From a virus, in IMG/VR virus record IMGVR_UViG_3300045988_178640: a DNA stretch of 64,000 bases; one strand, 5' to 3'. The notes below the pieces were generated by a model. It was not told where the DNA came from. It did not search any database and saw only the letters and a list, made by a program, of their open reading frames with translations. This document shows positions 1-64,000 of the stretch, in pieces (within the stretch, counting starts at the first letter, position 1; each line of letters begins with the position of its first letter). A program made the position numbers and the translations under genes.

Positions 1-236
1 CCAGCAACAGCGAAATTGGCAACAGTGAAGAAAACGTGGAGTGCATGACAGAGGGAAACCCCATGGAAATTGCCTTTAACGGGCGTTTTCTGTTGGAATC
101 GTTGGGCTGTGCTGACAGCGAGAACGTTATGATGAAAATGACGACGGAAGTGTCCCCTGCCATACTGATGGCCGCCGACGGTGGAGATTGGCTGCATGTG
201 GTGCTTCCCGTTCGAGTTGTGGGGGCTGCAAATTGA
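1..236 (+). CDS. dnaN: DNA polymerase III beta sliding clamp, C-terminal fragment (5' end outside window)
   Basis: NPMEIAFNGRFLLESL...SPAILM...WLHVVLPVRV matches the typical DnaN domain III C-terminus (ISFNxxYLLDAL...LILPVR). Confidence 0.8.
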   Translation, partial: SNSEIGNSEENVECMTEGNPMEIAFNGRFLLESLGCADSENVMMKMTTEVSPAILMAADGGDWLHVVLPVRVVGAAN

Positions 237-1624
237 CATATGAGGAATTTTTACAGAAGAAAAACGTATCCGTTAAGCCGTGCGGGTTTGAGAGCCTGGA
301 AGTAAACCCGAAACTGTTTGGCTGGCAGACGGATATTGTACACTGGGCTTTGCGCAAGGGCAAAGCGGCTATATTTGCGGATTGCGGTACCGGGAAAACG
401 GCCTGCCAGCTTCAATGGGCCAAGGAAGTTTCCGAGCATGAAGGAAAGCCCGTTCTGGTTCTTGCGCCGCTTGCTGTAGCCCAGCAGACGAAACGGGAGG
501 GTATCAAGTTCGGCATTCCCGTTACTGTATGCAGGACGCAGGATGATGTTCGGCCCGGCATTAACGTGACCAACTATGAGATGATCGGCCATTTCGACGT
601 TTCACAATTTTGCGGTGTGGTGCTGGATGAAAGCAGCTGCATTAAGCACAAGGACAGCAAGACGCGGAACCAGTTGCAGGAACTTTTCAGGGGCACGCAT
701 TACAAACTGTGCTGCACGGCTACGCCTGCGCCTAACGACTACATGGAACTGGGAACACACAGCGAGTTTTTGGGCGTGATGAAGCAGACGGAAATGCTGG
801 CGACGTACTTTGTGCACGACGGCGGTGAAACCCAGAAATGGCGGCTTAAGGGGCATGCGAAGGAACACTTCTTTGCATGGGTTGCTTCATGGGCATGCTG
901 CCTGAACAGCCCCAAGGACATCGGGGCTTCCGGCGAAGGATTTGACCTTCCACCCCTGCGAATGCACGAAATTCGCGTGGAAGCGGACAACATGGAAAAA
1001 GACGGGCAGATGATGTTTGTTTGCCCAGAATGCCAAACGCTGAACGAACGCAGGGATGCAAGGCGAAAAAGCCTTGTGCAGCGTGTGGAAGCGGCGGCGA
1101 AAATTGCGAATAGCACAGAAGAACAGGTACTTGTGTGGTGCGACTTAAACGCAGAAAGCGAAGCACTGACAAAAACCATAAATGGAGCGGTGGAAGTGAA
1201 AGGATCCATGAGTATAGAGGAAAAGGAAGCAGGAATGCTTGCCTTTACAGAAGGAACGGCGCGTTGCCTGGTAAGCAAAGCCTCCATTGCGGGGTTTGGA
1301 TGCAACTGGCAGCATTGCCACAAGGAAATTTTTGTGGGACTGAGCGACAGCTTTGAGTCCTTTTACCAAGCCGTAAGGCGGTGCTGGCGATTCGGTCAGA
1401 CAAAGCCCGTGGATGTGTACATCATCATCAGCGACGGCGAGGGCACTGTACGAGAGAACATTGAGCGAAAACAGCGTGACGCGGAAGCCATGATGCAATC
1501 GCTTGTGAAATATACGAAAGAGACGCTGAAAGCCGATATGGGCAAGACACAGCGCATGACAGATGAATATAAAGCTGAAGTTGACATGGAGATTCCCGCA
1601 TGGCTTGCGGGAAAAGGAGCGTAA
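188..1624 (+). CDS. SNF2/DEAD-like helicase
   Basis: Walker A ADCGTGKT, DExx box VLDESS, C-terminal helicase lobe. Start uncertain: a TTG at 233 just after the dnaN stop is an alternative. Confidence 0.8.
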   Translation: MAACGASRSSCGGCKLTYEEFLQKKNVSVKPCGFESLEVNPKLFGWQTDIVHWALRKGKAAIFADCGTGKTACQLQWAKEVSEHEGKPVLVLAPLAVAQQTKREGIKFGIPVTVCRTQDDVRPGINVTNYEMIGHFDVSQFCGVVLDESSCIKHKDSKTRNQLQELFRGTHYKLCCTATPAPNDYMELGTHSEFLGVMKQTEMLATYFVHDGGETQKWRLKGHAKEHFFAWVASWACCLNSPKDIGASGEGFDLPPLRMHEIRVEADNMEKDGQMMFVCPECQTLNERRDARRKSLVQRVEAAAKIANSTEEQVLVWCDLNAESEALTKTINGAVEVKGSMSIEEKEAGMLAFTEGTARCLVSKASIAGFGCNWQHCHKEIFVGLSDSFESFYQAVRRCWRFGQTKPVDVYIIISDGEGTVRENIERKQRDAEAMMQSLVKYTKETLKADMGKTQRMTDEYKAEVDMEIPAWLAGKGA

Positions 1625-1628
1625 GTAA

Positions 1629-2522
1629 ATGGTAGAGGTTAAGAATAAGGCCATTACGGACAAGTATTCCCTGTATAACGGTGACAGTTGCGAGATACTG
1701 CCTACTCTTCCGGAAGATTCGGTACACTACATCATCTATTCCCCACCTTTTAGCTCGCTGTACACCTACAGCAACAGCGACCGGGATTTGGGAAACTGCC
1801 GGAATGACGAGGAATTTTTTGAACACTTTGCGTTTATCGCACGAGAATTGTATCGGGTATTGAAACCTGGGCGGCTGATGAGCTTTCATTGCATGAACCT
1901 GCCGACCAGCAAGGAAAGAGACGGGTTCATTGGCATCCGGGATTTCCGTGGTGCGCTGATTCGGTTCTTTGAAAAAATGGGGTTCATCTTTCATTCGGAA
2001 GTGTGCATCTGGAAAGACCCGGTAACGGCAATGCAGAGGACAAAAGCATTGGGTCTTTTGTACAAGCAACTGAAAAAGGACAGTTCCATGAGCCGACAGG
2101 GAATACCGGATTACCTGGTGACAATGCGGAAACCCGGCGAGAACACGGAACGGGTAACGCATACGGAAGCGGACTTTCCATGCGCTATGTGGCAGAAATA
2201 CGCAAGCCCTGTCTGGATGGACATTAACCCTTCCGACACACTGCAATACCGGGGTGCCCGTGAGAATGAAGATGAGAGGCACATCTGCCCCCTACAATTG
2301 CAGGTGATCGAGCGTGGGATTGAGCTTTGGACAAGCCCCGGCGACATCGTGCTTACGCCGTTCATGGGCATTGGAAGCGAAGCCTATGTGGCGTTGAAGA
2401 TGGGACGAAAGGCCATAGGAATTGAACTGAAAGAAAGCTACTACAACCAGGCTGTGAAGAACTGCGAAAGCGTTGTAAACGACGGGCAGATGAGCCTGGA
2501 AGATTTGCTGGGCGGTGAGTGA
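1629..2522 (+). CDS. Beta-class N4-C/N6-A DNA methyltransferase
   Basis: Motif IV IIYSPPF is near the N-terminus and the SAM motif TPFMGIGSE near the C-terminus, which is the beta-class order. SPPF leans towards m4C but m6A is not excluded. Confidence 0.85.
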   Translation: MVEVKNKAITDKYSLYNGDSCEILPTLPEDSVHYIIYSPPFSSLYTYSNSDRDLGNCRNDEEFFEHFAFIARELYRVLKPGRLMSFHCMNLPTSKERDGFIGIRDFRGALIRFFEKMGFIFHSEVCIWKDPVTAMQRTKALGLLYKQLKKDSSMSRQGIPDYLVTMRKPGENTERVTHTEADFPCAMWQKYASPVWMDINPSDTLQYRGARENEDERHICPLQLQVIERGIELWTSPGDIVLTPFMGIGSEAYVALKMGRKAIGIELKESYYNQAVKNCESVVNDGQMSLEDLLGGE

Positions 2523-4255
2523 CCATGAAGCATCTTGGGAACATCAGAAAAATCAACGTGGACAATGTGGAATCTGTGGACTGCGTTATTGGCGGAAGCC
2601 CTTGTCAGGACTTGTCCATCGCCGGGAAACGCGCCGGACTTGACGGTGAACGAAGCGGACTGTTTATGGAGCAAATACGGATATGCAGGGAGATGAGAGA
2701 AAGTGACAAAGCGAGAGGAAAAACAGGTATCGATGTTCGACCTAGATTCTGCGTTTGGGAGAACGTGCCAGGGGCCTTGTCCAGCCACAGCGGAGAAGAT
2801 TTCAGAATCGTGCTTGAAGAATTTTGCAAAGTTGCCGACCCAAGCGCTCATGTACATGAACCTGCAAACGGGAAATGGAAATCTGCTGGGTGCATCGTGG
2901 GAAACGGTTACAGCGTTGCCTGGCGAATCATGGACGCCCGTTACTACGGAGTGCCCCAGCGCCGTCGTAGAATCTCGCTTGTCGCAGATTTTGCAGGTGG
3001 ATGCGCCCCCCAGATTTTATTTGACGAGCAAGGCATGCGCTGGAATCTTGAGACGAGCCGAAAAGCGTGGGAAAGCATTACCAGCCATGCTACAGGAAGC
3101 GTTGGAGGAAGCTGTGGCATTGGGGTAATCCTGAACGATCAGGGCGGAAATCGAATGAATGTATCCGAGACTGTGGCAAGCACACTTCGGGCACAGGAAC
3201 ATGGGCACCCTCCGGTCATTGTACAGGATGCTACTGATGTAAAATGCCTGAACCCGTGGGATTTCCAGAGTAAACGTCTATTTGACGCAAATGGAATTTA
3301 CCATAGTTTGTATGCGGGTGAAAACGGCGGCGGCAAGGGCTACCGGGAGGACGTGTGCTACACGCTGAACACCATCGACCGCCCGGCAATCTGCTTCAAG
3401 ACCGAACATGGCGCAAAGGTACGGTCATCTGCCGCACCCGAAACGGTTACTCCAACGATGGAAAGCGAACCAAGTCGGAAAACTGTGCCGGAGCTTGTTT
3501 ACTCCATTGAGGGTAGCGCTGTTGACAGGGAAAAGGCACAGAATGGAAAAGGCTTTTCGGAAGACGTTTCCCCCACACTGAATGTACAGGACAAGCATGC
3601 TGTTTGCTATGACGCAAGAGGCAATGGGGACGGCAAAACCGTATGCACGATTACGGGTGACCATTGCGACAGAATCACCGACTATACGCCGCTGGTTCTT
3701 GCGACAGACCAAGGTGGGGTAGAAATTGGAAAAGATGAAAGTTCGTGTCTCATGGCAGGGCATGAAAGACCGATTGTAACGGCGGTAGATTGTATTATGG
3801 CGAAACCACCACGGAAATACATTATTCGCCGTCTAACCCCCTTGGAATGTAGCCGCTTACAGGGCTTGCCTGATGACCATGCAAACGTTCCATTGCAACA
3901 AACCGTAACAGATAGCGAATTGGACTTTTGGCGTGAAGTGTGGGTTGAATGGGCTGAAATAAACGGGAAGAAGCCCAAGACGGACAAGCAGATTCAAAAA
4001 CGGCTACAATCCCCCATTTCGGAAAGCAACCAGTACCAGATTTACGGGAACGGTATCGCCCTTCCGCAGTGGGTATGGGTGCTGGGACGCATTTGCGAAG
4101 TGCTAGGGAAAGAGCGGCCAACGATGGCAAGTTTGTTCGACGGTTCCGGCAGTTTTCCGCTGATATGGGAAGCCATTAACGGGAAGGGCACGGCGCTATG
4201 GTCCAGCGAGGTAAACCCGGATGCAATCAGAGTGAGCAAGTACCGAATTGGATAG
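2519..4255 (+). CDS. dcm: DNA (cytosine-5) methyltransferase, circularly permuted, with very large TRD
   Basis: Motif order is IV GGSPCQDLS, VI WENVPG, VIII GVPQRRRRISLV, ~300-aa TRD, IX RRLTPLECSRLQGLPD, X YGNGIALP, then I/II SLFDGSGSFPL...SSEVNPDAIRV at the extreme C-terminus. Confidence 0.9.
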   Translation: MTMKHLGNIRKINVDNVESVDCVIGGSPCQDLSIAGKRAGLDGERSGLFMEQIRICREMRESDKARGKTGIDVRPRFCVWENVPGALSSHSGEDFRIVLEEFCKVADPSAHVHEPANGKWKSAGCIVGNGYSVAWRIMDARYYGVPQRRRRISLVADFAGGCAPQILFDEQGMRWNLETSRKAWESITSHATGSVGGSCGIGVILNDQGGNRMNVSETVASTLRAQEHGHPPVIVQDATDVKCLNPWDFQSKRLFDANGIYHSLYAGENGGGKGYREDVCYTLNTIDRPAICFKTEHGAKVRSSAAPETVTPTMESEPSRKTVPELVYSIEGSAVDREKAQNGKGFSEDVSPTLNVQDKHAVCYDARGNGDGKTVCTITGDHCDRITDYTPLVLATDQGGVEIGKDESSCLMAGHERPIVTAVDCIMAKPPRKYIIRRLTPLECSRLQGLPDDHANVPLQQTVTDSELDFWREVWVEWAEINGKKPKTDKQIQKRLQSPISESNQYQIYGNGIALPQWVWVLGRICEVLGKERPTMASLFDGSGSFPLIWEAINGKGTALWSSEVNPDAIRVSKYRIG

Positions 4256-4265
4256 GAGAAGAAAC

Positions 4266-4547
4266 ATGGACGGATATGGTCTTTTAGCGACTGCCATTGT
4301 GCAGCAGGCGGTTGACGAGTTTAACATTCTGATACGCAGGGTGCCCAAAAGGGCGCTCTGCCTTGAGGAAGTTTGCAGACGTAAAAGCAAGTTAAATAAG
4401 CTGATTCGTTTTTTCAAAAGCCCATGGTGCGGTGCGCTGCTGACGAAAAATGTGAACCAGGAAGCGTTGGTGCAAGGTCTGCTAAGAAAGTACTGCAACA
4501 GCAAGTTTGCCATGCAGGCAAAAGAACTGGAAAGCGATAAGGAATAA
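4266..4547 (+). CDS. hypothetical phage protein
   Basis: ORF with GGAGAAG SD 5 nt upstream of ATG 4266. No recognisable motif. Confidence 0.5.
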   Translation: MDGYGLLATAIVQQAVDEFNILIRRVPKRALCLEEVCRRKSKLNKLIRFFKSPWCGALLTKNVNQEALVQGLLRKYCNSKFAMQAKELESDKE

Positions 4548-4559
4548 GGAGGTAAAAAG

Positions 4560-5324
4560 TTGAGAGAGCTGGTTTTGGAGAGCAGCATTGAAATTTTCAG
4601 CAATGAGGCGTTTGGAAGCATTCGTATCGTCATGAAGGATGGGAAGCCACTGTTCTGCGGAAAAGATGTAGCGGAAGCACTTGGGTATAAACGTACAGCA
4701 GATGCTATTGCAACCCATTGCAAAGGGGTCTGTGAATTGCCGACCCCTACGTCAGGCGGCATACAAAAGATGAAGTACATTCCAGAAGGGGATTTATACC
4801 GGCTGGTTGCCCATAGCGAGCTTCCTTCTGCGGAAAAATTCGAGTCTTGGATATTTGACGAAGTACTCCCTTGCATTAGAAAGACAGGCGGCTATGTATC
4901 TAACGATGACTTGTTTATTGAAACCTACTTTTCCACCGTAGATGAAAGCACTAAAGCAGTCTTGCGAACGACTTTATCAACCGTGCGAGAGCAGAATAAG
5001 CGTATAGCCGAGATGAAACCCAAAGAGGACTACTACAACGCTCTGGTAGACCGTGGAACGAATCTATCATTCCGAAACACGGCAAAGGAAATTGGCGCGC
5101 CGGAAAAACGCTTTGTTCGATTTTTACTGGAAAACGGATATGTATACCGAAACAAGAACAGCCAATTGGAGCCATATGCAGAGCATGTAAAAAACGGTTT
5201 GTTCGTGATGAAGGAAAGCAAGAGTGAAAAGACAAAGTGGTCCGGTTCCCAAACGCTGATTACGGTGCAGGGACGGGACAAATTGCGCAAGGAGTACTGG
5301 GAACGGGGCGATAAGCCATGCTGA
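4560..5324 (+). CDS. Bro-N / KilAC-type antirepressor
   Basis: Bro-N signature FGSIRIVMKDGKPLFCGKDVAEALGY...HC...GDLYRLV..S.LP.AEKFESWIFDEVLP. TTG start with AGGAGG SD. Confidence 0.8.
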   Translation: MRELVLESSIEIFSNEAFGSIRIVMKDGKPLFCGKDVAEALGYKRTADAIATHCKGVCELPTPTSGGIQKMKYIPEGDLYRLVAHSELPSAEKFESWIFDEVLPCIRKTGGYVSNDDLFIETYFSTVDESTKAVLRTTLSTVREQNKRIAEMKPKEDYYNALVDRGTNLSFRNTAKEIGAPEKRFVRFLLENGYVYRNKNSQLEPYAEHVKNGLFVMKESKSEKTKWSGSQTLITVQGRDKLRKEYWERGDKPC

Positions 5325-5962
5325 TTCGCGAACATTACGAAAACCGAGAGGAATGGCTTGCGCACAGAATGCGGATAGGCGGGTCGGAAATAGCGGCGGT
5401 AATAGGCCAAAGCCCTTTTATGAGCAATGTGGAGCTTTGGGAACTGAAAACTGGAAAACGCAAGCCCAAAGACCTGAGCGGAAACGAAAATGTGAAGTAC
5501 GGAGTCAGGCTTGAAGGGGCGCTACGTGGCCTATTTCAGGCCGAGCATCCGGAAATGCAAGTGGAGTATTACCCCTACGACATTTTGTACCAGGATGATA
5601 TACCATACATTGGCTGCACGTTGGACGGCGAACTGACCGAAACGGCTACTGGGAAAAAAGGCATTCTTGAAATCAAGACGTCGCAAATGGTGAGCAAGGT
5701 TGCCGGGCTGAAATGGGACGGGCAAGTTCCAATGAATTACTACTGCCAATGCTTGGCGCAGCTTATCGCAACGGGATGGGACTTTGTGTGCCTGTATGCC
5801 CAGTTAAAGAGGCTGGATGGGGACAGTGCTATTCGCCTTTACCGATTTGATAGAGAGGATTGTCAAGCCGATATGGGCTGGATAAAGAGCAAAGCGGAGC
5901 GGTTTTGGCACGACAATATTATAGGCGGGAAGAAACCCGCAACGATACTGCCTGGATTGTGA
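5318..5962 (+). CDS. YqaJ-like (lambda Exo-type) recombination exonuclease
   Basis: N-terminal EEWLAHRMRIGGSEIAAVIGQSPFMSNVELWELKTG. Lies in the RecT neighbourhood. Confidence 0.8.
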   Translation: MLIREHYENREEWLAHRMRIGGSEIAAVIGQSPFMSNVELWELKTGKRKPKDLSGNENVKYGVRLEGALRGLFQAEHPEMQVEYYPYDILYQDDIPYIGCTLDGELTETATGKKGILEIKTSQMVSKVAGLKWDGQVPMNYYCQCLAQLIATGWDFVCLYAQLKRLDGDSAIRLYRFDREDCQADMGWIKSKAERFWHDNIIGGKKPATILPGL

Positions 5963-5971
5963 GACGAAGAT

Positions 5972-6184
5972 ATGGACAGAGTTAAGGAATGCATAGAAGC
6001 GCAAAAAAAATTTTGTGAGCAGCACGCCGTTCCAAATTTCTCAAAAGCATATACTGGTAACAGCGGGGTGTGCCCGTTTTGCATGATGGGCATTTACAGC
6101 GAACGCGGAGGATACAGCGTAGGGAACGCAACATCCAACCTGATAACCTGTTGCCCCTTCTGCCATCAGAGTTTTGTGGAATAA
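5972..6184 (+). CDS. small Cys-rich (zinc-ribbon-like) protein
   Basis: CPFC...CCPFC pairs in 70 aa. Confidence 0.45.
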   Translation: MDRVKECIEAQKKFCEQHAVPNFSKAYTGNSGVCPFCMMGIYSERGGYSVGNATSNLITCCPFCHQSFVE

Positions 6185-6195
6185 GGAGGAATTGA

Positions 6196-6528
6196 ATGGA
6201 CGAGTTTAGTTTGGTAAACAAAGAACAGCGCTGCAATGAGATTCAAGTGTTTACGAGTGAGTTATTCGGAAACATCCGAATCATCATGGAGGATGGGAAG
6301 CCGCTGTTCTGCGGGTCTGATGTCGCAAAAGCACTGGGGTACATCAATGCACCGGATGCGCTTACGCGCCATTGCAGGTATATCGTGAAACACGATACAC
6401 CTACCGCGCAAGGGAATGTATCAAGCATGCGGGCCTTGGCTACACGGAGAACAAGCAAAACGTGCTTGAAAGCGGCAGGATTGTATACGACCGCCGCTGG
6501 ACGAACTATGGACGGGCTTTCATTCTAA
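6196..6528 (+). CDS. Bro-N domain protein, C-terminal part apparently degenerate
   Basis: FGNIRIIMEDGKPLFCGSDVAKALGY...RHC is intact. The expected E.GLY.LI segment is split between two frames around 6470-6500. Confidence 0.55.
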   Translation: MDEFSLVNKEQRCNEIQVFTSELFGNIRIIMEDGKPLFCGSDVAKALGYINAPDALTRHCRYIVKHDTPTAQGNVSSMRALATRRTSKTCLKAAGLYTTAAGRTMDGLSF

Positions 6529-6543
6529 AATTATGGGAGGAAA

Positions 6544-7419
6544 ATGGCAATGGAATTTCGGATGATGACTGACCTGAGCACGGCGCTTAAGCCCCAAGAG
6601 ATTCCCTTTAACTACGAGGAACTAAAGACGGCCCTTGCTGAAAAGCTGGAAAAGTACAAGGGCCTTCTGGTAACGGAGGACGGCATTGCGGAAGCCAAGA
6701 AGGACAGAGCCATGCTGCGAAAGGTGCGGGATGCGCTGAACGCTGAAAAGGTATCTGTGAAGAAGCAATGGCTGACGCCGTACACCGACTTTGAAAACAA
6801 AGTAAAAGAACTGATGGAAATGTGCGACGCACCCGCCCGAGAAATTGACGAGCAGATTAAAAACTTTGAAAACTGCAAAAAACAAGAGAAAAAAGAAGCA
6901 TTGCAGAGTTTCTTTAATGAAAGCATTGGAGAAGCATCCGAATATGTAAACTTTGAACTGATATTTGACCCTAAATGGCTGAACGCGACGGTACAGATGG
7001 AAATCGCACAGGAACAGATTGCGGAAATCTGTGGTCGCTACAAGGAAGATACAGCCGCTTTAACGGGCATGTGCAATGATGTGGAACCTTCCGTGGCTGC
7101 GGCCATGAAACGAGCATACAGGGCCACCAGAAGCCTGTCTAACGCCATTAGCGTAAAACAGGAAATCGAGCGGGAAACGGAACTGGCGCGGAAGCGGAAG
7201 GAAGCGGAAGAAACCCGAAAAGCGCAGGAGGAACAAAAGAAAGCCGAGACCAGCTTTGCTGTGCCCGAAAACGACCATGATTGTGAACAAAAGCGGGAAG
7301 CGGCAGAAGAAAACGGCGCCATGGTTGAGGTTTGCTTTCGTGTACGATGCACAAAAGAGCAGTTGAACGGGCTGAAAAATTACATCATCTCCAACGGCAT
7401 CTGGTATGGACGAGTTTAA
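6544..7419 (+). CDS. DUF1351-like phage protein (RecT-associated)
   Basis: N-terminal IPFNYEELKTALAEKLEKYKGLLVTEDGIAEAKKDRAMLRK pattern, located immediately upstream of recT. Confidence 0.65.
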   Translation: MAMEFRMMTDLSTALKPQEIPFNYEELKTALAEKLEKYKGLLVTEDGIAEAKKDRAMLRKVRDALNAEKVSVKKQWLTPYTDFENKVKELMEMCDAPAREIDEQIKNFENCKKQEKKEALQSFFNESIGEASEYVNFELIFDPKWLNATVQMEIAQEQIAEICGRYKEDTAALTGMCNDVEPSVAAAMKRAYRATRSLSNAISVKQEIERETELARKRKEAEETRKAQEEQKKAETSFAVPENDHDCEQKREAAEENGAMVEVCFRVRCTKEQLNGLKNYIISNGIWYGRV

Positions 7420-7437
7420 GAAAGGCGGTAATGAACA

Positions 7438-8346
7438 ATGGCAGTAGCAAAGAACAGTTTGGTAGCAAGTGGGAACACCGGAAAGAATCCTCCCCTGTCT
7501 GTTGCACTTACCAGCAACGGAATGCAGCGGATGATTGGCGCCAGCTTTAACGGGGACAAGCGGGCCATGACAAAGTTTACAAGCAACCTGATGTCTGTAT
7601 ATACGGCAAACCCACTTTTGAAAGCGTGTGAGCCAGTAAGCATTGTGGCGGCCGGGTTGCAGTGTGCGGCGCTGAACCTGTCTACATCCCCCGCTTTGGG
7701 TGAAGCGTGGATTATTCCATACGGAGATAAGGCCACGTTCCAGATCGGCAAGAACGGGTTGGTGCAGCTGGCGATTCGCAGTGGGCAGTATCTGGACATT
7801 GACACCATCGAGATTCGCGAGGGTGAATACAAAGGCCGGGACAAGAACACGGGCAAGCCGAAGTTTGAGTTTGTTGAGGACGAAGAACAGCGCGAGAAGC
7901 TGCCCGTTATCGGTTACCTTGCCTACTTCGAACTGCTGAACGGCTTTAAAAAGAGCGTGTATTTCAGCAAGGAAAAGATGCTGGGATGGGCCTTGCGGTA
8001 CAGCCAGGCGTTTGACGCGGAACTGTTCCAGAAGTATCAGGTATACCTGGAAACGGGCGAAGGTATGACGGATGCGGAACTGCGCAAGTGTTCCTCCCCA
8101 TGGTACAACCGTTTTGACAGCATGGGAGAAAAGACGGTACTGAAACAGCTTTTGACCAAGTGGGGCATTAAGAGCACCGACCTTGAGACGGCCCTTGAAA
8201 ACGATGAAAAGGTTGGCGGGCCTGGCGGATTCAGCGATGCGTTTGAACTGCATGAAGATACGGTAGAAACGCCAACCCCTCATGCGGAAGAAAAACCGAA
8301 GCAGGAAGCTGCGGAAACGGATAGTTTCTTTGACCCGAAGGCTTGA
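7438..8346 (+). CDS. recT: RecT single-strand annealing protein
   Basis: NPLLKACEPVSIVAAGLQCAALNLS..ALGEAWIIPYGDKATFQIGKNGLVQLAIRSGQY is typical of RecT. Confidence 0.85.
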   Translation: MAVAKNSLVASGNTGKNPPLSVALTSNGMQRMIGASFNGDKRAMTKFTSNLMSVYTANPLLKACEPVSIVAAGLQCAALNLSTSPALGEAWIIPYGDKATFQIGKNGLVQLAIRSGQYLDIDTIEIREGEYKGRDKNTGKPKFEFVEDEEQREKLPVIGYLAYFELLNGFKKSVYFSKEKMLGWALRYSQAFDAELFQKYQVYLETGEGMTDAELRKCSSPWYNRFDSMGEKTVLKQLLTKWGIKSTDLETALENDEKVGGPGGFSDAFELHEDTVETPTPHAEEKPKQEAAETDSFFDPKA

Positions 8347-8403
8347 CGGGATGATTGCACAGGGAACCATTCGGGTTCCCTGTGCATATAAGGAGATGAA
8401 GCT

Positions 8404-8850
8404 ATGAGACTTTGGGGAAAACCGTTGATAGAAGAAAGCGGCTACCCGTGGATAGGCGTTGTTACACTGCTGAAAGAATCAAACAAGCGCACATTTTCCA
8501 ACGGGAAAGAGTGCTGGTCTGCGTTTGTTGAGTTTGAGAAAAAGCCCAAAAATGCTCCTAAAAACCTTGGAAACGTGGTTGGCATAACGACCGGTTTTGA
8601 CACTGAACTTGCAAAGAAACTGATAGCATGGCCGAAGGGAACCAGACTGCTCATCGCAGGGTCTATGAAATACAGCGATTATTGGACCAAACAAAACGGG
8701 CAGAAAACTTATCAGGTTGAAGTGGAATGGGTACATGACCAGCATGACTATGCAGCCGTTGAAAAAGCCGAGCAGGGTCATGCGGACGCTTACGAAAGCG
8801 GAGATTATGGCAATGATGACGCGGCTGTGGATTATGACGTTGACTTTTAA
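8404..8850 (+). CDS. divergent SSB-like OB-fold protein with acidic tail
   Basis: Sits after recT. C-terminus DDAAVDYDVDF resembles the SSB acidic tip. The core (TRLLIAGSMKYSDYWTKQNGQKTYQVEVEW) is OB-like. Confidence 0.5.
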   Translation: MRLWGKPLIEESGYPWIGVVTLLKESNKRTFSNGKECWSAFVEFEKKPKNAPKNLGNVVGITTGFDTELAKKLIAWPKGTRLLIAGSMKYSDYWTKQNGQKTYQVEVEWVHDQHDYAAVEKAEQGHADAYESGDYGNDDAAVDYDVDF

Positions 8851-8864
8851 AGGAGTGTAAAAGA

Positions 8865-9047
8865 ATGGCAAAGTTTGTTAGCAATTACGATGGCGGTTAT
8901 CCTCATGACGTATGTGATTACATGCTGTGGAAGATTCATGATGACCTGATGGAGCAATTGAACAGTGCCAATAATTGCGGTGCGACCTATGTGGACGCGT
9001 CCTTCATGATGAAGCTGTTTGAAATTCAGGAGGAAGAAGATGGCTAA
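8865..9047 (+). CDS. hypothetical small protein
   Basis: ORF only. Confidence 0.35.
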   Translation: MAKFVSNYDGGYPHDVCDYMLWKIHDDLMEQLNSANNCGATYVDASFMMKLFEIQEEEDG

Positions 9048-9339
9048 GAGCGCTATGGTGTACCTGAATACGGAACTGATGCAGATGAAGATTGCCCGCA
9101 ACGGAAAGTGCCTGTCCGTGCTGCTGCACATGGCGCTGTGTATGGAGGATGGGGAGTATACAGAGACTATACGGAACATCGCGGCAAAGTGCGGCCTAAC
9201 TGAAACTGATGTTCGGTACGCGCTGGAAAAGCTGTCTGCCGAGGACATTATTGATGTGGACTGGGGATCGTATGCGGTGCATGTCACGTTTAACCAGTAT
9301 TACGTGACGGAAGATGAGCCGGAAGAAGCGGAGGTGTGA
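9040..9339 (+). CDS. winged-helix-like small DNA-binding protein (replication module)
   Basis: AGGAGG SD 6 nt upstream of ATG 9040. IRNIAAKCGLTETDVRYALEKL is HTH-like. Confidence 0.45.
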   Translation: MAKSAMVYLNTELMQMKIARNGKCLSVLLHMALCMEDGEYTETIRNIAAKCGLTETDVRYALEKLSAEDIIDVDWGSYAVHVTFNQYYVTEDEPEEAEV

Positions 9340-10106
9340 GCATGTGTAGGTTCTTTGGCGTGAACAATGATATTACTGATTGGGAATGGCATGATGACCC
9401 TCATACAGTAACTTTGCTTATACACTTGCTTGCGATGTCTGCAAAAAAAGCGACCGAGTATCACGGCAGGAAACTGAAAATCGGCCAGTTGGTTACAAGC
9501 CGTTCTGAACTTTCAAAAATGTGCGGTATTTCAGAACGATGTGTCAGGACGTGCCTGTCTCGTTTGGAAAAAAGCAAAATTGTGACCAGCGAAACGACCA
9601 GCCAAGGAACCGTTGTAACCGTTGAAAAATCTTGGCTTTACGTTATTACGAAAGAAAAAGCGACCAGCGAAACGACCAGCGAACGACCAACGAGTGACCA
9701 GCAAACGACCAGCGAAGTAGATACGATGAAAACTGAAAGGCCCATCAAAAAGTCCTCCCGCCCCTCCGAAGATTACACACCAGAATTTGAAAACTTCTGG
9801 GCGCAGTACCCACGGCATACAGCCAAGAAAAGCGCCTTTAAGGCATGGCGCGCTGTGAACCCCAAGGGCATTAACCCAACGCAAGATGAACAGGAAGCCA
9901 TTCTTCACGACATAGCCGTTCGATTGGGGCGCGGCGAGTGGCAGGAGGAACAGTACATCCCCCATGCGTCCACCTATCTGAACGGGCGCAGGTGGGAGGA
10001 TGAAGCGAAGCCGACGCACCCTGCGGAAGCGGGGAAAGGATACTACAATCCCTTCATTCAAATGGCGCTGGAAGCGGAGGAACGGGAACGAAATGAAGGA
10101 ATCTGA
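9336..10106 (+). CDS. phage replication initiator / replisome organizer (HTH N-domain + conserved phage C-terminus)
   Basis: HTH SRSELSKMCGISERCVRTCLSRLEK. C-terminal FENFWAQYPRHTAKKSAFKAW...YLNGRRWEDE (Phg_2220_C-like). Iterons lie inside the gene. Confidence 0.7.
   Translation: MSMCRFFGVNNDITDWEWHDDPHTVTLLIHLLAMSAKKATEYHGRKLKIGQLVTSRSELSKMCGISERCVRTCLSRLEKSKIVTSETTSQGTVVTVEKSWLYVITKEKATSETTSERPTSDQQTTSEVDTMKTERPIKKSSRPSEDYTPEFENFWAQYPRHTAKKSAFKAWRAVNPKGINPTQDEQEAILHDIAVRLGRGEWQEEQYIPHASTYLNGRRWEDEAKPTHPAEAGKGYYNPFIQMALEAEERERNEGI
9583..9716 (+). repeat. iteron cluster (putative phage replication origin) inside the initiator gene
   Basis: Seven copies of (A/G)(C/T)GACCA(G/A)C(G/C/A)A in two groups: GTGACCAGCGAAACGACCAGCCAA ... 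GCGACCAGCGAAACGACCAGCGAACGACCAACGAGTGACCAGCAAACGACCAGCGAA. Confidence 0.6.
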
Positions 10107-10731
10107 AATTGGGAAACTTCTGGCTCTGGTACAGGAAATCTGGCCGCAATTTCTGAATGGGCGGCACTTGAGAGACACAGCAGTCATTTGGCAACGGATT
10201 TTCGCCAACGACACATTCGGCGACGCGGAAAGTGCCGTGCTTGCTTATGCAAGCAACGACGAAAGAGGATTCCCACCGCCTATTGGAGCACTGAAAGCCT
10301 ACATCCACAAGATGCACGATGACAGCCCGAACGAGCAGGAGGCATGGCAGGTGGTACGAAAAGCGATTGGGAACAGTTCTTACCACAGTGTAGAAGAATA
10401 TGACAGACTACCGGACACCATGAAGCGTTGCGTGGCCGGTCCTCAATTCCTGCGGGACTGTGCGGACATGGATGCAGACCAGCTGGACACGGTGGTTGCC
10501 AGCCAGTTTATGAAAACCTACCGTGCGGAGAAAGCAAAGATGGCAGAAGTGCAGAAAATGCCAGTGGCCATACAGGGATTATTTGACCGTAAACCATCGC
10601 ATGCAAACCTTTCCGAACCCATTATGGCAAAACTGCCGCCGAAAAAGGAAGAAGTCACCGAAAGCGGAGTGCCATGTCCGGACGCTATCAAGGCCAAACT
10701 GCGAATGCTTTTAGGAGAAGGTGAAAAATAA
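10093..10731 (+). CDS. G39P-like helicase loader
   Basis: LLALVQEIWPQF....VIWQRIFANDTFGDAESAVLAYASN..GFPPPIGALKAYI follows the SPP1 G39P N-domain pattern. Confidence 0.55.
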   Translation: MKESEIGKLLALVQEIWPQFLNGRHLRDTAVIWQRIFANDTFGDAESAVLAYASNDERGFPPPIGALKAYIHKMHDDSPNEQEAWQVVRKAIGNSSYHSVEEYDRLPDTMKRCVAGPQFLRDCADMDADQLDTVVASQFMKTYRAEKAKMAEVQKMPVAIQGLFDRKPSHANLSEPIMAKLPPKKEEVTESGVPCPDAIKAKLRMLLGEGEK

Positions 10732-11291
10732 TGCAGATATTCGCTATTGACCCAGGAAACGTACAGAGCGCCTATGTGCTGATGCGACTGAACGGTGAGT
10801 TTGCAGACGGGAAACTGCTATACGACAAGGAAACGATTGAATTTATCGACTTTGCCAAGACCGATAATGGCCAGGTGAAGGAAAGACTGATGCAGTGGGC
10901 GTTTAACGCAAACGAAGGTTACCACCTTGTGATTGAGCGGATTCAAATGCTGGGGATGCCTGCCGGGCGAAGCGTGTTTGAAACCAGCGAATGGGTGGGG
11001 CGATTTACGGAAGCGGCAGACGGATTTGGCACGGTGGCCGACTATGTGTACAGAGTAGACGAAAAAGTGACGCTATGTGGAAACAGCCGGGCAAAGGACG
11101 CGAATATCCGCCAAGCGCTAATTGACCGGTACGCAAAATTTGACTTCAAAACAGGACGCGGAACAAAGGCGAACCCGGACACCCTATACGGATTTAAGGC
11201 TGACATTTGGGCGGCGCTGGCCGTGGCTACTACCTGGCTTGAGCAGCAGGCAGGAAACAGCGAAAAACTGAAATGGAGAAAAAAAGTATGA
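10731..11291 (+). CDS. RuvC-like Holliday junction resolvase
   Basis: MQIFAIDPGNVQSAY start (RuvC IDPG motif), second acidic block HLVIERIQ. Confidence 0.7.
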   Translation: MQIFAIDPGNVQSAYVLMRLNGEFADGKLLYDKETIEFIDFAKTDNGQVKERLMQWAFNANEGYHLVIERIQMLGMPAGRSVFETSEWVGRFTEAADGFGTVADYVYRVDEKVTLCGNSRAKDANIRQALIDRYAKFDFKTGRGTKANPDTLYGFKADIWAALAVATTWLEQQAGNSEKLKWRKKV

Positions 11292-11770
11292 GCGAGTACG
11301 AACGGACGCCTTGCAGAAGCTACGAAATGCTTTCCCTTCAATTTTTGATGGGGCTTTCACAGGAAGCACACGAGGCTGTTAAAACGCTTGGGAAACGGCT
11401 TGATACAACGGGCATGAAGGACAAGCTGGAACAGGCGGCAGATGACATTGAGAACGTTGTGGTGGAACTTTTACGGACGGTTCCCGTGCAGAAACTTGGC
11501 GCACTGAAAAAGAACATGAGCAACCTGGAAATGGGGATGCATGTAAAGCGTGAAGCTGGGGAACCAAACAGGGAGTATACCTATGTTTGTACACAGACGC
11601 TACGGAAGGTGCTGCGGGATTTGGCCCGTGAACGGTGCAGTATTTGCCTTGGTACATACGGTGATGAAGCGGAATGTTCATACGCCAAAGCACTGGACGA
11701 AATTTTGATTGAGGATGTAAAACCGAACAGTTACATGTGCAAATACCGTGACGCTGAATGGGGTGACTGA
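11288..11770 (+). CDS. hypothetical phage protein
   Basis: ATGA-coupled to the previous gene. Confidence 0.5.
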   Translation: MSEYERTPCRSYEMLSLQFLMGLSQEAHEAVKTLGKRLDTTGMKDKLEQAADDIENVVVELLRTVPVQKLGALKKNMSNLEMGMHVKREAGEPNREYTYVCTQTLRKVLRDLARERCSICLGTYGDEAECSYAKALDEILIEDVKPNSYMCKYRDAEWGD

Positions 11771-11772
11771 CA

Positions 11773-11991
11773 ATGAGAAAGACCTGTTTTGCCTACAAGG
11801 AAACGCCCGTACCAAAGCATCCAGAATATTCCACAGCCGACTGCATAGCGATGAAAGAAATGTTATGTGCAAACGGGCAGGAGTGCCCATTTTACAAGTC
11901 GCAGGAACAATGGGGAACGGAAATGATGAAAGCGCACGGTTGCAGGAATTTGGAAACCGTATGCAAGGATTATGCGAAAACGCATGGATGA
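11773..11991 (+). CDS. hypothetical small Cys-containing protein
   Basis: ORF only. Confidence 0.35.
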   Translation: MRKTCFAYKETPVPKHPEYSTADCIAMKEMLCANGQECPFYKSQEQWGTEMMKAHGCRNLETVCKDYAKTHG

Positions 11992-12159
11992 AATATGTGA
12001 GATGGAGGAATATAAGATGGATAATATTACCGTTATGGAAACCCGAAGTTCGGGCAGGTTCGAAAAGTACTCGTAGACGGAGCGTGGATGTATGCCATGC
12101 GATGCGAAGGAAAGGAAAATTGAAAAGCGACAGCAAAATACAGAAGAATTGAAAAGTTT

Positions 12160-12187
12160 GGTGCGGCTATATGCCGCTCCTTTTTTG
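12160..12187 (+). terminator. rho-independent terminator closing the early rightward operon
   Basis: GGTGCGGC-TATAT-GCCGCTCC followed by TTTTTT. Confidence 0.7.
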
Positions 12188-12338
12188 CTATATGAAAGGT
12201 TTAAAAACGAGTAAAAAAAAGAAAGTAAAAGAAAAAATGAGAAAACATGAGAAAAACTGTTATCATTTGCAAAAAGAATCCTATACTAATAAATGAGTAA
12301 GTGAATTTTGCAGAAAGTAGGAAAGGGGCGGAAGAAAA

Positions 12339-12980
12339 TTGGCGGCGACCAAAGAAGTAAAACTGAAAACCGCTGATGACATTACGCCTGAAATTCGAGA
12401 AATTCTGCAAGACCGCTGGGGCGACCAGGACGACGAAACCTACATTGCCCTTGAGAGAGATTACCGCACACTGGCGCGGGACAACATGGACGTGCTGGAC
12501 AGCGTGGCCATGCACATACGCGACCAGGTGAAGTGGCGGAAACTTCGGGAAGAAGCGATACGCTGCGGTGATACCAAAATGATAACAGCGCTGAACCAGA
12601 GCATAAAGCAGGCCGAAGATATGATAAAAGCTGCAAGAGAAGCGAAGGTTGTAGTGCGTGCGAAAGTAGACGATATGGCCGCCCGGTGTGAGAAGAAGGG
12701 CCTGATGAAGGACGGAGTGCTTACACTGGAAGGCGTTATCGACTACATAAAAACGGACCATGGCGTGTTTCATATGAGCCGGGACGCCTGCGACATGATG
12801 ATGCTGAGCTGCATCAACGCGGCGCGGTTTAACAACGGGACAAGCGAACTGGTTGAGTTGCCGGAAGAATACGAAATTCAGGATAAACTTGGCGAGTTTA
12901 TGGAAGCGCCCACCCCGTTTGAAAAGGACACCATGGCAGAGCTTGGTTACGCGCCAAAGCCGAGAGGTGTTAAGCAATGA
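12339..12980 (+). CDS. terminase small subunit (by position)
   Basis: First gene after the terminator and AT-rich spacer. Overlaps the start of the large terminase. TTG start. Confidence 0.5.
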   Translation: MAATKEVKLKTADDITPEIREILQDRWGDQDDETYIALERDYRTLARDNMDVLDSVAMHIRDQVKWRKLREEAIRCGDTKMITALNQSIKQAEDMIKAAREAKVVVRAKVDDMAARCEKKGLMKDGVLTLEGVIDYIKTDHGVFHMSRDACDMMMLSCINAARFNNGTSELVELPEEYEIQDKLGEFMEAPTPFEKDTMAELGYAPKPRGVKQ

Positions 12981-14800
12981 GCGCTGTGGCGAAGATAAAA
13001 CGTTCCAGCGAAAGCGAAGCGTTTGACCGGTATGCCACAAAGGCGGGGGCCATGCTGATTGCCTACTGGCGCTTATACCCGGACAGGTTCGCGGCGTTTT
13101 GCGAAGCTGAAAAGCCGGACTACACGCTGGCCCCCATTCAGTGCATGATGCTGCGGGCCGAGTGCAGGTACTCCGAAGTGTTTAAGACAGGCGGGCGAGG
13201 AATTACCAAAAGCTATACCGGGTTGCTTAGCCGCATGATACTGGGTGTGCTGTACCCCGGAATTAAGGAACAGTACTTTGGCCCGTCCCTAAAGCAGACG
13301 GCCAGAATTGTGTCCAGCACATTCCAGGCGATTGCGAAGAACTATCCGCTGCTGGCCTCCATGTGGACGGTGCGGATGGACGGGTCCGAGCGGTTTAAGA
13401 TTGAAACAGCGTATGGAAGCATTATTGACGTAGACGTAATGCGCGGCACGAACGCCAACAGCGTTTTCGCGGAGGAAGTGGCACAGCAGGAAAGCGGAGA
13501 AGCGTTTGACCATGAGAAATTCCGCGCCGCCGTGCTGCCCGCCATTCGTGTACAGCGGTTGGTAGATACCAAACTGGACACGATGTTCCCCAACTTTCAA
13601 AAGAACTACGCGACCAGCGCGGGGCGGCAGCAGAACGAGAGCTTTGAATACCGCAAGGACATTATTCACGACATGGTGACAGGCAAAAGCGCCTTTGCCA
13701 TAGATATACCGGGCGATGTGGCTGTGCTGAACGGTATACGAACCCTTGGCTGGTACAACGACATGAAGCGCAAGCTGACCCCGGAAGAATGGCTGCGTGA
13801 AATGTGCGCCAGATGGACGGGCGCTTGTGAGAACCCGGTGATACGGGACAGCACACTGACAGAAAGCAAGACGGTCATGCTGATGGAAAACCGGCACTGC
13901 GGCGACCCGAACGTGACCTACATCATCAGTTATGACGTGTCCTACGCGGACGGTGCAAGAAACGCCAAATGTGCGACGGCGGTGCTGAAATGCGAAACGC
14001 AGACGGAACCGCACAAGCGAGACCGATACCTGAAAAGCATTGTGTATGTGCTGGACGAGGAACCCAGCGACAACATGATGCAGGCCAAGCGGCTGAAAGA
14101 ACGGTGGTATCGCTTTTGCATGGATGGAGGGAACCCTTCCTACATCGCCATTGACGCCAGAAGCTACGGACAGGCGGTGCTGGAAAACCTGCACAAGGAT
14201 TTGGGTGACGGGCTTCCCCCTCTGTGCTGCGTAGACCACCAGCGTAGGGAACTGGAACTGGACGGCGCGTTGCCGGTGATATTCCCCATTAACGCCACCG
14301 GCGGCTACAGCGTAGGCTACAGCGACGCCCATGACAACGACAGCGACATGCTGCGGTATGCCGAGGTGGAGTGGGAACAGCGCAACGTGCGGATGCTGAC
14401 CAGCAACCTGAATGAAGGTGTACTTGCGTACAAGCGCATACACCGAATTAAGGACGACCTGAGCGACCGTTCCATCTACCTGCCATACCAGAAGAGCCGG
14501 GAACTGGCCGGGCAGATTGCGAACCTGCGCAAGAAAGCGTCCGGAACAGGGCTGAAAGAGGAACGAATCAGCCGGGCCATTAACCGGGACATGTGGTCTG
14601 CCACCAAGTACGCGCTGCGCATCGCCCAGCGGCTTGAATACAAGGTGCTGGTTGGAAGCATACAGCGGCAGGGTGCGTGGCAAAAGCGATTTAAAGAATG
14701 GAAAGAAAACCCGGATGCGCCGGTGAACACTGCGGCGATAGCACGTCAAACGCCGCGCAACCGAATGATAGACCGCGCTGGCGGCAATATGCGGAGGTAG
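12977..14800 (+). CDS. terminase large subunit
   Basis: 607 aa, Walker-A-like GGRGITKSY, located between the small subunit and the portal. Confidence 0.75.
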   Translation: MSAVAKIKRSSESEAFDRYATKAGAMLIAYWRLYPDRFAAFCEAEKPDYTLAPIQCMMLRAECRYSEVFKTGGRGITKSYTGLLSRMILGVLYPGIKEQYFGPSLKQTARIVSSTFQAIAKNYPLLASMWTVRMDGSERFKIETAYGSIIDVDVMRGTNANSVFAEEVAQQESGEAFDHEKFRAAVLPAIRVQRLVDTKLDTMFPNFQKNYATSAGRQQNESFEYRKDIIHDMVTGKSAFAIDIPGDVAVLNGIRTLGWYNDMKRKLTPEEWLREMCARWTGACENPVIRDSTLTESKTVMLMENRHCGDPNVTYIISYDVSYADGARNAKCATAVLKCETQTEPHKRDRYLKSIVYVLDEEPSDNMMQAKRLKERWYRFCMDGGNPSYIAIDARSYGQAVLENLHKDLGDGLPPLCCVDHQRRELELDGALPVIFPINATGGYSVGYSDAHDNDSDMLRYAEVEWEQRNVRMLTSNLNEGVLAYKRIHRIKDDLSDRSIYLPYQKSRELAGQIANLRKKASGTGLKEERISRAINRDMWSATKYALRIAQRLEYKVLVGSIQRQGAWQKRFKEWKENPDAPVNTAAIARQTPRNRMIDRAGGNMRR

Positions 14801-14808
14801 AAAGCGAT

Positions 14809-15168
14809 ATGCCAAAGGGCTGGAAACTGATGTGGGCGCCTACTACGATGGAAACAGCAGAAGAAGCCCAGGAATATCCTTTTCACCGGATTGACACGGA
14901 AATTGTACTGGCCTATGGGAAAAAGGCAAGCAGCCTTTTGCTCGTGGCGGATGACAGGACTGTAAAGTGCCTGACGGATGAAGAAAAGCTGTGGCTGAAA
15001 GGCGCCATAGATACAGTGGTTGCGGAGATTGGAGAACGGAGAAAGGCAAAGGCCGTGCAGAACGACATTGCCTTTATGGATGTTTTTGAACGTGAACTGG
15101 AAACTGAAAGACTGAAACAGAACGGTGGTGAGATGCATGGCAGAGAAGAAGCAGACGGCGAAATATGA
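14809..15168 (+). CDS. hypothetical phage protein
   Basis: ORF between terminase and portal. Confidence 0.4.
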   Translation: MPKGWKLMWAPTTMETAEEAQEYPFHRIDTEIVLAYGKKASSLLLVADDRTVKCLTDEEKLWLKGAIDTVVAEIGERRKAKAVQNDIAFMDVFERELETERLKQNGGEMHGREEADGEI

Positions 15169-16900
15169 CGAACACTCCTATCATGAATACTTTCGCAAAC
15201 TAAGTGAAAAGTACGCCGATTTGCCCGTTGGGGCGATTCAAAGCGCGTTTCGCAGAGCGGCCCCATTCAGCGCCATGTATACCAATAACCCGTTCATTCA
15301 GAACAGGCGGGTAAAGGGCATTGGGTCCTTGCCGGTGGAATACGGCAAGGATAAAATTGCCGACATGCTGCAAAAGCCTGACGAAAACGAGATACCGCTT
15401 CGACAGGTAAGCAACATTCTTGAATACACGGCGTATCCCATGCTAAAGATACGGACGGTATACCAGGATCTGCTGACGTATCACTACTACATTTATCCTG
15501 AATATCTGGAAGAAGCAGACGCGAAAAAACCGGAGTTCATTCGGGAATGGCGGCTGATGTGCAAACTGGCGACGGAACTGCAAGCCCGGCGAAGCGCGCG
15601 CATGATTGTGGGTCAATGCGTGCGGGACGGGAAAGTGTTCTACTACCCAAGAATTGAAGTGGACAAGGCCCACAACGTTATTAAAACCGCGTTGATGCAG
15701 CAGCTACCGCAGGACTGGATTAAGATTGCCGGATTTAACAACATAAGCAAGTACACAATTGCTTTTAACATGTTCTACTTCCTGCAACCGGGAACGACGG
15801 TATACCAGTTTGGAGACCTGTTTGAGCCGTTTCTGGGCGACTTCCTGGGGATGTTTGAAACAAAGCCAAGGGTAACGCCCAAAGGCGTGATATACGCCAG
15901 CAAAGACCGGGTGAGCATGTGCCGGGCGCTGGACATGCAAAAGCGCATGGCCGAAACGCCCGGAACACCGGAAGTGTATCAGGAGAACGGAAGATGGTTC
16001 TATTGGGTGTACCTTCCTGTAGACAAAGTATGGTCGTTTGAAATTGACGATGTGAAGCCCAACGTGGTTTCCCCTCTGACAGGTTTGTTCCTGAGCATGG
16101 CGCAGATTGCGCAGTATGAGCAGGTACAGCTTGAGATTGTGCAGAACCCGCTGGTTTCCATCCTTCTTGGGCAGATGGAAACATACGACGCGGTAAGCCC
16201 GACGGAGTCTGACCCGATTAAGGTAAGCGATACCGGTAGACAGTTCTTTGAAGCGCTGTTTTACCAGATGCTAAACGCCACCAACACGGGCGGCATCGGC
16301 ATTTACCCGGCGCCGTTTAAGGACATGAAGCTGGCGAGTCTGCCGGAAAGCCCTAACGCGAACAGCATTAGCGCCGCCGGTTATGAATACGCCATGGAAA
16401 AAAGCGGCATGAGCGCCCTGATACCCACCACGAGCGACGCGCGCGCCGGTGTTGCCCAAATAAGCCTGAGAATTGAAAGCCGGTATGCGCAGCATATTTA
16501 CTGGCAGTTTGGGCGCATGATGGACCTGCTGATGGAACGGCTGAACCCGAAATGGGAATGGCGGTTCAAGATGTTTGGCGACATTGCCACGGACGAGACC
16601 ATGCACAAGGAAATGCGGGACGGAATGACGCTGGGTATTTTACCGTCTGCCATGAAGTACGCTGCACTGAACGACATGAGCCTGCTGGATGACATGAGCA
16701 TCAGCAACGCGGTAATAGGGCTGGACATTATGAACAAGCGGTTGCCCCTGATTTCGAGCTTTAGCGCAAAGCAGGGCGAAGGGACGCTGCCGCCATACGG
16801 AGAGCATCCCGACGGAGGCAGACCCAAAAACGAGGGCGATATTACAACCGGCGGCAATGAACAGGATGTTGACGATGGAGCGGGGGCGAACGCACTATGA
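15137..16900 (+). CDS. portal protein
   Basis: ~588 aa immediately after terminase. Acidic, Gly-rich C-terminus. Confidence 0.7.
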   Translation: MAEKKQTAKYDEHSYHEYFRKLSEKYADLPVGAIQSAFRRAAPFSAMYTNNPFIQNRRVKGIGSLPVEYGKDKIADMLQKPDENEIPLRQVSNILEYTAYPMLKIRTVYQDLLTYHYYIYPEYLEEADAKKPEFIREWRLMCKLATELQARRSARMIVGQCVRDGKVFYYPRIEVDKAHNVIKTALMQQLPQDWIKIAGFNNISKYTIAFNMFYFLQPGTTVYQFGDLFEPFLGDFLGMFETKPRVTPKGVIYASKDRVSMCRALDMQKRMAETPGTPEVYQENGRWFYWVYLPVDKVWSFEIDDVKPNVVSPLTGLFLSMAQIAQYEQVQLEIVQNPLVSILLGQMETYDAVSPTESDPIKVSDTGRQFFEALFYQMLNATNTGGIGIYPAPFKDMKLASLPESPNANSISAAGYEYAMEKSGMSALIPTTSDARAGVAQISLRIESRYAQHIYWQFGRMMDLLMERLNPKWEWRFKMFGDIATDETMHKEMRDGMTLGILPSAMKYAALNDMSLLDDMSISNAVIGLDIMNKRLPLISSFSAKQGEGTLPPYGEHPDGGRPKNEGDITTGGNEQDVDDGAGANAL

Positions 16901-17094
16901 AAATTGTACAGCGATACAAAATGAACTGCCCGAACTGTTACCGGGCGGGGACGCTGAAAGGCGTATGGCGCATTGGCCTGTTCCATTGCGAGGAATGCGG
17001 ACTGATGGCGATTGGCACGCTGCATGAAGGTTACCCGGAAGAATTGTCCGGCAATGAGACCTTCATCAGACGAGAGGATGACGGTGATGCTTGA
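16897..17094 (+). CDS. small zinc-ribbon protein
   Basis: CPNC...CEEC pairs. Confidence 0.4.
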   Translation: MKIVQRYKMNCPNCYRAGTLKGVWRIGLFHCEECGLMAIGTLHEGYPEELSGNETFIRREDDGDA

Positions 17095-17266
17095 CCAGGA
17101 AAGCCAGCGTGTGATTGCCGCCATTTTGGACCGTGGGAACCATGCGGAGATACGGCGCAACAAAGAGGGCATTGTGATATACGAGGTCCGAAAACAAATT
17201 AAACAGAAAATCCCTGACGCAAGCGGGCGGCAGGACGAGCCAAAAGGGGCTGTGAGCAACCGGTAA
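17078..17266 (+). CDS. hypothetical small protein
   Basis: ORF only; start ambiguous (17078 or 17087). Confidence 0.35.
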   Translation: MTVMLDQESQRVIAAILDRGNHAEIRRNKEGIVIYEVRKQIKQKIPDASGRQDEPKGAVSNR

Positions 17267-17315
17267 CGGTTGCGCCAGCCCCTCTACCCTTGCAAAGAAA
17301 GGACGGTAAAAGCCA

Positions 17316-17852
17316 ATGGATATGAAAGAATACTTCAACTACGACAACCCGAAATTTCTTCCGTTGCGCCAGCCTGCCCGCGATGTTGTGGACGCGTACC
17401 AGAGAGCCAACCGCTTTTTGGACACGGTGAAAGAAAGCCTGTACATCGAACACGGGCTGATACACACATCGGACATGGTACACAAGCTGGCGCATGAGAT
17501 GCCAAAACAATTTGACGTGTTTGGCGACATGCTGCACGAACGGCACCTGATGGTGGAATACCCGGCCACGCCGGAGCTGACTGAACGAATTGAAAGCGTG
17601 GACAAGGGCTTTGAGATTGTGATTACGGTTCTGGACGATGTGCAGGAAGCACTTGAGAAATTTCACGCCGTGACGGACACAGCCGACTTTAGGCCCATGG
17701 CGCTGAAAACCGAAGAACTGATGCTGCAAAACAGCCAGGACTACACCCGGTTTTTGGAAGCGTGGATGATGTACGGCAAACGCAGCAGCGACACCAGCTT
17801 TGACAACTGGGTGCTTCACCTGCTGGAAGAAGAAGGTGAAGCCGATGAGTAA
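17316..17852 (+). CDS. hypothetical head-module protein
   Basis: 178-aa helical ORF between portal and scaffold. Confidence 0.5.
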   Translation: MDMKEYFNYDNPKFLPLRQPARDVVDAYQRANRFLDTVKESLYIEHGLIHTSDMVHKLAHEMPKQFDVFGDMLHERHLMVEYPATPELTERIESVDKGFEIVITVLDDVQEALEKFHAVTDTADFRPMALKTEELMLQNSQDYTRFLEAWMMYGKRSSDTSFDNWVLHLLEEEGEADE

Positions 17853-19230
17853 GCTGGCAACAAAAGCCCCGGAACAGGCGATTCGGAACCTGAGCGGTTC
17901 CCTGCGGGTGCTGGGCAAGGTAAACGAGTTTATTTACAACGTGGAGCTTGAACTGCTGGATGACCGGCTGACGGCCAACGGGTGGCGATACATCAACCTG
18001 GAAAAGCACCGCGCGTACTTTGCCGGGCAGCCCATTCTGATTGCCTATACGCGAGGCGGCAGGAAGATTGGTGATGGGCACAACTTCCAGATGAAGCGGA
18101 CGGCAGACGGGCGGGAATACGCGTCCTTTACAGACGCGACGGCCGAACGAATTATCGGTTCTCTTTCCGAGAACGAGGCAGATATACGCCTTGAAGATCG
18201 GGATGGACATAAATGGATTGTTGGCAAAGGAACCATATGGGCCTGGTACGCGGCGGAAGCGGTGGAAAAGATTGCGCAGCAGGGGCGCATGAGCATTTCC
18301 ATTGAGACGCTGGTAACAGAAAACCGTATGGAAGGCGATGTGGAGATTGAAGAAGAGTACATCGTCCTTGGCGCAACGATTCTTGGTGACGATGTGCCAC
18401 CCGCGGTAGCCGGAGCGCATATTAGACCGCTATCGCAAATCGACATAGGGGCGCTGAAGATTCGGGCGGCGTCCTTGAGCGAAACAGAAACGCCCGAACC
18501 GAAAACCCCAGAAAAAGGAGTGAAAAACCGTATGAACGGCAAAAAACTTCGCGCATTTCAGGCGCTGTTTACCGATGACCGCGTTGTAGGCGTGGCAGAG
18601 GACGGCCTGACGGTTGCGCTGTGTTCCAACAAGGATGGCGATATTCGCGCCTATGCCTTTACGGAAGATGAACCTGAACTGGTGCTGGACAGCCGGTTCC
18701 TTACCGCCAGCGCGACTGTAGAGATTGCCATGGCGAACAACACCAAGGTATCTGTGCCTGCGGACGAGTTATTTAAGCCCTTGCAGGAGCAGATTAGCTA
18801 CGACAGCGCCCGCGCTGACAAGGCTGAAAAGCTGCTGGCTGACGCTCAGACTGCGCTCAAGGCCATGGAGGACAAGGAACGCGCCCGCCGCAAACAGACC
18901 GCCAAAGACGCCGTGCACGACGCCCTGAACGAGATTAACCGCGTGCAGGAAGTGAAGGGCGAGGAAATGGTGGACGAAAAGGTTTGCGAGGACGTGGAAA
19001 ACGCCATTGAAAACGACGAGTACACCGACTGTGTGAACGAAGCCGGAGAATGGGATGGCGATGAAAAGGCCTGTGCTGCGCTGAAAGCCAAGTGCATGGA
19101 CATTATCCAGAAAAACAGCATGGAAGCCATTGCCAAAAAGCGCAACATGACCCTTTCCGAAATGTACAACGGTCTGAAAGGCGGCGGCGACGCCACCGGT
19201 ATTATGGCCGACTACAACCTGCTGAAGTAA
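17845..19230 (+). CDS. scaffolding protein, possibly with XkdF-like prohead protease N-domain
   Basis: Position before the capsid gene. C-terminal half is acidic coiled coil. N-terminal FAGQPILIAY...GDGHNF is XkdF-like (weak). Confidence 0.5.
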   Translation: MSKLATKAPEQAIRNLSGSLRVLGKVNEFIYNVELELLDDRLTANGWRYINLEKHRAYFAGQPILIAYTRGGRKIGDGHNFQMKRTADGREYASFTDATAERIIGSLSENEADIRLEDRDGHKWIVGKGTIWAWYAAEAVEKIAQQGRMSISIETLVTENRMEGDVEIEEEYIVLGATILGDDVPPAVAGAHIRPLSQIDIGALKIRAASLSETETPEPKTPEKGVKNRMNGKKLRAFQALFTDDRVVGVAEDGLTVALCSNKDGDIRAYAFTEDEPELVLDSRFLTASATVEIAMANNTKVSVPADELFKPLQEQISYDSARADKAEKLLADAQTALKAMEDKERARRKQTAKDAVHDALNEINRVQEVKGEEMVDEKVCEDVENAIENDEYTDCVNEAGEWDGDEKACAALKAKCMDIIQKNSMEAIAKKRNMTLSEMYNGLKGGGDATGIMADYNLLK

Positions 19231-19245
19231 GGAGTGTGAAGAAAC

Positions 19246-19845
19246 ATGGCATATATCGCCAATACCGCTTTCGAGATCAAGGTGTCCAACCATGAGTTCG
19301 ACAGCGCATCCAACATTACCGGTGTTTTTTACAACGCCACCCCCGCAGAGGAAATTTGCTCCGCCGGTTTCCTGTGCAAGAAGGACGAGCTGCTGCCCAA
19401 CGAGGGCTACGCCGGTGTGAACAACAACAACACCTGGAAGATGAAGGCCGCCGTAGCCGCCGACCTGGTGGACACAGCCATTTACGCCTGCAACACCTTT
19501 GACGTGAACGAAGTGCAGGACCCCGTGAACGGCAACATTTACAAGGTTGGCGCGAACACGCTGGGTCTGCCCGCTCCCGCCGGACGGCGCGTGACCTATA
19601 CCCGCATCAAGTTTGCGGAACAGGGCCATTACCGTTTTGGTGTTGGCAACCTGAGCACCGAACTGGGTTCCAACACCTATTTCACGATTGCCAACGGTCT
19701 GCTGGTGCCCGCCGCTACGGCCCCTACCGTAAACGGCACGCCATACTTTAAGCTGCTGGGAACCGGCAACTTTACCGAGGGCGCGTACAACAGCTTTGGC
19801 TATGTGGACGTTGAAGCCCACTATGTCATTGTAAACGCGGGCTGA
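19246..19845 (+). CDS. head-associated structural protein (decoration-like, by position)
   Basis: 199 aa immediately upstream of the major capsid gene. Confidence 0.45.
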   Translation: MAYIANTAFEIKVSNHEFDSASNITGVFYNATPAEEICSAGFLCKKDELLPNEGYAGVNNNNTWKMKAAVAADLVDTAIYACNTFDVNEVQDPVNGNIYKVGANTLGLPAPAGRRVTYTRIKFAEQGHYRFGVGNLSTELGSNTYFTIANGLLVPAATAPTVNGTPYFKLLGTGNFTEGAYNSFGYVDVEAHYVIVNAG

Positions 19846-19866
19846 TTTGAGAGGAGTTGAAGATAC

Positions 19867-21108
19867 ATGGATAGCATTCGTCTGAACAACCTGTCCAACG
19901 ACGTGTTCAAGACTACTCCCGCGCAGTGCGGAGGCAGCCAGGAACGTTCCGCCATTATTAACCTGGGCCGTCTGCTGACTGCCGAGAGCGCTGGCCGTGG
20001 CATGAACACCCTGCGCAACGCTGAAAAGCGGAGCGAGCAGTTTACCACCGTACTGTCCAAGGACATGAACTACAAGGACCTGAACGCCAAGGTACAGCGC
20101 AACATGCTGCTGTTCTGCGCAGGTATTGCCGACAAGGCCATGGGCAAGGAACCCTGCGCCGATATGGACGAGTTCCGCCGGAACCAGCGCGCCTACTTTA
20201 CTGACAACCTGTTCCTGCGGGCTTTGGCCGGTATTGTGACCGAGATTGTGACCCCTGTGCTGCCCGCTGTTACCAGCGACGCCATGGACTGGGTGGCGCA
20301 GACCGTGAACGTGCCCCTGGGCCAGACCCGTGAGATTGACGTGCAGAGCAACGACATCTTCCTGTTTGAAGATGACAGTTGGGGCGCTTCCCGCAGCAAG
20401 CCCAGCAACTACCTGTACGACAAGACCGTTACGCTGAACCCCACCCTGCGTACCGCCAAGGCTACCTGGAAGTGGTACCAGCTGGCTGGCAACGACGCCG
20501 ACCTGGGCCGCACCTTTAACGCCATTTCCGCCGGTATGTACAGCAAGATTACCGCCATGTGGGTGAACGCCCTGAAAACGGCCGCGACCAACCCGGGCCT
20601 GATTCCCACCAACATGCAGTTTACCTACAGCAACGCCAACTGGATTACCGCCGCAAAGCGCGTGGCCATGCTGAACGGTACCGGCATTAACAACGTGATG
20701 GCATTTGGCGACCTGCTGGCCCTGAGCCATGTGCTGCCCGCCACCGCCAACGGTTCCAACGCCAACCTGGACGCCGCGCTGGCGACCATGCTGGGCGTTG
20801 AGTGGGCGCGTTACGGCTACCTGGGCGACTTTATGGGCGTTAGCATGTTCCCCATCAGCCAGGCGGTTGTTCCCGGCACCCAGAACACCACCGTTACGGA
20901 GGTTGTGCCCAACAACACCATCTGGATGACGGCGGCCCCCAGCAATTCCTACAAGCCCCTGTTCATCGGCTTTGAGGAAGGAACGCCAATTGTCGTGCAG
21001 TTGGATCCCAGCGTCACCGGGGACCAGACTTTGGACGTAATGGTTTCCATTTCCATTGATGTGGTCCCGGTGTTTTCCTCTAAGCTCGCTGTAATTAGTC
21101 CTGTGTAA
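19867..21108 (+). CDS. major capsid protein (by size and position)
   Basis: 413 aa after the scaffold, followed by a structured intergenic region. Confidence 0.6.
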   Translation: MDSIRLNNLSNDVFKTTPAQCGGSQERSAIINLGRLLTAESAGRGMNTLRNAEKRSEQFTTVLSKDMNYKDLNAKVQRNMLLFCAGIADKAMGKEPCADMDEFRRNQRAYFTDNLFLRALAGIVTEIVTPVLPAVTSDAMDWVAQTVNVPLGQTREIDVQSNDIFLFEDDSWGASRSKPSNYLYDKTVTLNPTLRTAKATWKWYQLAGNDADLGRTFNAISAGMYSKITAMWVNALKTAATNPGLIPTNMQFTYSNANWITAAKRVAMLNGTGINNVMAFGDLLALSHVLPATANGSNANLDAALATMLGVEWARYGYLGDFMGVSMFPISQAVVPGTQNTTVTEVVPNNTIWMTAAPSNSYKPLFIGFEEGTPIVVQLDPSVTGDQTLDVMVSISIDVVPVFSSKLAVISPV

Positions 21109-21284
21109 TAAACGGTAATATAAATTACTATTACAAACATTAACAACGTGCCGTGAAGCCACGCTTCCCACGTTAGGAGGGGCAGTCAACGCCCCTCCCC
21201 ATGCAGATAAAAGCATAGCGGAGGCGCACATCCTCCGGTCTGCACAGATAAAAAAGAAAGGCCATAGAAAAGGAGCGGATAGAA

Positions 21285-22070
21285 ATGGCAATGACTGAGG
21301 AACAGAAACGAGTGGCGGCGGCAGAACGCATGCGCAAGGCACGAGCGGCCAAGAAAGAAGCGGAAGAAAAGGCTGCGGTGGAAGCGGCAGTGGAAGAAAT
21401 CGTGGAGCCGGAAACTGCTACAGTGAAGGAAGAAAAGCCTGCTGAACCCACCTTTACCAAGGAACAGGTGCAGCAGATGATTGCCGAGGCGGTAGCCAAG
21501 GCGCGTGATTCCGTACAGCCCACCATTATTCAGGTGCAGGGCGACCAGGAGAAGATTGTGCTGCGGTTCCAGGCGGAGGTTGCGGACGATAACGTGGCCG
21601 TGTTTGGCGACGGCGGCTATTACGGACGGATTACCGGCAAACACGGCATTCTGACCGTACCCAAGAGCGATTTTAGCCGGTTTTATTCCGAACAGGTGCA
21701 ATGGATGCTGGACCACCGCTGGCTGATTGTGCTGAGCGGCATGACGGATGACGAGCGGGAGCTGTACCGGGTGAAGTACCGCGAGGGAGAATATCTGGAC
21801 GAAATGGCCTTTTCCAAGATGCTGGATATGAGCGAGGAAGAAATGCTGGGCATCTTCCCCAAGCTGTGCGACAGCTACAAGGAAATGGTGGCGCGGCGAT
21901 TTGCTACCGCATACCAGCATGGTGACGTGCGTGCGACCGAGCGGCGCGGCCTGATTAAAAAGCTGAACGACATGACCAAGACGATGTTTGCGGATAAGAC
22001 CGAGAACGACCCGCGTCGCAAAGGCTTGTTTGCGGGGATTCTTGAGGAAATGAACCGCAAGGACGTATAA
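21285..22070 (+). CDS. hypothetical structural-module protein with Lys/Glu/Ala-rich N-terminus
   Basis: ORF with AAAGGAG SD. Confidence 0.5.
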   Translation: MAMTEEQKRVAAAERMRKARAAKKEAEEKAAVEAAVEEIVEPETATVKEEKPAEPTFTKEQVQQMIAEAVAKARDSVQPTIIQVQGDQEKIVLRFQAEVADDNVAVFGDGGYYGRITGKHGILTVPKSDFSRFYSEQVQWMLDHRWLIVLSGMTDDERELYRVKYREGEYLDEMAFSKMLDMSEEEMLGIFPKLCDSYKEMVARRFATAYQHGDVRATERRGLIKKLNDMTKTMFADKTENDPRRKGLFAGILEEMNRKDV

Positions 22071-22086
22071 GGGAGGCGTTATTCCT

Positions 22087-22404
22087 ATGAGCTGGGGCAA
22101 TATTTACAACGTGGCGGTAACGAGCGCCTTTAGCGGAGACGCGCTGCCAGCGGTGAAAAACGCCATTCATACGGCGTACTTTGACGATGACACACACTAT
22201 CCGATGATTGGTGTGTGTGATATGCGGGCTGCCGACGCGTTTACTGTAACGTTTAACAAAGAAAACACGCTGGCCGCCGTAAAGATGCCCAGCGGGGAAT
22301 ATGGCATAACTTATGCGGGCGGCATTGACCAGATCAAGTTTGAAGCGTCCATAACGCTGACCTGGTTTCAGGTGCAGTGGGCGTATGCGGGCGTGACAAA
22401 GTAA
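22087..22404 (+). CDS. hypothetical head-tail connector region protein
   Basis: Position only. Confidence 0.45.
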   Translation: MSWGNIYNVAVTSAFSGDALPAVKNAIHTAYFDDDTHYPMIGVCDMRAADAFTVTFNKENTLAAVKMPSGEYGITYAGGIDQIKFEASITLTWFQVQWAYAGVTK

Positions 22405-22433
22405 GGCGAAGAAAGACTGAAAGGAGGATGACC

Positions 22434-23207
22434 ATGAAGGTAACATTCAGCGAAATATTGACGCAATACGCGATGCAGGAAATTGACGACATTAACTGGG
22501 TGCGGGAACTGGCGGTAAGCCCGGCGCGTTTTTTACGGGCGAAAAGCGACATGTTAATTATGGCCATCCCCTATTTCAGCAGACCCGTACAGATGCAGCA
22601 ATGGCTGAAATACAAGCCGCCTGATTACGATGATTATCTTTATACGGTTACATCGGATAAAACTGCGCCTGTGGTGATTGCGACAGGGAAAACGAACTAT
22701 GAACTGTGCAGCGCCGTGATAACCACGGAGGACGCGGTGGGAAACGTGACGGTTACCCCTGTGGCGGCGGAGTATGATGCGGAAACCGGGAATGTAACCG
22801 TGAACCAGAACTTGACAGCCGGTCAAAAAGTGGACATGGACTTTTACACGGACGGCGTGTTTGAATACGCGCTGGACCCGGAACAATGCAGAATCCTTGG
22901 AACGTGCGTGGCGTATGTGTGGAACACGCGATTCGCCAACAAGTGGCTGAACATGCAGCCGAAGATCGCGGACAACTCCTTTAAAGTTGGAAGTGAAAGC
23001 GCCCACATTACGGCTGAAACCGCGAGGCTGAAAGAACTGCGGCTGGCGCTGAACGATACGCTGCTTCATTACGAGCAGAACTTGAACAGGCGGCAGAACG
23101 CTACTGTGTTTAGCAAACTGAAAAGCCCCGTGCGCGCCGCGGCAAACGTTAGCCAAAAAGCCGCGTATGTTCCCTTGTATGTCTTAAATACCGAGGGGAA
23201 CGGCTAA
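22434..23207 (+). CDS. hypothetical head-tail connector region protein
   Basis: AAAGGAGG SD; position only. Confidence 0.45.
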   Translation: MKVTFSEILTQYAMQEIDDINWVRELAVSPARFLRAKSDMLIMAIPYFSRPVQMQQWLKYKPPDYDDYLYTVTSDKTAPVVIATGKTNYELCSAVITTEDAVGNVTVTPVAAEYDAETGNVTVNQNLTAGQKVDMDFYTDGVFEYALDPEQCRILGTCVAYVWNTRFANKWLNMQPKIADNSFKVGSESAHITAETARLKELRLALNDTLLHYEQNLNRRQNATVFSKLKSPVRAAANVSQKAAYVPLYVLNTEGNG

Positions 23208-23230
23208 ACCCAAAGGGAGGTTGATGGAAC

Positions 23231-24616
23231 ATGCAGAAGGGCATTAAAAACGCGCTGATAGCGGGCGGAAGTTTTGCCATGGGCTATTCCACCAACAGCC
23301 CGTATAACGCGGACACTCTGCACCAATATTACGGGGATGAGACAAAAGCCTTTTTTCACGAAAACCTGAAATGGAGCAGTAATTTGGTACGCGCACAGGT
23401 GCAGGGTGTAAATTATGACGATTTCTATGCATATACTACTTTAAATGTAAGGACCGCAAACCTGATTGACCCCACGACGGGCAAGAATCTGGGAAGCGAC
23501 TGGCAGCGTATCATCATAGAGAATCCGTCCGTTGATTTTTTGCCGCGCGGGGCGAAGGTGATTTACAACGGGAACGTGTGGCTGGTTACGAACCCAATGA
23601 ACATTCAGAGTGTGACCGGCACCAGCGTGGTGCGCCGGTGCAACGCCACATGGCATTATTTGGACTACTATGGGAACGTGAAATCCGAGCCGTTTTGCTA
23701 TGGGCAGGGCGATATTAACCTGGCTACGGGAAACAGCGTGAAGGACAACATGATTCTGATGGATTCCTACCAGCACTGCGTGATGCAGTACAACCCTGAC
23801 ACCGCCGTGATTGCCCACAACATGAGAATGATTTTGGGGAACCAGGCTTATTCCGTTCGGGGCGTGCAGGATTTTGTACAGGAGTTCAGCCTGGACGAAG
23901 AAAGCACGCACATTCAGTTCTTTGACCTGGAAACAGCCGAACCGCTTGTGATTGACGACATGGAAAACAAGGTGGCTGGCGGAAAAACCTTCCGATGGGA
24001 AATACGGCTTTCCGCCAGCGGCGACATGCAGGCGGGAACAAGCCAGAAGATGACGGTAGCCAGTTACCGGTCACCGGACGGGAAGGTAGAAGAATGGGCG
24101 TACTCGCAGGACAATGCGGGGAAATACATGACGGCGCAGAAAAGCGGCGTTGCGGAGCTGCTGCTGGTGAAAAGCGAAGTGCGCTATGTATGGACTTGCA
24201 GCGATGAAACGGTCGCGACCGTGGATGAAACAGGAACCGTGACGGCCATTAAAAGCGGGACAGCCGTAATAACCTGCGCGCTTGCGGAAAACCCGAGCAT
24301 TTGGCAGGAGTTTACGATAGAGGTGTCCGGTGCGCAGACAGGGGCAAGCATTGTTTGGAAAGAAATTGCGCCTGACGAACTTGCCCAGTACGAGAGCGCA
24401 ACCATTAGCGCCGTGGTATTTGAGAATGGCGAAGAAACGGAAAAGGGCGTTGCCTTTGCCCTTAGCGGCCCGGAAGAAGGCGCGTATTACAGCGCTGAAA
24501 CAAACGGAAACAGCGTGACTGTGACCTGCTGGCTGCCAAGCCCAACACCGCTGGTGATAACGGCTACGGCTGACGGGGCTGAAAACCGGGCAACCATTCG
24601 GCTGAAAGGGTGGTAA
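23231..24616 (+). CDS. structural protein with C-terminal bacterial Ig-like (Big_2) domain
   Basis: VWTCSDETVATVDETGTVTAIKSGTAVITCAL matches the Big_2 signature. Confidence 0.6.
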   Translation: MQKGIKNALIAGGSFAMGYSTNSPYNADTLHQYYGDETKAFFHENLKWSSNLVRAQVQGVNYDDFYAYTTLNVRTANLIDPTTGKNLGSDWQRIIIENPSVDFLPRGAKVIYNGNVWLVTNPMNIQSVTGTSVVRRCNATWHYLDYYGNVKSEPFCYGQGDINLATGNSVKDNMILMDSYQHCVMQYNPDTAVIAHNMRMILGNQAYSVRGVQDFVQEFSLDEESTHIQFFDLETAEPLVIDDMENKVAGGKTFRWEIRLSASGDMQAGTSQKMTVASYRSPDGKVEEWAYSQDNAGKYMTAQKSGVAELLLVKSEVRYVWTCSDETVATVDETGTVTAIKSGTAVITCALAENPSIWQEFTIEVSGAQTGASIVWKEIAPDELAQYESATISAVVFENGEETEKGVAFALSGPEEGAYYSAETNGNSVTVTCWLPSPTPLVITATADGAENRATIRLKGW

Positions 24617-24822
24617 TGAGAATGCGGTATGATTGCCCAAACGCCATTAGGGCAAGAGGATTTCCCCAGATTTTATGCAAAGCGCTGATGAAGAATGAGG
24701 AAGTTCCCTTGCAGCTTATGGAAAAGGCCGTTTGCTGTTGCGCACATCAATATTTTTGCCCGCAAACCCAAAGGTGGGAAAACACAGTGGGGGCTAAAAG
24801 GTGCCCCAAAAGTAATACATAG
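24616..24822 (+). CDS. hypothetical small Cys-rich protein
   Basis: ORF only. Confidence 0.3.
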   Translation: MRMRYDCPNAIRARGFPQILCKALMKNEEVPLQLMEKAVCCCAHQYFCPQTQRWENTVGAKRCPKSNT

Positions 24823-24838
24823 AAAGTAGAGATGTACG

Positions 24839-25180
24839 ATGAGCGAACCGGCCCTGATTGCGGTACTGAGCAGCGGCGCAGTTGCCGCCCTGATTAGCGG
24901 TATTTTTTCCATCATATCCATTCGGGTGCAGAACAGGATTCAAAAGGCGGCGCAAGCTACAAACAAGAACGCGGCCATTGCGGAAGGCGTGAAATTCCTG
25001 CTATACGACAGGATAAAGCATTTGGGGAACAGTTATATTCAGCGCGGGTATGTAACGAGCGAACAGCTGGAAGATTTAATGATGATGCACCAGGTGTACC
25101 ACGACAAAACCAAACTGAATGGGAACGGATTCCTTGATAACCTGATGGCGCAGGTACAGAATTTACCCATTCGTAACTGA
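24839..25180 (+). CDS. membrane-anchored small protein
   Basis: N-terminal TM segment ALIAVLSSGAVAALISGIFSIISI. Confidence 0.45.
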   Translation: MSEPALIAVLSSGAVAALISGIFSIISIRVQNRIQKAAQATNKNAAIAEGVKFLLYDRIKHLGNSYIQRGYVTSEQLEDLMMMHQVYHDKTKLNGNGFLDNLMAQVQNLPIRN

Positions 25181-25221
25181 CGAGAACACAGCAATCCATT
25201 AGAGAAAGAGGTAAAGTAGAA

Positions 25222-25962
25222 ATGGAAAGCACCAAGATTGTGATTACCAGCGACATTATCAAAAAGGCAAGCACCTACATTCCCATTATGGAAAAGCAGC
25301 GCATGGTGGAAGCCATTGCGCCGCTGTGCGTGGCGAAGGTAAAACTGAGCTACATTCCTACCGGGGCTGCTGACAACGAAACGCAGAGCGCCCCGGACCG
25401 GCACCAGGAAGTGAAGTGCCTGACCAACCTGTTTCTGATGGGCATTTTGGCGCACGAATACCTGCGCATGCCGTATGACGGAGATGAAGTGCGGGACGGA
25501 TACCGCCATTTGCAGATGCCAGCCAATGTTTACGACAAGTGGGCCGGAAGCCATGTAATGAACCAGTTGGAGCGGCTGAAAAAGGACAAGGACCTGACCG
25601 AGACCATTTTCGACCTGATGTACGACTACAAGGAAATGCGCTGGCTGCTTGCCAACGAGGTCGAAACCATTCTGGGTCACAACAACGACCCGGTATGGCG
25701 GCTGATGGACGCCTTTAACCACGCGGTGACCGCAGAGGTGAACGGTGCCATTGAGCCGATGATTGCCCATGCGCGTGAACGTGCGGAGAAGGAAAAAGCA
25801 AGCGAACCACAGACGCAGGAAGAAAAGATTGCAGCCGCCAAAAAGACGCTGGCGCAGATGGACGCGGTAAGCGAGAAGCTGAAAAACCTGGACAAGGCCC
25901 GTGAAAAACTGCGTGAGCAGCTTGAAATTGCGGAGAAGGGCGAAGGGCAGAAGAATGCTTGA
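25222..25962 (+). CDS. hypothetical structural-module protein
   Basis: ORF; coiled-coil C-terminus. Confidence 0.5.
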   Translation: MESTKIVITSDIIKKASTYIPIMEKQRMVEAIAPLCVAKVKLSYIPTGAADNETQSAPDRHQEVKCLTNLFLMGILAHEYLRMPYDGDEVRDGYRHLQMPANVYDKWAGSHVMNQLERLKKDKDLTETIFDLMYDYKEMRWLLANEVETILGHNNDPVWRLMDAFNHAVTAEVNGAIEPMIAHARERAEKEKASEPQTQEEKIAAAKKTLAQMDAVSEKLKNLDKAREKLREQLEIAEKGEGQKNA

Positions 25963-26614
25963 CCCGGCGATTCAGTACCACCCCTATGAACGGGTACAGG
26001 ACTACGGTTCCCTTCCTGAACTGGAAAAAGTGCCAAAGATGGTGCGGGACTACCTGATGGATATGCCGGGGCCGGGCTATACGCCTCCGGACAACAACGA
26101 AAGCTACCGTTGCTGCCTGATGAAATACCTGTACTACGATGGGGAAAATCCGTTAGCGGAAACGCTGCCCACTGTGGAAGAAAAGCAAAGCATTGTATAC
26201 AACCCCAACAGCCCCGACAAGCCGCCTACGGAAAAGAACTACCGCATCTTCACCCAGCAGCTTGTAAGCCAGGCACAGACCCACGGCGTGACCACCATGC
26301 GCATTTACATGGGGCGTGTGATACCAACCGACAGCCAGACGGCCAAGGCCAGCGTGGTTATAGACTTTTTAACCAACGGCGATTACGATTCCAACACAAA
26401 GACCATTGACCTGAGCCGAACCTACGCCATGGCCTGTTTGGCACAAAGGGCGCTGAGCGGCGTAAACATGGGCGCGGGGGTAGGGACGTTTACCTTTAAC
26501 CGGTACGAGCACGCGGACGCCAGCATACAGCCCATTAACGACGAGATTACCAACGTGGGCTACCGGCTGACCATGGGGCTGACGGTGATGGGTAGTACGG
26601 CATACGGGCAATAA
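25955..26614 (+). CDS. hypothetical structural-module protein
   Basis: Overlap-coupled to the previous gene. Confidence 0.5.
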   Translation: MLDPAIQYHPYERVQDYGSLPELEKVPKMVRDYLMDMPGPGYTPPDNNESYRCCLMKYLYYDGENPLAETLPTVEEKQSIVYNPNSPDKPPTEKNYRIFTQQLVSQAQTHGVTTMRIYMGRVIPTDSQTAKASVVIDFLTNGDYDSNTKTIDLSRTYAMACLAQRALSGVNMGAGVGTFTFNRYEHADASIQPINDEITNVGYRLTMGLTVMGSTAYGQ

Positions 26615-26707
26615 AAAATTTTCGACAAATACCTCCCTTTTCCGTTATCAATTCCAGACATTTTTTCTATACTATAACCGGATAACCTTAAAAAGGGAGG
26701 TAGCCAG

Positions 26708-26890
26708 ATGGCTAAAAAACGTGGCAGACCCGCATCAGAGAAACCGAAAATCTATCAATACCGTTTGCGGATGAGCATTGATGATTTGACGAAACTGAAC
26801 GAGTGCAGCTCTTTATCGGGAAAGCAAAAGGCGGAAGTGTTTAGAGAAGGAATGGAAATGTTCTACCAGCACTTGAAGCAAAACAGTTGA
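26708..26890 (+). CDS. ribbon-helix-helix (CopG/Arc-like) protein
   Basis: MAKKRGRP...YRLRMSIDDLTKLNE...KAEVFREGMEMFY shows the N-terminal GRP plus beta-alpha-alpha pattern shared with the other RHH paralogs. Confidence 0.7.
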   Translation: MAKKRGRPASEKPKIYQYRLRMSIDDLTKLNECSSLSGKQKAEVFREGMEMFYQHLKQNS

Positions 26891-26939
26891 CCTGTTGCAA
26901 CGCGATTATCCTGGAAAAATATGATGGAGGATAAAGCAG

Positions 26940-27175
26940 ATGAAAGAGCTTAAGGTTATAAACCAAGATGGTACTTTGGTTGTTGACAGCCGCGAAGTGG
27001 CAGAAATGGTTGGTATGCGTCATGCTGATTTACTTGAAAAAATCAGCAATTACAAGGGATTTTTAGAGAACGGAAAATTCCGTTTTCAGGATTTCTTCAT
27101 TACCTGATACCTACAAAGTAGAGGGAAAAGTATGTAAGGAACTGACAGCTTGTAATGGCACAAAATAAAATGTGA
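26940..27175 (+). pseudogene. Rha-family antirepressor remnant (N-terminal 55 codons, then stop and frameshift)
   Basis: MKELKVINQDGTLVVDSREVAEMVGMRHADLLEKI...FQDFFI aligns with the intact Rha genes. TGA at 27105. The +1 frame continues DTYKVEGKVCKELT. Confidence 0.65.
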
Positions 27176-27193
27176 CATTTTTTGCAAAACCTA

Positions 27194-27237
27194 TTGACTT
27201 TCTGTTCGACGCATAGTAATATAACGTCGAACAGAAA
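27194..27237 (+). promoter_or_regulatory. sigma70-type promoter with palindromic operator for the RHH gene
   Basis: TTGACT (27194) -17 nt- TAATAT (27217). A perfect 13-bp inverted repeat TTTCTGTTCGACG / CGTCGAACAGAAA flanks the -10. Confidence 0.65.
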
Positions 27238-27251
27238 GTGAGGTGAAAGCA

Positions 27252-27431
27252 ATGTCCCCGCGAACGGGGCGACCGAAGCTCGAAAACTCAAAGCAATGGC
27301 GAATCGGTGTCAGACTGGACGATGAAACCGTTCAGAAACTTCACAAACTGGCGGAGCTGCGGAACGAAACCATTTCCGAAGTCATCCGCAAGGCGATTGA
27401 GCGAGAGTACGAGGAAGCCCAAAAGAAATAG
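27252..27431 (+). CDS. ribbon-helix-helix (CopG/Arc-like) protein
   Basis: MSPRTGRPKLENSKQWRIGVRLDDETVQKLHKLAELRNETISEVIRKAIEREY. SD GTGAGGTG. Confidence 0.75.
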   Translation: MSPRTGRPKLENSKQWRIGVRLDDETVQKLHKLAELRNETISEVIRKAIEREYEEAQKK

Positions 27432-27500
27432 GATAACGGGCCCACGTTTTAGCAGACAAAGCCCATTACCCTATTGCACAGACCAAAGGCCAGCAAGTAA

Positions 27501-27529
27501 ATCTTACCATGCCTGCCGCCTTTGGTCAA
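27501..27529 (-). promoter_or_regulatory. antisense extended -10 promoter, homologous to the small-RNA promoters of the leftward arm
   Basis: Minus strand reads TTGACC-17 nt-TAAGAT preceded by TGn (GCATGGTAAGATTTAC). Compare GCATGTTAAGATTTAC at 61179. The transcript would run antisense into the RHH 3' end; its terminator is unclear. Confidence 0.5.
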
Positions 27530-27569
27530 GCCACAAAAGTACTTTTACAAGCAAAAGGAGAAACGAAAG

Positions 27570-27854
27570 ATGATTCCGACGTTGGAGATGCCCTCTGCCT
27601 GTGAGAGCTTCACGGTAAGCCCTGTGGAAGAAGACCGATTCTATGAACGAATCAACAATGCAATGGCGATGGCTACGGTTTTGGCACGGTACGCAGACCA
27701 GATAAGCGGCCCTGACAGCAGCGAGTTTGCCCTCATTTCCATGGTGGCAGACGGAATATCCGACACGCTGATGACGGCCATAGAAGATTATGAAAATGCG
27801 GTTGAGCGGGACGAGCCGATAACCGAAGCCAATAAGCCGACAGACGACCCTTGA
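27570..27854 (+). CDS. hypothetical acidic protein
   Basis: AAAGGAG SD; ORF. Confidence 0.5.
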   Translation: MIPTLEMPSACESFTVSPVEEDRFYERINNAMAMATVLARYADQISGPDSSEFALISMVADGISDTLMTAIEDYENAVERDEPITEANKPTDDP

Positions 27855-27878
27855 ATATACGAAATGGAGGCTGAAAAT

Positions 27879-28640
27879 TTGATTAGCGAGCTGACCATTA
27901 CCAACCACAACGGAACCCTGGTAGCCGACAGCAGAGAAGTAGCTAACATGATTGGCAAGCGGCATGACCACCTTATGAGGGACATACAGGGATATGCTGC
28001 CGCCATTGAGAAAAGTGCTGAAACCGTTGCTGTGCCTAACGCCCCCAAATTTGGGGCGGTTGATTTCTTCATTCCGAGCACCTATGTAGACCCCAAAGGT
28101 GAAACTCGTCCCTGCTACCTTCTGACGAAGCAAGGGTGCGAGATGGTTGCCAATAAGCTGACCGGCGAGAAGGGCGTACTGTTCACAGCGGCCTATGTGC
28201 AGCAGTTTAACACGATGGAAAAATTCATCAAGGGTGAAAAGCTGGATGCGGACGAAAAGTTTACGATACAGCGGATGAAAGCGGAAGCAGCGCTAAAGAA
28301 CGCCAACGCAAGGCAGGCCGCCTTGTGGGCGAAATTCAGCGACATGCTGAACACGCCGGAACACAAACAGATTTGCGCCGCGTATGGAACGCAAGTGCTG
28401 AACGGCGGACAAATGGTGCTGCCGCTGCCGCAAGTGGAAAAGACGTACAGCGCCAAAGAAGTTGGGGACATGTACGGTATCAGCGCACAGATGGTGGGCA
28501 GACTGGCGAACCAGAACGGGCTGAAAACAAGCGAGTACGGAAGTTTGCGGCTGGACAAAAGCCCGTACTGCGACAAGGAAGTAGAAACCTGGCGGTACAA
28601 CCAGAAAGGCGCGGACGCTATCGGTCGGCTGACGCAATAA
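27879..28640 (+). CDS. Rha-family phage regulatory protein (antirepressor)
   Basis: TLVADSREVANMIGKRHDHLMRDIQGY...FFIPSTYVDPKGETRPCYLLTKQGCEMVANKLTGEKG. TTG start after GGAGG. Confidence 0.8.
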   Translation: MISELTITNHNGTLVADSREVANMIGKRHDHLMRDIQGYAAAIEKSAETVAVPNAPKFGAVDFFIPSTYVDPKGETRPCYLLTKQGCEMVANKLTGEKGVLFTAAYVQQFNTMEKFIKGEKLDADEKFTIQRMKAEAALKNANARQAALWAKFSDMLNTPEHKQICAAYGTQVLNGGQMVLPLPQVEKTYSAKEVGDMYGISAQMVGRLANQNGLKTSEYGSLRLDKSPYCDKEVETWRYNQKGADAIGRLTQ

Positions 28641-28711
28641 CGCCCATTCCCTTTACATAACCCAATATCCCCTATTCTTCCCCGCAGAAAAAGGTTTGCG
28701 GGAAGGCAGAA

Positions 28712-28755
28712 AAGGCTGCAAACGGCAAAACGCCGGTTGCGGCCTTTTGCTTTGC
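28712..28755 (+). terminator. rho-independent terminator closing the island
   Basis: Long imperfect hairpin AAGGCTGCAAACGGC-AAAA-CGCCGGTTGCGGCCTT followed by TTTTGCTTTGC. Confidence 0.6.
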
Positions 28756-28786
28756 ATAAATGAACTGCCAAAGGAGAGGAAAATCA

Positions 28787-29575
28787 TTGAGCCAAGGCAT
28801 TTCAGATAACCGGCTGATATGGGACGAGCAGCCCATTGAGGTAAACGGAATACCACTGCACCCCATACGCATGGAACGCTACATGGAATGGCTTGATTGC
28901 AAGCGGGCGTTGACCGTGAGGCAAAAAACGCTCCCTGCCGCTTACGCGATTATGCCATACCTGAGCGCCCTGTACGCGATGGACTTTGACACAAAAGGCG
29001 CTACCGGGTTTATGGCGCAGATTGCTAGACTGCTTGCCATGGCTACGCAGCAGCCCGTGGAAACCTTTGAGATACGGTGCGACAGCGAGGACATGCGGAA
29101 GCTGACGGCCATTGTGTGCCAAAGCCCGGCACTTACCTTCCGAATTGAACCAAGCCAATTTGCGAAATTTCGCATGGCGATTGCGAGGCAAAACGGAGCC
29201 GAATTGCCGGATGAAGCGCAGAACCCGGAACTGGTGGAAGCGGAAAACGACATTGCGGAACAAAACAGCGTGCCGCTAAAAATGGATATAAACGACATGC
29301 TGGCAAGCGTCGCCTACCAATTCCATGTGAGGGCAAGCGAAATGGCGCAGTGGAGCATACGGGAATTTGAAGCCATGCGGCGAGCCATAGACCGTGACAA
29401 ACGATTTGCCATATGCGCACAGACGGAAGCCGCAGGAGGCAAGTACAAGGGCGGCAACCCGTGCCCCAGCTGGTGCTTTGACCGTGAACGGCAGGGGCAC
29501 CATATGGAGAGCCTGAGCGGATTTAGCGAGCGAACCGGCATGAACGCAAACGTACCGGCGAACAAACCTTCCTGA
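28787..29575 (+). CDS. hypothetical tail-module protein
   Basis: AAAGGAGAGG SD, TTG start. Precedes the major tail gene. Confidence 0.45.
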   Translation: MSQGISDNRLIWDEQPIEVNGIPLHPIRMERYMEWLDCKRALTVRQKTLPAAYAIMPYLSALYAMDFDTKGATGFMAQIARLLAMATQQPVETFEIRCDSEDMRKLTAIVCQSPALTFRIEPSQFAKFRMAIARQNGAELPDEAQNPELVEAENDIAEQNSVPLKMDINDMLASVAYQFHVRASEMAQWSIREFEAMRRAIDRDKRFAICAQTEAAGGKYKGGNPCPSWCFDRERQGHHMESLSGFSERTGMNANVPANKPS

Positions 29576-29596
29576 GAGAAAAGGAGCTGAAAATAA

Positions 29597-30694
29597 ATGG
29601 TTAATTTGATGAACAACTACCTGTACCTGAAAGGCACCTGCAACGTGGTTGTGCGCGACATTGCGAACGGCGACGTGAAGTACCAGGGAACCAAGGTACA
29701 GACCAACCAGATGCAGACGACCTGCGACATGGGTGCGATTCAGGCGGGCATCGGCAACACGACCGTTATCAACATTCCCCACAACTGCGCCCTGAACCTG
29801 AACATGGTGGCTGCCGACTTTAACATGAACATGCGTGCCATGAACGTGGGTACGAACGTGGCGTACAACGGCGTTGCCCCCGTATGCGAGGTTGTGACCG
29901 CCAACGGAACACAGTTGACGGTGACCAAGGCCGCCGCCGCGCCATTTGGCTACCAGACCGCCATTTGCAACGTGGTGGAAGCCGGTGCGACCAACGCCTC
30001 CGGCGAGACGTACACCATTGACGAAAACAAGAACGTGGTCGGGTTTACCGCGACCGCGGGCAAGAATTACACCGTAACATACTTTGCGCAGGAAGCCAGC
30101 GCTGAATACTTTAACGTGAGCAGCGTGTTTGCCCCCGGCATCTACCACGTTACCACCCAGATGGCCGTGTACAGCGCCACCGGAGCCGCCAACGCCATGA
30201 ATGGAACCCATGTGGGCGACCTGTACATCATTGTTCCCCGGATGCAGTTTAGTGGAAAGGCAGACGTTACCGGCGACCAGACCACATCTGGCACCACCGA
30301 CCTGAGCGGTACGGCCCTGACCTATGATGAAGCCGCCGCACAGGGTGTGTGCGCCGACTGCGCCGCGTCCAAGCTGGCCCAGGTGCTGTATGTGCCGCTG
30401 ACCGGTTCTACAGCGTCTGTAAAGGGTCTGGCCGTGATTGGCGGAGGTATGACCCTGGCAAAGGACGCGCAGCTTGCCATTCCCTTTATGTATGTGATGC
30501 CTGACAACACCCTGTACCAGCCCGACTACAGTGAATGCACCTACAGCATTCCTTCCGACGGACAGCAGTACGCCACCGTGAGCGACGCCGGTGTGGTGAG
30601 CGGTGTGGCTGCCGGTGATACGGAAGTGACCGTTACGCTAAAGAGCAATACGGCCATTAAGACCACGGCGACCGTGACCGTAACCGCGTCCTGA
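29597..30694 (+). CDS. major tail protein with C-terminal Ig-like (Big_2) domain
   Basis: 365 aa, ending YATVSDAGVVSGVAAGDTEVTVTL. A strong terminator follows, and the tape measure gene lies downstream. Confidence 0.6.
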   Translation: MVNLMNNYLYLKGTCNVVVRDIANGDVKYQGTKVQTNQMQTTCDMGAIQAGIGNTTVINIPHNCALNLNMVAADFNMNMRAMNVGTNVAYNGVAPVCEVVTANGTQLTVTKAAAAPFGYQTAICNVVEAGATNASGETYTIDENKNVVGFTATAGKNYTVTYFAQEASAEYFNVSSVFAPGIYHVTTQMAVYSATGAANAMNGTHVGDLYIIVPRMQFSGKADVTGDQTTSGTTDLSGTALTYDEAAAQGVCADCAASKLAQVLYVPLTGSTASVKGLAVIGGGMTLAKDAQLAIPFMYVMPDNTLYQPDYSECTYSIPSDGQQYATVSDAGVVSGVAAGDTEVTVTLKSNTAIKTTATVTVTAS

Positions 30695-30703
30695 CGGGCG
30701 CGT

Positions 30704-30771
30704 GCCCCTCTTTACGAGGGGCTATTCAAAGGGAATACAAGCGCTGTTTCTTTTGAATAGCCCCTTTTTTC
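30704..30771 (+). terminator. tandem hairpin rho-independent terminator
   Basis: GCCCCTC-TTTAC-GAGGGGC, then GGGGCTATTCAAA...TTTGAATAGCCCC followed by TTTTTT. Confidence 0.75.
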
Positions 30772-30792
30772 TTAGGAAAGGAGCGTTTTTGC

Positions 30793-31194
30793 GTGAGCTT
30801 GCTGAGCGAAGGAACCGCGATTGTGAACCAGGCCAGAAGCCTTGTAAACCAGGCGCTGGCCGGTGAAATAGCGGAAATGGCGAAAAACGAGATTGCCTAC
30901 ATGGTAGAAGCGGCGGTGTACCCAAGATACACGCCGACGGAGTATGTGCGCCGTGGAACGGCTGGCGGTATTGCGGACAGGGACATGTACGAGGTTACGC
31001 CTGGAGATTTGACGCTGACAGTATCGGACAACCGGCACGAGGTAGGCGTGGTGGAAAGCGGTGTTGGCTACACCTGGGATGGCAGCCGCATTTACCGTTT
31101 GCAACCATTTCCCCGCCCGTACTTTGCGCAGGCGGAGCAGAACACGGCGGAGGACGCCGAACCGATGATACAGCAAATTCTTTCCAGCATTTGA
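30793..31194 (+). CDS. tail-associated protein (HK97 gp10-like?)
   Basis: 133 aa immediately upstream of the tape measure gene; family assignment is weak. Confidence 0.4.
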   Translation: MSLLSEGTAIVNQARSLVNQALAGEIAEMAKNEIAYMVEAAVYPRYTPTEYVRRGTAGGIADRDMYEVTPGDLTLTVSDNRHEVGVVESGVGYTWDGSRIYRLQPFPRPYFAQAEQNTAEDAEPMIQQILSSI

Positions 31195-31208
31195 GCGGGG
31201 TGAGATGA

Positions 31209-34200
31209 GTGGCAGAACTGATTCTTAATGTTTCCCTGAACGACCAGGCCACGGCCGGTCTTAAAGAAATAGACAAGAAAGTGGCGGAACTGGGAGGCAA
31301 GGAAACAAAGCTAAGGGTAGGCGTAGATACAACCGGCGTTACGCAGGGTGCGAGAACGGTTCATAACGCGCTTGCCCAAACCGAAGGAACGATAGGAAAA
31401 ATCAGCATAAGCCTTGCGAACATGCTGAAAATAAAAGCATTCCAGGCCATTACCAGCGAGATACGGTCCTCTTTGACAGAAATGAAGGCCGTAGACGACG
31501 AACTGGTAACGGTGCGCAAGGTTGCCAACGCCACGGATGCGGAACTGAAAAGCCTGAACGACCGGGCATACAACGTGGGCAGTCAGTACGGCATGAAGGC
31601 GAGCGATTATTTGAGCGCCGTGGCCGACTTTACCCGCGCCGGTTACAAGGAACTGGCGGGTGACCTGGGCGAACTGGCCGTAAAGACCCAGCTGGTGGGC
31701 GACGTGAGCCAGAACGTGGCCACGCAGATGCTTCTTTCCGTGGACACGGCCTATCAGTACCAGGGAAGCGTGGAAAAACTGAGCGCCGTGCTGGACGGCA
31801 TGAACGAAATAGACAACAACTTTGCGACCAGTATCGGGAAAATCAGTACCGGTCTTGGCAAGATTGCGCCTATTGCCGCGCAGGCCCATGTGGGCGTGGA
31901 CGAACTATCCGCCGCCATTGGTACGATTACCGCCGTTACCCAGCGCAGCGGCGAAGAAGCGGCGACGGCACTTCGCGCCCTGTTTTTGAACATTATTGGC
32001 GACACCAAAACGGAAATCGCGGACGGCGCTACCTGGACGGCTGGCGAGATTGAGGGTCTACACGACGTGCTGGTGAAGTACGCCCCCGCGGCTGTGGAAG
32101 CGGCTAAGGCTACCGGCGATGTTATTAACCCCATGGAAGCCATTGGCGGTCTGGCCCAGTCCATGAAGGACGGCCTTTTGACCGAGCAGGAGCTTATGTC
32201 CATGGTGAGCGACATTGGCGGCAAACTGCGAACGAGCCAGCTGCTTGCCATTATCCAGAACTGGGACATGTATAAGGATATGCTTACGTCCTTCGGCGCT
32301 GCCGCCGGTAGTGCGGACAAGGAAGTAAGCAACGCCATGGACAGCTGGACGCGGAAAAGCGAGATTTTAAGCAACTCCGTGACCAAGCTGATGAATGACC
32401 TGCTTGATACAAAGGTTATCAAGGGCGGGTTAGATGGCCTTACGAGCATTGTCAATCTTCTTGATACAGCTGGTGGAAAAGCCGTACTGCAAGGCGCTGC
32501 CGTTGCTACGGGGCTGACGGCCATAGCCAAAGCCATAGACATGATTGGCACGGCCTTTAGCAGGCTAAAAGGGCTGGGAACGTTTGGCTGGATTGGCGCT
32601 GCTGTGGCAGGCATTTCGCTGCTGGTGGCGGGATATAACGAACTGTTCCCCAGCCTGGACAAGCTAAACGACCTGGCTGCACAGGCGCAAAAGAACTACG
32701 ACACGGAAAAGGGAAAGCTGGAAGATATTAACAGCGAACTTGCCACAACAGTTGAGCGGATTAACGAACTGGAAGGCCAAGGAACGCTGACCCTGGTTGA
32801 GCAGGCGGAACTGGACAAATTAAAAGAAGTTACAAAAGAGTTACTGCTACAGCAGAGCATTCAGGAATGGAAAACCGAGAACGCGCAAAAAGAAGCGGCC
32901 CTTGCGCAGGCGCAAGTGGCCGAAAAATACGAATATGCCGATGAGGGCAGCGTTAATGAACATGCGAAAAATTTAAGAGAATATCTGTCCAGCATAAGGG
33001 AAACAGAAGGCGAGTTTGCGGCGGCAGAAGCGCTTATCAGCGATGCAACGTCCAAGAGTGACCAGCAAATTGGGCAGCTTACAGCGGATTACCGCGTGCT
33101 GAACGAGTATGTGCAAAGATATTCGCACCTGGCAAAAGATGCTGCCAACGCCGGAGATTATGATTCAGCAGAGGTTTACCAGGATTATGCAAACCGATTC
33201 CGTCAAGAGAGCGAGAACATTGAGGGAAGATTAAAAGAGCAAATCGAGATTTTGGAAACCGGCAAAAAGGCACTGCAAGATTCCTATGACAGCATTGCGA
33301 AAGCACATACGGATTCCAACGGTGATTTGGACTTTACCACCATGACCGACGACGAAAAGAAAATTGTTGCGGCATGGCAAATGTTTGCTTATTCCAGTTT
33401 GCACCTGCAAGACGCGCTTGGTCTGACCCAACAGTATAACGCTGAGATGTCGGACGCTGCGCAACGGTCCAACGAATATGCGAAGAACATAGAAGCGGCG
33501 CGGCAGAGAATTGCCCTTTTAAACACGGCCCTGGGCGAGCTGACGGCGAACCAGAAAATATCCGACGAGACGCAAAAGAAACTGAACGACACGTTCGGCG
33601 AAGGCGCTATCGCCATGGAAGATATGGGCGATGGATGGTGGGCATCAGCCGAAGACCTGAAAAAACGTTTGAATGAGGAAGAAAAGTACCTGGAGGAACA
33701 CCAGGAGCTAAAAAAACAGGCTGACGAAGAAATATCGCCCGACTTTGACACATCCGGCGTAGACGCCTTTACATCCTCCCTGAACGAAGCCAAAAGCGCT
33801 CTTTCCGACCTGCTGAAAGAAATGAACAGCCAGGGTGAGAGCGGCGACCTGTTCCGCGATATACAGGGCATGTACAAAAGCGGAATGGGCAAGTACAGCG
33901 AAGGCAAGGTAAACACCAACCAGTTTAAGACCATGGCCGATTACCTGATTGACCCCAGCAAGAAAAGCGAACTGGGGTACGATTATGAGGCATACGGCGA
34001 ATTTTTGAGCGGGAAACTGGCAAGCGGCCTGCTGAACGCAAAGGATGGCGCGGAGGCAGCCGACTTCCTAGCCAAGAACTTTAGCGAAATAAAGGACGCG
34101 GGCGGGAACGTTGTTGCCACCTTTAAAAAGGTTGGAGACGGCGTAAAAATTACTGCGGACGACCTGGGAAAACTGGCGGAAGCGACGGGTCTTAGCGAAA

Positions 34201-36137
34201 CCTTCTGGCGGGCACTGATGGGCGAAATGGCGGAATACGACCCAAAAAGCACGGTGGAAGGGAACAAAACCGCCGAAACGAGCTTTAAAGACCTGGCAAA
34301 CGCCGTATCGACAACGGAAAACGGCGTGAAGAAGGTAAAATTTACCGATTACGCCAAGGAAGCCGCAAAGGCCGGAAAAAGCGTAAAAGAAATACAGGAT
34401 GACATTGCCAAGCTGGGCAAGGAAGATTCCGGCTTTAAGCTGGAAATGGACGTGGACAGTGCGGACGCAGAATCCACGATACAAAAATTTGTAGAAGAAG
34501 CGCAGGCCGCCAACGACACAACCATTAACCCTACAGCTACGTTAAACGACCAGGCAAGCGGCCCGCTTGCGACCATATCAGGGCAGATGGACGCATTGGA
34601 CGGGCGCACGGTAACGGTCAACGTCATTGCCAATGTAAAGGGTGGCGGGCTTCCGGCTACGTTCTTTTCAGCGGCCCATGCTGCTGGTACAGACGATGCC
34701 GACGCAGGCCCAACGCTGGTAAACGAGTTAGGCCCGGAACTGATTGCCCAGGACGGCAAAGCCTTTATCGCCGGGGGCGGCAAACCCACCATTGTAAACC
34801 TGAAAAAGGGCGCTATTGTATACAACCATTTGGAAACAGAAGCCCTTTTGCAGGGGCAAAAGATGGGCGAAGAAGGCATTGCCAGCAAGGCAGCCGGAAG
34901 CGTTATAGGTAGTGCGAAAAGAAGCAACTGGGGAACAAGCATAACCGTACCGAGCGGGCCAAAACTGAATGGCAAAGGCGGCGGTGGTAAAGGAAGCGGC
35001 AAAGCATCCAGCAGCGAGGAAGAAGAAGAAACGCCCGACTGGTGGAAAATTGTTGAAGATTACTACAAGAGGGCTACCGACGAAGCCAACCGTGCCATAG
35101 ACCGGCTGGATTACCGGCTGGAACTGATAAAAAACGACTGGGACGACCTGAAAGAGCCGCTGGACAAAGAGGTTGACGCGCTGGACCGGGCGAACGACCA
35201 GCTGGACAGGCAAGCGACCCTTCTGGAACGGGAGCGGGACAAACTGACCAAACCGCTGAACGACCAGATAGACGCCATGGAGAAGGCCAAGGACATACAG
35301 GACGAGCAGCTGGAACTGGCCGAGAAGCAGAAAGCGGTTGAGGAAGCCCGAAACGAGCTGCAAAACGCCCAGAACGAGCGCACCATTCGCTACTTTAACA
35401 CCCAGAAGGGCCAATGGGAATGGATGGCCGACAAGGGGCGGGTGAAGGACGCGCAGGACGCGCTTGCGGACGCTGAAAAGGACCTGGCTGACTTCCAGTA
35501 CGACATGCAGATCAAAGCCCTGGAACGTCAGGTGGACGAGATTGAAGGCGCGTACCAAAAGCAGCTGGACGCTATAGAAGAGCAGCAGACGGCAAACGAG
35601 GACCGCATATACGAGCTGGAACAGCAGTTGCAGGCCCTTGAGGACTACTACGAAGCGGCCATGGAGCCGCTGGAAAAGCAGCAGAAAGAACTGGAACGAA
35701 AGCTGGCGGCCATTGAGGAACAGTGGGCCGAGGCGGAAATGCCCTATACCAAACCGGAAGGGAACTTAAGCGACGCCCTGAACAACATAGGGGGCAGCGG
35801 CGAAGAAAACCAGGCGGTACGGGACATTGTGAGCAAGGCGCAGGGGAACGCCGGTGACAGCCTGAGCCAGACCAAAACCGGTGAAACCACGGCCCCCTTT
35901 ACCAAGGAAGCGGCGAAGGCCATACAGGAAGCCCTGTACCGTGAATACGGCATACAGTTTGGAGCCTTTGATTCTTCCAATGCGAGCAGCACGCAGACGG
36001 TCACGCAGGCGCAGAACAACATTGTGAATAACAATGGCACGACGCTGGTTGTGAACGGCATAACCATCAGCGGCGATTTTAAGACCATGACCATCAGCGA
36101 CCTTATCAGCGACCTGGGCATTTACGCGGGCCAGTAA
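31209..36137 (+). CDS. tail tape measure protein
   Basis: 1642 aa, Ala/Gly-rich TM-like central segment, extensive coiled coil, GTG start. Confidence 0.85.
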   Translation: MAELILNVSLNDQATAGLKEIDKKVAELGGKETKLRVGVDTTGVTQGARTVHNALAQTEGTIGKISISLANMLKIKAFQAITSEIRSSLTEMKAVDDELVTVRKVANATDAELKSLNDRAYNVGSQYGMKASDYLSAVADFTRAGYKELAGDLGELAVKTQLVGDVSQNVATQMLLSVDTAYQYQGSVEKLSAVLDGMNEIDNNFATSIGKISTGLGKIAPIAAQAHVGVDELSAAIGTITAVTQRSGEEAATALRALFLNIIGDTKTEIADGATWTAGEIEGLHDVLVKYAPAAVEAAKATGDVINPMEAIGGLAQSMKDGLLTEQELMSMVSDIGGKLRTSQLLAIIQNWDMYKDMLTSFGAAAGSADKEVSNAMDSWTRKSEILSNSVTKLMNDLLDTKVIKGGLDGLTSIVNLLDTAGGKAVLQGAAVATGLTAIAKAIDMIGTAFSRLKGLGTFGWIGAAVAGISLLVAGYNELFPSLDKLNDLAAQAQKNYDTEKGKLEDINSELATTVERINELEGQGTLTLVEQAELDKLKEVTKELLLQQSIQEWKTENAQKEAALAQAQVAEKYEYADEGSVNEHAKNLREYLSSIRETEGEFAAAEALISDATSKSDQQIGQLTADYRVLNEYVQRYSHLAKDAANAGDYDSAEVYQDYANRFRQESENIEGRLKEQIEILETGKKALQDSYDSIAKAHTDSNGDLDFTTMTDDEKKIVAAWQMFAYSSLHLQDALGLTQQYNAEMSDAAQRSNEYAKNIEAARQRIALLNTALGELTANQKISDETQKKLNDTFGEGAIAMEDMGDGWWASAEDLKKRLNEEEKYLEEHQELKKQADEEISPDFDTSGVDAFTSSLNEAKSALSDLLKEMNSQGESGDLFRDIQGMYKSGMGKYSEGKVNTNQFKTMADYLIDPSKKSELGYDYEAYGEFLSGKLASGLLNAKDGAEAADFLAKNFSEIKDAGGNVVATFKKVGDGVKITADDLGKLAEATGLSETFWRALMGEMAEYDPKSTVEGNKTAETSFKDLANAVSTTENGVKKVKFTDYAKEAAKAGKSVKEIQDDIAKLGKEDSGFKLEMDVDSADAESTIQKFVEEAQAANDTTINPTATLNDQASGPLATISGQMDALDGRTVTVNVIANVKGGGLPATFFSAAHAAGTDDADAGPTLVNELGPELIAQDGKAFIAGGGKPTIVNLKKGAIVYNHLETEALLQGQKMGEEGIASKAAGSVIGSAKRSNWGTSITVPSGPKLNGKGGGGKGSGKASSSEEEEETPDWWKIVEDYYKRATDEANRAIDRLDYRLELIKNDWDDLKEPLDKEVDALDRANDQLDRQATLLERERDKLTKPLNDQIDAMEKAKDIQDEQLELAEKQKAVEEARNELQNAQNERTIRYFNTQKGQWEWMADKGRVKDAQDALADAEKDLADFQYDMQIKALERQVDEIEGAYQKQLDAIEEQQTANEDRIYELEQQLQALEDYYEAAMEPLEKQQKELERKLAAIEEQWAEAEMPYTKPEGNLSDALNNIGGSGEENQAVRDIVSKAQGNAGDSLSQTKTGETTAPFTKEAAKAIQEALYREYGIQFGAFDSSNASSTQTVTQAQNNIVNNNGTTLVVNGITISGDFKTMTISDLISDLGIYAGQ

Positions 36138-36156
36138 AGAAGGATGGTGAAACCAT

Positions 36157-38391
36157 ATGGCATTACAACAGCCGACAAACATAACCCCCAGCGCCTTTGC
36201 GGGCGTTGGCGGGGCTGTGTTTGACGCGACCGCCGGGCTGAATGTGAGCTGGCAGGTGAACGGAAGCCCCTACATGCTGGCGTACCGAATTGTGATACAG
36301 GCGGACGGCAACGCCAGCACGCAACTGTACACCACGGGGAAGGTGACCCTTGCGGCCCCCTTTTACGGGGTGAAAGCCAACGGTGATGTGGCGTTTTTTG
36401 CGGCCAATAAAATAACCGCAAGCGACCTTGCCGGGGCGAAGATTACCAACGGCGGGACCTACAAGATGGTAATTACGCAATGGTGGGGCGCTACGGACGA
36501 GGAAAGCGTGACGCAGAGCAGCGCCAGCGTGATAGAAGCCTATTCGCCCCCCAACCTGACCATTGACGCCATTCCGGACCCGCTGCGGGCAAGGCTATAC
36601 ACGTTTACCGCTAGCTACAGCCAGGCGGAGGGCGACCAGATTGAATGGGTGCGCTGGCAGTTTGCCGACCAGAGCAGCGGAAACAAAATACTGAATGACA
36701 CCGGAAACATTTATGGAACCAGCGAACTTGCATATACTTATGATGGTATGTTTACCGGAAGCATTTATGCCGTGAGAGTACAGGTAGGCACGCAAAAAGG
36801 CCAGACGGCGGACAGTGGATGGGTAAGCGTGTACCCGTCCTACCCCATATCCACCCAGACGGGCGATTTGGTAGCTGTGCAGAAATGCGGATGGAACGGC
36901 GTGAACATCAGCTGGCCCAGCGCCAGAAGCACCATAGGCAAAGCAAACGGAGAATACTCCATTGAAAACGGCGTTTTAACCCTGGGGAGCGGTGCGGAAG
37001 TATCCTGGGAAACCATTAACGACAACCCGCTGCTGCTTTCTGCCCCGTACTGCGTTGTATGGGCCGGTAACCCGAAAGACAGCGCAAACGCGACGCCGCT
37101 TTTTTCCATGGCGACGACGACGCAGGAAATAAGCCTGAGCGTTACCAGCGACAGCGGGGGCCTGAGCGCGGTTTTCTCGGCGGATGGAGAAGCGGTGGCG
37201 ACCGTGGCCCTATCGGGAGAAGGCGTAACCCTTGACGGGAACTGGGTATTTATGATAACACCGGAAAAGTTTTACGCCAAATACGACGGGGACGCCATAA
37301 CCACCTGGAACGCCGATATTGCTCACACACAAAGCGCCATTGAAACCATTCGCTTATCCGGCCAGCAGCAATGCGACTATTTATGGGTGGAAAAGGGCCA
37401 ACTTTCCAGCGAAACAATCAACAGCATTCTGACGACGAGCCATTACGAACCCGCATGGGATGAAAGCACCTATTTTATGGCTACGTTTGAGGACGGGCTG
37501 AACGCGGGAAACCTGGACACGACAGGCTATTCCCTATACCGGCTGGATGCCGAGACCAACGAATACACCCACCTGATTGACCTGGCGGTAAGCCAGACCG
37601 GCGCGATAGACTACAGCGCCAAAAACAACCACGAATACAGCTACCAGCTATGGTACACGGACGCGACCACCTACACCCGAAGCCCCATGGTGAGCAATCC
37701 CATTACCCCATGCCGGTGGAACGACATTTTGATTGCGGCAAAGGCGGACGAAAACGGGACGTACCACCCGCAGCAGGTATTTGCCTTTGGATGCAACGTG
37801 GAGACGAGCGAGGAAAAGAACAACAACAACCCCGGCGTGCAGAAAAACTTTACCCAATACCCCAGCTGGATGCCTGAAACCGTGCGATACCGAACAGGCA
37901 CGCTGAAAGCGCTGATAGGCAAGGTGGACAGCACAACCAACCTGTACACCGATACGGCGGCGCTGGCAGATGAAATTATGGCCCTATCCAACACGGAATA
38001 CGCCTTATTCCTGCGGGACAGGAAAGGAAACCTGCGCCGGATACGACCCAGCGGCCCCATTGGCATGAAAATTGAGGACAAGTGGCCGAACCAGGCGGTA
38101 ACGATGGACTTTCCGTGGGTAGAAGTTGGCGCGATGGACGGAATAGGCGTGGTGATGACGGACGAGGACCCGCTGTGGCCTTACGACGCCATACTGGACA
38201 CCACGGTATACATTGACGTGGCGACAGGCGAGCTGATGTGGGTGCATGAGGACGACTACCTGGAAAAGAACCGGGGAAGCGTGCTGACCATTGACACAGG
38301 CAGCAAGCTGATACAGGACTTTGACAGTACGGAAACCGCCATGGCGGATATGTACATTACCAAACAAAACCTGCTGATTGCCGAGCAGTAG
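36157..38391 (+). CDS. distal tail / baseplate protein
   Basis: 744 aa directly after the tape measure gene. Confidence 0.55.
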   Translation: MALQQPTNITPSAFAGVGGAVFDATAGLNVSWQVNGSPYMLAYRIVIQADGNASTQLYTTGKVTLAAPFYGVKANGDVAFFAANKITASDLAGAKITNGGTYKMVITQWWGATDEESVTQSSASVIEAYSPPNLTIDAIPDPLRARLYTFTASYSQAEGDQIEWVRWQFADQSSGNKILNDTGNIYGTSELAYTYDGMFTGSIYAVRVQVGTQKGQTADSGWVSVYPSYPISTQTGDLVAVQKCGWNGVNISWPSARSTIGKANGEYSIENGVLTLGSGAEVSWETINDNPLLLSAPYCVVWAGNPKDSANATPLFSMATTTQEISLSVTSDSGGLSAVFSADGEAVATVALSGEGVTLDGNWVFMITPEKFYAKYDGDAITTWNADIAHTQSAIETIRLSGQQQCDYLWVEKGQLSSETINSILTTSHYEPAWDESTYFMATFEDGLNAGNLDTTGYSLYRLDAETNEYTHLIDLAVSQTGAIDYSAKNNHEYSYQLWYTDATTYTRSPMVSNPITPCRWNDILIAAKADENGTYHPQQVFAFGCNVETSEEKNNNNPGVQKNFTQYPSWMPETVRYRTGTLKALIGKVDSTTNLYTDTAALADEIMALSNTEYALFLRDRKGNLRRIRPSGPIGMKIEDKWPNQAVTMDFPWVEVGAMDGIGVVMTDEDPLWPYDAILDTTVYIDVATGELMWVHEDDYLEKNRGSVLTIDTGSKLIQDFDSTETAMADMYITKQNLLIAEQ

Positions 38392-38410
38392 CAGATAGGA
38401 GCGGACAAGC

Positions 38411-38668
38411 ATGGAAGATAGGAAACAGAACGCCAGGACAAGGCCCCACGAAAACAGGAAAAAGAAAGAAAACGAGGGCGTTTCTTTTACCGAACCAAAG
38501 GCCGTGGAGAACGCGGAGAGAAGCGAAAGCCAGACGTATGTGCGCATGAAAGACGGGAAGGAATACCGGGTTTTGCGCAGGGATGGGATGTACCTGTACT
38601 GCCGTGAGATGCGGATTCGGCACAGCAACGAGAACATTTCTTGTGTATATGAAAAGAAAGAGGGGTAA
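38411..38668 (+). CDS. hypothetical basic protein
   Basis: ORF only. Confidence 0.4.
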   Translation: MEDRKQNARTRPHENRKKKENEGVSFTEPKAVENAERSESQTYVRMKDGKEYRVLRRDGMYLYCREMRIRHSNENISCVYEKKEG

Positions 38669-38671
38669 GGG

Positions 38672-39463
38672 ATGGCCAGCACGGTTCTAGGCAAGGTAGC
38701 CATTACCCTTGGTGGGGAGTACAACCCAAACGCCGTTTACCAAAAACTGACGGCGGTGATAGGTGCGGACGGACAGTGCTATGTGAGCAAAAGCGACAAC
38801 GTTGCGAACGTTTCGCCGGGGGTAACGAACGGATGGGAAAACTATTGGGCGCTGTTCAGCAAGCGGGGAAGCGGCATTACCCGAATTGAAAAGACCGGAA
38901 CGGATAAAAACCTGGACACCTACACCATTTACTACGACGACACCACCCACACCGACACGTTTATTGTGACGAACGGGAACGGTATTGTAAGCATTGTGAA
39001 AACCGGGACAGCCGGGACGGTAGATACCTACACCATAAACTACAGCGACGGAACAACGGGCACATTTACAGTAACGAATGGCGAAGGCATACAGAGCATT
39101 GTAAAAACCAGCACGGTAGGCAGTCTGGACACCTACACCATGACCTTTGGCAACAACCAGACAGCCACGTTTACGGTGAAGAATGCTGTGGTAGGAACGT
39201 ACCAGGCGACATTCCCCGCGTCCGGGTGGAGCGCGTCCGTACCCTACACACAAACCGTTTCCGTACCGGACATTCTATCCACGGACTATCCGCTGGTGGA
39301 CGTGAACATGGACGGGGCCGCGACACAGGCAAGCGGAGACGCGCTGGTGGAAGCATGGGCCATGGTAGGCAGAATATCCACCGCCAGTGGAACGATTACA
39401 GGATATTGCTACGACGAAAAACCAACGGTGAACATACCGATTATCATCAAGGTGGTGAACTAA
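38672..39463 (+). CDS. tail fibre protein with three tandem ~34-aa repeats
   Basis: The repeat GI.SIVKTGT.G.VDTYTI.Y.DGT..TF.VTNG occurs three times. The C-terminal domain is shared with ORF 44101. Confidence 0.6.
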   Translation: MASTVLGKVAITLGGEYNPNAVYQKLTAVIGADGQCYVSKSDNVANVSPGVTNGWENYWALFSKRGSGITRIEKTGTDKNLDTYTIYYDDTTHTDTFIVTNGNGIVSIVKTGTAGTVDTYTINYSDGTTGTFTVTNGEGIQSIVKTSTVGSLDTYTMTFGNNQTATFTVKNAVVGTYQATFPASGWSASVPYTQTVSVPDILSTDYPLVDVNMDGAATQASGDALVEAWAMVGRISTASGTITGYCYDEKPTVNIPIIIKVVN

Positions 39464-40423
39464 ATGGGAGAATGTTTACTGGTACGGCGTGGCGGCAGCG
39501 TATACAAACTGCCGGTACTGAACGCGAGCTACCCGCAGGATGTGACCGTTGTAGCGTCCGCTAACGGGTCGGCAGTTTTCAGTGTGCAGATTACGGAACC
39601 GGGAAACCCGGCGGAATACACTTACAAATGGTACAAGGGCGGCAATCTGGTGAGCGGGACCACGGGTGCTACCCTGAACCTGACGGGACTGACAGCGGCT
39701 GCCACAACGACCGTTTACTGCGAGGTAACCAACAAGGCGGGAACGGTGACCAGCCGTGTGGCGACCCTGACGGTGAAAGATTGGAAACCGGTGTACAGTT
39801 ATACAGGAGCACATTCATTTATTGATGATGGTAATTTCCAATGGCGTATAAAGTTTTTAACTTCCGGCACATTAACATTTTCATATCTTGGAAATGCCAG
39901 CAGCATTGATGTATTCTGTGTCGGAGGCGGGCAGGGGAATTACTATAATGTTGGTGGCAATGGTGGCGGGACAAAAACAACTACAATTGCCGCGTCAGCT
40001 AATACCTCTTACCCTCTCGCTATTGGTGCTGGCGGCACTGGGCCTGAAAATGCTCAGGGCGGAAACACTACTTTTGGCTCATTGGTAACAGGTTTGGGCG
40101 GGGCACACGGGCGCGGCTCTGGCGGTGGCGGCGCAGATGGAGGTAATGGTGGTTCTGATGGCGGCCCGGGTGGCGCAAATGGCACAAAAGGTCAAGGAAC
40201 TACAACTCGTGAATTTGGAGAAGCATCTGGCACGCTGTATTCTGGCGGCGGCGGCGGTTTTAGTAGTGACGATTGGTCTCACATAGGCACTGGCGGTGCG
40301 GGAGGCGGCGCGGGTGGACAACACTCTGCTTCAGCAAATACCGGTGGTGGCGCGGGTGGCAGCCCGAACGGCCAAGGCTTTTCCGGAGGCAGCGGCATTA
40401 TCGTCATCCGCAACCACAGGTAA
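39464..40423 (+). CDS. tail fibre protein, Ig-like domain + glycine-rich domain
   Basis: YKWYKGGNLVSGTTGATLNLTGL...VYCEVTNKAGTVTSRVATLTV (Ig-like), then GGGQGN..GGNGGG.. tracts. Confidence 0.6.
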   Translation: MGECLLVRRGGSVYKLPVLNASYPQDVTVVASANGSAVFSVQITEPGNPAEYTYKWYKGGNLVSGTTGATLNLTGLTAAATTTVYCEVTNKAGTVTSRVATLTVKDWKPVYSYTGAHSFIDDGNFQWRIKFLTSGTLTFSYLGNASSIDVFCVGGGQGNYYNVGGNGGGTKTTTIAASANTSYPLAIGAGGTGPENAQGGNTTFGSLVTGLGGAHGRGSGGGGADGGNGGSDGGPGGANGTKGQGTTTREFGEASGTLYSGGGGGFSSDDWSHIGTGGAGGGAGGQHSASANTGGGAGGSPNGQGFSGGSGIIVIRNHR

Positions 40424-40435
40424 GGAGGGGAAAAG

Positions 40436-40759
40436 ATGAATTACGCGCTGATTGAAAACGGCATTGTAACCAATATCATCTGGCTATCGTATACCAATGC
40501 GGACGATTTTCCCAACGCCGTGGCGATGGGCGACCTGCCGGTAGCCATTGGCGATACCTGGGATGGGGAAAACTTCTACAGAAACGGAGAAAAGGTTGTG
40601 AGCGCATTGGAACAGACGCAGAGCGAACTGAAAACCATGGTAGACGAAATTCCACTGCTGAAAGCGCAGGTACAGGCACTGAGCGACCGGGGAGAATTTG
40701 TGGAGGACTGTATAGCCGAAATGGCGACGGTGGTGTACGCGGATGAACCGACTGCATAA
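40436..40759 (+). CDS. fibre-associated small protein (assembly-chaperone-like), paralog of 43677
   Basis: MNYALIENGIVTNII start. C-terminus LKAQVQALSDRGEFVEDCIAEMATVVYA is shared with ORF 43677. Confidence 0.5.
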   Translation: MNYALIENGIVTNIIWLSYTNADDFPNAVAMGDLPVAIGDTWDGENFYRNGEKVVSALEQTQSELKTMVDEIPLLKAQVQALSDRGEFVEDCIAEMATVVYADEPTA

Positions 40760-40820
40760 GGCGAAAACAGCCATAGAGCTGTTCGCAATAAAAATTCTAT
40801 TTGGGAAGGATTGGTGCATT

Positions 40821-40982
40821 ATGATGGCGATGTTCTTTGCTCAACGGGTGATTCTGGGGAAAACGACTTTCGAGCAGGTTCCTAATGCCCTGAAAAAGGG
40901 CGTGGCGGAAGTGCTGATTGACAGCGGCCTGCCGGAGCTGGTGCCCGAAGAGTACGGCGGCACTGCTGGCAAGCAGGGCTGA
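40821..40982 (+). CDS. hypothetical small protein
   Basis: ORF only. Confidence 0.35.
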   Translation: MMAMFFAQRVILGKTTFEQVPNALKKGVAEVLIDSGLPELVPEEYGGTAGKQG

Positions 40983-41062
40983 CCGGTGAACCATTCCTGC
41001 GCCCGGGCTAACTGCCTGGGCGCAGGAAAACAAGCAAAGCGGAATGGCTGTGGTGATGTGCG

Positions 41063-42313
41063 ATGAACCGATACCTGGCATACCTGAACGCGTTAAAGGG
41101 CGACTTTGTGAAGCTATGCAAAATAGAATTTTTGCAGCCGGACGGAAGCGTGGCCTTTGTGCTGGACAACAATGCGCTGAACAAGCGAAGCAACGCCTTT
41201 ATTCAAAGCGGAGAGTTAAGCGTAAACCTGCAAAACGGACAGCGGCGGAGCGCCACGGTGACCCTTGCCAACCTGGACGGGACATACGACTACCATGTGA
41301 ACAAGGTATGGTTCGGGCAGCAGATACGGCTTTCCGAAGGGCTGATTTTACCGGATGGGACGGAATTTTACCTGCCGCAGGGCGTGTTTTGCGTGAAAAA
41401 CCCGCAGGAGGCCATACACCCGAATGGGAAAACAGCCACCTACAACCTGGTGGACAAGTGGGCCAACCTGGACGGCACCCTTGGCGGGAAGCTGGACGGC
41501 ATATACGAGGTGCCGGTGAACAGCGATATTTTTACGGCGATTTCTTCCCTGCTGGCGGAGGACAAGGGCAACGGACAGCCGGTGGACAACGCCAAACCCA
41601 TTTTTACGGACTACTACAACCAACTGACAACCACGCTGCCGGACGGGACGGAGATTGCGAACACGCTATCCCCCTATACGCTGCGGATAGACAGTGATGG
41701 AAGCAGCCTGGCCGACGTGATATACGGGCTGAACGACATGCTGGTTGGGTGGGTTGGGTACGACCCCACGGGAAGATTCAGGCTGGATGCCAGCCAGGAT
41801 GACATTTTGGATGTGCAAAAGCCGGTGCAGTGGACGTTTTCCCCCACGGAAAAGCAGTTTTTAGGCGCTACCTACACGGTAAAAAACGACGAGATGTATA
41901 ACGACATCATCATCACGGGAGAAGCGCTTGGGAGCAGCCCACAGGCCAACGCACGGGCCACAAACCTGGACCCCAGGAGCGATACCAATGTGAACCTGAT
42001 AGGCCGCAAAACGTACCGGGAGAGCAAACAGGGGTATTACACCAACGACATATGCGAAGCGTATGCCACTTTTAAGCTGAAACGCATGACGGTGTTGCAG
42101 AAAAGCGTAAGCATAGAAAGCACGCAGATGTTTCACCTGCATGAAAACAACCTGGTGGAAATACGGCGGGCGGACAAGGCGGGCTACCCTATAGAGCGCC
42201 ACCTGATACAGGGATTTACCAGACCGCTTGCGCAGATCGGCAGCATGACCATAAGCGCTGTAAGCGTAAACGACTTTCCGGCGGCCAGCATGACAAAGCA
42301 GCCATGGGAATGA
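41063..42313 (+). CDS. tail/baseplate protein
   Basis: 416 aa within the fibre cluster. Confidence 0.5.
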   Translation: MNRYLAYLNALKGDFVKLCKIEFLQPDGSVAFVLDNNALNKRSNAFIQSGELSVNLQNGQRRSATVTLANLDGTYDYHVNKVWFGQQIRLSEGLILPDGTEFYLPQGVFCVKNPQEAIHPNGKTATYNLVDKWANLDGTLGGKLDGIYEVPVNSDIFTAISSLLAEDKGNGQPVDNAKPIFTDYYNQLTTTLPDGTEIANTLSPYTLRIDSDGSSLADVIYGLNDMLVGWVGYDPTGRFRLDASQDDILDVQKPVQWTFSPTEKQFLGATYTVKNDEMYNDIIITGEALGSSPQANARATNLDPRSDTNVNLIGRKTYRESKQGYYTNDICEAYATFKLKRMTVLQKSVSIESTQMFHLHENNLVEIRRADKAGYPIERHLIQGFTRPLAQIGSMTISAVSVNDFPAASMTKQPWE

Positions 42314-42597
42314 CAAACGAAAGGCCGGATGGGAGTGGGGGATGCCGATTGGCTGTAGCCAAAAACTACAAGTTAATACCAAGCCACATGCATGATATGA
42401 CAGATCCAACCTCTACGGAAACCGAAAGAAGTACACAAATCAAGTTAGGTTCTATGAGTGGAAATACTAATTACGGTTTATCCAAGCACGCTGCGAGTTA
42501 CGATTACAATCTTACAACAAATAATACCGGCGGTGGTGCTGCCCACAACAACATGCCTCCGTACATCGCAGTTTACGCATGGAAGCGCACGGCCTAG
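42304..42597 (+). CDS. tail-collar domain fragment protein
   Basis: IPSHMH...GGGAAHNNMPPYIAVYAWKRTA is the C-terminal half of a phage tail collar domain and is near-identical to the end of ORF 47618. AT-rich. Confidence 0.45.
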   Translation: MGMTNERPDGSGGCRLAVAKNYKLIPSHMHDMTDPTSTETERSTQIKLGSMSGNTNYGLSKHAASYDYNLTTNNTGGGAAHNNMPPYIAVYAWKRTA

Positions 42598-42609
42598 GAG
42601 GGATGAATC

Positions 42610-43662
42610 ATGGCTATACTGAAATATAAAAATCCGGCAACCGGCGCGTGGGAAACGATGGACGCCCTGCCAGCGATAGGCCAAACGGTGGAAATCACGG
42701 CCACAGAGCTTACGGGGAAAAACACCGCCGACCGTGTGGCGATGTATGCCGCCGGAACCCGCCTGCTGAAAGTGGTGAACGGCGATACGGAAGTATTGCT
42801 GGGGCTGGATGCGGACGGGAGCACGGAGTGGCTGGGAAGCAATAAGCCGCTGAATAATCTGCTGGATAATAGCGATTTTACGAATCCGGTGAACCAGAGG
42901 GGCCAAAGCAGTTATACGGCAAGCGGCTATACGATTGATAGATGGGCTATCGATACTTGGAGCGGAAATCCTCTTGCTATAAATAGTGGCTATATAGCAA
43001 TTGGAGAAAATATCGATACAAAACAATATTTAAGCGATACTACGATGGGCGGAAAAACGTATACCTGCGCGGCAAAAATACTGAATCAAGCAATCCCGCT
43101 GTGTGGCAGCGGCACCATGCCAACAGAAAATGGCGGAATAATAAAAGTAAAAATTGAAGGCGGATTCGAATTGCGCTTGCAGAAATTTGACAACGGCTAT
43201 TGCGGCGTAGATTTGTTTGCGCAGCCGGGTAACACCATCAATGTGGAATGGGCCGCCCTATACGAAGGCAGCTACACCGCCGACACCCTGCCGCCCTACA
43301 CGCCCAAGGGATACGCGGCGGAGCTGGCGGAGTGCCAGAGATATTATGTAAAGTTAAAAAATAGTAGGAGCGGATATCAACCATTCGCCATTGGTGTTGG
43401 AAATGGTTATAATCAAGGGGTATTTAATATTCAAACGCCAGTTCAAATGAGAAGCTTTACCACCGTATCTTACAACAATCTCCGCATTGTTGGAAAGGGA
43501 TGCGAATACGTACCAGTCAAATCCATAACGCCTGCGGATATAGTTGGTAACTCCACAACCGCGCTTGTAACCGTCGATAGTCCTGCTTATATCCAAAATG
43601 CAGAAGTATATCAAATTAGTGGGAATGCTATAGGTAGCATAGAATTATCAGCAGACTTATAA
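42610..43662 (+). CDS. receptor-binding / tail fibre protein
   Basis: 350 aa. The distal two thirds are markedly AT-rich relative to the flanks. Confidence 0.5.
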   Translation: MAILKYKNPATGAWETMDALPAIGQTVEITATELTGKNTADRVAMYAAGTRLLKVVNGDTEVLLGLDADGSTEWLGSNKPLNNLLDNSDFTNPVNQRGQSSYTASGYTIDRWAIDTWSGNPLAINSGYIAIGENIDTKQYLSDTTMGGKTYTCAAKILNQAIPLCGSGTMPTENGGIIKVKIEGGFELRLQKFDNGYCGVDLFAQPGNTINVEWAALYEGSYTADTLPPYTPKGYAAELAECQRYYVKLKNSRSGYQPFAIGVGNGYNQGVFNIQTPVQMRSFTTVSYNNLRIVGKGCEYVPVKSITPADIVGNSTTALVTVDSPAYIQNAEVYQISGNAIGSIELSADL

Positions 43663-43676
43663 AATGGAGGGGTAAA

Positions 43677-44081
43677 ATGGACTTTATCGAAAATTACAAG
43701 GTTTACGTTAAAGTAGACGAAAACAACAGAATTATTGAAATCAATTCAAGTGCCTTTATATCTTCCACCGAAGGGTGGATAAAGATTGACGAAGGACTTG
43801 GTGACAAGTACCACCACGCCCAAGGAAATTACCTGCCCAAGCTCCTGATGGATGAGCGGGGCGTGTACCGCTACAAGCTGGAAAACGGCCAGACCGTGGA
43901 GCGCACCCAGGAGGAAATGGACGCGGATTACGCCGCCCGGCCTGTGCCCGCCACACCGAAAACCAACGCGGAGCTGGAAGCGGAAAACGCGCTGCTGAAA
44001 GCCCAGGTGCAGGCTGTGGCCGACAGAAACGAATTTGTGGAAGATTGCATAGCTGAAATGGCAATGTATGTATATGCGTAA
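43677..44081 (+). CDS. fibre-associated small protein, paralog of 40436
   Basis: C-terminus LKAQVQAVADRNEFVEDCIAEMAMYVYA. Confidence 0.5.
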   Translation: MDFIENYKVYVKVDENNRIIEINSSAFISSTEGWIKIDEGLGDKYHHAQGNYLPKLLMDERGVYRYKLENGQTVERTQEEMDADYAARPVPATPKTNAELEAENALLKAQVQAVADRNEFVEDCIAEMAMYVYA

Positions 44082-44100
44082 TGAACCGAGGTGAAGCCAT

Positions 44101-44550
44101 ATGGCTGCTACGACCGTGAACATTCCAAGAGAAACAACGATGCAGCGCATTGCGGAAGCGCTGGAACTGCTGTGGGAAGGGCAAGCGGAAACGAATGACG
44201 GGTTGGTTTCGTACAAAAAGAAACAAACCGTTACGGATGCCCAGAAAAAGATTGCACGGGATAACATAGCCGCTTGCGCGAAAAGCAACCTTATTGTGCA
44301 ATTTACGGCAGGCGGGTGGAGCGGAAGCAAGCCGTATAGCCAGACCGTTGCCGTGAGCGGGATTGCGAGCAGCGACTACCCCATTGCTGACATTGACCTA
44401 TCGGCGGTGACCACGAGCAATTATGAAACCGTGATGGAGGCGTGTGGATGCGTGAACCGCATTGCAACCGATGACGGGACGGTGACAGCTTACTGCTACG
44501 ATGAAAAACCGGCTGCCGCGCTGACCGTTCTACTGAAAACCATAAAGTGA
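44101..44550 (+). CDS. fibre-tip-like protein, C-domain paralogous to ORF 38672
   Basis: GGWSGSKPYSQTVAVSGI.SSDYP..DIDL...TVTAYCYDEKP compares with GWSASVPYTQTVSVPDI.STDYP..DVNM...TITGYCYDEKP. Confidence 0.5.
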   Translation: MAATTVNIPRETTMQRIAEALELLWEGQAETNDGLVSYKKKQTVTDAQKKIARDNIAACAKSNLIVQFTAGGWSGSKPYSQTVAVSGIASSDYPIADIDLSAVTTSNYETVMEACGCVNRIATDDGTVTAYCYDEKPAAALTVLLKTIK

Positions 44551-44565
44551 CAGGAGGTAAGTACC

Positions 44566-45498
44566 GTGGCCGAGAAGCTGACCGTACCGTTTATGATACA
44601 GAAGTTTGACGAAATAATAGGCTGGCCCTACGTAAGCCCCGGTACAAATGACCGAAACGGCATAGACTGTTCAGGGGCGTTTGTAAGAGCGTACAGAGCG
44701 GCGGGTAAAAACATTTACCATGGGAGCAACCGCATTGAGCGGGTGTACTGCCGGGACTGCTTTGACCTGAACGGCAGCACAAAAGGGCTGAAACCCGGCA
44801 TGGCGATGTTCAAGTACAAAGAGCCGGGAGAAGATGGGTATTCCCTCTCCGACCAGTATAAAGCCGGTGGGAAATATTACAACGGGGATTTGAGGGACTA
44901 CAGCCACATTGGCCTATGCGCCAGCGTAAACCCGCTGAAAATACCCAATGCCACAAGCCCGGTTGCGAAGGTGGACACCAAACTGGGAACCGGAATACAC
45001 GCCTGGCGGCGGGCGGGATATTTAAAAGCCGTGATTTACAGCACAGAAACCATGCAAGATACCGACCAAGATGTGCCTGATGGAGGTGGGAATATGAGCG
45101 AGTTTGTGGGAAAAACCTGCGTGCTGAAAGCGGACGGGAACGACAGCCCCATTAACCTGAGAGCCAAGAAGAACACGGCCAGCGCCCTTGTGGCGAAGAT
45201 ACCGCAGGGGGACCCTGTGCTGTGTGAAAGTGATGACGGAACCTGGGCGTACATTCGGTGGGATGACGTGGGCGGTGGCAAGACATACAAGGGGCATGTG
45301 TTAAGCAAGTTTTTAAGGCTGTCTGACAGCGGTGCGGGCGATGGCGAAGAAGATGATGGGGCAAGCGCCGACAAGCCGTCTAACGAGCCTGAAAACGGCG
45401 CAAACAGCCCATACTGCGTGTGCCTGTACTGCGACACGCTGGAAGAAGCGGAAACCATTGTGCGAGTGATGAAGAAAGCGACGGTGGAAGCCGGATGA
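44566..45498 (+). CDS. endolysin: NlpC/P60 peptidase + SH3b
   Basis: Catalytic GIDCSGAFVRAY and YSHIGL. C-terminal SH3-like LRAKKNTASALVAKIPQGDPVLCESDDGTWAYIRW. Confidence 0.8.
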   Translation: MAEKLTVPFMIQKFDEIIGWPYVSPGTNDRNGIDCSGAFVRAYRAAGKNIYHGSNRIERVYCRDCFDLNGSTKGLKPGMAMFKYKEPGEDGYSLSDQYKAGGKYYNGDLRDYSHIGLCASVNPLKIPNATSPVAKVDTKLGTGIHAWRRAGYLKAVIYSTETMQDTDQDVPDGGGNMSEFVGKTCVLKADGNDSPINLRAKKNTASALVAKIPQGDPVLCESDDGTWAYIRWDDVGGGKTYKGHVLSKFLRLSDSGAGDGEEDDGASADKPSNEPENGANSPYCVCLYCDTLEEAETIVRVMKKATVEAG

Positions 45499-45704
45499 AC
45501 TGCATAGAGTGCAGCTTTGACCACAGGGACGGGAAGTACTGCCACAGCTGCATTACGCGTGGGCAGTACATGTATGAAGGGAACGTTCCGGTTTGCTGCG
45601 AAAAGTGCGAATACCTGACTGAAAAGGGAGAATGCACCCTGTTCAGGATTGAGAACGAAGCCATACGGTATGAAAGCCGCGGGAAAGAACGAGGTGACGG
45701 CTGA
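45495..45704 (+). CDS. small Cys-rich protein
   Basis: ATGA-coupled to the endolysin gene; CIEC..CHSC..CCEKC. Confidence 0.45.
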   Translation: MNCIECSFDHRDGKYCHSCITRGQYMYEGNVPVCCEKCEYLTEKGECTLFRIENEAIRYESRGKERGDG

Positions 45705-45706
45705 CG

Positions 45707-46495
45707 ATGCACTGCGTAAAAATGGACTGCCCGGCTGAATGGCCTGTGTGCAATGTGTACACGCTGAGTGACTTACATATAGGCGACCCGCACGCGAACA
45801 TGCAGGAAGTGCAAAGGCGCATAGACGAGGTGAAAAACGACCCATACGGCATAGCCATACTGAACGGCGACCTGATGAACACGGCCACGCGGGGCGGCGT
45901 GTCGGACGTATACGGGGAGAAACTAAGCCCCATGCAGCAGATAGATGCGCTGTGCCAGATGTTTAAGCCAATCGCGAACAAGATTGCCGGAGCGACGGCG
46001 GGAAACCATGAGCAGCGGGCGTACTGGGACGACGGCATAGACATTACCCGGCTGGTTTGCCGGGAATTGGGGGTTGAGGACAGGTATGCCCCGGACGGGG
46101 TGATTGTGTTCCTTCGCTTTGGGGTGCGAAACGGGCACGGGCGGCACAAGGACCAGCGCCAGCAGCAATGGTACACCCTGTATGTAACCCACGGAAGCGG
46201 CGGAGGCAGGAAAGAGGGAGCCAAGGCCATACGGCTGGCAGACATGGCCAGCATTGTGGACGCAGACTGCTACATACACGCCCACACCCACCTGCCGATG
46301 ATTATGAAACAGCGCTATTACCGGACAAGCCCCAGCACATCGTCCGCCCAGTGTGTGGAAAGGCTGTTTGTGAACACGGGAGCGGCGCTGGAATACGGCG
46401 GATATGGGCAGGAAAAGGAATTTAAACCGGCCAGCATGGCAAGCCCGGTGATTACGCTGCAAGCCCGGTACAAGCGCGCCACGGCAAGGATGTGA
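45707..46495 (+). CDS. calcineurin-like metallophosphoesterase
   Basis: Motifs LSDLHIGD, NGDLMN, GNHE, HAHTH in canonical order. Confidence 0.8.
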   Translation: MHCVKMDCPAEWPVCNVYTLSDLHIGDPHANMQEVQRRIDEVKNDPYGIAILNGDLMNTATRGGVSDVYGEKLSPMQQIDALCQMFKPIANKIAGATAGNHEQRAYWDDGIDITRLVCRELGVEDRYAPDGVIVFLRFGVRNGHGRHKDQRQQQWYTLYVTHGSGGGRKEGAKAIRLADMASIVDADCYIHAHTHLPMIMKQRYYRTSPSTSSAQCVERLFVNTGAALEYGGYGQEKEFKPASMASPVITLQARYKRATARM

Positions 46496-46502
46496 CGCTT
46501 AT

Positions 46503-46811
46503 ATGGCGGTACGAAAACAACCGTCCATGAAAACGGACATTGTAAAAACAGTGCTTACCTGGGGGCATGTGATTACCATGAGCATTATCGCCCTGGCGAT
46601 GGTGATGAACATAGGCGGCCTGATTGCCATATTATGCGCCAGGGAGATTGCGGACGAGATAACCAGATACGCGGAAGCATGGCAGACCCTGTACATTGTG
46701 GGCATTGCCGGGTATGACGCGAAAGCCGCGATAGAAAACGTGATGAAGATTCAAAAGTCTGTAAAAGAATGGCAGACGGGAAAGAGCGGAACCGAAACAT
46801 CCAACGGATAA
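46503..46811 (+). CDS. small membrane protein (second holin candidate)
   Basis: Hydrophobic stretch VITMSIIALAMVMNIGGLIAILCA, plus a second amphipathic segment. Confidence 0.45.
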   Translation: MAVRKQPSMKTDIVKTVLTWGHVITMSIIALAMVMNIGGLIAILCAREIADEITRYAEAWQTLYIVGIAGYDAKAAIENVMKIQKSVKEWQTGKSGTETSNG

Positions 46812-46836
46812 CGGCCATAGAGAAGAAAGCGAGGGA

Positions 46837-47229
46837 ATGGCTATGAACCAGCTGACGATTATAGGCAACCTGACCAAAGACCCCATTGTGCGGGAAGGGG
46901 AATACGGGAAACTGTGCTTTTTTACAGTAGCTGTAAACAACAAGCAAAAAGACAAGGCGAGCGACTTTTTTAGCGTGCGAACCAGCAGAAAACAGGCGGA
47001 GGCATGCGAAAAGTACCTGTCAAAAGGCCGGTCCGTAGCGGTGCGGGGGCCTGTACACATGGAAAGCTACGGTGACGAGGGAAACAAGCGATACACCATG
47101 ACCATATCCGCTGAGGAAGTGGAATTTTTAAGCAGCGGGAACGGGCAGAGCCGGGCGAAAAAGAACGATGGCGATGAGCATAACGACGGATATACCGAAG
47201 TGGAAGATGACGAACTTCCCTTCTTTTAG
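46837..47229 (+). CDS. ssb: single-stranded DNA-binding protein
   Basis: MNQLTIIGNLTKDP...RSVAVRGPVHMESY OB core and canonical acidic tip DDELPFF. Confidence 0.9.
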   Translation: MAMNQLTIIGNLTKDPIVREGEYGKLCFFTVAVNNKQKDKASDFFSVRTSRKQAEACEKYLSKGRSVAVRGPVHMESYGDEGNKRYTMTISAEEVEFLSSGNGQSRAKKNDGDEHNDGYTEVEDDELPFF

Positions 47230-47265
47230 AACGATAGAAAACAAAGAAAGAGAGGCTGAAAAACA

Positions 47266-47610
47266 ATGATGTTTGACATGAGCGACGTGGTAAAGGCCGT
47301 ATGTTCCCTGGTGGTGGCGCTGATTACCTGCTTTTTGATTCCCCTGATTAAAAAGCGCACAACGAGCGAGCAGTATGAGCAGATTAAGCTATGGGTAAAG
47401 ATTGCCGTGCAGGCGGCGGAACAGCTGTACAAGGGCAGCGGACGGGGCGAAGAAAAGAAGCAGTATGTGCTTAATTTTTTGGAAAGCAAGGGAATGAAAA
47501 TTGACGCTGAAGTGCTGGACGCGCTGATTGAATCCGCCGTGTTCGACCTGCCCCAGTATTTTGAGGCGGAAACGCTGACGGAAGAAGACGTGCGGACTGG
47601 GGAAGGCTGA
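47266..47610 (+). CDS. holin (phage LL-H-like family)
   Basis: N-terminal TM segment VCSLVVALITCFLIPLI, then WVKIAVQAAEQLY.GSGRGEEKKQYVLNFL...LDALIESAV. Confidence 0.6.
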   Translation: MMFDMSDVVKAVCSLVVALITCFLIPLIKKRTTSEQYEQIKLWVKIAVQAAEQLYKGSGRGEEKKQYVLNFLESKGMKIDAEVLDALIESAVFDLPQYFEAETLTEEDVRTGEG

Positions 47611-47617
47611 TGGGACA

Positions 47618-48397
47618 ATGCCTGAAAATGCTTCGATGAAAATATGGAACGCGCTGGAACCGCTGATAAAGCGGGAAATTGAGCGGCAAACGCGCAGCTG
47701 CCAGCGCATGAAAAGCATGACGGTGAGCACGGCGTACAATGGCAGCAGCGGCCTGGTGGGCGTGAAGGAAGCATTCGGCAGCGAGATTTTTTTGCCCGTG
47801 ATGAGCACGATGGACAAAAGCAGGCTGGTTGTGGGAGCCAGCGTATGGGTATGCATGCCCTACAGCAGCATGAGCAATGCCATTGTGATGATGATGGGCG
47901 ATGGGAACAACGGCAGTGCTGGCGGAGGCACCAGCGAACCGGAAGTGTATGTGGGGTCTACGGAGCCTACCGGCACGGAAGAAATATGGATTGACACCAG
48001 CGAGGATGCGGGCGGGGGCGACATGCTGGGCATTCTGGCGCGGACATACCCCATTGGAAGCGTTTACCTGAGTGTGAACGGAACCGACCCTGGTGCACTG
48101 TTCGGCGGCACATGGGAGCGGCTGAAAGATCGCTTTCTGCTGGCGGCTGGGGACACATACGCGGCAGGGGCAACGGGCGGCGAGGCGGCGCACACGCTGA
48201 CGGTGGAGGAAATGCCGAGCCACAGCCACGAAATCCAATACATTTCTGCGGAAACGGGAACGGCAGTTGCGGGTGTAAAAGGCGCACCTTCGGCAAATTG
48301 GTGGAGCGCAGACTACATCCGGGCAACTGGCGGCGGCGCGGCCCACAACAACATGCCGCCGTACATCGCCGTGTATGTGTGGAAAAGAACCGCATAA
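47618..48397 (+). CDS. tail fibre protein with complete tail-collar domain
   Basis: GGEAAHTLTVEEMPSHSH...GGGAAHNNMPPYIAVYVWKRTA. Confidence 0.7.
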   Translation: MPENASMKIWNALEPLIKREIERQTRSCQRMKSMTVSTAYNGSSGLVGVKEAFGSEIFLPVMSTMDKSRLVVGASVWVCMPYSSMSNAIVMMMGDGNNGSAGGGTSEPEVYVGSTEPTGTEEIWIDTSEDAGGGDMLGILARTYPIGSVYLSVNGTDPGALFGGTWERLKDRFLLAAGDTYAAGATGGEAAHTLTVEEMPSHSHEIQYISAETGTAVAGVKGAPSANWWSADYIRATGGGAAHNNMPPYIAVYVWKRTA

Positions 48398-48405
48398 CAA
48401 AACGT

Positions 48406-48435
48406 CCCCTGGCATTTCGCCAGGGGATTGCTTTA
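48406..48435. terminator. bidirectional terminator between the convergent arms
   Basis: CCCCTGGC-ATTTC-GCCAGGGG, with a T-rich tract on both strands (ATTGCTTTA / ACGTTTTGTT). Confidence 0.65.
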
Positions 48436-48585
48436 TGGCTTACGGTCAAGCCATGCCTTTGCGTTTTTGAACGTGAGAACGGCCCAATACAGGACGATAA
48501 AGGGCCACTGGTTCAGCCCCACCAGCAGGCAGAAAAGCACGACCGCTGAAACCAACATGAGAAGAAAGTTACACCATGTTTCCAT
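48433..48585 (-). CDS. possible small two-TM hydrophobic peptide
   Basis: METWCNFLLMLVSAVVLFCLLVGLNQWPFIVLYWAVLTF. GGAAGGGG SD 9 nt upstream. Last ORF of the leftward operon. Confidence 0.3.
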   Translation of the reverse strand: METWCNFLLMLVSAVVLFCLLVGLNQWPFIVLYWAVLTFKNAKAWLDRKP

Positions 48586-48952
48586 CAAGTGCATCCCCTT
48601 CCATTGGCCGCTGGGCCAGTTTATTGCGCATGACGTTGGGCGGAATTTGCAAAACGGTGATAAGGGTTTTATCGCGGAAAATATAGCACTTATCGCCATA
48701 GACCTTGATGGCGTTTGCTCGGCACTGACCGTTAAAATACTGCAACGAAAGCCAGCGTTTGAGCTTACCTTTTGCTTCAAAGAAGGAAATGCCCTGCTGA
48801 TACGCCTTATCCGCCATGCGCTGCTGGGAGCGTTTATTCAGCCCGCAGCGTTGCTTCATTCGTAATTCTGAATGCTTGCTTAACCTTACAATCGCCAATC
48901 GCCTCCCATACTGGACTGAATATGTGTGTTGACCTTTTTTACAATTTCGCAA
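48569..48952 (-). CDS. hypothetical protein downstream of the sigma factor
   Basis: ORF; start ambiguous (48952 TTG, 48898 TTG or 48862 ATG). Confidence 0.5.
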   Translation of the reverse strand: MRNCKKGQHTYSVQYGRRLAIVRLSKHSELRMKQRCGLNKRSQQRMADKAYQQGISFFEAKGKLKRWLSLQYFNGQCRANAIKVYGDKCYIFRDKTLITVLQIPPNVMRNKLAQRPMEGDALDGNMV

Positions 48953-49503
48953 ACCCTGGTATTGGTAAGACCGTACTGCTTTCCCTTTTCACGGGTTGTG
49001 TAGTTACCGAAGGAGCAGGAATACCAGATATCGTAGTCCCGGTCCGGATTTTTAGAGCTTTTGGCCAGTTTTTCTTTTGCCAAACGGCAAACCTGTGCGG
49101 AAACAAATTTTTCATTCACGGCGTTTTCGACGTTGAGGGGGCCGGGAATCATATCGCCCAGGGTCATATCATCAACTTCGCCAGCATCTTTCAGTTTCCG
49201 GTCTAAGCTATAGGGCATTTTGTCAGCATACCGTTTCTTTTTGGTACGGTATTGGAGCCTTTGCGCCCATTGAAGGCGCAGGGCCTTACAGGCATAGGTA
49301 GAAAAACTGACCTTTTGATTAGGTCGGTAGGCGATGGCGGCGCGTATAAGAGAATAGTACCCATCCGCGACCGCGTCCTCATAGCCGCCACAGGCGTCCA
49401 CCGCCCAGGCGCATTTTTCCAGCGTATACGGGACAAGTTTCATGTTATCCTCTACCAGCTGCTTCTGTTCTTCTGTAAGCGGAGGGTAGGTTTTCTTTCT
49501 CAA
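48886..49503 (-). CDS. sigma-70 family RNA polymerase sigma factor (regions 2 and 4)
   Basis: Region 2-like YEDAVADGYYSLIRAAIAYRP...FSTYACKALR. Region 4 HTH KGKQYGLTNTRVCEIVKKV. Confidence 0.8.
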   Translation of the reverse strand: MRKKTYPPLTEEQKQLVEDNMKLVPYTLEKCAWAVDACGGYEDAVADGYYSLIRAAIAYRPNQKVSFSTYACKALRLQWAQRLQYRTKKKRYADKMPYSLDRKLKDAGEVDDMTLGDMIPGPLNVENAVNEKFVSAQVCRLAKEKLAKSSKNPDRDYDIWYSCSFGNYTTREKGKQYGLTNTRVCEIVKKVNTHIQSSMGGDWRL

Positions 49504-49685
49504 GGCTGAACATCATCCTTTCGGGAACGCTGTGCCCATTCTTCGCATGCTTTTTGTGTACAAAGACAATCCCAATGGCAGTTGCCGAACAGAACATCCG
49601 GGAAAGCCTGGTCATCGTTATCTGGGGTGATATGGCCGAACGGGCAGGCTGGGCAGTAGGGCTGTTCCGGCATGATGCAGGGCAT
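49500..49685 (-). CDS. small Cys-rich protein
   Basis: ORF coupled to neighbouring genes. Confidence 0.4.
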   Translation of the reverse strand: MPCIMPEQPYCPACPFGHITPDNDDQAFPDVLFGNCHWDCLCTQKACEEWAQRSRKDDVQP

Positions 49686-49687
49686 GT

Positions 49688-50218
49688 CTATTCCTCCTTC
49701 GGCAATTCAGGCAGGGGCATCCAGTGGGTGACATTGTAATCGCTGTCGATAATCCAATTCGGGCTATCATCGATGACGTTTACTTCGTACCAACATTCCG
49801 CAATCCAGTAACAATCATTTTTTTCATCATATTCGGTGTCGCATTCGCAGTCGCTCCAATCGTAATCATCCGTTGTTTTTTCGTGCGCCCCGATATGAGC
49901 CAGCATTGTAATGGCCCCGCATCTTTGGAATGTCTTTGACTGCAACTGGGCGATAACTTTTTCCCCTGACTCCGGCAGCCTGTCCTTAACGCTGATCCAC
50001 TCGCCCCGTTGCTCGATCTCACACCACGGAACTTTATCAAACGTTTTCGCGACCTCGCTCATGACACGCGCAAATACATCTCGTTCCACGCCTTCTGGGC
50101 TGTCCATATTGCAGATCACGTGGGTCAGCGTCTGCCGGTCAATTACTTTGCTGCATCGAAGTTTGCCAAAGTTCTGCGGAAAATTCTCCAACTCCCAATC
50201 GATAAAACTCATGCTCAT
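49688..50218 (-). CDS. DUF551-domain protein
   Basis: EWISVKDRLPESGEKV ... THWMPLPELP. Confidence 0.65.
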   Translation of the reverse strand: MSMSFIDWELENFPQNFGKLRCSKVIDRQTLTHVICNMDSPEGVERDVFARVMSEVAKTFDKVPWCEIEQRGEWISVKDRLPESGEKVIAQLQSKTFQRCGAITMLAHIGAHEKTTDDYDWSDCECDTEYDEKNDCYWIAECWYEVNVIDDSPNWIIDSDYNVTHWMPLPELPKEE

Positions 50219-50226
50219 TCCTCCAT

Positions 50227-50670
50227 TTACTGCTTACTCCAACGGATTTTCTTTTCTTCAGGCCAAAGGGATTCCTGATGATACCTTTCTCCGCTCCATT
50301 TCAATCCGCCCGCCTCACCATCACATTTCCATCCTGCCGCTCGGAGGCTTGCGCCAGATTCACTTTTTAGCGTATAGGTTACGATTCTTTTATATCCAAG
50401 CGCTTTTGCTGCACGCCAGGAGGCAGAATAGAGCATCGAGCAGGCATTTTTTGTTCCATCAGTGCAAAGGCGATTTACTTCTAGCGTTGATTTATCATCA
50501 AGGTATCGGCTTACCGGCCTGCCAACCATGGCAACGCCGCAAAGCCTGGAATTTTCATAAACGGCTATCGAAAATTTATGGCCAACCGGGCGCTTATGAT
50601 GCCGATGATTCTCATCCACATACCTCGCTGCTTCTTCGTAGGTAATAGGGCGAAGTTCAAGCATGCTCAT
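50227..50670 (-). CDS. XF1762-like (GNAT-fold-like) phage protein
   Basis: LELRPITYEEAARYVDENHRHHKRPVGHKFSIAVY...GVAMVGRPVSR...LEVNRLCT. ATGA-coupled to the upstream gene. Confidence 0.55.
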   Translation of the reverse strand: MSMLELRPITYEEAARYVDENHRHHKRPVGHKFSIAVYENSRLCGVAMVGRPVSRYLDDKSTLEVNRLCTDGTKNACSMLYSASWRAAKALGYKRIVTYTLKSESGASLRAAGWKCDGEAGGLKWSGERYHQESLWPEEKKIRWSKQ

Positions 50671-51551
50671 TCCTCCCACGGAAATTCCTGCCGAAAGTCC
50701 TCGCCCATCAGGCCGCGAAGGCTTTCTTTCATAAACACCTTCATTCCCGTCATCTGCGCCGCTTCCACAATGTTTTCTACCCATTCCCGTTTTGGTGCGA
50801 TTTTGCCTTTGCGATTGCCCGTTTCTGCTCCGATAATCACCCATTTGTCCGATCCAAAAGAACCAAGTCCCACGGCCATGTGCTCTGTCAACGGCTCAAT
50901 GCTCGTAAATGTGTTAAAGTAGTTGTCCCCCTGAAATCTCCTGGCATTTTTGCTGTCCAGCGTACTGCCAAACCACCAGTTGGAATGACTGGGCAGGGAG
51001 AGCGTCTGCGCGTATTCCTCCGTCTGCGGATGGGTATTCCCTTCATGCTTCTCATTCCAGCGCCGTATTTTATAAGCGCTCGCCATTTTGCACAGTCTTG
51101 CGGGGTTCTTTGTCAAAAACAGATACCGATGCTGCGGCGCAGCCTCGCACGCCCTGAGCACCTCCGCGATCCACTCATCCGGCACCCAATCGCCGAACAG
51201 ATCAGCCATGCTACACACGAAGATGTTTCGGGGCTTTTTCCAACGCTGGGGTTCGTCCAGCTTGTATCGGTGGAAGGTGGGCTCAAATCCGAACGGATAT
51301 GCCGCATTGGTTATACTTCCGTCCTTGTTTTTTTGTTTCCACGGATAATTAAGCTCTAACGATTTTCCAGTTCCTTTCAGCATCCCGCGGTTAATCAGGC
51401 TTCGTTGGCATTGGCAATCTGGATCATATATTTCTCGCGCCCTAAACCGATCCGCAATCCTCCGCGCGTAGCAGTATTCGCACCCGTGCAAGCAGCCCGT
51501 GACAGGATTCCATGTCGAATCACACCAGTCGATTTTCGTTTTAGCGCCCAT
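50667..51551 (-). CDS. phage Gp37/Gp68 family (DUF5131) protein with three-Cys motif
   Basis: TKIDWCDSTWNPVTGCLHGCEYCYARR (CxxxCxxC). Confidence 0.75.
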   Translation of the reverse strand: MGAKTKIDWCDSTWNPVTGCLHGCEYCYARRIADRFRAREIYDPDCQCQRSLINRGMLKGTGKSLELNYPWKQKNKDGSITNAAYPFGFEPTFHRYKLDEPQRWKKPRNIFVCSMADLFGDWVPDEWIAEVLRACEAAPQHRYLFLTKNPARLCKMASAYKIRRWNEKHEGNTHPQTEEYAQTLSLPSHSNWWFGSTLDSKNARRFQGDNYFNTFTSIEPLTEHMAVGLGSFGSDKWVIIGAETGNRKGKIAPKREWVENIVEAAQMTGMKVFMKESLRGLMGEDFRQEFPWEE

Positions 51552-51554
51552 TGT

Positions 51555-51986
51555 TCATTCCTCCCACTTTTCGGCGGCCATCTGCTCCGGGGTAGGCTTC
51601 CGGGGCCAGCAGCGCCATTCTTTGTTGATTTCCACTGTAGATTCTTTCCTTTCCTCTTCATCCGCAACGGGGGAATGGAAATAGAAGTATGCCTTAGATC
51701 TATGGCGTGGAATAATTTGTAACGTGTAAGGAGCAAAATTGTATTCCAACCACAAAAAGTTCCAATCGTCGTCATCAACTGCTTCCCATATTTCGTCCAG
51801 CGTCAGCGGCCTCATTTCCGGCTCGGCGCGGCGCAGGGCGACGGAAAGGGCTTCTTCTGCCGTATCGCACAATGGGCTTCCCCAGCCACATTCATAGCAG
51901 AAAAAACTGAAATTCAAGTGTTCCCTGCCAAAATCAACGGCTTTCATTTCAGAGCCGCATCCGGGGCATTTCGGCGTTTCGCTCAT
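51555..51986 (-). CDS. zinc-ribbon protein (Lar-like N-terminus?)
   Basis: CPGCGSEM...FFCYECGW. Confidence 0.45.
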   Translation of the reverse strand: MSETPKCPGCGSEMKAVDFGREHLNFSFFCYECGWGSPLCDTAEEALSVALRRAEPEMRPLTLDEIWEAVDDDDWNFLWLEYNFAPYTLQIIPRHRSKAYFYFHSPVADEEERKESTVEINKEWRCWPRKPTPEQMAAEKWEE

Positions 51987-51988
51987 TT

Positions 51989-52609
51989 TCAATTCCACCC
52001 TTCCGGCTTTTCGCAACGTTCAAATTCAATTGCCCATACCCACGGGTTGGCATTCCAGCCGTATTCCGGCAAATCGTCTTTTTTGATGGTGCTGTCCCAT
52101 AATTCGGAAAAGGCTTTCGGGTACGCAGCTTTTTTCAGGTTTTCGTGATATTTTTCACTGCTTGCCTTGTAATCATCCCATATGCCTTCTGCCGCACAAT
52201 TCTCAACGGAAATTTCCCGCAGACACTCCACCCACACACGCTTTACCAGCAGAAAGATTCTGGCGGCTTCTTTCGGCATATGGATAGAAGGATACCAGCG
52301 GGCTTCCTTTGCCGCGCTGCAATCCGGATCGTCGGCTTTGTACATGTAGTGAATTCCGTTGCTGGGCCAGTTTGGATAAAGGCCACATTTGTCCGTGATA
52401 CTCCACGTCTCCCGAACCCACAGAACATCGCCAGCTTCGCAAGGAGACTTCATTCTTCTGCCATGCCCGTCATCCCAACCGAGCCAACCAATATTGTTCC
52501 ATCTTGGTTTTGTGGGCTGCGGCTTCATCAAACGACGCGTCTGCGTTTTCTTCCCTTCCAGAATGGCTTTCACCATTTCGGTGTTGAACAATATTGGCTT
52601 GCAGTTCAT
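51989..52609 (-). CDS. conserved phage early protein (ASCH-like?)
   Basis: KPILFNTEMVKAILEGKKTQTRRLMKPQP N-terminus. ATGA coupling. Confidence 0.45.
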   Translation of the reverse strand: MNCKPILFNTEMVKAILEGKKTQTRRLMKPQPTKPRWNNIGWLGWDDGHGRRMKSPCEAGDVLWVRETWSITDKCGLYPNWPSNGIHYMYKADDPDCSAAKEARWYPSIHMPKEAARIFLLVKRVWVECLREISVENCAAEGIWDDYKASSEKYHENLKKAAYPKAFSELWDSTIKKDDLPEYGWNANPWVWAIEFERCEKPEGWN

Positions 52610-52797
52610 TTTGCATCCTCCTTTACCAAATCCAACCCATCGGCGGCATACACACTTGATTTGCCCTCCAATTTCACAACCAGCGTTCCACAGCACATAA
52701 AAGGATCGGAAAGCACCGTCCACACACGGCCCTTGTTCTTTTCAGCAACATAGTACTTATCATTCATTGTGACCTTATCTCCTGGTTTAAGTTTCAT
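52606..52797 (-). CDS. hypothetical small protein
   Basis: ATGA coupling on both sides. Confidence 0.45.
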   Translation of the reverse strand: MKLKPGDKVTMNDKYYVAEKNKGRVWTVLSDPFMCCGTLVVKLEGKSSVYAADGLDLVKEDAK

Positions 52798-53189
52798 CGT
52801 TTTTTCTTCACTCCTAAATTGCAGAATCCATTGGCAGGGAAAGCAGCATTGTATATGGCGCAACACCTTAGTCTGGGGAACCCCTCTTCTATTTTGGCAA
52901 ACTCGCAATCCCTGCAGTGTGTAACCGGTACTGCATCGATTGCAGGCAGCTCACGTACCCGGCTTTGCGTTTCCATAGCGCCTGTTTCCTTGGTAATCCA
53001 AAGAACGTCCTTTCTGCGAATCAAGTCCTTGCTGTCAAGGACGTTGGCAATTGGAACAGCGTCCACCGTTGGGGCCTTATCAAGGCGTTCCAAAACGGCC
53101 TGTGCGCCTGCGGCAAAGCTATCTGCGTCCATGCCATCGGGAACGGAAATGCCGACGACCTCCAATTTATCCGCGTCAATCAGTCGCAT
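52794..53189 (-). CDS. hypothetical early protein
   Basis: MRLIDADKL start, Cys cluster at the C-terminus. Confidence 0.5.
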   Translation of the reverse strand: MRLIDADKLEVVGISVPDGMDADSFAAGAQAVLERLDKAPTVDAVPIANVLDSKDLIRRKDVLWITKETGAMETQSRVRELPAIDAVPVTHCRDCEFAKIEEGFPRLRCCAIYNAAFPANGFCNLGVKKKR

Positions 53190-53521
53190 GGTTGTTCCTC
53201 CTTTTCGCTTTCTTCAACAATTTGTGCGCCGCACGATGGACAGAATCTCCACCAGGGCTTAGGCGGCATAACAGTCGGGGACATAATGGGTATTCTAAAT
53301 GTTCTTTTACAATCGCTGCACTCGGCTCCATAGGGGTGCATAATCCAATGGGCGCGGCGAACCGGAAGCACATCAACAGCCGGGGCTTGTGCTATCAGAT
53401 TTGACGCTTCCAGAAGCCCGTAGGCGTAATCCTCGCTGATGCCGTCAATCACGCCAGCAGAAGCACAGGCAAGGCTGTAAACCGCTTCATAGATTTTATC
53501 ACGGCTGATTAGGTCGTTCAT
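53180..53521 (-). CDS. hypothetical early protein with C-terminal zinc ribbon
   Basis: CSDC...CPSC. Confidence 0.5.
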   Translation of the reverse strand: MNDLISRDKIYEAVYSLACASAGVIDGISEDYAYGLLEASNLIAQAPAVDVLPVRRAHWIMHPYGAECSDCKRTFRIPIMSPTVMPPKPWWRFCPSCGAQIVEESEKEEQPCD

Positions 53522-53769
53522 TCTTCATCACCTACCAGATCAAGTACGGCATCGAGAGCGTCAATATAATCATCCAGATATTCATAGACGGCCTCTATAC
53601 AGTCCTTAGCATTCAAAAGATGGTCCTTGATTTTTTCGTGTGAAAGGCGATTTGCAAGCACTTCGGCCAGCTGGTCTCCGCCTTTTTGACGGACCAGTTC
53701 GATTAAATCCCTGTCGCACAGGAGGGTTGTGCCCGAAACGGATACGGGATAGAGAAAGTTATTCTTCAA
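53518..53769 (-). CDS. hypothetical small protein
   Basis: ORF, coupled to neighbours. Confidence 0.45.
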   Translation of the reverse strand: MKNNFLYPVSVSGTTLLCDRDLIELVRQKGGDQLAEVLANRLSHEKIKDHLLNAKDCIEAVYEYLDDYIDALDAVLDLVGDEE

Positions 53770-53941
53770 TATTCACACCTCCCAGGGCGTTTTTAAGAAG
53801 AAGGGACTTGACCTTATCAAGTGCCTCCTTATAACCGGCCTTATAACCTCTGTTATAGCCGACGGCATCACAAGCGTTCAGAACATCGGCAAAATCATTC
53901 TTATCAAGTGAAATGGTATTGTTTTCGGTTGGGTGCTCCAT
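53759..53941 (-). CDS. hypothetical small protein
   Basis: ORF only. Confidence 0.4.
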   Translation of the reverse strand: MEHPTENNTISLDKNDFADVLNACDAVGYNRGYKAGYKEALDKVKSLLLKNALGGVNIEE

Positions 53942-53945
53942 GGAA

Positions 53946-54452
53946 TCAATCCTCCTTGCTGAAATAGGAAAGGTCTACCCAGCCGGTGCCGATATAGCCC
54001 CAGCCGTCCACAACGTTTTGCACGGCAACCGTCTTATTTCCCTCTACGCGGCCCGTTTTAGCCCCACACGGTTCTGACCTGATAAATACCCTGCCGCCGC
54101 TGGAATTACGATATACAACGCCGCCTGACGGGAAAGAGGATAGGTATTCCGCCTTGCACCAGACGGTGCCGGTTTCGCCGCCGACAACCTCTACCCAGCC
54201 GCCGGAGACGGAAACGGATTCCACCTGAGCGCCGTTATCGAAACGGGCCTCTACAGCGGCGTGTTTATCCGGCTGGGAGCGACCGTTCAGGTAATCGCCA
54301 TTGGTACGGACGTAGAGGGTTTCAGCCACACCGAACAGGGGGTGATACAAAATGAAAAACACGGTGGTAAGAAGCAGGAAGGCGATGACGAAAAGGGTGA
54401 ACTTACGATACGGGTTTTGCCACATGAGGGAAACGCTCCTTTCTGTACACAA
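53946..54452 (-). CDS. membrane-anchored protein with two SH3b-like repeats
   Basis: TM segment FTLFVIAFLLLTTVFFILY, then two repeats of the type LNGRS.P...A.V..F..G..VE......GW..V. Confidence 0.55.
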   Translation of the reverse strand: MCTERSVSLMWQNPYRKFTLFVIAFLLLTTVFFILYHPLFGVAETLYVRTNGDYLNGRSQPDKHAAVEARFDNGAQVESVSVSGGWVEVVGGETGTVWCKAEYLSSFPSGGVVYRNSSGGRVFIRSEPCGAKTGRVEGNKTVAVQNVVDGWGYIGTGWVDLSYFSKED

Positions 54453-54487
54453 TTCCAGTCGAAAACGGGCATGGCAAAGCCAGATGG

Positions 54488-55285
54488 TTAATGCAAGCGG
54501 CGACAGGCGTACTTATTGACAAAATACACCTGGCCTTTGCCCAGAACCTTGGGCGTTTTTGAAATGGTGACGTGGCCGTCTGCATGGGTGACGGTGGTTT
54601 CCTTGATACGCATAAGGCCAAGCTCCATACTCTTTTGGGTGGGCATGTTATAATCCGTGCCCTTACGGGAAACAAGGTAGCCGTCCTCTCGAAGTTGCTT
54701 GAACAGGCGGTTTTGGCCGATGTCCATGCCGTTCTGCTTGAGGATTTTCGCCAGTTCGCCCACAAGTATTTCGGTTTGGCTGGACGAAACGCTATCGGCA
54801 AAGAGGACTTTGGGAGCATCGGCTTCGATTTTTTCCTGCTGCCGGGCGACGGTGTGTTCAGCGGCGATACGCGCCTTGCGCTCATTCGCCCACTTAACAG
54901 CCAGTTTGGCGAAGGTTTCCGGGTCGTTAAACAGGGCTTCGGCAGCGGAGTCTGTAAGGTATGCGCCGTGCTTGCGGATAGACGGCAGCACCTCATCGAA
55001 CACCCAGGACTCGAACCGTTCCGCGTCTGGCAACTGGCTGTGCGCTATCAGACGGTACAAATCGCCTTCCGAAATAAAGCGAGCTTCTTGTTTTCTGCCA
55101 AGGCTATCTTCGATGGGGTGGTAAATTGCCACCCCACGGCAATGCTGTTTGAGAGCGTTTACTGAATCCTTATACCCTAAAGATGTGGTGACATCTTTCC
55201 CGCAGAACAGCGGTTCTCCGTCTTTTACGATGACGCGCACATTGCCGAACTTGGGATTGGAGAATACCTTGATAGCGTTTTCCAT
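54488..55285 (-). CDS. Bro-N / KilAC antirepressor (intact paralog)
   Basis: FGNVRVIVKDGEPLFCGKDVTTSLGY...HC...GDLYRLIAHSQLPDAERFESWVFDEVLP, plus the C-terminal KilAC part ...MPTQKSMELGLMRIKE...GKGQVYFVNKY. Confidence 0.85.
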   Translation of the reverse strand: MENAIKVFSNPKFGNVRVIVKDGEPLFCGKDVTTSLGYKDSVNALKQHCRGVAIYHPIEDSLGRKQEARFISEGDLYRLIAHSQLPDAERFESWVFDEVLPSIRKHGAYLTDSAAEALFNDPETFAKLAVKWANERKARIAAEHTVARQQEKIEADAPKVLFADSVSSSQTEILVGELAKILKQNGMDIGQNRLFKQLREDGYLVSRKGTDYNMPTQKSMELGLMRIKETTVTHADGHVTISKTPKVLGKGQVYFVNKYACRRLH

Positions 55286-55348
55286 AACAACATCCTTCCT
55301 GATTTTTGTTTACAATTCAATACGTTATTGGGTATGGCAAAGCCCGGC

Positions 55349-56293
55349 TTACGCGTTGGCGATACGGTTGAAGATACGATTGGCCTTATCAAACAAAGCG
55401 GAGTAATCGCGGGCGATATAACGGTTGGTGACGGAAGCGCCGGTTCCATCGGAATGCATGAGGAACAGAGATACCTCGCCATCGTTAAAGCCACGCTTGC
55501 GAAGGAGAGAAGCCGCCGTGTGGCGCAGGGCGTGTGTGCGAACCCCGGCATGGCCGGAGAAACCCCTGGCCGCCGCCTCCACCAGATTGCTCATGGCGTT
55601 GCGGGCGAAGGGAAGCCAGAAACCGGACTTGTCAACAAAGCCGAACAGGGGGGCCGAACCAGTGCAGGAAGCGGGGCGAAAGCCGCTATGCAGATAGTCA
55701 GCAATAGCGGCTTTTGCCACATCGGAGAACAGAACAGTGCCGTTTTTTCCCCCCTTGGCGTTGCGAACGCGGATGGTTCCCTGTTCCCAATCCAGATCAT
55801 CCGGGGTGATGGCGCAGAGGGAGGAACAGCGCATACCGGAGGTGATGAACAGAGTGAGGATAGCCCGGTTGCGGGCGTAGGACTTTTTGTGCATGAAGGA
55901 TGGGGACTGGTTGGTGAGAACCATGCGAAACTCCTTTTCCGAAAGGATGTTACGGGAGGTGTCCTTGCAATCCGATTCCTTTACGGCGACGGACATAAGG
56001 CTTTTTTTGAAGGGAGAACGGGTAATAAACTCAATATCTGCACAAAATTCAAAGAAAGTATGCAGATGATTGACGTAAAGGCGCAGAGAGGAAGGAGCGA
56101 CCTTTTGCGACATGGCGTCCTTCCAGGCGACCAGGGAAGCGGGGGTAATATCCTGCACCTGCTGGACGCCGTTTTCGGCGAGAAAATCGCCGAAGAAGCG
56201 AAGGGTACGCTGACAATTCTGGATGGTGGTTTCCGCCTTATTGGCGGAGATGAGGGTGTGAATATAAGATTCAACCGCTTTGGTGTAGTACAT
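55349..56293 (-). CDS. int: tyrosine recombinase / integrase (XerC/D-like size)
   Basis: SAM-like N-domain. Catalytic box SGMRCSSLCAI, HALRHTAASLL, and a terminal ...VTNRYI Tyr. Confidence 0.9.
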   Translation of the reverse strand: MYYTKAVESYIHTLISANKAETTIQNCQRTLRFFGDFLAENGVQQVQDITPASLVAWKDAMSQKVAPSSLRLYVNHLHTFFEFCADIEFITRSPFKKSLMSVAVKESDCKDTSRNILSEKEFRMVLTNQSPSFMHKKSYARNRAILTLFITSGMRCSSLCAITPDDLDWEQGTIRVRNAKGGKNGTVLFSDVAKAAIADYLHSGFRPASCTGSAPLFGFVDKSGFWLPFARNAMSNLVEAAARGFSGHAGVRTHALRHTAASLLRKRGFNDGEVSLFLMHSDGTGASVTNRYIARDYSALFDKANRIFNRIANA

Positions 56294-56354
56294 TTTTACG
56301 ATAACCTCCTTCTATCCTTTGACACTCGGGAGACATTTATGTTAGAATAAAAAA

Positions 56355-56459
56355 TGCTTTCCTGAATGCCTGGGTGGTTCCTGCGTTTGGGTGAGCTTTG
56401 TGATTCCCACCCGTGCGGCGTGTCTTGGCGGAGATGACGCGCGGGTGGGAACTTTTAGG
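56355..56459 (+). ncRNA. predicted small RNA convergent with the RHH gene, between RHH and int
   Basis: Promoter TTGACA (56319) -18 nt- TGtTAGAAT (56340-56348). Terminator TTCCCACCCG...CGGGTGGGAA + CTTTT ends 4 nt before the RHH stop. Confidence 0.45.
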
Positions 56460-56463
56460 TTGG

Positions 56464-56661
56464 TTACGGGTGACAGCAGCGGTTATATTCCGCCTGAATG
56501 AGGGAAGCGAGAATATCCGTTTTGGGGCGGCCCGTGGCTTTGTGGATGGATTCCAGCTGGCGAACGGTGGTTGGGGTCGCGCGGCTGGAAAGCATGCGGC
56601 TTTTCGCTTCGCTGCCGGTGACAGGTCTGCCGACGGGCTGTGGGATGGAAGCCTTTTTCGT
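56464..56661 (-). CDS. ribbon-helix-helix protein with no canonical start codon (ACG after a strong SD?)
   Basis: ..PVGRPVTGSEAKSRMLSSRATPTTVRQLESIHKATGRPKTDILASLIQAEY aligns with the RHH paralogs. An in-frame TAA lies 2 codons upstream of the ACG at 56661. The first ATG (56595) is downstream of the conserved GRP. Confidence 0.45.
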   Translation of the reverse strand, partial: TKKASIPQPVGRPVTGSEAKSRMLSSRATPTTVRQLESIHKATGRPKTDILASLIQAEYNRCCHP

Positions 56662-56718
56662 TTTTTACACCTCCGTTTACAATTCAGCAACAAGGCTAAC
56701 TGCTGTTTACATTTATGA

Positions 56719-56747
56719 ATTGTAATACATAATTGTGGTCATGTCAA
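56719..56747 (-). promoter_or_regulatory. consensus sigma70 promoter for the RHH-int-Bro transcript
   Basis: Minus strand reads TTGACA-17 nt-TACAAT. Confidence 0.65.
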
Positions 56748-56803
56748 TGCATTTTTCAAAAAAGTATTGAAAAGTAAACAAACGACCACGATTATGAACA
56801 CTG

Positions 56804-57403
56804 TCACCCCTCCTGAACGACCTGTACATGGGCGCAGCTGACCTCCATAGTGGTGCGGGAAACGTGGGTGCCATCCGGAAGGGTTTTGGTATAATCCCGG
56901 CTTTGCATACGGCCAACGATGCTGACGGGAGTTCCACGGTCAAGCTGGCTGGCCAGATTGGCATAGCGGCCCCATGCGATGGCGGGAATGGTGGAGCAAT
57001 TGAACTCCCGATTGACGCGGAGGATAAAATCGCTGATCTGTCGGTTAAAGGGCGTGGAGCGGAATGTGGGAACGGTTTGCAGCGTGCCGGTGAGCCGAAC
57101 GGTATTGGGGCACTGGCCCGGGTCGTTTTCCGGGAAGTCGTGGACGAAACCGAACAGACGAACGTGGGGAAAATCCTGCGCGTGATAAGTGCGAAGATCG
57201 CCGGTGGCGGTGACCAGATCTCCCTGAGAAAGAGGGTGACGCTTGAGCACATTGCCGGGGATGACAAGGGTAACAAGGTCCTGCGCCCCGCTGAGGCGTG
57301 GCACGGAAAGGACGGTTTTGTAGAAAGTGCGATTGGGAAGACGATGGCTGACGGTGACGGGGTCCACAACGGTTCCGCGGAAATAGAAGGTATTGGTATC
57401 CAT
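56804..57403 (-). CDS. OB-fold SSB-like protein (possibly two OB halves, no acidic tail)
   Basis: C-terminal half NTVRLTGTL...GTPVSIVGRMQSRDYTKTLPDGTHVSRTTMEVS resembles the SSB core GRLQSRSY...G......EV. Confidence 0.5.
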   Translation of the reverse strand: MDTNTFYFRGTVVDPVTVSHRLPNRTFYKTVLSVPRLSGAQDLVTLVIPGNVLKRHPLSQGDLVTATGDLRTYHAQDFPHVRLFGFVHDFPENDPGQCPNTVRLTGTLQTVPTFRSTPFNRQISDFILRVNREFNCSTIPAIAWGRYANLASQLDRGTPVSIVGRMQSRDYTKTLPDGTHVSRTTMEVSCAHVQVVQEG

Positions 57404-57456
57404 GATTGAATCCCTCCTGAACGGGTGAAGTATGGGTGGTTCCTGCGGTAAGCGGG

Positions 57457-57708
57457 TTACTGATGGTGGTATTCGTCCATGAAGAAGGACAGGGTTTCGG
57501 CCAGGTCGTTATCCAGATGTTCACGTTTGCAATAGATGGCATAGGCTTCGCTGAAGCATTGGAGGGCGGAACTCATCTTTGCGTAAGCGTCGCAGATGAG
57601 AACCATAGAGTCGGACATGGTGGCCTCAACGGGTGCTTTTGCCAGGAAGGAAGGAATTTCTTTGCGGGAGCTATTGGTGGCGGAAGCGGTGTTAGCAGTG
57701 TTCATCAT
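57457..57708 (-). CDS. hypothetical small protein
   Basis: ORF only. Confidence 0.4.
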   Translation of the reverse strand: MMNTANTASATNSSRKEIPSFLAKAPVEATMSDSMVLICDAYAKMSSALQCFSEAYAIYCKREHLDNDLAETLSFFMDEYHHQ

Positions 57709-57786
57709 GATATTGAATCTCCTTACATTTTGATTTTTGGTTGGGGTGAGGATGCGGGCATACAGTCTTTAGGCCGGGCGTGCGAC

Positions 57787-58578
57787 CTACAGGAGAGGAT
57801 GGCAATAGCGGTTGAGGAAGAAAACCTGTCCCTTGCCGGTGACCATGGGGACGAAATAGGTTTGCTGGGCCCTGGGGCCGCAGGAGCAGACCCGTTCGCT
57901 GACGCGCATGAGACCCTGGGCCATGCTGCGCTAGCTGGGCATATTACGGGACTGGCCGGTTTTAAGCAGCCAACCATCGTTACGGAGCGTTTCAAACAGA
58001 CGGGCGCGGCCAATATCCAGACCGTTTTGATGCATGAGCTTTGCCAGATCGCCAACGGGAATATCGTTAGGGGCGGCGGCCACGTCATCGGCGAACTTGA
58101 CCTTGTGAGCGTCCCGCTGAACCTGCGCTTGCAGCCGTTCCTTTTCCACCTGATTCTCAATACGGAGGGAACGTTCGCTATTCCACTCAGTAAAGAGCTT
58201 GGTGACGAACTGGGGAGAGGTAAAGAGCCTGTCCAGCGCCTCGGGTGACAGATACATGCCGTTATCCACCACCTGCACGGCCACATCGTCAAACAGCCAG
58301 TGGTTGAACTCCTGCGCGGCGGGAAGGTGGGACTGGGAGATGAGACGGAGAACATCGCCCTTGGGGATGACAGAAACCTGCAAAGTCTTGCTGGGGCTTT
58401 GGGGATGAGGTAGGTGGTGTTTCACCACCCACTGGCAATGTTGCTTGATAGCGTTTACGGTATCTGAATAACCAAGAGCTTTTGCTACGTCTTTGGCGAC
58501 GTAGTACCACTCTCCGTCTACAAGTACCTTGCGAACCTGACCGAACTTCGGGTTTTCCATGATGGTAATATCGTTCAT
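57787..58578 (-). pseudogene. Bro-N / KilAC antirepressor paralog interrupted by one in-frame TAG (57931-57933)
   Basis: Reads ...RNMPS-TAG-RSMAQGLMRVSE...TGKGQVFFLNRY, against the paralog ...YNMPTQKSMELGLMRIKE...LGKGQVYFVNKY. The TAG aligns with Gln (CAG). Confidence 0.6.
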
Positions 58579-58648
58579 GCGGATCTCCTTTCTTATGTTA
58601 GCAACAAGGTTTTAGGGTGCGGCAAACACACGTTCCGACTGGCGGAAT

Positions 58649-58676
58649 TTGTCGAATTTTGGTAGTATGGTATTAT
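58649..58676 (+). promoter_or_regulatory. candidate rightward promoter divergent from the Bro gene
   Basis: TTGTCG-16 nt-TATTAT. Confidence 0.4.
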
Positions 58677-58714
58677 GAAAATAGGGGCAACAGGCTTTGA
58701 GGGGATGAGAAGCG

Positions 58715-59077
58715 TTGACATTTGACCCAAGCCACATACAGTACGGGGGTGACCAGCCGTTTCGGCCGATGCCTGTACCGATTCATCCGGGCATAGAAGC
58801 GGAGAAGAAAACGGCGGAGGAAGCGGAGAAGATACGGAAGGAAACGCGGGAGTACGTGGAACGGCTCGAGCGGGAGTTACAGCAGACCAGAAATGAGCTT
58901 TCCGATTTGAAAGCCCAGCAACAGCGCCGCCAGGATGCAGAGGCGATTCAAGTTATCCTCAATAGAAAGCAGAATCGTCGTGATGTGCTGATAGGCTCGG
59001 CATTCAGCGTAGGTCTTACCCTGCTTTTGGAGCATTTGGGCGATTTGATTGGTATCATCAAGGCGCTTTTGAAATAG
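58715..59077 (+). CDS. coiled-coil protein with C-terminal hydrophobic segment
   Basis: TTG start; ...VLIGSAFSVGLTLLLEHLGDLIGII. Confidence 0.45.
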   Translation: MTFDPSHIQYGGDQPFRPMPVPIHPGIEAEKKTAEEAEKIRKETREYVERLERELQQTRNELSDLKAQQQRRQDAEAIQVILNRKQNRRDVLIGSAFSVGLTLLLEHLGDLIGIIKALLK

Positions 59078-59150
59078 ACTTTCTTTTTTCAATAGAAAAA
59101 CCTCCCTTCGGCAAGCCGAACATTTTACGAAAGACGGGAAAGAAACAAAA

Positions 59151-59753
59151 ATGGACATTGTAAGCGGCGTTTTGGGCGTGCTGGGCTTTGTGATTTCCCT
59201 GGTAACGCTGGGGCTGGTGCTGTGGGACAGGCGGCAGAGAATCGCCATTGCCAATGAAAAACTGTACGGGATAGACGAACCGACGATGCCGTACCTGATG
59301 TTCTTTCTTGACTGCACGGTGATAAACTGTTCCCCTACGCCGGTTTCCATTACGGGAGGGAACCTGTGCGTGTGCGGTGTGCAGGGAAACCTTGAAACCC
59401 ACAGCGTACTGTTTGGGCGTTACCGGGTGAAAGGGCAACAGCTAGCCGGGCTATACTCTACGGCGTTTCCGATTGCGCTGGGGCCTTACGAAGCTCGTAG
59501 CTGTATAATGTGCTGTATTCAGGGTCGAGACCGGCCTGAATCCAATTCCCCGTTATACGCGCCCCTGCGGGCGGTATGTCTTGCGGAGATGGGGCGTATG
59601 CAAAGCCAACCATATACCCATGAGCCGTTTCCTCCACGCACTGACGGGGTTGTTCGTCTCTATACATCGCGTAAGGGCCAAAGGATAAGAGTACATCCGG
59701 CGCTTGAGCATCCGGGGAGGAGGCTGCAGCGGGAGCAGAAGGCGGCTCTTTAG
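59151..59753 (+). CDS. N-terminally membrane-anchored protein (3' extent doubtful)
   Basis: MDIVSGVLGVLGFVISLVTLGLVLW looks genuine. The last ~100 codons are Arg/Pro-rich and overlap the minus-strand ORF 59458-59955. Confidence 0.35.
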   Translation: MDIVSGVLGVLGFVISLVTLGLVLWDRRQRIAIANEKLYGIDEPTMPYLMFFLDCTVINCSPTPVSITGGNLCVCGVQGNLETHSVLFGRYRVKGQQLAGLYSTAFPIALGPYEARSCIMCCIQGRDRPESNSPLYAPLRAVCLAEMGRMQSQPYTHEPFPPRTDGVVRLYTSRKGQRIRVHPALEHPGRRLQREQKAAL

Positions 59754-59955
59754 CCAGTGGGACGAAATTCTCCGCTGAATAGAGAACGAAGGCAAGAAAT
59801 TCCCGAAGCTGGCGGAGGGTGACGTTTTCGCTTTGCGCCATCGTGAGAACGCCGTTTTTGGCATTTTCAATCCAGTGGTAGGGAGCGCCCGTAGTCTCCG
59901 ACACAAGGGCCGGGAAACGGGAAACAAACTCGTTGTAGATGCTTTCGATTCGCAA
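59458..59955 (-). CDS. hypothetical protein downstream of Rha
   Basis: GGGAGGG SD, TTG start at 59955. Overlaps the convergent ORF 59151-59753. Confidence 0.45.
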   Translation of the reverse strand: MRIESIYNEFVSRFPALVSETTGAPYHWIENAKNGVLTMAQSENVTLRQLREFLAFVLYSAENFVPLAKEPPSAPAAASSPDAQAPDVLLSFGPYAMYRDEQPRQCVEETAHGYMVGFAYAPSPQDIPPAGARITGNWIQAGLDPEYSTLYSYELRKAPAQSETP

Positions 59956-59969
59956 GGCAAGCCCTCCCT

Positions 59970-60770
59970 TCACACAACGGCTTCCACCAGCTCTACGCCG
60001 TAGTGGATGCACATTTCGCGGACGATTTGCACATAGGCTTCCACAGCCCGCTTATCGGAAGCAATTACGTCCAGATAGTTGAGCTTCTTTACCTCGGTAG
60101 CGGAGGAACCGTTGAGCATGAGGCGGGCGCGGCGATTGCTGAGGCGGCGCTTTACGTCGAAACCGAAGCGTTCCTTCATGAGGCGGTAAATATCCCGCTG
60201 AACGTCCACGATGTACTGATTGCCGCCCATGACCTGAGCGATTTTGACAATGGCGTCGTGGGTGGACTTGCGCCAGCCGTTGGGGTTGATGGCGATGGTA
60301 TTGCCGATGGATTCCACCTTGCGGGTAACGTCGTCCAGTTTAAGGGACTGTTCCTGCTGTCGGGTTTCCATTTCGCGGAGAGCGCGGACGGTGGCTTCCA
60401 GAATATCCAGGCTGGACTGGGGCTTTTGCAGTTTCTTTTCCATTTCGTCAAACTGGGTGACGTAGGCCGCTGTAAACAGCACGCCCTTTTCGCCGGTCAT
60501 CTTGTTTGCCACCATGTCGCAGCCCTTTCGGGTGAGAAGGTAACAAGGACGGGGTTTCCCCTGTTCATCGGAATAGGTGCTTTCGATGAAGAAATTGGCC
60601 AGTCCAAATTTGGACTCGCTAGGCGTATCAAGGGTTTCAGCGTTCTTTTCCAAAATTTGAGAGTAACCTTGAATATCCCGCAGAAGATGCTTATGCTCTT
60701 TACTCAGCATCCGGGCGACCTCGCGACTATCCACGACCAATTTTCCGTTTTGATTGACGATACTAAGCAA
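59970..60770 (-). CDS. Rha-family phage regulatory protein (antirepressor)
   Basis: KLVVDSREVARMLSKEHKHLLRDIQGY...FFIESTYSDEQGKPRPCYLLTRKGCDMVANKMTGEKG. TTG start, AAGGAG SD. Confidence 0.85.
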   Translation of the reverse strand: MLSIVNQNGKLVVDSREVARMLSKEHKHLLRDIQGYSQILEKNAETLDTPSESKFGLANFFIESTYSDEQGKPRPCYLLTRKGCDMVANKMTGEKGVLFTAAYVTQFDEMEKKLQKPQSSLDILEATVRALREMETRQQEQSLKLDDVTRKVESIGNTIAINPNGWRKSTHDAIVKIAQVMGGNQYIVDVQRDIYRLMKERFGFDVKRRLSNRRARLMLNGSSATEVKKLNYLDVIASDKRAVEAYVQIVREMCIHYGVELVEAVV

Positions 60771-60840
60771 TATATTTCACTCCTTGCTGGTCGATGAGTT
60801 AAGGGTTGACCGAAGGAGAAAAGCATGTTAGAATTTGCTG

Positions 60841-60915
60841 GTCTCCAGCGGTTGTTGGGGCGCTGGGTTTGCCGCAATCTTGCGAGGATGGGTCGGCAAA
60901 CCCTCTTTATTTTTT
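60841..60915 (+). ncRNA. predicted small RNA 1 (between the RHH gene and Rha, convergent with RHH)
   Basis: Promoter TTGACC (60806) -17 nt- TGtTAGAAT (60826-60834). 5' hairpin GCTGG-TCT-CCAGC. Terminator GGGTTTGCCG...CGGCAAACCC + TCTTTATTTTTT overlaps the RHH stop. Confidence 0.5.
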
Positions 60916-61080
60916 CAGGCTTTCGTAAACGACCCGTATTCCTTTTCGGATAACATCGGCCTTTGTCATGCCGGTTATCTTGCAACACTCTTCCAGCATG
61001 CGCACATCTTCATCGGACATGCGGATGCGGGTTTCGTGCTTTTTGGGGTCGGAAGTCGGCCTTCCGGTTTTTGGCGACAT
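60907..61080 (-). CDS. ribbon-helix-helix (CopG/Arc-like) protein
   Basis: MSPKTGRPTSDPKKHETRIRMSDEDVRMLEECCKITGMTKADVIRKGIRVVYESL. Confidence 0.75.
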   Translation of the reverse strand: MSPKTGRPTSDPKKHETRIRMSDEDVRMLEECCKITGMTKADVIRKGIRVVYESLKK

Positions 61081-61098
61081 GCTTTTCACCTCTCTTTT

Positions 61099-61142
61099 GT
61101 GTCACCATAATTACATTATACATACGGTGACACATAAGTCAA
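61099..61142 (-). promoter_or_regulatory. TTGACT promoter with operator palindrome for RHH 60907
   Basis: Minus strand reads TTGACT-16 nt-TATAAT. The inverted repeat GTGTCACC / GGTGACAC flanks the -10. Confidence 0.6.
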
Positions 61143-61196
61143 TCCCTTTTGTGAAATTTTGTTGACCCAAGGAGGATTGCATGTTAAGATTTACAA

Positions 61197-61286
61197 GCCC
61201 CCTTCGGGTGGGTGGCCCCGCTGGATGCTGGAATTGTGAGAGATTGCAAGCATCGGCGGGGATTTCCCTATTCGCCTATTTCTTCC
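61197..61286 (+). ncRNA. predicted small RNA 2
   Basis: Promoter TTGACC (61162) -17 nt- TGtTAAGAT (61182-61190). 13-bp bulged hairpin CCCCGCTGGATGCT...AGCATCGGCGGGG, then a T-rich tail overlapping the stop of RHH 61268. Confidence 0.4.
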
Positions 61287-61444
61287 TTGACCTTGCGTCG
61301 GAACCAATCGGTTCTGGTCTCTCCGCGCTCCTTTAAGCGCTTGTCGAGCTTTTCAACCTTTTCAGGTTCTACCATGAACACGATTTGTTTCAGTTTCTTT
61401 CGGCGGTCGCGGAAGTATTCGGCACGGCTTTTGCCGTCAGCCAC
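61268..61444 (-). CDS. ribbon-helix-helix protein (different subtype, no GRP motif)
   Basis: GTG start 7 nt after AAAGGAGG. KQIVFMVEPEKVEKLDKRLKERGETRTDWFRRKVKEEI fits the beta-alpha-alpha pattern. Confidence 0.6.
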   Translation of the reverse strand: MADGKSRAEYFRDRRKKLKQIVFMVEPEKVEKLDKRLKERGETRTDWFRRKVKEEIGE

Positions 61445-61612
61445 ATTCAATCCTCCTTTCGTTGTAGCTAGATACAGCATAATATGTAGCTAACTACAAG
61501 TCAAGCCCTTTTGTGATTTTTCCTGAAAAAAGTGTACAAAAAACCTCCCTTCAAACAATACGAACAAATGTTCCGTCTTGCCCAAAGGGAGTGGCGTGCT
61601 TATAATAAACAT

Positions 61613-61686
61613 GCAGCATCCCTTTGGGCTGTTGTGGTGGGAACAGTAAGACTAGTTTGGCGACCGGCTTACTGTTCTTTTTTTGC
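61613..61686 (+). ncRNA. predicted small RNA 3
   Basis: Promoter TTGCCC (61578) -17 nt- TATAAT (61601). Terminator GAACAGTAAG...CTTACTGTTC + TTTTTTT; its 3' arm encodes the last codons of RHH 61669. Confidence 0.5.
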
Positions 61687-61896
61687 GTCTGTTTCTTTTT
61701 CCAGAAGGGATTGATAGACGCGGTCAATTCCTTCTTTGATAACCTGCGTTTTGGACCAGCCCGTCTTTTTCATGCAGAAGTTTACTTTTTCCTCTTCTTT
61801 TTCGGAAAGACGGAAGCCGATTCTGGAACGCTTTGGGTCATTCGTAGGTCTACCGGTGCGTACCGTTTGCCTCACCTCCTTATCGGGTACGCACAC
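61669..61896 (-). CDS. ribbon-helix-helix (CopG/Arc-like) protein
   Basis: ..RTGRPTNDPKRSRIGFRLSEKEEEKVNFCMKKTGWSKTQVIKEGIDRVYQSL. Start uncertain: the ORF-track GTG at 61896 lies only a few nt below the -10, and an ACG at 61866 sits 8 nt after AAGGAGG. Confidence 0.65.
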   Translation of the reverse strand: MCVPDKEVRQTVRTGRPTNDPKRSRIGFRLSEKEEEKVNFCMKKTGWSKTQVIKEGIDRVYQSLLEKETDAKKEQ

Positions 61897-61949
61897 AGTA
61901 TATATTACGTTTGTACAAAAGTCAAGCGGTTTTGAAAAAAATCGAGCAA

Positions 61950-63065
61950 TTAGCGGCTGATGGTTATTACAAGTATTCCAAAGGCCAGTTCAGCTTCAGC
62001 GGAGAAACCATTTACTTCAACTTGATACTGTTTGTTCTCAAGCTCTCCTGTGTCTGAGTTTGAAAGACCGGTTATCAGTTTATCTGCAAGCACGTTACAA
62101 TCCAAATCGGGATTAAATCCAGAAATGGCAGCCGCGACATATCCAAAAATATTTGTTATTTGCGTCTGCGTTCCGTAATCCGATGAAGCGTCTTTTGAAA
62201 ACGCATAAGTAAGGTTAACGCTTTTCAATGTTTCATCTTCGTCAAAATGGAGTACAATTGTAACCGGCTCTCCGTTCTCTTTGCCTTTATAAGAAAGCGC
62301 CGTTTTGTCTATTTCTTTGGTTACTACGTCTTGATAATCGCCAAAATCGGAAACTTTTAGCGGATGAATGGTTAGTCTGTCCTTATATTTTCCGCTAAGC
62401 ATTTCGTCCGCTACTACATTATAGCCCCCGACGAAAAATCCGGTTGCCAAATGGTAATCAGGTTCTTCCTCATCCGGTAATTTAACGAATATTTCATAAG
62501 ACGTTTTTTCACCTTCGCCATTTTCGGTATCTGCGGCAGCCGTGGGAGAAGCGGTCGGTTCCTCGGTTACGGACGGCGTTTCTGTGGGGGATGGTGTTTC
62601 TGCCGCTTGGGCGGTTTCAGTCGGCTCAAGCTCGATAAATTGCCAGTAATACGATGATGCTTCGTCCTGGGTAAGCGCAAGGCCGTACCTTTCGTACAGT
62701 TCTATAATGAGTGCGCTCCTTACATTCGTTCCCGCATTCCACAGAACGTTCCCAAGCAAGGAACTTGGATAGAGTTTGGTTGCGTTTAACTGCATCCTGC
62801 ACGCGTCGATATATTGATGGGCGATGGTATCAAATCTTTCATCATCGAACTTTTCATCTGCGAATTTTTCAATATGCTTTAACTCGATATTCACAAGCGA
62901 TTGAAAGTAGGAAATATCCTCCGTTTCGTCCTGAATAGCTTCCAATCGTTCCCTGATTCCACTAAGCATATCGCTTAGGAACGCCTCTTGGTTCGTTTCA
63001 GAAAAAGCGACAGAGCATGTGAATATTGTTATGACAGCCAGGAACATACATGCGATTCGTTTCAC
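61950..63065 (-). CDS. secreted protein (signal peptide, Thr/Pro/Glu linker), moron-like
   Basis: MKRIACMFLAVITIFTCSVAFS signal peptide. AT-rich relative to the rest of the phage. Confidence 0.65.
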   Translation of the reverse strand: MKRIACMFLAVITIFTCSVAFSETNQEAFLSDMLSGIRERLEAIQDETEDISYFQSLVNIELKHIEKFADEKFDDERFDTIAHQYIDACRMQLNATKLYPSSLLGNVLWNAGTNVRSALIIELYERYGLALTQDEASSYYWQFIELEPTETAQAAETPSPTETPSVTEEPTASPTAAADTENGEGEKTSYEIFVKLPDEEEPDYHLATGFFVGGYNVVADEMLSGKYKDRLTIHPLKVSDFGDYQDVVTKEIDKTALSYKGKENGEPVTIVLHFDEDETLKSVNLTYAFSKDASSDYGTQTQITNIFGYVAAAISGFNPDLDCNVLADKLITGLSNSDTGELENKQYQVEVNGFSAEAELAFGILVITISR

Positions 63066-63132
63066 GAGTTTCCCCTCCCAAATTCAAATAGCGTGGAGTG
63101 ACGATAAAGTTTTTGTGCCTTTTGCGGCGCTA

Positions 63133-63495
63133 TCAATCGAAATAAATGTTATCGCCAATTTGAACCATGATGACCTGCCACTTGGTTCCGACTTCTTGAA
63201 TCATACAGCCCCAGGTTTCACGAATCATAGCGCCGAAGCTGTTTTGACTATCCACATAGCCTACGATCATATATACGCCGCCTTCCCCCTTCTGGTAGCT
63301 GCATTCGGAGTAATTGGGAAATTTAGCCGTTAGAGGGGATTTGAGATGAGCGGTTACCAATTCCCTTGCGTAAACAAACAAGCCGGACTTGTAATCTTCG
63401 CCGATGGAAGAACCGTAGGTGGAGCCGTAAGCGAGAGCAGAAGCGGACGCAAACACCAGGCAGAATACCAGCCCCAGACAAACCAACCTTTTCAT
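63133..63495 (-). CDS. small secreted protein, moron-like
   Basis: MKRLVCLGLVFCLVFASASALA signal peptide. AAGGAGG SD. Confidence 0.65.
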   Translation of the reverse strand: MKRLVCLGLVFCLVFASASALAYGSTYGSSIGEDYKSGLFVYARELVTAHLKSPLTAKFPNYSECSYQKGEGGVYMIVGYVDSQNSFGAMIRETWGCMIQEVGTKWQVIMVQIGDNIYFD

Positions 63496-63538
63496 TTCCA
63501 GTACCTCCTTGTATTGTGTGTGGTTACCAACTGCTGTA

Positions 63539-63567
63539 AGTGTACGCTTTCCGGGGATGCAAGTCAA
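63539..63567 (-). promoter_or_regulatory. leftward promoter of the secreted-protein genes
   Basis: Minus strand reads TTGACT-17 nt-TACACT. Confidence 0.55.
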
Positions 63568-63589
63568 GTGAACTTTGGTGTCCTGTTTA

Positions 63590-63658
63590 TGTCGAAAACT
63601 GTCTTTTTATGTGGAAAACTGCCTTTTTCTTGAACAAATGGTGGAAAAGTGGTACAAT
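63590..63658 (+). promoter_or_regulatory. rightward promoter of the XRE gene preceded by two 20-bp direct repeats
   Basis: TGTCGAAAACTGTCTTTTTA / TGTGGAAAACTGCCTTTTTC, then TTGAAC (63630) -17 nt- TGgTACAAT (63650-63658). Confidence 0.6.
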
Positions 63659-63738
63659 TTGAACCAGCAAAAGGGTGCGGCGTATGTGGCGCTGGCCTAT
63701 GCATAGCACACTTGGGGGACAAAAGCAAGCCCCAAAAT

Positions 63739-63812
63739 TGGGAAAAAGTCACCGAATCTGGGAAAAACGTTACCGAAAATGGGAAAAAGGAGCTCAAAAA
63801 TGGGAATGGAGC
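63739..63812 (+). repeat. phased 20-21 bp direct repeats across the XRE leader, SD and start codon
   Basis: TGGGAAAAAGTCACCGAATC / TGGGAAAAACGTTACCGAAAA / TGGGAAAAAGGAGCTCAAAAA / TGGGAATGGAGC. Confidence 0.65.
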
Positions 63813-64000
63813 AGATTGACATTGGGCGCATACGCCAGTACATACAACAAAAAATGGACGAAAAGGGCATTACCAGAAATGAGTTGACCAAAAACTCAAA
63901 AGTGGCGAGGGGGACGGTGGACCATTTCTTTGACGGGAGCACGGTAAGCCCGGCGTTTGACCGGGTGTGCTACATGATACTATCGGTAGGCGGGTCGGTA
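63800..64000 (+). CDS. XRE-family HTH transcriptional regulator (3' end outside window)
   Basis: IGRIRQYIQQKMDEKGITRNELTKNSKVARGTVDHFFDG is a typical HTH_3 pattern. AAGGAG SD 7 nt upstream. Confidence 0.75.
   Translation, partial: MGMEQIDIGRIRQYIQQKMDEKGITRNELTKNSKVARGTVDHFFDGSTVSPAFDRVCYMILSVGGSV

Follow-up and report, generated by a model that had tools for sequence, protein, structure and literature searches.

A predicted antisense RNA gene in the leader of a phage tyrosine recombinase gene, with an RHH-like ORF upstream

What might two near-consensus promoters that face each other do directly upstream of a phage recombinase gene? The question is raised by the int locus of IMG/VR virus record IMGVR_UViG_3300045988_178640, of which a stretch of 64,000 nucleotides (the window) was analysed. 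The genome is that of a tailed phage, with genes for portal, tape measure and tail proteins. Its int gene (314 aa, 55349-56293, minus strand) codes for a protein that has, by Pfam, a C-terminal catalytic domain with the conserved Arg, His and Tyr (Phage_integrase, PF00589, E=3e-18) and an N-terminal SAM-like domain (SAM_1, PF02899, E=3e-7), as is characteristic of tyrosine recombinases; residues R141, K180, H254, R257, H280 and Y292 are invariant across 14 int homologues. The enzyme may integrate the phage or resolve dimers. A Shine-Dalgarno sequence (SD), AAGGAGG, can be read at 56305-56311 on the same strand. IMG/VR gave no matches when searched with the int protein alone and just relatives of ~30% identity when searched with the int alignment, while the genomes of 185,579 species held a single int relative (31% identity). 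A cultured-phage database held no close relative, antirepressor fragments being the sole matches.

Convergent promoters and a predicted short antisense RNA

Upstream of the recombinase gene we read from the sequence a pair of convergent promoters, a small RHH-like ORF, and a predicted plus-strand RNA of ~100 nt that ends in a one-way terminator. An earlier note on this DNA had proposed both promoters, one a leftward consensus and the other a plus-strand promoter close to the int start and pointing away from it, and a promoter scan recovered the two of them with scores of 11/12. The sense promoter, for an RHH-int transcript, is TTGACA-17-TACAAT (56719-56747, minus strand); the antisense promoter is TTGACA-18-TGtTAGAAT with a TG extension (56319-56348, plus strand), and its -35 hexamer begins 26 nt from the int ATG. 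They are two of just three 11/12 matches in the 54-64 kb region, which contains 21 promoter-like sites against 8.0 +/- 3.3 after shuffling. The -10 context was said to be common with the sRNA promoter before Rha, and ATGTTAGAAT is indeed found at both 56339-56348 and 60825-60834.

The antisense RNA is predicted, on the basis of its fold, an alignment and model R1, to extend over 56355-56457 (plus strand) and to consist of a 5' hairpin (56356-56396), a linker and a terminator (56404-56456). The terminator, supported by fold and conservation, is a hairpin, TTCCCACCCG...CGGGTGGGAA, at 56404-56451 with the apex U(UGGC)G, followed by C-TTTT at 56452-56456. Between the T-run and the RHH stop codon (56464-56466) the distance is 7 nt, and not the 4 nt first described. 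On the sense strand the copy of the hairpin is followed by UCACAAAGC and a U-tract is absent, so that termination would be one-way. Since the scan detected no further minus-strand promoter-like site between RHH and int, and since the sense copy of the hairpin lacks that U-tract, the simplest reading is that int is co-transcribed with RHH from 56747-56719, which supports the order of expression proposed before.

The predicted folding energy of the RNA (56355-56462) is -54.5 kcal/mol, whereas shuffled sequences average -35.2 +/- 3.2 (z=-6.0, 0/200). The RNA is confined to the RHH-int intercistronic region, has an intrinsic terminator at its end and is complementary to the sequence directly upstream of the int translation signals; its start is predicted near 56355, 62 nt ahead of the ATG at 56293, and the SD falls outside it. 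No Rfam family matched at the gathering threshold over the whole window, a search at E<=10 on 56200-56800 gave nothing relevant, and a tRNA/tmRNA search found none. A suggested likeness to SRP/4.5S RNA was dropped for want of Rfam support. A small plus-strand ORF (56391-56501) was rejected as a coding alternative because the indel lengths in the homologous loci L003-L005 are not divisible by three. The RNA 5' end and the RHH ATG region share a 9-nt complementarity that is at about the level of chance in 650 nt.

The leader in relatives and the origin of the RHH-like ORF

The proposal of a convergent antisense RNA gene between RHH and int was borne out by its conservation. Eight int homologues that differ in sequence (45-81% identity to the window int) have loci in which the antisense promoter, the 5' hairpin and the terminator are kept and the antisense -35 lies 24-57 nt from the start codon. 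Across 11 sequences of this promoter (9 distinct), TTGACA and TG never change and TAnAAT hardly does, while the flanks vary. Every distinct version of the RNA folds into a 5' hairpin and a terminator, and in all of them the fold of the antisense strand beats that of the complementary strand by 10-20 kcal/mol; z-scores range from -2.0 to -6.3 across cassettes. In a close group, 5 of the 34 predicted pairs show double compensatory changes. Model R1 finds the antisense RNA in L001-L005, L017 and L010, and in L010 the same RNA (28 bits, E=2e-4) stands ahead of a different gene, of 212 aa. Two related int genes, in L006 and L013, are without the RNA, so an antisense gate would be dispensable.

The RHH gene is absent from seven of these eight loci; two that lack it, L003 and L004, retain ~150 nt including the promoter. 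A sense promoter is found 199-246 nt upstream in 7/8 loci (counted at a cut-off of 10/12; that of L004 is weaker and was read by eye), and its position at 425 nt in the window is due to the RHH insert. By comparison of these sequences, the predicted antisense RNA belongs to the int leader and travels with the leader rather than with RHH, and RHH is an addition in one sublineage. The earlier suggestion that int is coupled to an immI-like switch was not supported as it stood, because the RNA is independent of RHH and present in seven RHH-less int leaders; a coupling of integration to such a switch would be no more than an addition, specific to this sublineage, to an older RNA gate.

A conserved segment beside int could also be attP, or another recombination or structural site acting at the DNA level, invariant through its identity with the host attB. 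An attP usually adjoins int, and seven sequences share an unchanged 23-nt core, CGTGTCTTGGCGGAGATGACGCG. Against this, a 22-mer has no exact match in the genomes of 185,579 species (GTDB) or in IMG/VR, and a 19-mer searched in 241 million metagenome records was found only in one sister phage and in three unrelated chance contexts. Further, the segment carries promoter and terminator signatures and a G-U-dependent strand asymmetry, and more distant int loci retain the architecture with a different sequence. We consider this explanation extremely improbable, and the identity of the core as attP was rejected, since none of these exact searches, in IMG/VR, in GTDB genomes or in metagenomes, placed it in a host context.

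The RHH-like ORF (65 codons plus stop, 56464-56661, minus strand) was assigned from ORF calls and a homologue, P0030. As a correction to the ORF first described, the frame is open from 56664 but no ATG, GTG or TTG is met before the ATG at 56595, and the expected start codon, 8 nt after GGAGG (56674-56670), is ACG (56661-56659). Because a canonical start codon is absent there, the RHH may be poorly made. The ORF itself has no Pfam match; P0030 (E=5e-6 to the ORF) matches RHH_1 below threshold (E=0.013, profile positions 2-38 of 39). AlphaFold2 predicts a coil and then two helices (30-43 and 47-63; pLDDT 85-91), while Foldseek of the ORF against the PDB gave no significant match and a profile search of PDB sequences nothing relevant. 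By sequence, the nearest family of this putative protein is that of antirepressor-associated RHHs in unrelated phages: the RHH homologues in unrelated IMG/VR phages occur in the order RHH, antisense terminator, 5' hairpin, antisense promoter, antirepressor.

The sense promoter region contains two candidate operators. A perfect 10-bp inverted repeat, TTACAATTCA / TGAATTGTAA (56677-56686 and 56716-56725), has one arm overlapping the sense promoter -10 and the other abutting the RHH Shine-Dalgarno. A second repeat, GACCACAATTAT / GACCACGATTAT (56729-56740 and 56784-56795), flanks the -35 and could serve another repressor; these are its only two zero-mismatch copies in the window. The remaining RHH promoters in the window, read by eye, likewise have inverted repeats around the -10.

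Three further plus-strand cassettes of the same design occur in the window: the Rha-side cassette (60806-60904, z=-3.2), with a promoter at 60806-60834 and an RNA of ~64 nt; a third (61162-61262, z=-3.6), downstream of an RHH at 61268-61480; and a fourth (61578-61682, z=-3.2), downstream of an RHH at 61669-61866. The int and Rha cassettes had been described as the same cassette and as wired to one module. The common design stands, and the wiring is not supported: the int cassette is a separate copy, the two RHHs do not align (BLASTP of the int-side RHH against the neighbouring RHH1), their operator-like repeats differ, and the int-side and Rha-side RNAs have no detectable homology. The apical U(UGGC)G motif is present in 11 of 17 cassettes, against 0.9 expected.

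Complementary boxes and a candidate translational switch

Two boxes on the int mRNA (minus strand) suggest how the RNA could act. B', CAUUCAGGAAAGC (56356-56368), is SD-like and is covered by the antisense RNA 5' end. C', GUCUCCCGAG (56325-56334), is a pyrimidine box and a candidate anti-Shine-Dalgarno, with support at the level of the family and a weak instance in the window; as it lies within the spacer of the antisense promoter, the antisense RNA leaves it uncovered. C' is complementary both to the downstream SD and to the purine box B', as illustrated by L004 (CUUCCUGC/GCAGGAGG), L011 (UUCCUCUC/GAGAGGAA) and L005 (UUUCCUCC/GGAGGAAA), in which the complementarity amounts to 8 bp. Cognate and non-cognate duplexes were compared by permutation, in versions with 10 and 13 cassettes. 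With 13 cassettes, C':SD pairs at -12.3 kcal/mol when cognate vs -9.6 when non-cognate (p=2e-5), and B':C' at -13.5 vs -9.0 kcal/mol (p<2e-5); the cassettes are phylogenetically related, which complicates these tests, and their kinship should make them conservative. In the window int cassette C':SD amounts to just ~5 bp and -6.3 kcal/mol (rank 10/13), no better than shuffled controls.

When the region covered by the antisense RNA was blocked in folding, C' paired with the SD in L003, L011, L014, L015, L010 and the Rha cassette. For L004, L005 and L007, C' is already bound to the SD in the fold predicted at equilibrium without the antisense RNA, so a switch there would need to be kinetic. The mean pairing probability of the SD-window does not cleanly separate the free and blocked states, being a crude measure confounded by flanking sequence. 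Taken across the family, the cognate-tracking complementarity suggests a countertranscript-driven translational switch, with the window int cassette as its weakest case.

We consider it fairly probable that the int leader encodes a cis-antisense RNA (countertranscript) that holds the recombinase off unless sense transcription is strong, with an RHH added in front. The sequence elements, their conservation, the strand-specific fold and the cognate complementarity are computed; that the RNA is produced, that its effect is negative, that the switch works as follows and that RHH represses itself, we infer from them. The 170-nt int leader would hold a complete gene for a ~100-nt countertranscript, with a strong promoter 26 nt ahead of the int start and a terminator just short of the upstream gene. 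When the antisense RNA is absent, B' and C' would make a local hairpin and the ribosome site would be open. When it pairs with the leader, it would cover the purine-rich B' and so free the pyrimidine-rich C', which could then pair with the int Shine-Dalgarno. Convergent transcription should add mutual interference. For this sublineage we propose that recombination has placed a small RHH repressor gene, together with an operator-bearing promoter of its own, ahead of the leader, and the outcome would be a dual control by protein and RNA of the CopG/RNAII or Arc/Sar kind.

Such interference could also be the whole effect, the plus-strand promoter being a roadblock or collision partner for polymerases travelling from RHH to int, and the RNA having no function beyond terminating before the upstream gene. 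Near-consensus convergent promoters are kept in all relatives, and convergent transcription does matter in a repressor-plus-antisense system, that of pIP501 (PMC5703833). Interference does not need, however, a strand-specific two-hairpin fold kept across divergent sequences, nor the over-represented U(UGGC)G apex, nor a complementarity to the SD that is greater for cognate than for non-cognate pairs, and we regard this account as unlikely.

Also unlikely in our estimate, though a little less so, is an RNA that works otherwise than by SD sequestration, either through RNase III processing of the ~100-bp duplex, which would split int from the RHH message, or through countertranscript-driven transcription attenuation. 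The complementarity is complete across the ~100 nt. Two cassettes have the look of the pT181/pIP501 type (PMC5703833): in L004 UGUGUUUUUU follows the C':SD hairpin, and in the fourth cassette of the window T6 stands after GAAGGGAGG, the partner of the pyrimidine box. In the window int leader, L005 and L011 the C':SD helix has no U-run, so attenuation cannot be the general mechanism.

Finally, the RNA might be mainly trans-acting, directed at the leaders of co-infecting relatives (immunity or cross-talk) or, through its pyrimidine-rich 5' end, at host mRNAs, its position in the int leader being incidental. Its pyrimidine-rich 5' ends look like anti-SD seeds, the apical loop motif is common to otherwise different cassettes, and there are several cassettes per genome. 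The tightly kept distance to the downstream start codon (24-57 nt) and the promoter-embedded box that tracks the cognate SD point instead to a target in cis, which makes a mainly trans-acting RNA quite improbable.

Returning to the countertranscript, a broader reading, which we offer tentatively, is that of a portable family of riboregulator cassettes in a clade of uncultured tailed phages (65-82 kb) and in unrelated phages (30-80 kb) with the same RHH family, each early regulatory gene being gated separately. The gated genes would be antirepressors, small repressors and a recombinase, and the hallmarks an anti-SD box in the antisense promoter spacer, an RNA of 5' hairpin plus terminator, and an apical U(UGGC)G loop. 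Exchange would occur by recombination at the junction of RHH stop and antisense terminator. As the loops are shared, co-infecting phages might also affect one another through the cassettes, by RNA-based immunity or cross-talk.

Comparison with known control circuits

By analogy, the closest known systems are CopG/RNAII of pMV158 and Arc/Sar of P22. As in copG-rnaII-repB of pMV158/pLS1, whose first gene encodes a small RHH repressor (the window has an RHH-like, putative counterpart), the intrinsic terminator of the RNA adjoins the repressor gene, and the RNA is complementary to the stretch that directly precedes the translation signals of the downstream gene and leaves these signals free (PMC4485353). 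RNAII is 48 nt long, with a 5' tail and one hairpin (PMC4485353), whereas the RNA predicted here has ~100 nt and two hairpins. The putative target also differs, being a tyrosine recombinase and not a Rep initiator that sets copy number, and the anti-SD box is embedded in the promoter; the carrier is a phage and not a plasmid, and there is no sequence homology.

The immI region of P22, mnt-arc-sar-ant, likewise brings together an RHH repressor (Arc) and a short antisense RNA transcribed from a convergent promoter, with negative control of a downstream gene, and Sar pairs with the ant mRNA and blocks ant translation (PMC2629481, PMC13397905). A convergent antisense RNA between RHH and downstream gene is matched here by predicted elements kept in relatives. 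Sar overlaps the ant ribosome site, whereas the window RNA begins upstream of the int ribosome site and does not overlap it. The target in the window is int and not an antirepressor, although an antirepressor is the target at the Rha cassette and in the IMG/VR relatives. No homology to the sar RNA family was found in Rfam, at the gathering threshold in the window or at E<=10 in 56200-56800.

The pIP501 (CopR/RNAIII) and pT181 systems are similar in pairing a repressor with an antisense RNA, in having convergent promoters and in forming leader structures that antisense binding makes mutually exclusive; there, attenuation proceeds through a U-run terminator formed before the start codon (PMC5703833). 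Unlike these, the window int leader would alternate between B':C' and C':SD, and the helix involving the SD lacks a U-run; only L004 and the fourth cassette are attenuator-like in having one. Antisense or RNA-structure control is known to keep basal expression of recombinases low, namely of the transposase in IS10 (RNA-OUT/RNA-IN) and of Int in lambda (sib/OOP). RNA-OUT covers the transposase start site, and sib acts from the 3' side via RNase III. The window cassette would share with them the low-basal control of a recombinase, but neither is known to involve an RHH protein or an anti-SD embedded in a promoter.

If the countertranscript reading is true, recombinase expression would be gated by an RNA in a design documented so far mainly for plasmid replication control and the P22 antirepressor, and this building block would be reused several times per genome and among unrelated Gram-positive-type phages. 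It would explain low basal levels of Int and antirepressor, and give, with the fusion of an antirepressor-type RHH to an int leader, a concrete example of regulatory-module shuffling. It would further offer a natural set of compact, probably orthogonal riboregulators with promoter and anti-SD overlaid, and a testable signature for annotating metagenomic phage antisense RNAs that now lack an Rfam match. Searches of the literature on Gram-positive phages turned up no account of a cassette of the RHH/antisense/integrase or antirepressor kind, which does not prove its absence. The circuit design resembles, by analogy, those known from plasmid copy control and P22 immunity, with the recombinase as its new putative target.

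The integrase leader and its predicted antisense RNA

The genome in the window is that of a tailed phage, encoding a helicase, a methyltransferase and portal, tape measure and tail proteins, and no close relative of it was found in a database of cultured phages. Between 48 and 63 kb lies a leftward arm, early or regulatory in character, that contains SSB, three antirepressor-type genes (two Bro-N/ANT and one Rha) and four small RHH-like genes. The integrase gene (int, 55349-56293, minus strand) matches Phage_integrase (E = 3e-18) and has an N-terminal SAM-like domain. It has 24 homologues at 98-32% identity, and a single relative (31%) among the GTDB species genomes. One Bro-N/ANT antirepressor gene (58578-57787, minus strand) carries an in-frame TAG at 57931-57933, which is CAG (Gln) in the 96%-identical relative L001, and past it the frame stays intact up to the usual end; a polymorphism, an amber mutation or a pseudogene could explain the TAG. 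A search of the window for tRNA genes turned up no suppressor.

A promoter scan of 54-64 kb returned 21 promoter-like sites, where shuffles give 8.0 +/- 3.3. Only three match at 11 of 12 positions, and two of these are the int-cassette pair: the sense promoter TTGACA-17-TACAAT (56747-56719, minus strand) and the antisense promoter TTGACA-18-TAGAAT with a TG extension (56319-56348, plus strand). An earlier note had described this convergent arrangement between an RHH gene and int, and all its elements are found in the sequence, including the -10 context shared by the int and Rha sides (ATGTTAGAAT, present twice, at 56339-56348 and 60825-60834). Two of its details are corrected here: the terminator T-run stops 7 nt, not 4 nt, short of the RHH stop codon (56464-56466), and the codon at the RHH start given as 56661 is ACG, 8 nt past GGAGG, with no ATG, GTG or TTG until the ATG at 56595.

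Antisense transcription would end at an inverted repeat (56404-56424/56431-56451, plus strand) with C-TTTT directly after it. On the minus strand the copy of this repeat continues into UCACAAAGC, and the hairpin is therefore expected to terminate the plus-strand RNA only. The predicted RNA (56355-56462) has a folding energy of -54.5 kcal/mol; dinucleotide shuffles give -35.2 +/- 3.2, and none of 200 does as well (z = -6.0). When folded singly, all nine distinct-sequence versions share a shape: a ~40-nt hairpin beginning at the predicted 5' end and, after a short linker, a terminator hairpin with its U-run (z-scores from -2.0 to -6.3). The predicted folds of the antisense strand are 10-20 kcal/mol more stable than those of its complement because of G-U pairs (-54.5 vs -35.3 in the window, -34.5 vs -18.1 in L011 and -43.1 vs -23.2 in L014). 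RNAalifold predicts 34 pairs in the alignable group (n = 7), five of them with double compensatory changes, and no Rfam family matches the RNA. The hexamer TTGGCG occurs in 11 of 17 cassettes, against 0.9 in shuffles, always at the predicted hairpin apex as a UGGC loop closed by U-G; it lies at 56424-56429 and 61657-61662 in the window and is also present in L007, L010, L011, L013, L014 and L015. UUGG in this loop fits the YUNR type of U-turn loop, which antisense RNAs are known to use.

Three nested symmetric elements flank the sense promoter (56677-56795), a perfect 10 bp TTACAATTCA/TGAATTGTAA plus GACCACAATTAT/GACCACGATTAT and TGTTTACATTT/AAAAGTAAACA, and the inverted repeats 56677-56686/56716-56725 and 56729-56740/56784-56795 are candidate operators. 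The sense promoters of relatives bear other palindromes (e.g. TATAACTTATAATAAGTTATA in L007 and TTCACAAATYGTG, twice, in L006), suggesting operators that may differ in specificity. The RHH 5' UTR holds a hairpin at 56685-56705 (CAGCA-N11-UGCUG), which in L017 reads CAGUA...UACUG, with both sides changed and the pairing kept.

Integrase leaders with and without the RHH gene

We compared the surroundings of 12 int homologues in relatives, plus one sister phage recovered by pattern search. Gene order is kept (antirepressor, small gene, SSB, intergenic region, int, SH3-domain gene), and the RHH ORF is restricted to the closest relatives, L001, L002 and L017 (int 91-98% identity). L003 (81%) and L004 (72%) lack it and retain ~150 nt adjoining int, including the plus-strand promoter (TTGACA with TGnTAGAAT or TGnTAAAAT). 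Also without RHH, L005, L007, L011, L014 and L015 (70-50%) keep the arrangement in progressively diverging sequence. A uniform scan placed the antisense -35 at 24-57 nt 5' of the start codon in all eight distinct-sequence loci and, with a 10/12 cut-off, the sense promoter at 199-246 nt in seven; that of L004, read by eye, is weaker (TTGCTT...TAAGAT). The sense promoter of the window stands at 425 nt, since the RHH insert adds length, and the junction of this insert is exactly the boundary between the RHH stop and the antisense terminator. In L010, an RNA matching R1, a covariance model of the predicted int-leader antisense RNA (28 bits, E = 2e-4), precedes a different gene (212 aa) together with its promoter. 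From the RHH-less leaders and this placement, the antisense RNA is therefore taken as an old, portable leader feature, to which the RHH gene was added in one sublineage.

In L006 and L013 the int leader is short and lacks an antisense promoter. That of L013 (~3900-3975) contains a sense-direction hairpin (CCCCGCAUCGCACC...GGUGCGGGG) and then a long U-rich run, which looks like a terminator or attenuator. Upstream of int in L010 (~3790-3990), iteron-like tandem copies of ~25 nt (…CGAAACGGAAACGATTCGARAGGAGYCGAAACGG…) stand in place of the antisense RNA.

A reading of the conserved segment as attP is not supported: neither IMG/VR nor genomes from 185,579 species contain its invariant 22-mer, and a 19-mer was limited, in metagenomes, to the sister phage and three unrelated chance contexts.

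The int-side RHH frame is open from 56664 (minus strand). The ORF itself has no Pfam match, only a marginal PHROG one (phrog_876, 'transcriptional repressor', E = 0.1; two small proteins encoded nearby match it at 8e-17 and 3e-12), and BLASTP gave no alignment with the neighbouring RHH. A related family of 63-80-aa proteins came out of a full HMMER search against 1.8 billion representatives. The homologue P0030 (E = 5e-6, 39% identity) has GRPxxGxExK...RATxTTxR...TGxxKTD in common with the ORF and spans the whole Pfam RHH_1 profile (CopG family) at a sub-threshold E = 0.013. AlphaFold2 (single sequence) gave confident helices at 30-43 and 47-63, after a coil at the expected place of the ribbon strand; Foldseek with this model returned nothing significant. 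The ORF is probably an RHH.

The initiator Met of the family lies ~5 residues ahead of GRP. At that place an ACG, 8 nt past GGAGG, is found on the minus strand in both the int-side RHH (56659-56661) and the RHH at 61669-61866 (61864-61866), while a third paralogue has ATG (61078-61080). The sole upstream GTG of the 61669-61866 gene (61896) would not be in the mRNA because it lies directly against the promoter -10. ACG initiation, or deliberately weak translation, is possible for these two genes. The A-run before the int-side ACG (56661-56666, sense strand) has 6 A in the window and 7 in L001, L002 and L017; P0025, a 78-aa gene call from another contig, implies 7 as well. The 6-A version brings GTG-TAA into the RHH frame, and the 7-A versions leave it open upstream as far as a TTG before the Shine-Dalgarno (SD). 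The difference alters the upstream frame, leaves the ACG start unaffected and is neutral if translation begins there; with a start elsewhere, the copy in the window is either a frameshift variant or misassembled.

A candidate anti-SD box within the antisense promoter

In every version a purine-rich antisense-strand motif (GGGAG, GGAGG, GAGAGG and similar) sits in the antisense-promoter spacer, and the 5' end of the antisense RNA is its pyrimidine complement. The int mRNA accordingly reads B' (56356-56368 in the window), a loop with the -10 complement, C' (56325-56334), the -35 complement, SD and AUG. B' is purine-rich, SD-like and lies under the RNA 5' end, which covers it; C' is pyrimidine-rich and lies outside the stretch that the RNA covers. 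C' is complementary both to B' and to the real SD, and its match tracks the local SD sequence (CUUCCUGC/GCAGGAGG in L004, UUUCCUCC/GGAGGAAA in L005, UUCCUCUC/GAGAGGAA in L011 and CUUUCG/CGAAAG in L007). We compared the duplex energies of cognate and non-cognate partners by permutation, a statistic that ignores phylogeny: over 10 cassettes, C':SD gave -11.3 vs -8.7 kcal/mol (p = 0.0004) and B':C' -10.8 vs -8.5 (p = 0.002), and over 13, five of which precede antirepressor or other genes, -12.3 vs -9.6 (p = 2e-5) and -13.5 vs -9.0 (p < 2e-5). With the antisense-covered stretch blocked in folding, C':SD pairing appears in L003, L011, L014, L015, L010 and the Rha cassette; L004, L005 and L007 form this helix in their minimum-energy folds even when nothing is blocked. 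Box complementarity is weakest in the int cassette of the window, where C':SD (~5 bp, -6.3 kcal/mol) is no better than in shuffles (rank 10/13); the predicted leader fold of this cassette does contain the B':C' hairpin.

The best-supported reading of the int leader is a countertranscript gate. The elements, their conservation, the strand specificity and the excess of cognate complementarity are observed; from these we infer that the RNA is transcribed and acts negatively, as well as the kinetics and what the RHH does. While the sense promoter is repressed, RNA from the strong antisense promoter would flood the cell, pair with leaky leader, cover B' and release C' to shut the ribosome site. The pairing would probably also offer RNases a long duplex to attack. 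With the sense promoter on, polymerases reading through would occlude the antisense promoter, the nascent B':C' hairpin would form first and int would be translated. In the RHH-bearing sublineage this protein, if produced, would bring autorepression at the two candidate operators as well. Rival accounts are RNase III processing or attenuation, pure transcriptional interference, and a trans-acting role of the antisense RNA.

In minimum-energy folds of the full intercistronic minus-strand RNA, the RHH-stop region (56457-56470, CGUAACC..CCU) pairs with the int SD region (56298-56311, AGG.AGGUUAUCG). If this pairing is real, ribosomes terminating on RHH would open the int ribosome site, a long-range translational coupling.

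Further cassettes and known systems

P0030-like RHHs are encoded at 14 IMG/VR loci, and we read the layout from distinct loci with enough downstream sequence. The terminator complement lies directly 3' of the RHH stop, its U-run being the complement of the last Lys codons and the stop, and is followed by the 5' hairpin, the antisense promoter (-35 at 90-111 nt past the stop) and an SD; downstream genes encode Rha+ANT, AntA+ORF6C, Bro-N or Rha proteins. The window holds further plus-strand cassettes of this design at 60806-60904 (before Rha), 61162-61262 and 61578-61682, and others precede antirepressor genes in L001, L002, L011, L013, L014 and L015. As judged from these layouts, the cassette type appears widespread, with an antirepressor as its usual target. 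The earlier note had int wired to the same module as the antirepressor; this holds for the kind of cassette and for the origin of the RHH family in antirepressor cassettes, but the int cassette is an independent copy whose RNA gate predates its RHH.

Downstream of the fourth cassette (~61535-61575, minus strand), the pyrimidine box CUCCCUUU is able to pair with GAAGGGAGG, after which comes UUUUUU. This element, which no gene follows, lies before the promoter at 61504-61476 and looks like a countertranscript-controlled transcription attenuator.

In the literature searched for them, no published description of such cassettes was found, which is not proof of absence. The geometry is that of pMV158 copG-rnaII-repB, where the RHH gene comes first and the countertranscript, confined to the intercistronic region with its terminator beside the repressor gene, inhibits translation and is complementary to the stretch immediately 5' of the translation signals of its target (PMC4485353); for loop-linear pairing, that paper cites Franch et al. 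1999. The immI region of P22 (arc, sar, ant) is a phage analogue (PMC2629481; PMC13397905), and pIP501/pT181 offer a precedent for mutually exclusive leader structures and convergent-promoter interplay (PMC5703833). The design is of a known kind. It differs in that its target in the window is a tyrosine recombinase, its RNA (~100 nt, two hairpins) falls outside all described families, the candidate anti-SD box is superimposed on the promoter of the RNA itself, and several cassettes occur per genome.

Follow-up and report, generated by a model that had tools for sequence, protein, structure and literature searches.

A recurrent phage cassette of an RHH repressor gene and a predicted convergent small RNA, often in tandem and enriched upstream of antirepressor genes

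The window analyzed here is a 64,000-nucleotide stretch of viral DNA (IMG/VR record IMGVR_UViG_3300045988_178640). At 60806-61945, its minus strand carries three tandem units of about 360 bp, each consisting of a promoter, operator half-sites and a small ribbon-helix-helix (RHH) gene. Each RHH unit is opposed by a near-consensus plus-strand promoter, from which an RNA of about 75 nt is predicted to run into a hairpin near the RHH stop codon, and a Rha antirepressor gene lies 3' of the last cassette in the array (unit 1). The preliminary description of this DNA knew of no described tandem, operator-diversified version in a Firmicutes phage; the array is not peculiar to this phage and belongs to a widespread cassette family that is found in prophages of gut Clostridia, streptococci and C. 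difficile, often in tandem. We consider it rather probable, in the absence of RNA data, that the cassette is a self-contained temperate-phage switch which combines repression by the RHH protein with countertranscript attenuation or a translational block. The logic proposed at the outset, similar to that of P22 immI, is supported by the conservation of promoters and terminators, the link between RHH gene and RNA, the antirepressor domains downstream and the recurrence of tandem arrays.

All six promoters of the array were confirmed at the positions first given for them. The RHH promoters, on the minus strand, are TTGACT-16-TATAAT for RHH1 (61142-61115), TTGACT-17-TATGCT for RHH2 (61504-61476) and, for RHH3 (61925-61897), a -35 TTGACT (61925-61920), a 17-nt spacer and a -10 TATACT (61902-61897), in a layout, TTGACTTTTG, that recurs family-wide. 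The sRNA promoters, on the plus strand, are TTGACC-17-TAGAAT with TG for sRNA1 (60806-60834), TTGACC-17-TAAGAT with TG for sRNA2 (61162-61190) and TTGCCC-17-TATAAT for sRNA3 (61578-61606), and they face the RHH promoters head-on at a distance of about 330 bp. All six keep 9-11 of 12 consensus matches, and the array region contains 8 promoter-like sites in 3 kb compared with 2.7 +/- 1.7 in shuffles. The gene adjoining unit 1, and proposed to be gated by it, is that of the Rha antirepressor (59970..60770, minus strand; 266 aa, TTG start; Pfam Phage_pRha 1e-27, PHROG 373 anti-repressor 1.7e-52). It had been assumed that transcripts must traverse the upstream units to reach Rha. The upstream units are not needed for this, since every unit is equipped with a promoter and an operator of its own. 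A GenBank phage nucleotide search with the array region matched the N-terminal domain of Rha only.

The three small ORFs reported for the array exist, but a canonical start codon is found only in RHH1 and RHH2. RHH1 (60907..61080, minus strand; 57 aa, ATG at 61080, MSPKTGRPT...HETRIRM...) and RHH3 (61669..61875, minus strand) match PHROG 876, "transcriptional repressor," at 2e-16 and 5.5e-12, respectively. RHH2 (61268..61444, minus strand; 58 aa, GTG at 61444) falls in another RHH subfamily (PHROG 3896), and its homologues head single cassettes in three other loci (L187, L191 and L199). The start codon of RHH3 is uncertain, and its frame is open up to 61896. The position of the family start codon is occupied by CAA, with no ATG, GTG or TTG there, and the only candidates are a GTG at 61875, which adjoins the Shine-Dalgarno (SD) sequence, and a GTG at 61896, which adjoins the -10; the gene calls of the source contig do not include RHH3.

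The window RHH proteins fall below the Pfam cut-offs, and precomputed RHH_1 and RepB-RCR_reg hits exist for family members. There are also weak matches to the RHH antitoxin and Cop families DUF6290, RelB and VapB. An alignment with CopG was in register at a probability of 54%, which is weak and was obtained with a manually entered CopG sequence. The AF2 monomer model places helices at residues 23-36 and 40-56 and leaves the N-terminus without structure. Neither a Foldseek search with this monomer model nor a PDB sequence search gave anything informative. The assignment of the RHH fold rests on the weak profile matches, the in-register similarity to CopG and the helix prediction, and is itself weak.

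Putative operators are found near all three RHH promoters. For RHH1, the half-sites GTGTCACC (61099-61106) and GGTGACAC (61126-61133) lie inverted around the -10, and this is the family-wide operator of HETRIRM-type RHH proteins. The statement that only loose repeats accompany RHH2 and RHH3 did not hold: RHH2 has TAGCTACA twice, at 61463-61470 and 61485-61492 on either side of the -10, and RHH3 has a perfect 8-bp inverted repeat around the SD (GTGCGTAC at 61887-61894 and GTACGCAC at 61856-61863). This last repeat is a putative RHH3 operator, or alternatively a 5' RNA hairpin. Each operator pair in the window is confined to its own promoter, and no further targets for the RHH2, RHH3 and RHH5 operators were found across the window. 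Throughout the family, the operator half-sites match in 78% of cassette pairs that share beta-strand residues, compared with 6.4% of pairs in which these residues differ. Autorepression by the RHH proteins is inferred from operator position and this protein-operator covariation; there are no binding data.

The sRNA1 gene (60806..60915, plus strand) has a predicted start near 60841, a 5' tail, UCUCCAGCGGU (60842-60852), and a hairpin at 60865-60903 followed by TCTTTATTTTTT, a U tract that overlaps the RHH1 stop codon. The sRNA3 gene (61578..61686, plus strand) has a predicted start near 61613 and a terminator hairpin at 61639-61679, followed by U7, whose 3' arm contains the RHH3 stop codon; its 5' tail (arm A2, 61619-61629) pairs with arm A1 (61580-61590). 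The claim that a hairpin and U tract overlie each RHH stop codon is correct for units 1 and 3 but not for unit 2. The hairpin of the sRNA2 gene (61162..61290, plus strand; predicted start near 61197), at 61216-61261, ends 6 nt short of the RHH2 stop codon and lacks a real U tract. The sRNA2 terminator is degenerate or weak because of this poor U tract. For the sRNA2 element, native arm pairing amounts to -16.8 kcal/mol. The full architecture combines a convergent promoter, separated from the RHH stop codon by about 75-130 nt, with a -10-spanning repeat and a terminator at the stop codon, and is found in U1 and U3; U2 has the promoter, repeat and hairpin with a weak U tract. A promoter, flanking inverted repeat and terminator are combined at only four sites in the whole window, three of which are RHH 3' ends (U1, U3 and 27529 on the minus strand). 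The sRNA gene structure is observed, with promoters and terminators identified as consensus matches, and the transcript itself is inferred.

Two other candidates were rejected. Small plus-strand ORFs (MLEF..., MLRF...) are not a real product of the cassette, as the ATG is missing in most family members, which have TGGTATAATAGATTT there; one locus retrieved by the small-ORF pattern (L011) was an unrelated chance match. Long-range pairing of the RHH start region with a copy upstream of the sRNA -10 is not a feature of the family (p 0.11, median rank 0.59). This pairing is striking in units 1 and 2 of the window and is regarded as a local curiosity only.

A second, separate module of the same kind, missing from the preliminary description, was identified at 26708..28640 on the plus strand within the tail-gene block. 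It contains RHH4 (26708-26890), a 5' remnant of Rha (26940-27107), RHH5 (27252-27431) with an operator at 27204/27225, a 94-aa ORF (27570-27854) and Rha2 (27879-28640), all on the plus strand, and a convergent sRNA on the minus strand (27531-27422). The family model R2, which was built without window sequences and has no base pairs in the terminator hairpin, was run on the whole window with filters off. It scored U3 at 24.0 bits (E 0.012), the sRNA of the module at 26.7-28.6 kb at 21.7 bits (E 0.035) and U1 at 15.2 bits (E 0.7), and U2 was absent from its hits in the window. Three of its four top window hits were predicted elements. The window elements score marginally with a family model built without them.

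At least one complete RNA element opposite an RHH gene was present in 147 of 160 related loci, compared with 31 of 160 on the control strand. Two or more elements were present in 44 of the 160 loci (27%), with a maximum of six, and one locus (L027) has five RHH genes. Promoter and terminator of the RNA were conserved in 140 of 148 non-redundant cassettes, and the predicted RNA has a median length of 75 nt in the family. The covariance search that had been suggested as a check on the RNA, performed with model R1, gave 79 matches with E <= 0.01 across 81 loci, and every match lay opposite an RHH gene in strand. When the RNA promoter motif alone was used as query, a U tract was found in 31 of 33 IMG/VR matches and a convergent RHH ORF in about 29 of the 33. 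The link between RHH gene and RNA holds in both search directions. The cassette is present in the S. pyogenes NZ131 prophage Javan527 (MK448795), with the element at about 9,990-10,115 opposite in strand to gene 0055, and in phiCD211 (NC_029048) of C. difficile DSM 1296, with the element at 24,872-24,993 on the minus strand; in phiCD211 the annotation order is repressor followed by anti-repressor; prophages of SF370 were absent from the cassette matches in the phage collection. Rfam 15 gave no match at the window element (E up to 10) or in eight other loci, nothing on the cassette was found in the searchable literature, and no entry in S. pyogenes sRNA surveys (PMC3542284, PMC4829319) could be mapped to it.

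The genes that follow the cassettes are enriched for antirepressor domains, which were found in 26 of 90 first downstream genes (Rha 10, ORF6N 9, Bro-N 4, AntA 3). Recognizable antirepressors make up only about 29% of these genes, and the rest encode small proteins of unknown function. These contents bear on whether the cassette could be a type II toxin-antitoxin or plasmid-type copy-control module, with the RHH protein as antitoxin or Cop, and not a phage immunity device. The weak matches to DUF6290, RelB and VapB, the RepB-RCR_reg hits in family members and a layout like that of pMV158 copG-RNAII-repB (PMC4485353) would suit such a module. However, no toxin or Rep initiator was found among the 90 downstream genes, and every context is a prophage or phage contig, so that we regard this explanation as very improbable.

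The structure of the RNA was evaluated across the family. Owing to differing arm lengths, MAFFT with RNAalifold yielded no structure for the full set of 115 elements; covariation was assessed in its place by mix-and-match energies and covariance-model alignments. The terminator arms pair at -20.7 kcal/mol in native combination compared with -8.8 kcal/mol in non-native combinations, and 113 of 119 native pairs ranked top. In addition, the folding energy of the terminator is -18.4 kcal/mol for the sRNA strand and -12.9 kcal/mol for the opposite strand (p 4e-23), and its wobble-type mismatches number 103 on the sRNA strand versus 11 on the other. This comparative evidence places selection for the terminator hairpin on the strand of the RNA itself.

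A second covarying inverted repeat spans the sRNA promoter. Its arms (A1 and A2) pair at -19.9 kcal/mol in native and -9.9 kcal/mol in non-native combinations, with native pairing favored in 104 of 120 cassettes. The covariation score is 0.428, compared with 0.156 +/- 0.012 for shuffles and 0.12-0.25 for slid partners, and double changes occur in 15 of 16 pairs of the arms. A role of this repeat at the DNA level is not excluded. It could be the operator of a protein that controls sRNA synthesis and not an RNA structure, as it is centered on the -10/+1 region, folds equally well on both strands and pairs mostly by Watson-Crick pairs. However, its arms are 10-19 bp long with bulges and are almost wholly different between loci with RHH proteins that are about 80% identical and have invariant DNA-reading residues, and no cognate variable protein is encoded nearby. 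Its wobble-type mismatches also lean to the mRNA strand, 107 versus 77, albeit as a weak bias (p 0.03), and the repeat, the SD downstream and the U run make up a set of three parts. For these reasons a DNA operator is considered improbable.

On the strand complementary to the next gene, the sRNA -35 either adjoins or overlaps the sequence opposite the SD, and the predicted transcript begins about 30-60 nt from it and leads away from the gene. Because the sRNA is clear of the ribosome-binding site of the next gene, it probably acts via a structural switch or attenuator, which the preliminary description overlooked. At the unit-3 junction (61538..61591, minus strand), an anti-SD arm, CUCCCUUUGGGC, is predicted to pair with the SD-like GAAGGGAG, followed by U6 (61543-61538), and this attenuator competes with the A2':A1' hairpin. 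Without the sRNA-covered arm, the junction folds into the hairpin with U6 at -25.1 kcal/mol (z -3.2), and the element is conserved in the relative L209. At unit 1 (60778..60819, minus strand), the anti-SD arm, which is the complement of 60809-60819, can pair with the Rha SD, AAGGAGTG (60778-60785), and alternates between this SD and the arm covered by sRNA1. Blocking the sRNA-covered part lowers the predicted accessibility of the Rha start region from 0.47 to 0.32. In the folding test applied to unit 3, the unit-1 junction likewise hides the Rha SD; between unit 1 and Rha there is no U run, and only SD occlusion is predicted.

The same features were found in other members of the family. Pairing of the anti-SD arm with the start region downstream of it has an energy of -10.2 kcal/mol, compared with -7.5 kcal/mol for foreign arms (p 5e-9) and -8.0 kcal/mol for the RHH start region of the same locus. 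A TTTT run is found in the spacer between SD and start codon of 42 of 75 downstream genes (56%); the corresponding figures are 2 of 75 for RHH genes and 35 of 516 (6.8%) for background genes. The folding model gave no evidence of switch specificity, as the loss of start-site accessibility on simulated sRNA binding with grafted foreign starts (-0.12) was about that with native starts (-0.14). As modeled, the covarying repeat, the SD pairing and the U run fit countertranscript-driven attenuation or SD occlusion.

Alternatively, the sRNA might work without any hairpin switch, mainly through convergent transcription or through cleavage of the duplex by RNase III, and thereby insulate or uncouple the RHH gene from the operon. 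The near-consensus sRNA promoters placed head-on to the RHH promoters, the perfect complementarity of the RNA to about 75 nt of the 3' UTR and an accessibility effect that is not specific to the native start region speak for such an arrangement. We judge it unlikely, since it leaves three observations unexplained. First, A1 covaries with A2 although it lies outside the sRNA. Secondly, the U run after the SD is eight times commoner in downstream genes than in other genes. Third, the anti-SD arm fits its own downstream start better than foreign ones.

The switch that we favor, with repressor and countertranscript acting on one mRNA, would operate as follows. A sigma-70-type promoter with two flanking 8-bp half-sites would express an RHH repressor of 57-60 aa that silences its own promoter. 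Transcription escaping repression would read into the next gene, encoding Rha, ORF6N, Bro-N, AntA or a small unknown protein; there is no room for another promoter between the RHH gene and this gene, because the sRNA -35 abuts the SD. From the strong convergent promoter, an RNA of about 75 nt would be made that is fully complementary to the RHH 3' UTR and consists of a single-stranded 5' tail of about 20 nt (A2), a G/U-rich linker and the terminator hairpin. On the mRNA, the complement of the tail (A2', which is SD-like) would pair with the anti-SD arm A1' beneath the sRNA promoter. Sequestration of A2' by the sRNA would free A1' to pair with the SD of the next gene. Where a U run follows A1':SD, as in over half of the cassettes and at the unit-3 junction of the window, this pairing would form an intrinsic terminator before the start codon in addition to hiding the SD. 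Covariation, the enrichment of U runs and folding are the basis on which this step is inferred. The antirepressor would then be held off by two layers, protein repression and countertranscript attenuation or translational block. Arrays would form through recombination in two places, the conserved promoter blocks and the 5' end of the downstream gene, with each unit remaining autonomous.

It is possible, though doubtful, that U2 and U3 are decaying, functionless leftovers of such recombination and that unit 1 alone regulates Rha. RHH3 has no canonical start codon and is missing from the gene calls, the U2 RNA has no U tract and fails the family model, junctions retain remnants of former downstream genes, and in L209 cassette parts have been swapped or deleted. 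On the other hand, the odd N-terminus and conserved C-terminus of the RHH3 subfamily are kept in 12 clusters, and all six promoters score as noted above. Also, the antiterminator/terminator set of unit 3 is intact and identical in L209, and arrays of intact cassettes, with up to five or six units, occur in the 27% of loci already mentioned.

Antirepressors decide when a prophage awakens, and gut Clostridia and streptococci abound in prophages with unknown switches. If the repressor-countertranscript reading holds, the cassette represents a widespread and previously unannotated small-RNA family, a readable repressor-operator code of a large RHH family from which immunity groups could be predicted from sequence, and a phage case of plasmid-style dual control by a Cop-like repressor and countertranscript attenuation. 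It would also give a testable idea of arrays encoding multi-phage immunity. As a conjecture that we hold only tentatively and think unlikely as it stands, tandem arrays would be heterotypic immunity cassettes, each extra unit supplying a repressor with its own operator code and a fully matching antisense RNA, which jointly silence the antirepressor or early operon of a different phage type. Were this true, an array would shield its prophage simultaneously against cross-induction and takeover by a number of competitors, and new specificities would be acquired by cassette swapping at conserved promoter blocks, amounting to an RNA-plus-protein library for phage-phage conflict. Experiments are feasible, as tractable hosts carry the cassette, in the prophage of S. 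pyogenes NZ131 and in phiCD211 of C. difficile.

The cassette resembles several known systems. In P22 immI, the antirepressor operon begins with the gene of the RHH repressor Arc, which acts on its own promoter, and an immI-type region can be a moron inside a late operon (PMC2629481). The cassette likewise has an RHH gene as its first gene, a putative operator at its own promoter (half-sites near all three units, without binding data) and an antirepressor payload, and the second module of the window sits inside the tail-gene block as such a moron does. Liao and colleagues and Wu and colleagues are said to have described, in 1987, sar as an antisense RNA of about 70 nt made convergently from the arc-ant intercistronic region; the small antisense RNA predicted in the gap between repressor and antirepressor here is likewise convergent. 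Unlike sar, the cassette RNA stops short of the antirepressor ribosome-binding site and is coupled to a covarying antiterminator/terminator set, and the cassettes are modular, operator-diversified and often tandem. No Mnt-like divergent second repressor was seen with the cassettes, homology to Arc, Mnt or sar was not supported (hhalign probability 0.7% against a manually entered Arc sequence) and there was no Rfam match. In the immI regions of P1 and P7, the c4 antisense RNA holds off antirepressor synthesis (icd-ant). A small antisense RNA restraining an antirepressor would be a shared feature, whereas c4 arises by processing of the same transcript and its target sites lie upstream, in a system without an RHH protein or a convergent promoter.

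In plasmid pMV158, repB is controlled by the RHH protein CopG and by RNAII, in which a single terminator hairpin and a U stretch follow a single-stranded 5' tail (PMC4485353). The likeness includes an RHH autorepressor co-transcribed with the controlled gene, a predicted countertranscript composed of tail, terminator hairpin and U tract, the weak in-register similarity to CopG and the RepB-RCR_reg hits in some family members. In contrast, the gene controlled here is an antirepressor or early phage gene and not a Rep initiator, the replicon is a phage and not a plasmid, and RNAII overlaps and blocks the repB start directly, whereas it is the promoter of the cassette RNA that abuts the SD. In pT181, as Novick and colleagues reportedly found in 1989 for RNAI/II, the antisense RNA binds the 5' arm of an antiterminator, so that a terminator forms before the start codon; in pIP501, attenuation by RNAIII is said, from 1993 work of Brantl and colleagues, to be combined with the protein repressor CopR. 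The same three-element geometry with a U run is found in the cassette, and the mutually exclusive hairpins at the unit-3 junction are predicted in silico only. The cassette differs in that the SD itself serves as the 3' arm of the terminator, an RHH protein encoded further upstream on the same transcript is the repressor, and the whole is phage-borne and multiplied, with attenuation lacking experimental evidence. By analogy, the cassette looks like an undescribed relative of both P22 immI and the plasmid copy-control switches.

Nearly every RHH gene of the related loci fetched for comparison has one and the same element downstream of it, on the other strand. In the protein collection, homologues of RHH1, one of the three RHH genes of the array at 60806-61945, fall into 334 clusters, of which most come from gut metagenomes, and the locus sample comprised 80 genome loci (Oscillospiraceae, Lachnospiraceae, Ruminococcus, Faecalibacterium, Blautia and others) and 80 IMG/VR loci. 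In this element, TTGACA-17-TG(G)TATAAT-AGATTTA is followed by variable sequence that leads to a linker rich in G and U (UUGGUG-like); after the linker come a long hairpin and, at the RHH stop, a U tract. A lack of conservation of promoter and terminator in homologous phages would have refuted the preliminary description of the array, in which each RHH gene is opposed by a small RNA. Both are conserved. A promoter score of at least 9 of 12 is reached in 140 of 148 non-redundant cassettes, and with a stricter detector, which requires promoter, flanking repeat and terminator, one or more elements facing the RHH gene were detected in 147 of the 160 loci (31 of 160 for the control strand). The median length of the RNAs predicted by this detector is 75 nt. 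The covariance search proposed for related phages also succeeded, as R1, a model built from 28 elements, gave 79 matches (E <= 0.01; 81 loci), all 79 on the strand opposite the RHH gene. The reverse search, with the 18-nt promoter core TGGTATAATAGATTTACC, gave 33 IMG/VR matches; a U tract was present in 31 of these, and a convergent RHH ORF ended 70-91 nt downstream in approximately 29, including three of the RHH2 type. Neither in the window nor in the eight other loci searched did the element match a family of Rfam 15, and literature searches found no description of the cassette.

The window itself was examined by sequence reading and ORF listing, which gave three small minus-strand ORFs and then a 266-aa gene within 59700-62400. 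The product of this last gene belongs to the Rha family of antirepressors (Pfam Phage_pRha, 1e-27; PHROG 373 'anti-repressor', 1.7e-52). RHH1 (60907-61080, minus, 57 aa) and RHH3 (minus) match PHROG 876 'transcriptional repressor' at 2e-16 and 5.5e-12, respectively, and RHH2 (61268-61444, minus, 58 aa, GTG start) falls into PHROG 3896, a different small family. In Pfam and NCBIfam the three proteins have only sub-threshold RHH-type matches (DUF6290, MobC_2, NikA-like, RelB, VapB). Precomputed RHH_1 or RepB-RCR_reg matches exist on their relatives, CopG aligned in register with the family profile at a probability of 54%, and an AlphaFold monomer contains both expected helices. That the small ORFs encode RHH proteins is well supported, though short of proof. 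Scanning for promoters recovered exactly the six named in the preliminary description (8 sites in 3 kb, 2.7 +/- 1.7 expected). The claim of plus-strand hairpins and U tracts over the RHH stops was borne out only in part: the RNAs are predicted to fold into a short 5' region followed by a long hairpin, and clean U tracts overlap the stops in U1 and U3, the units of RHH1 and RHH3. U2 is without one, and transcription may not terminate there. The window RNAs are divergent members of the family; with R2, a covariance model built without the window's sequences, U3 has an E value of 0.012 and U1 one of 0.7, and U2 is not found.

Several further features were observed in these regions. At the position where the rest of the family starts, the 12 clusters of the RHH3 subfamily lack a canonical start codon (61856-61896, minus, in the window). 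The RHH3 SD is bracketed there by a perfect inverted repeat, GTGCGTAC/GTACGCAC, which may be an operator or an RNA hairpin. In units 1 and 2, a stretch of 15-16 nt upstream of the sRNA -10 repeats, with a single mismatch in each case, the SD, spacer and start codon of that unit's RHH gene (60814-60828 copies 61077-61091 in unit 1; 61169-61184 copies 61443-61458 in unit 2). Such copying was not seen across the cassette family. A weak family-model match at 51901-51994 (minus; 15.6 bits, E 0.58) shares its strand with the early genes and lies near a gene boundary; it contains both a U tract and the UUUUGGCAGGG loop motif. In L014, an Oscillospiraceae MAG prophage, a skipping-rope RNA (4861-4957, plus; Rfam RF02924, 52.3 bits, above the gathering score) lies ~2 kb downstream of the RHH cassette.

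On the sRNA strand, the terminator hairpin is genuine RNA structure. Its folding energy is -18.4 kcal/mol there and -12.9 on the other strand (133 of 140, p 4e-23), its arms pair at -20.7 kcal/mol when native and -8.8 with non-native partners (113 of 119), and wobble-type mismatches number 103 on the sRNA strand versus 11 on the other. Its apex is enriched in YUU[GU]G (43 of 119, 15.7 expected) and in the complement of this motif (18, 1.8 expected), which would suit a loop-loop first contact. In addition, an inverted repeat brackets the sRNA -10, with arm A1 spanning -35 to -10 and arm A2 starting at about +1. The arm sequences vary among loci while complementarity is kept (native -19.9 kcal/mol versus -9.9; 104 of 120). 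The covariation score over 79 model-aligned sequences is 0.428, compared with 0.156 +/- 0.012 in shuffles and 0.12-0.25 for slid partners; changes occur on both sides in 15 of 16 pairs, and the MAFFT-only subset agrees. A1 is absent from the sRNA because it lies upstream of the sRNA start, and the A1/A2 hairpin can only form on RHH-strand RNA. The repeat folds equally well on both strands, with a bias of its wobble-type mismatches towards the mRNA strand (107 versus 77, p 0.03); a DNA-level role is not excluded.

We propose a three-part switch on the mRNA, where the order is terminator-hairpin complement, linker, A2' (the SD-like complement of A2), loop, A1' (the complement of A1, an anti-SD), -35 complement, next SD, spacer and start codon. 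In energies computed on non-overlapping segments, A1' pairs with its own downstream start region at -10.2 kcal/mol versus -7.5 for foreign arms (p 5e-9), and more weakly with the RHH start region of the same locus (-8.0, p 8e-7). Between SD and start codon, the spacer of the downstream gene is rich in U, with TTTT in 42 of 75, compared with 2 of 75 RHH genes and 35 of 516 (6.8%) other SD-bearing genes of the same loci. Since these U's follow the A1':SD pairing, the two together would make an intrinsic terminator sited at the downstream start codon. For example, when the arm covered by sRNA3 is left out, the unit-3 junction is predicted to form a long hairpin (61591-61544) and then GUUUUUUG (-25.1 kcal/mol, z -3.2); with the arm present, an 11-bp A2':A1' hairpin forms instead. 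At the unit-1 junction the same omission shifts the anti-SD arm to the Rha SD, and there is no U run. In ensemble modelling, start-site accessibility fell from 0.42 to 0.28 (68 of 75 cassettes) when the sRNA-covered part was blocked. Grafted foreign start regions responded like native ones, so this modelling indicates feasibility, not specificity.

Across the family, the RHH promoter consists of TTGACTTTTG, half-site, -10, half-site, AAAAG and SD, with direct half-sites about as common as inverted ones. The half-site type tracks the predicted beta-strand of the RHH protein. HETRIRM occurs with GTGTCACC, L(S/N)TRIRL with GTGGATAC, TEIKIRAT with GTGTGAAC and NRESFRLS with GTCATAAC, these being part of a longer set. 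Of the cassette pairs that agree at 7 or more of 8 strand residues, 78% share the half-site; of those that agree at 3 or fewer, 6.4% do. Every operator pair in the window is confined to its own promoter; therefore, RHH1-3 look like private autoregulators rather than a chain.

Arrays of two to five RHH1-family genes with a 355-390-bp period were found in 24 of 160 loci, and the RNA detector found at least two elements in 44 of 160 and at least three in 16. Internal junctions retain the SD or first codons of a former downstream gene (MQLPQTVEISS* in L013, MERNA* in L032), and a 55-aa stub of Rha likewise persists in the second module of the window. L209 (961-3890), which adjoins an integrase and a divergent HTH_26 repressor, is a mosaic relative of the window array. 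It retains unit 3 with a different but compensated terminator stem, its middle RHH/cassette is of another type, and its RHH1, 96% identical, has neither a promoter nor an sRNA of its own and is followed by a further cassette. From the junction remnants and this mosaicism, it is inferred that arrays are built and reshuffled by recombination at conserved promoter blocks. The five-unit array of L027 (1536-2500) starts ~30 bp after the host rsmI gene, at a prophage end.

A second module in the window, module B (26708-28640, plus), contains RHH4, a 55-aa Rha N-terminal remnant, RHH5 with the putative operator GTTCGACG/CGTCGAAC, a convergent sRNA (27531-27422, minus), a 94-aa ORF and Rha2. It is embedded in the block of tail genes, immediately upstream of those for the tail tube (YomU_Tube), YomN and the tape measure, a position reminiscent of the 'ant moron' in the P22 late operon. 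The operon downstream of Rha (54488-58578, minus) encodes two Bro-N/ANT antirepressor-like proteins, SSB and a tyrosine recombinase; counting Rha and Rha2, the phage has at least four antirepressor-type genes.

The first downstream genes (n=90) encode Rha (10), ORF6N (9), Bro-N (4) and AntA (3), and the remainder small proteins without a Pfam or PHROG match, several with a common F.FG..KG.R.EKA motif. Proteins of 65-150 aa sharing roughly this motif at the C-terminus are encoded first after the cassette in L015, L016, L017, L151, L158, L161, L187 and L191. These small proteins may represent a new small regulator or antirepressor. The cassette was also found, with the element unannotated, in deposited phages. 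In C. difficile phiCD211 (L207, NC_029048 24695-26067) the order is a divergent regulator, an RHH 'transcriptional repressor', a 122-nt gap with the element and an 'anti-repressor'. Javan527, a S. pyogenes NZ131 prophage (L208, MK448795 9833-10197), has a textbook copy (R2 36.9 bits, E 2.5e-5). These and the other deposited-phage cassettes are tractable systems for experiments. The cassette is also present in prophages of S. agalactiae, S. dysgalactiae, S. suis and S. mitis/oralis, in pneumococcal satellite phages and in Fusobacterium phage Funu2.

The RNAs and regulation of the cassette are inferred from predictions, without expression data. At that level, the immI-like logic suggested in the preliminary description is upheld, the cassette being predicted to work by the scheme of P22 immI and of plasmid dual control. 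In the plasmids pT181 and pIP501 a countertranscript drives attenuation, the same working logic as that predicted for the cassette. A defining feature of immI, an RNA lying over the ribosome-binding site, is unmet, the predicted cassette RNA leaving that site uncovered. The likeness to P22 immI is one of working logic (PMC2629481). Plasmid pMV158, a further case of dual control, combines CopG with RNAII, an RNA with the tail-hairpin-U build predicted for that of the cassette (PMC4485353). Judged by sequence, the cassette is not a member of the immI, pMV158, pT181 or pIP501 families. On this ground and that of the uncovered ribosome-binding site, the cassette is classed as a variant, rather than a member, of the known systems.
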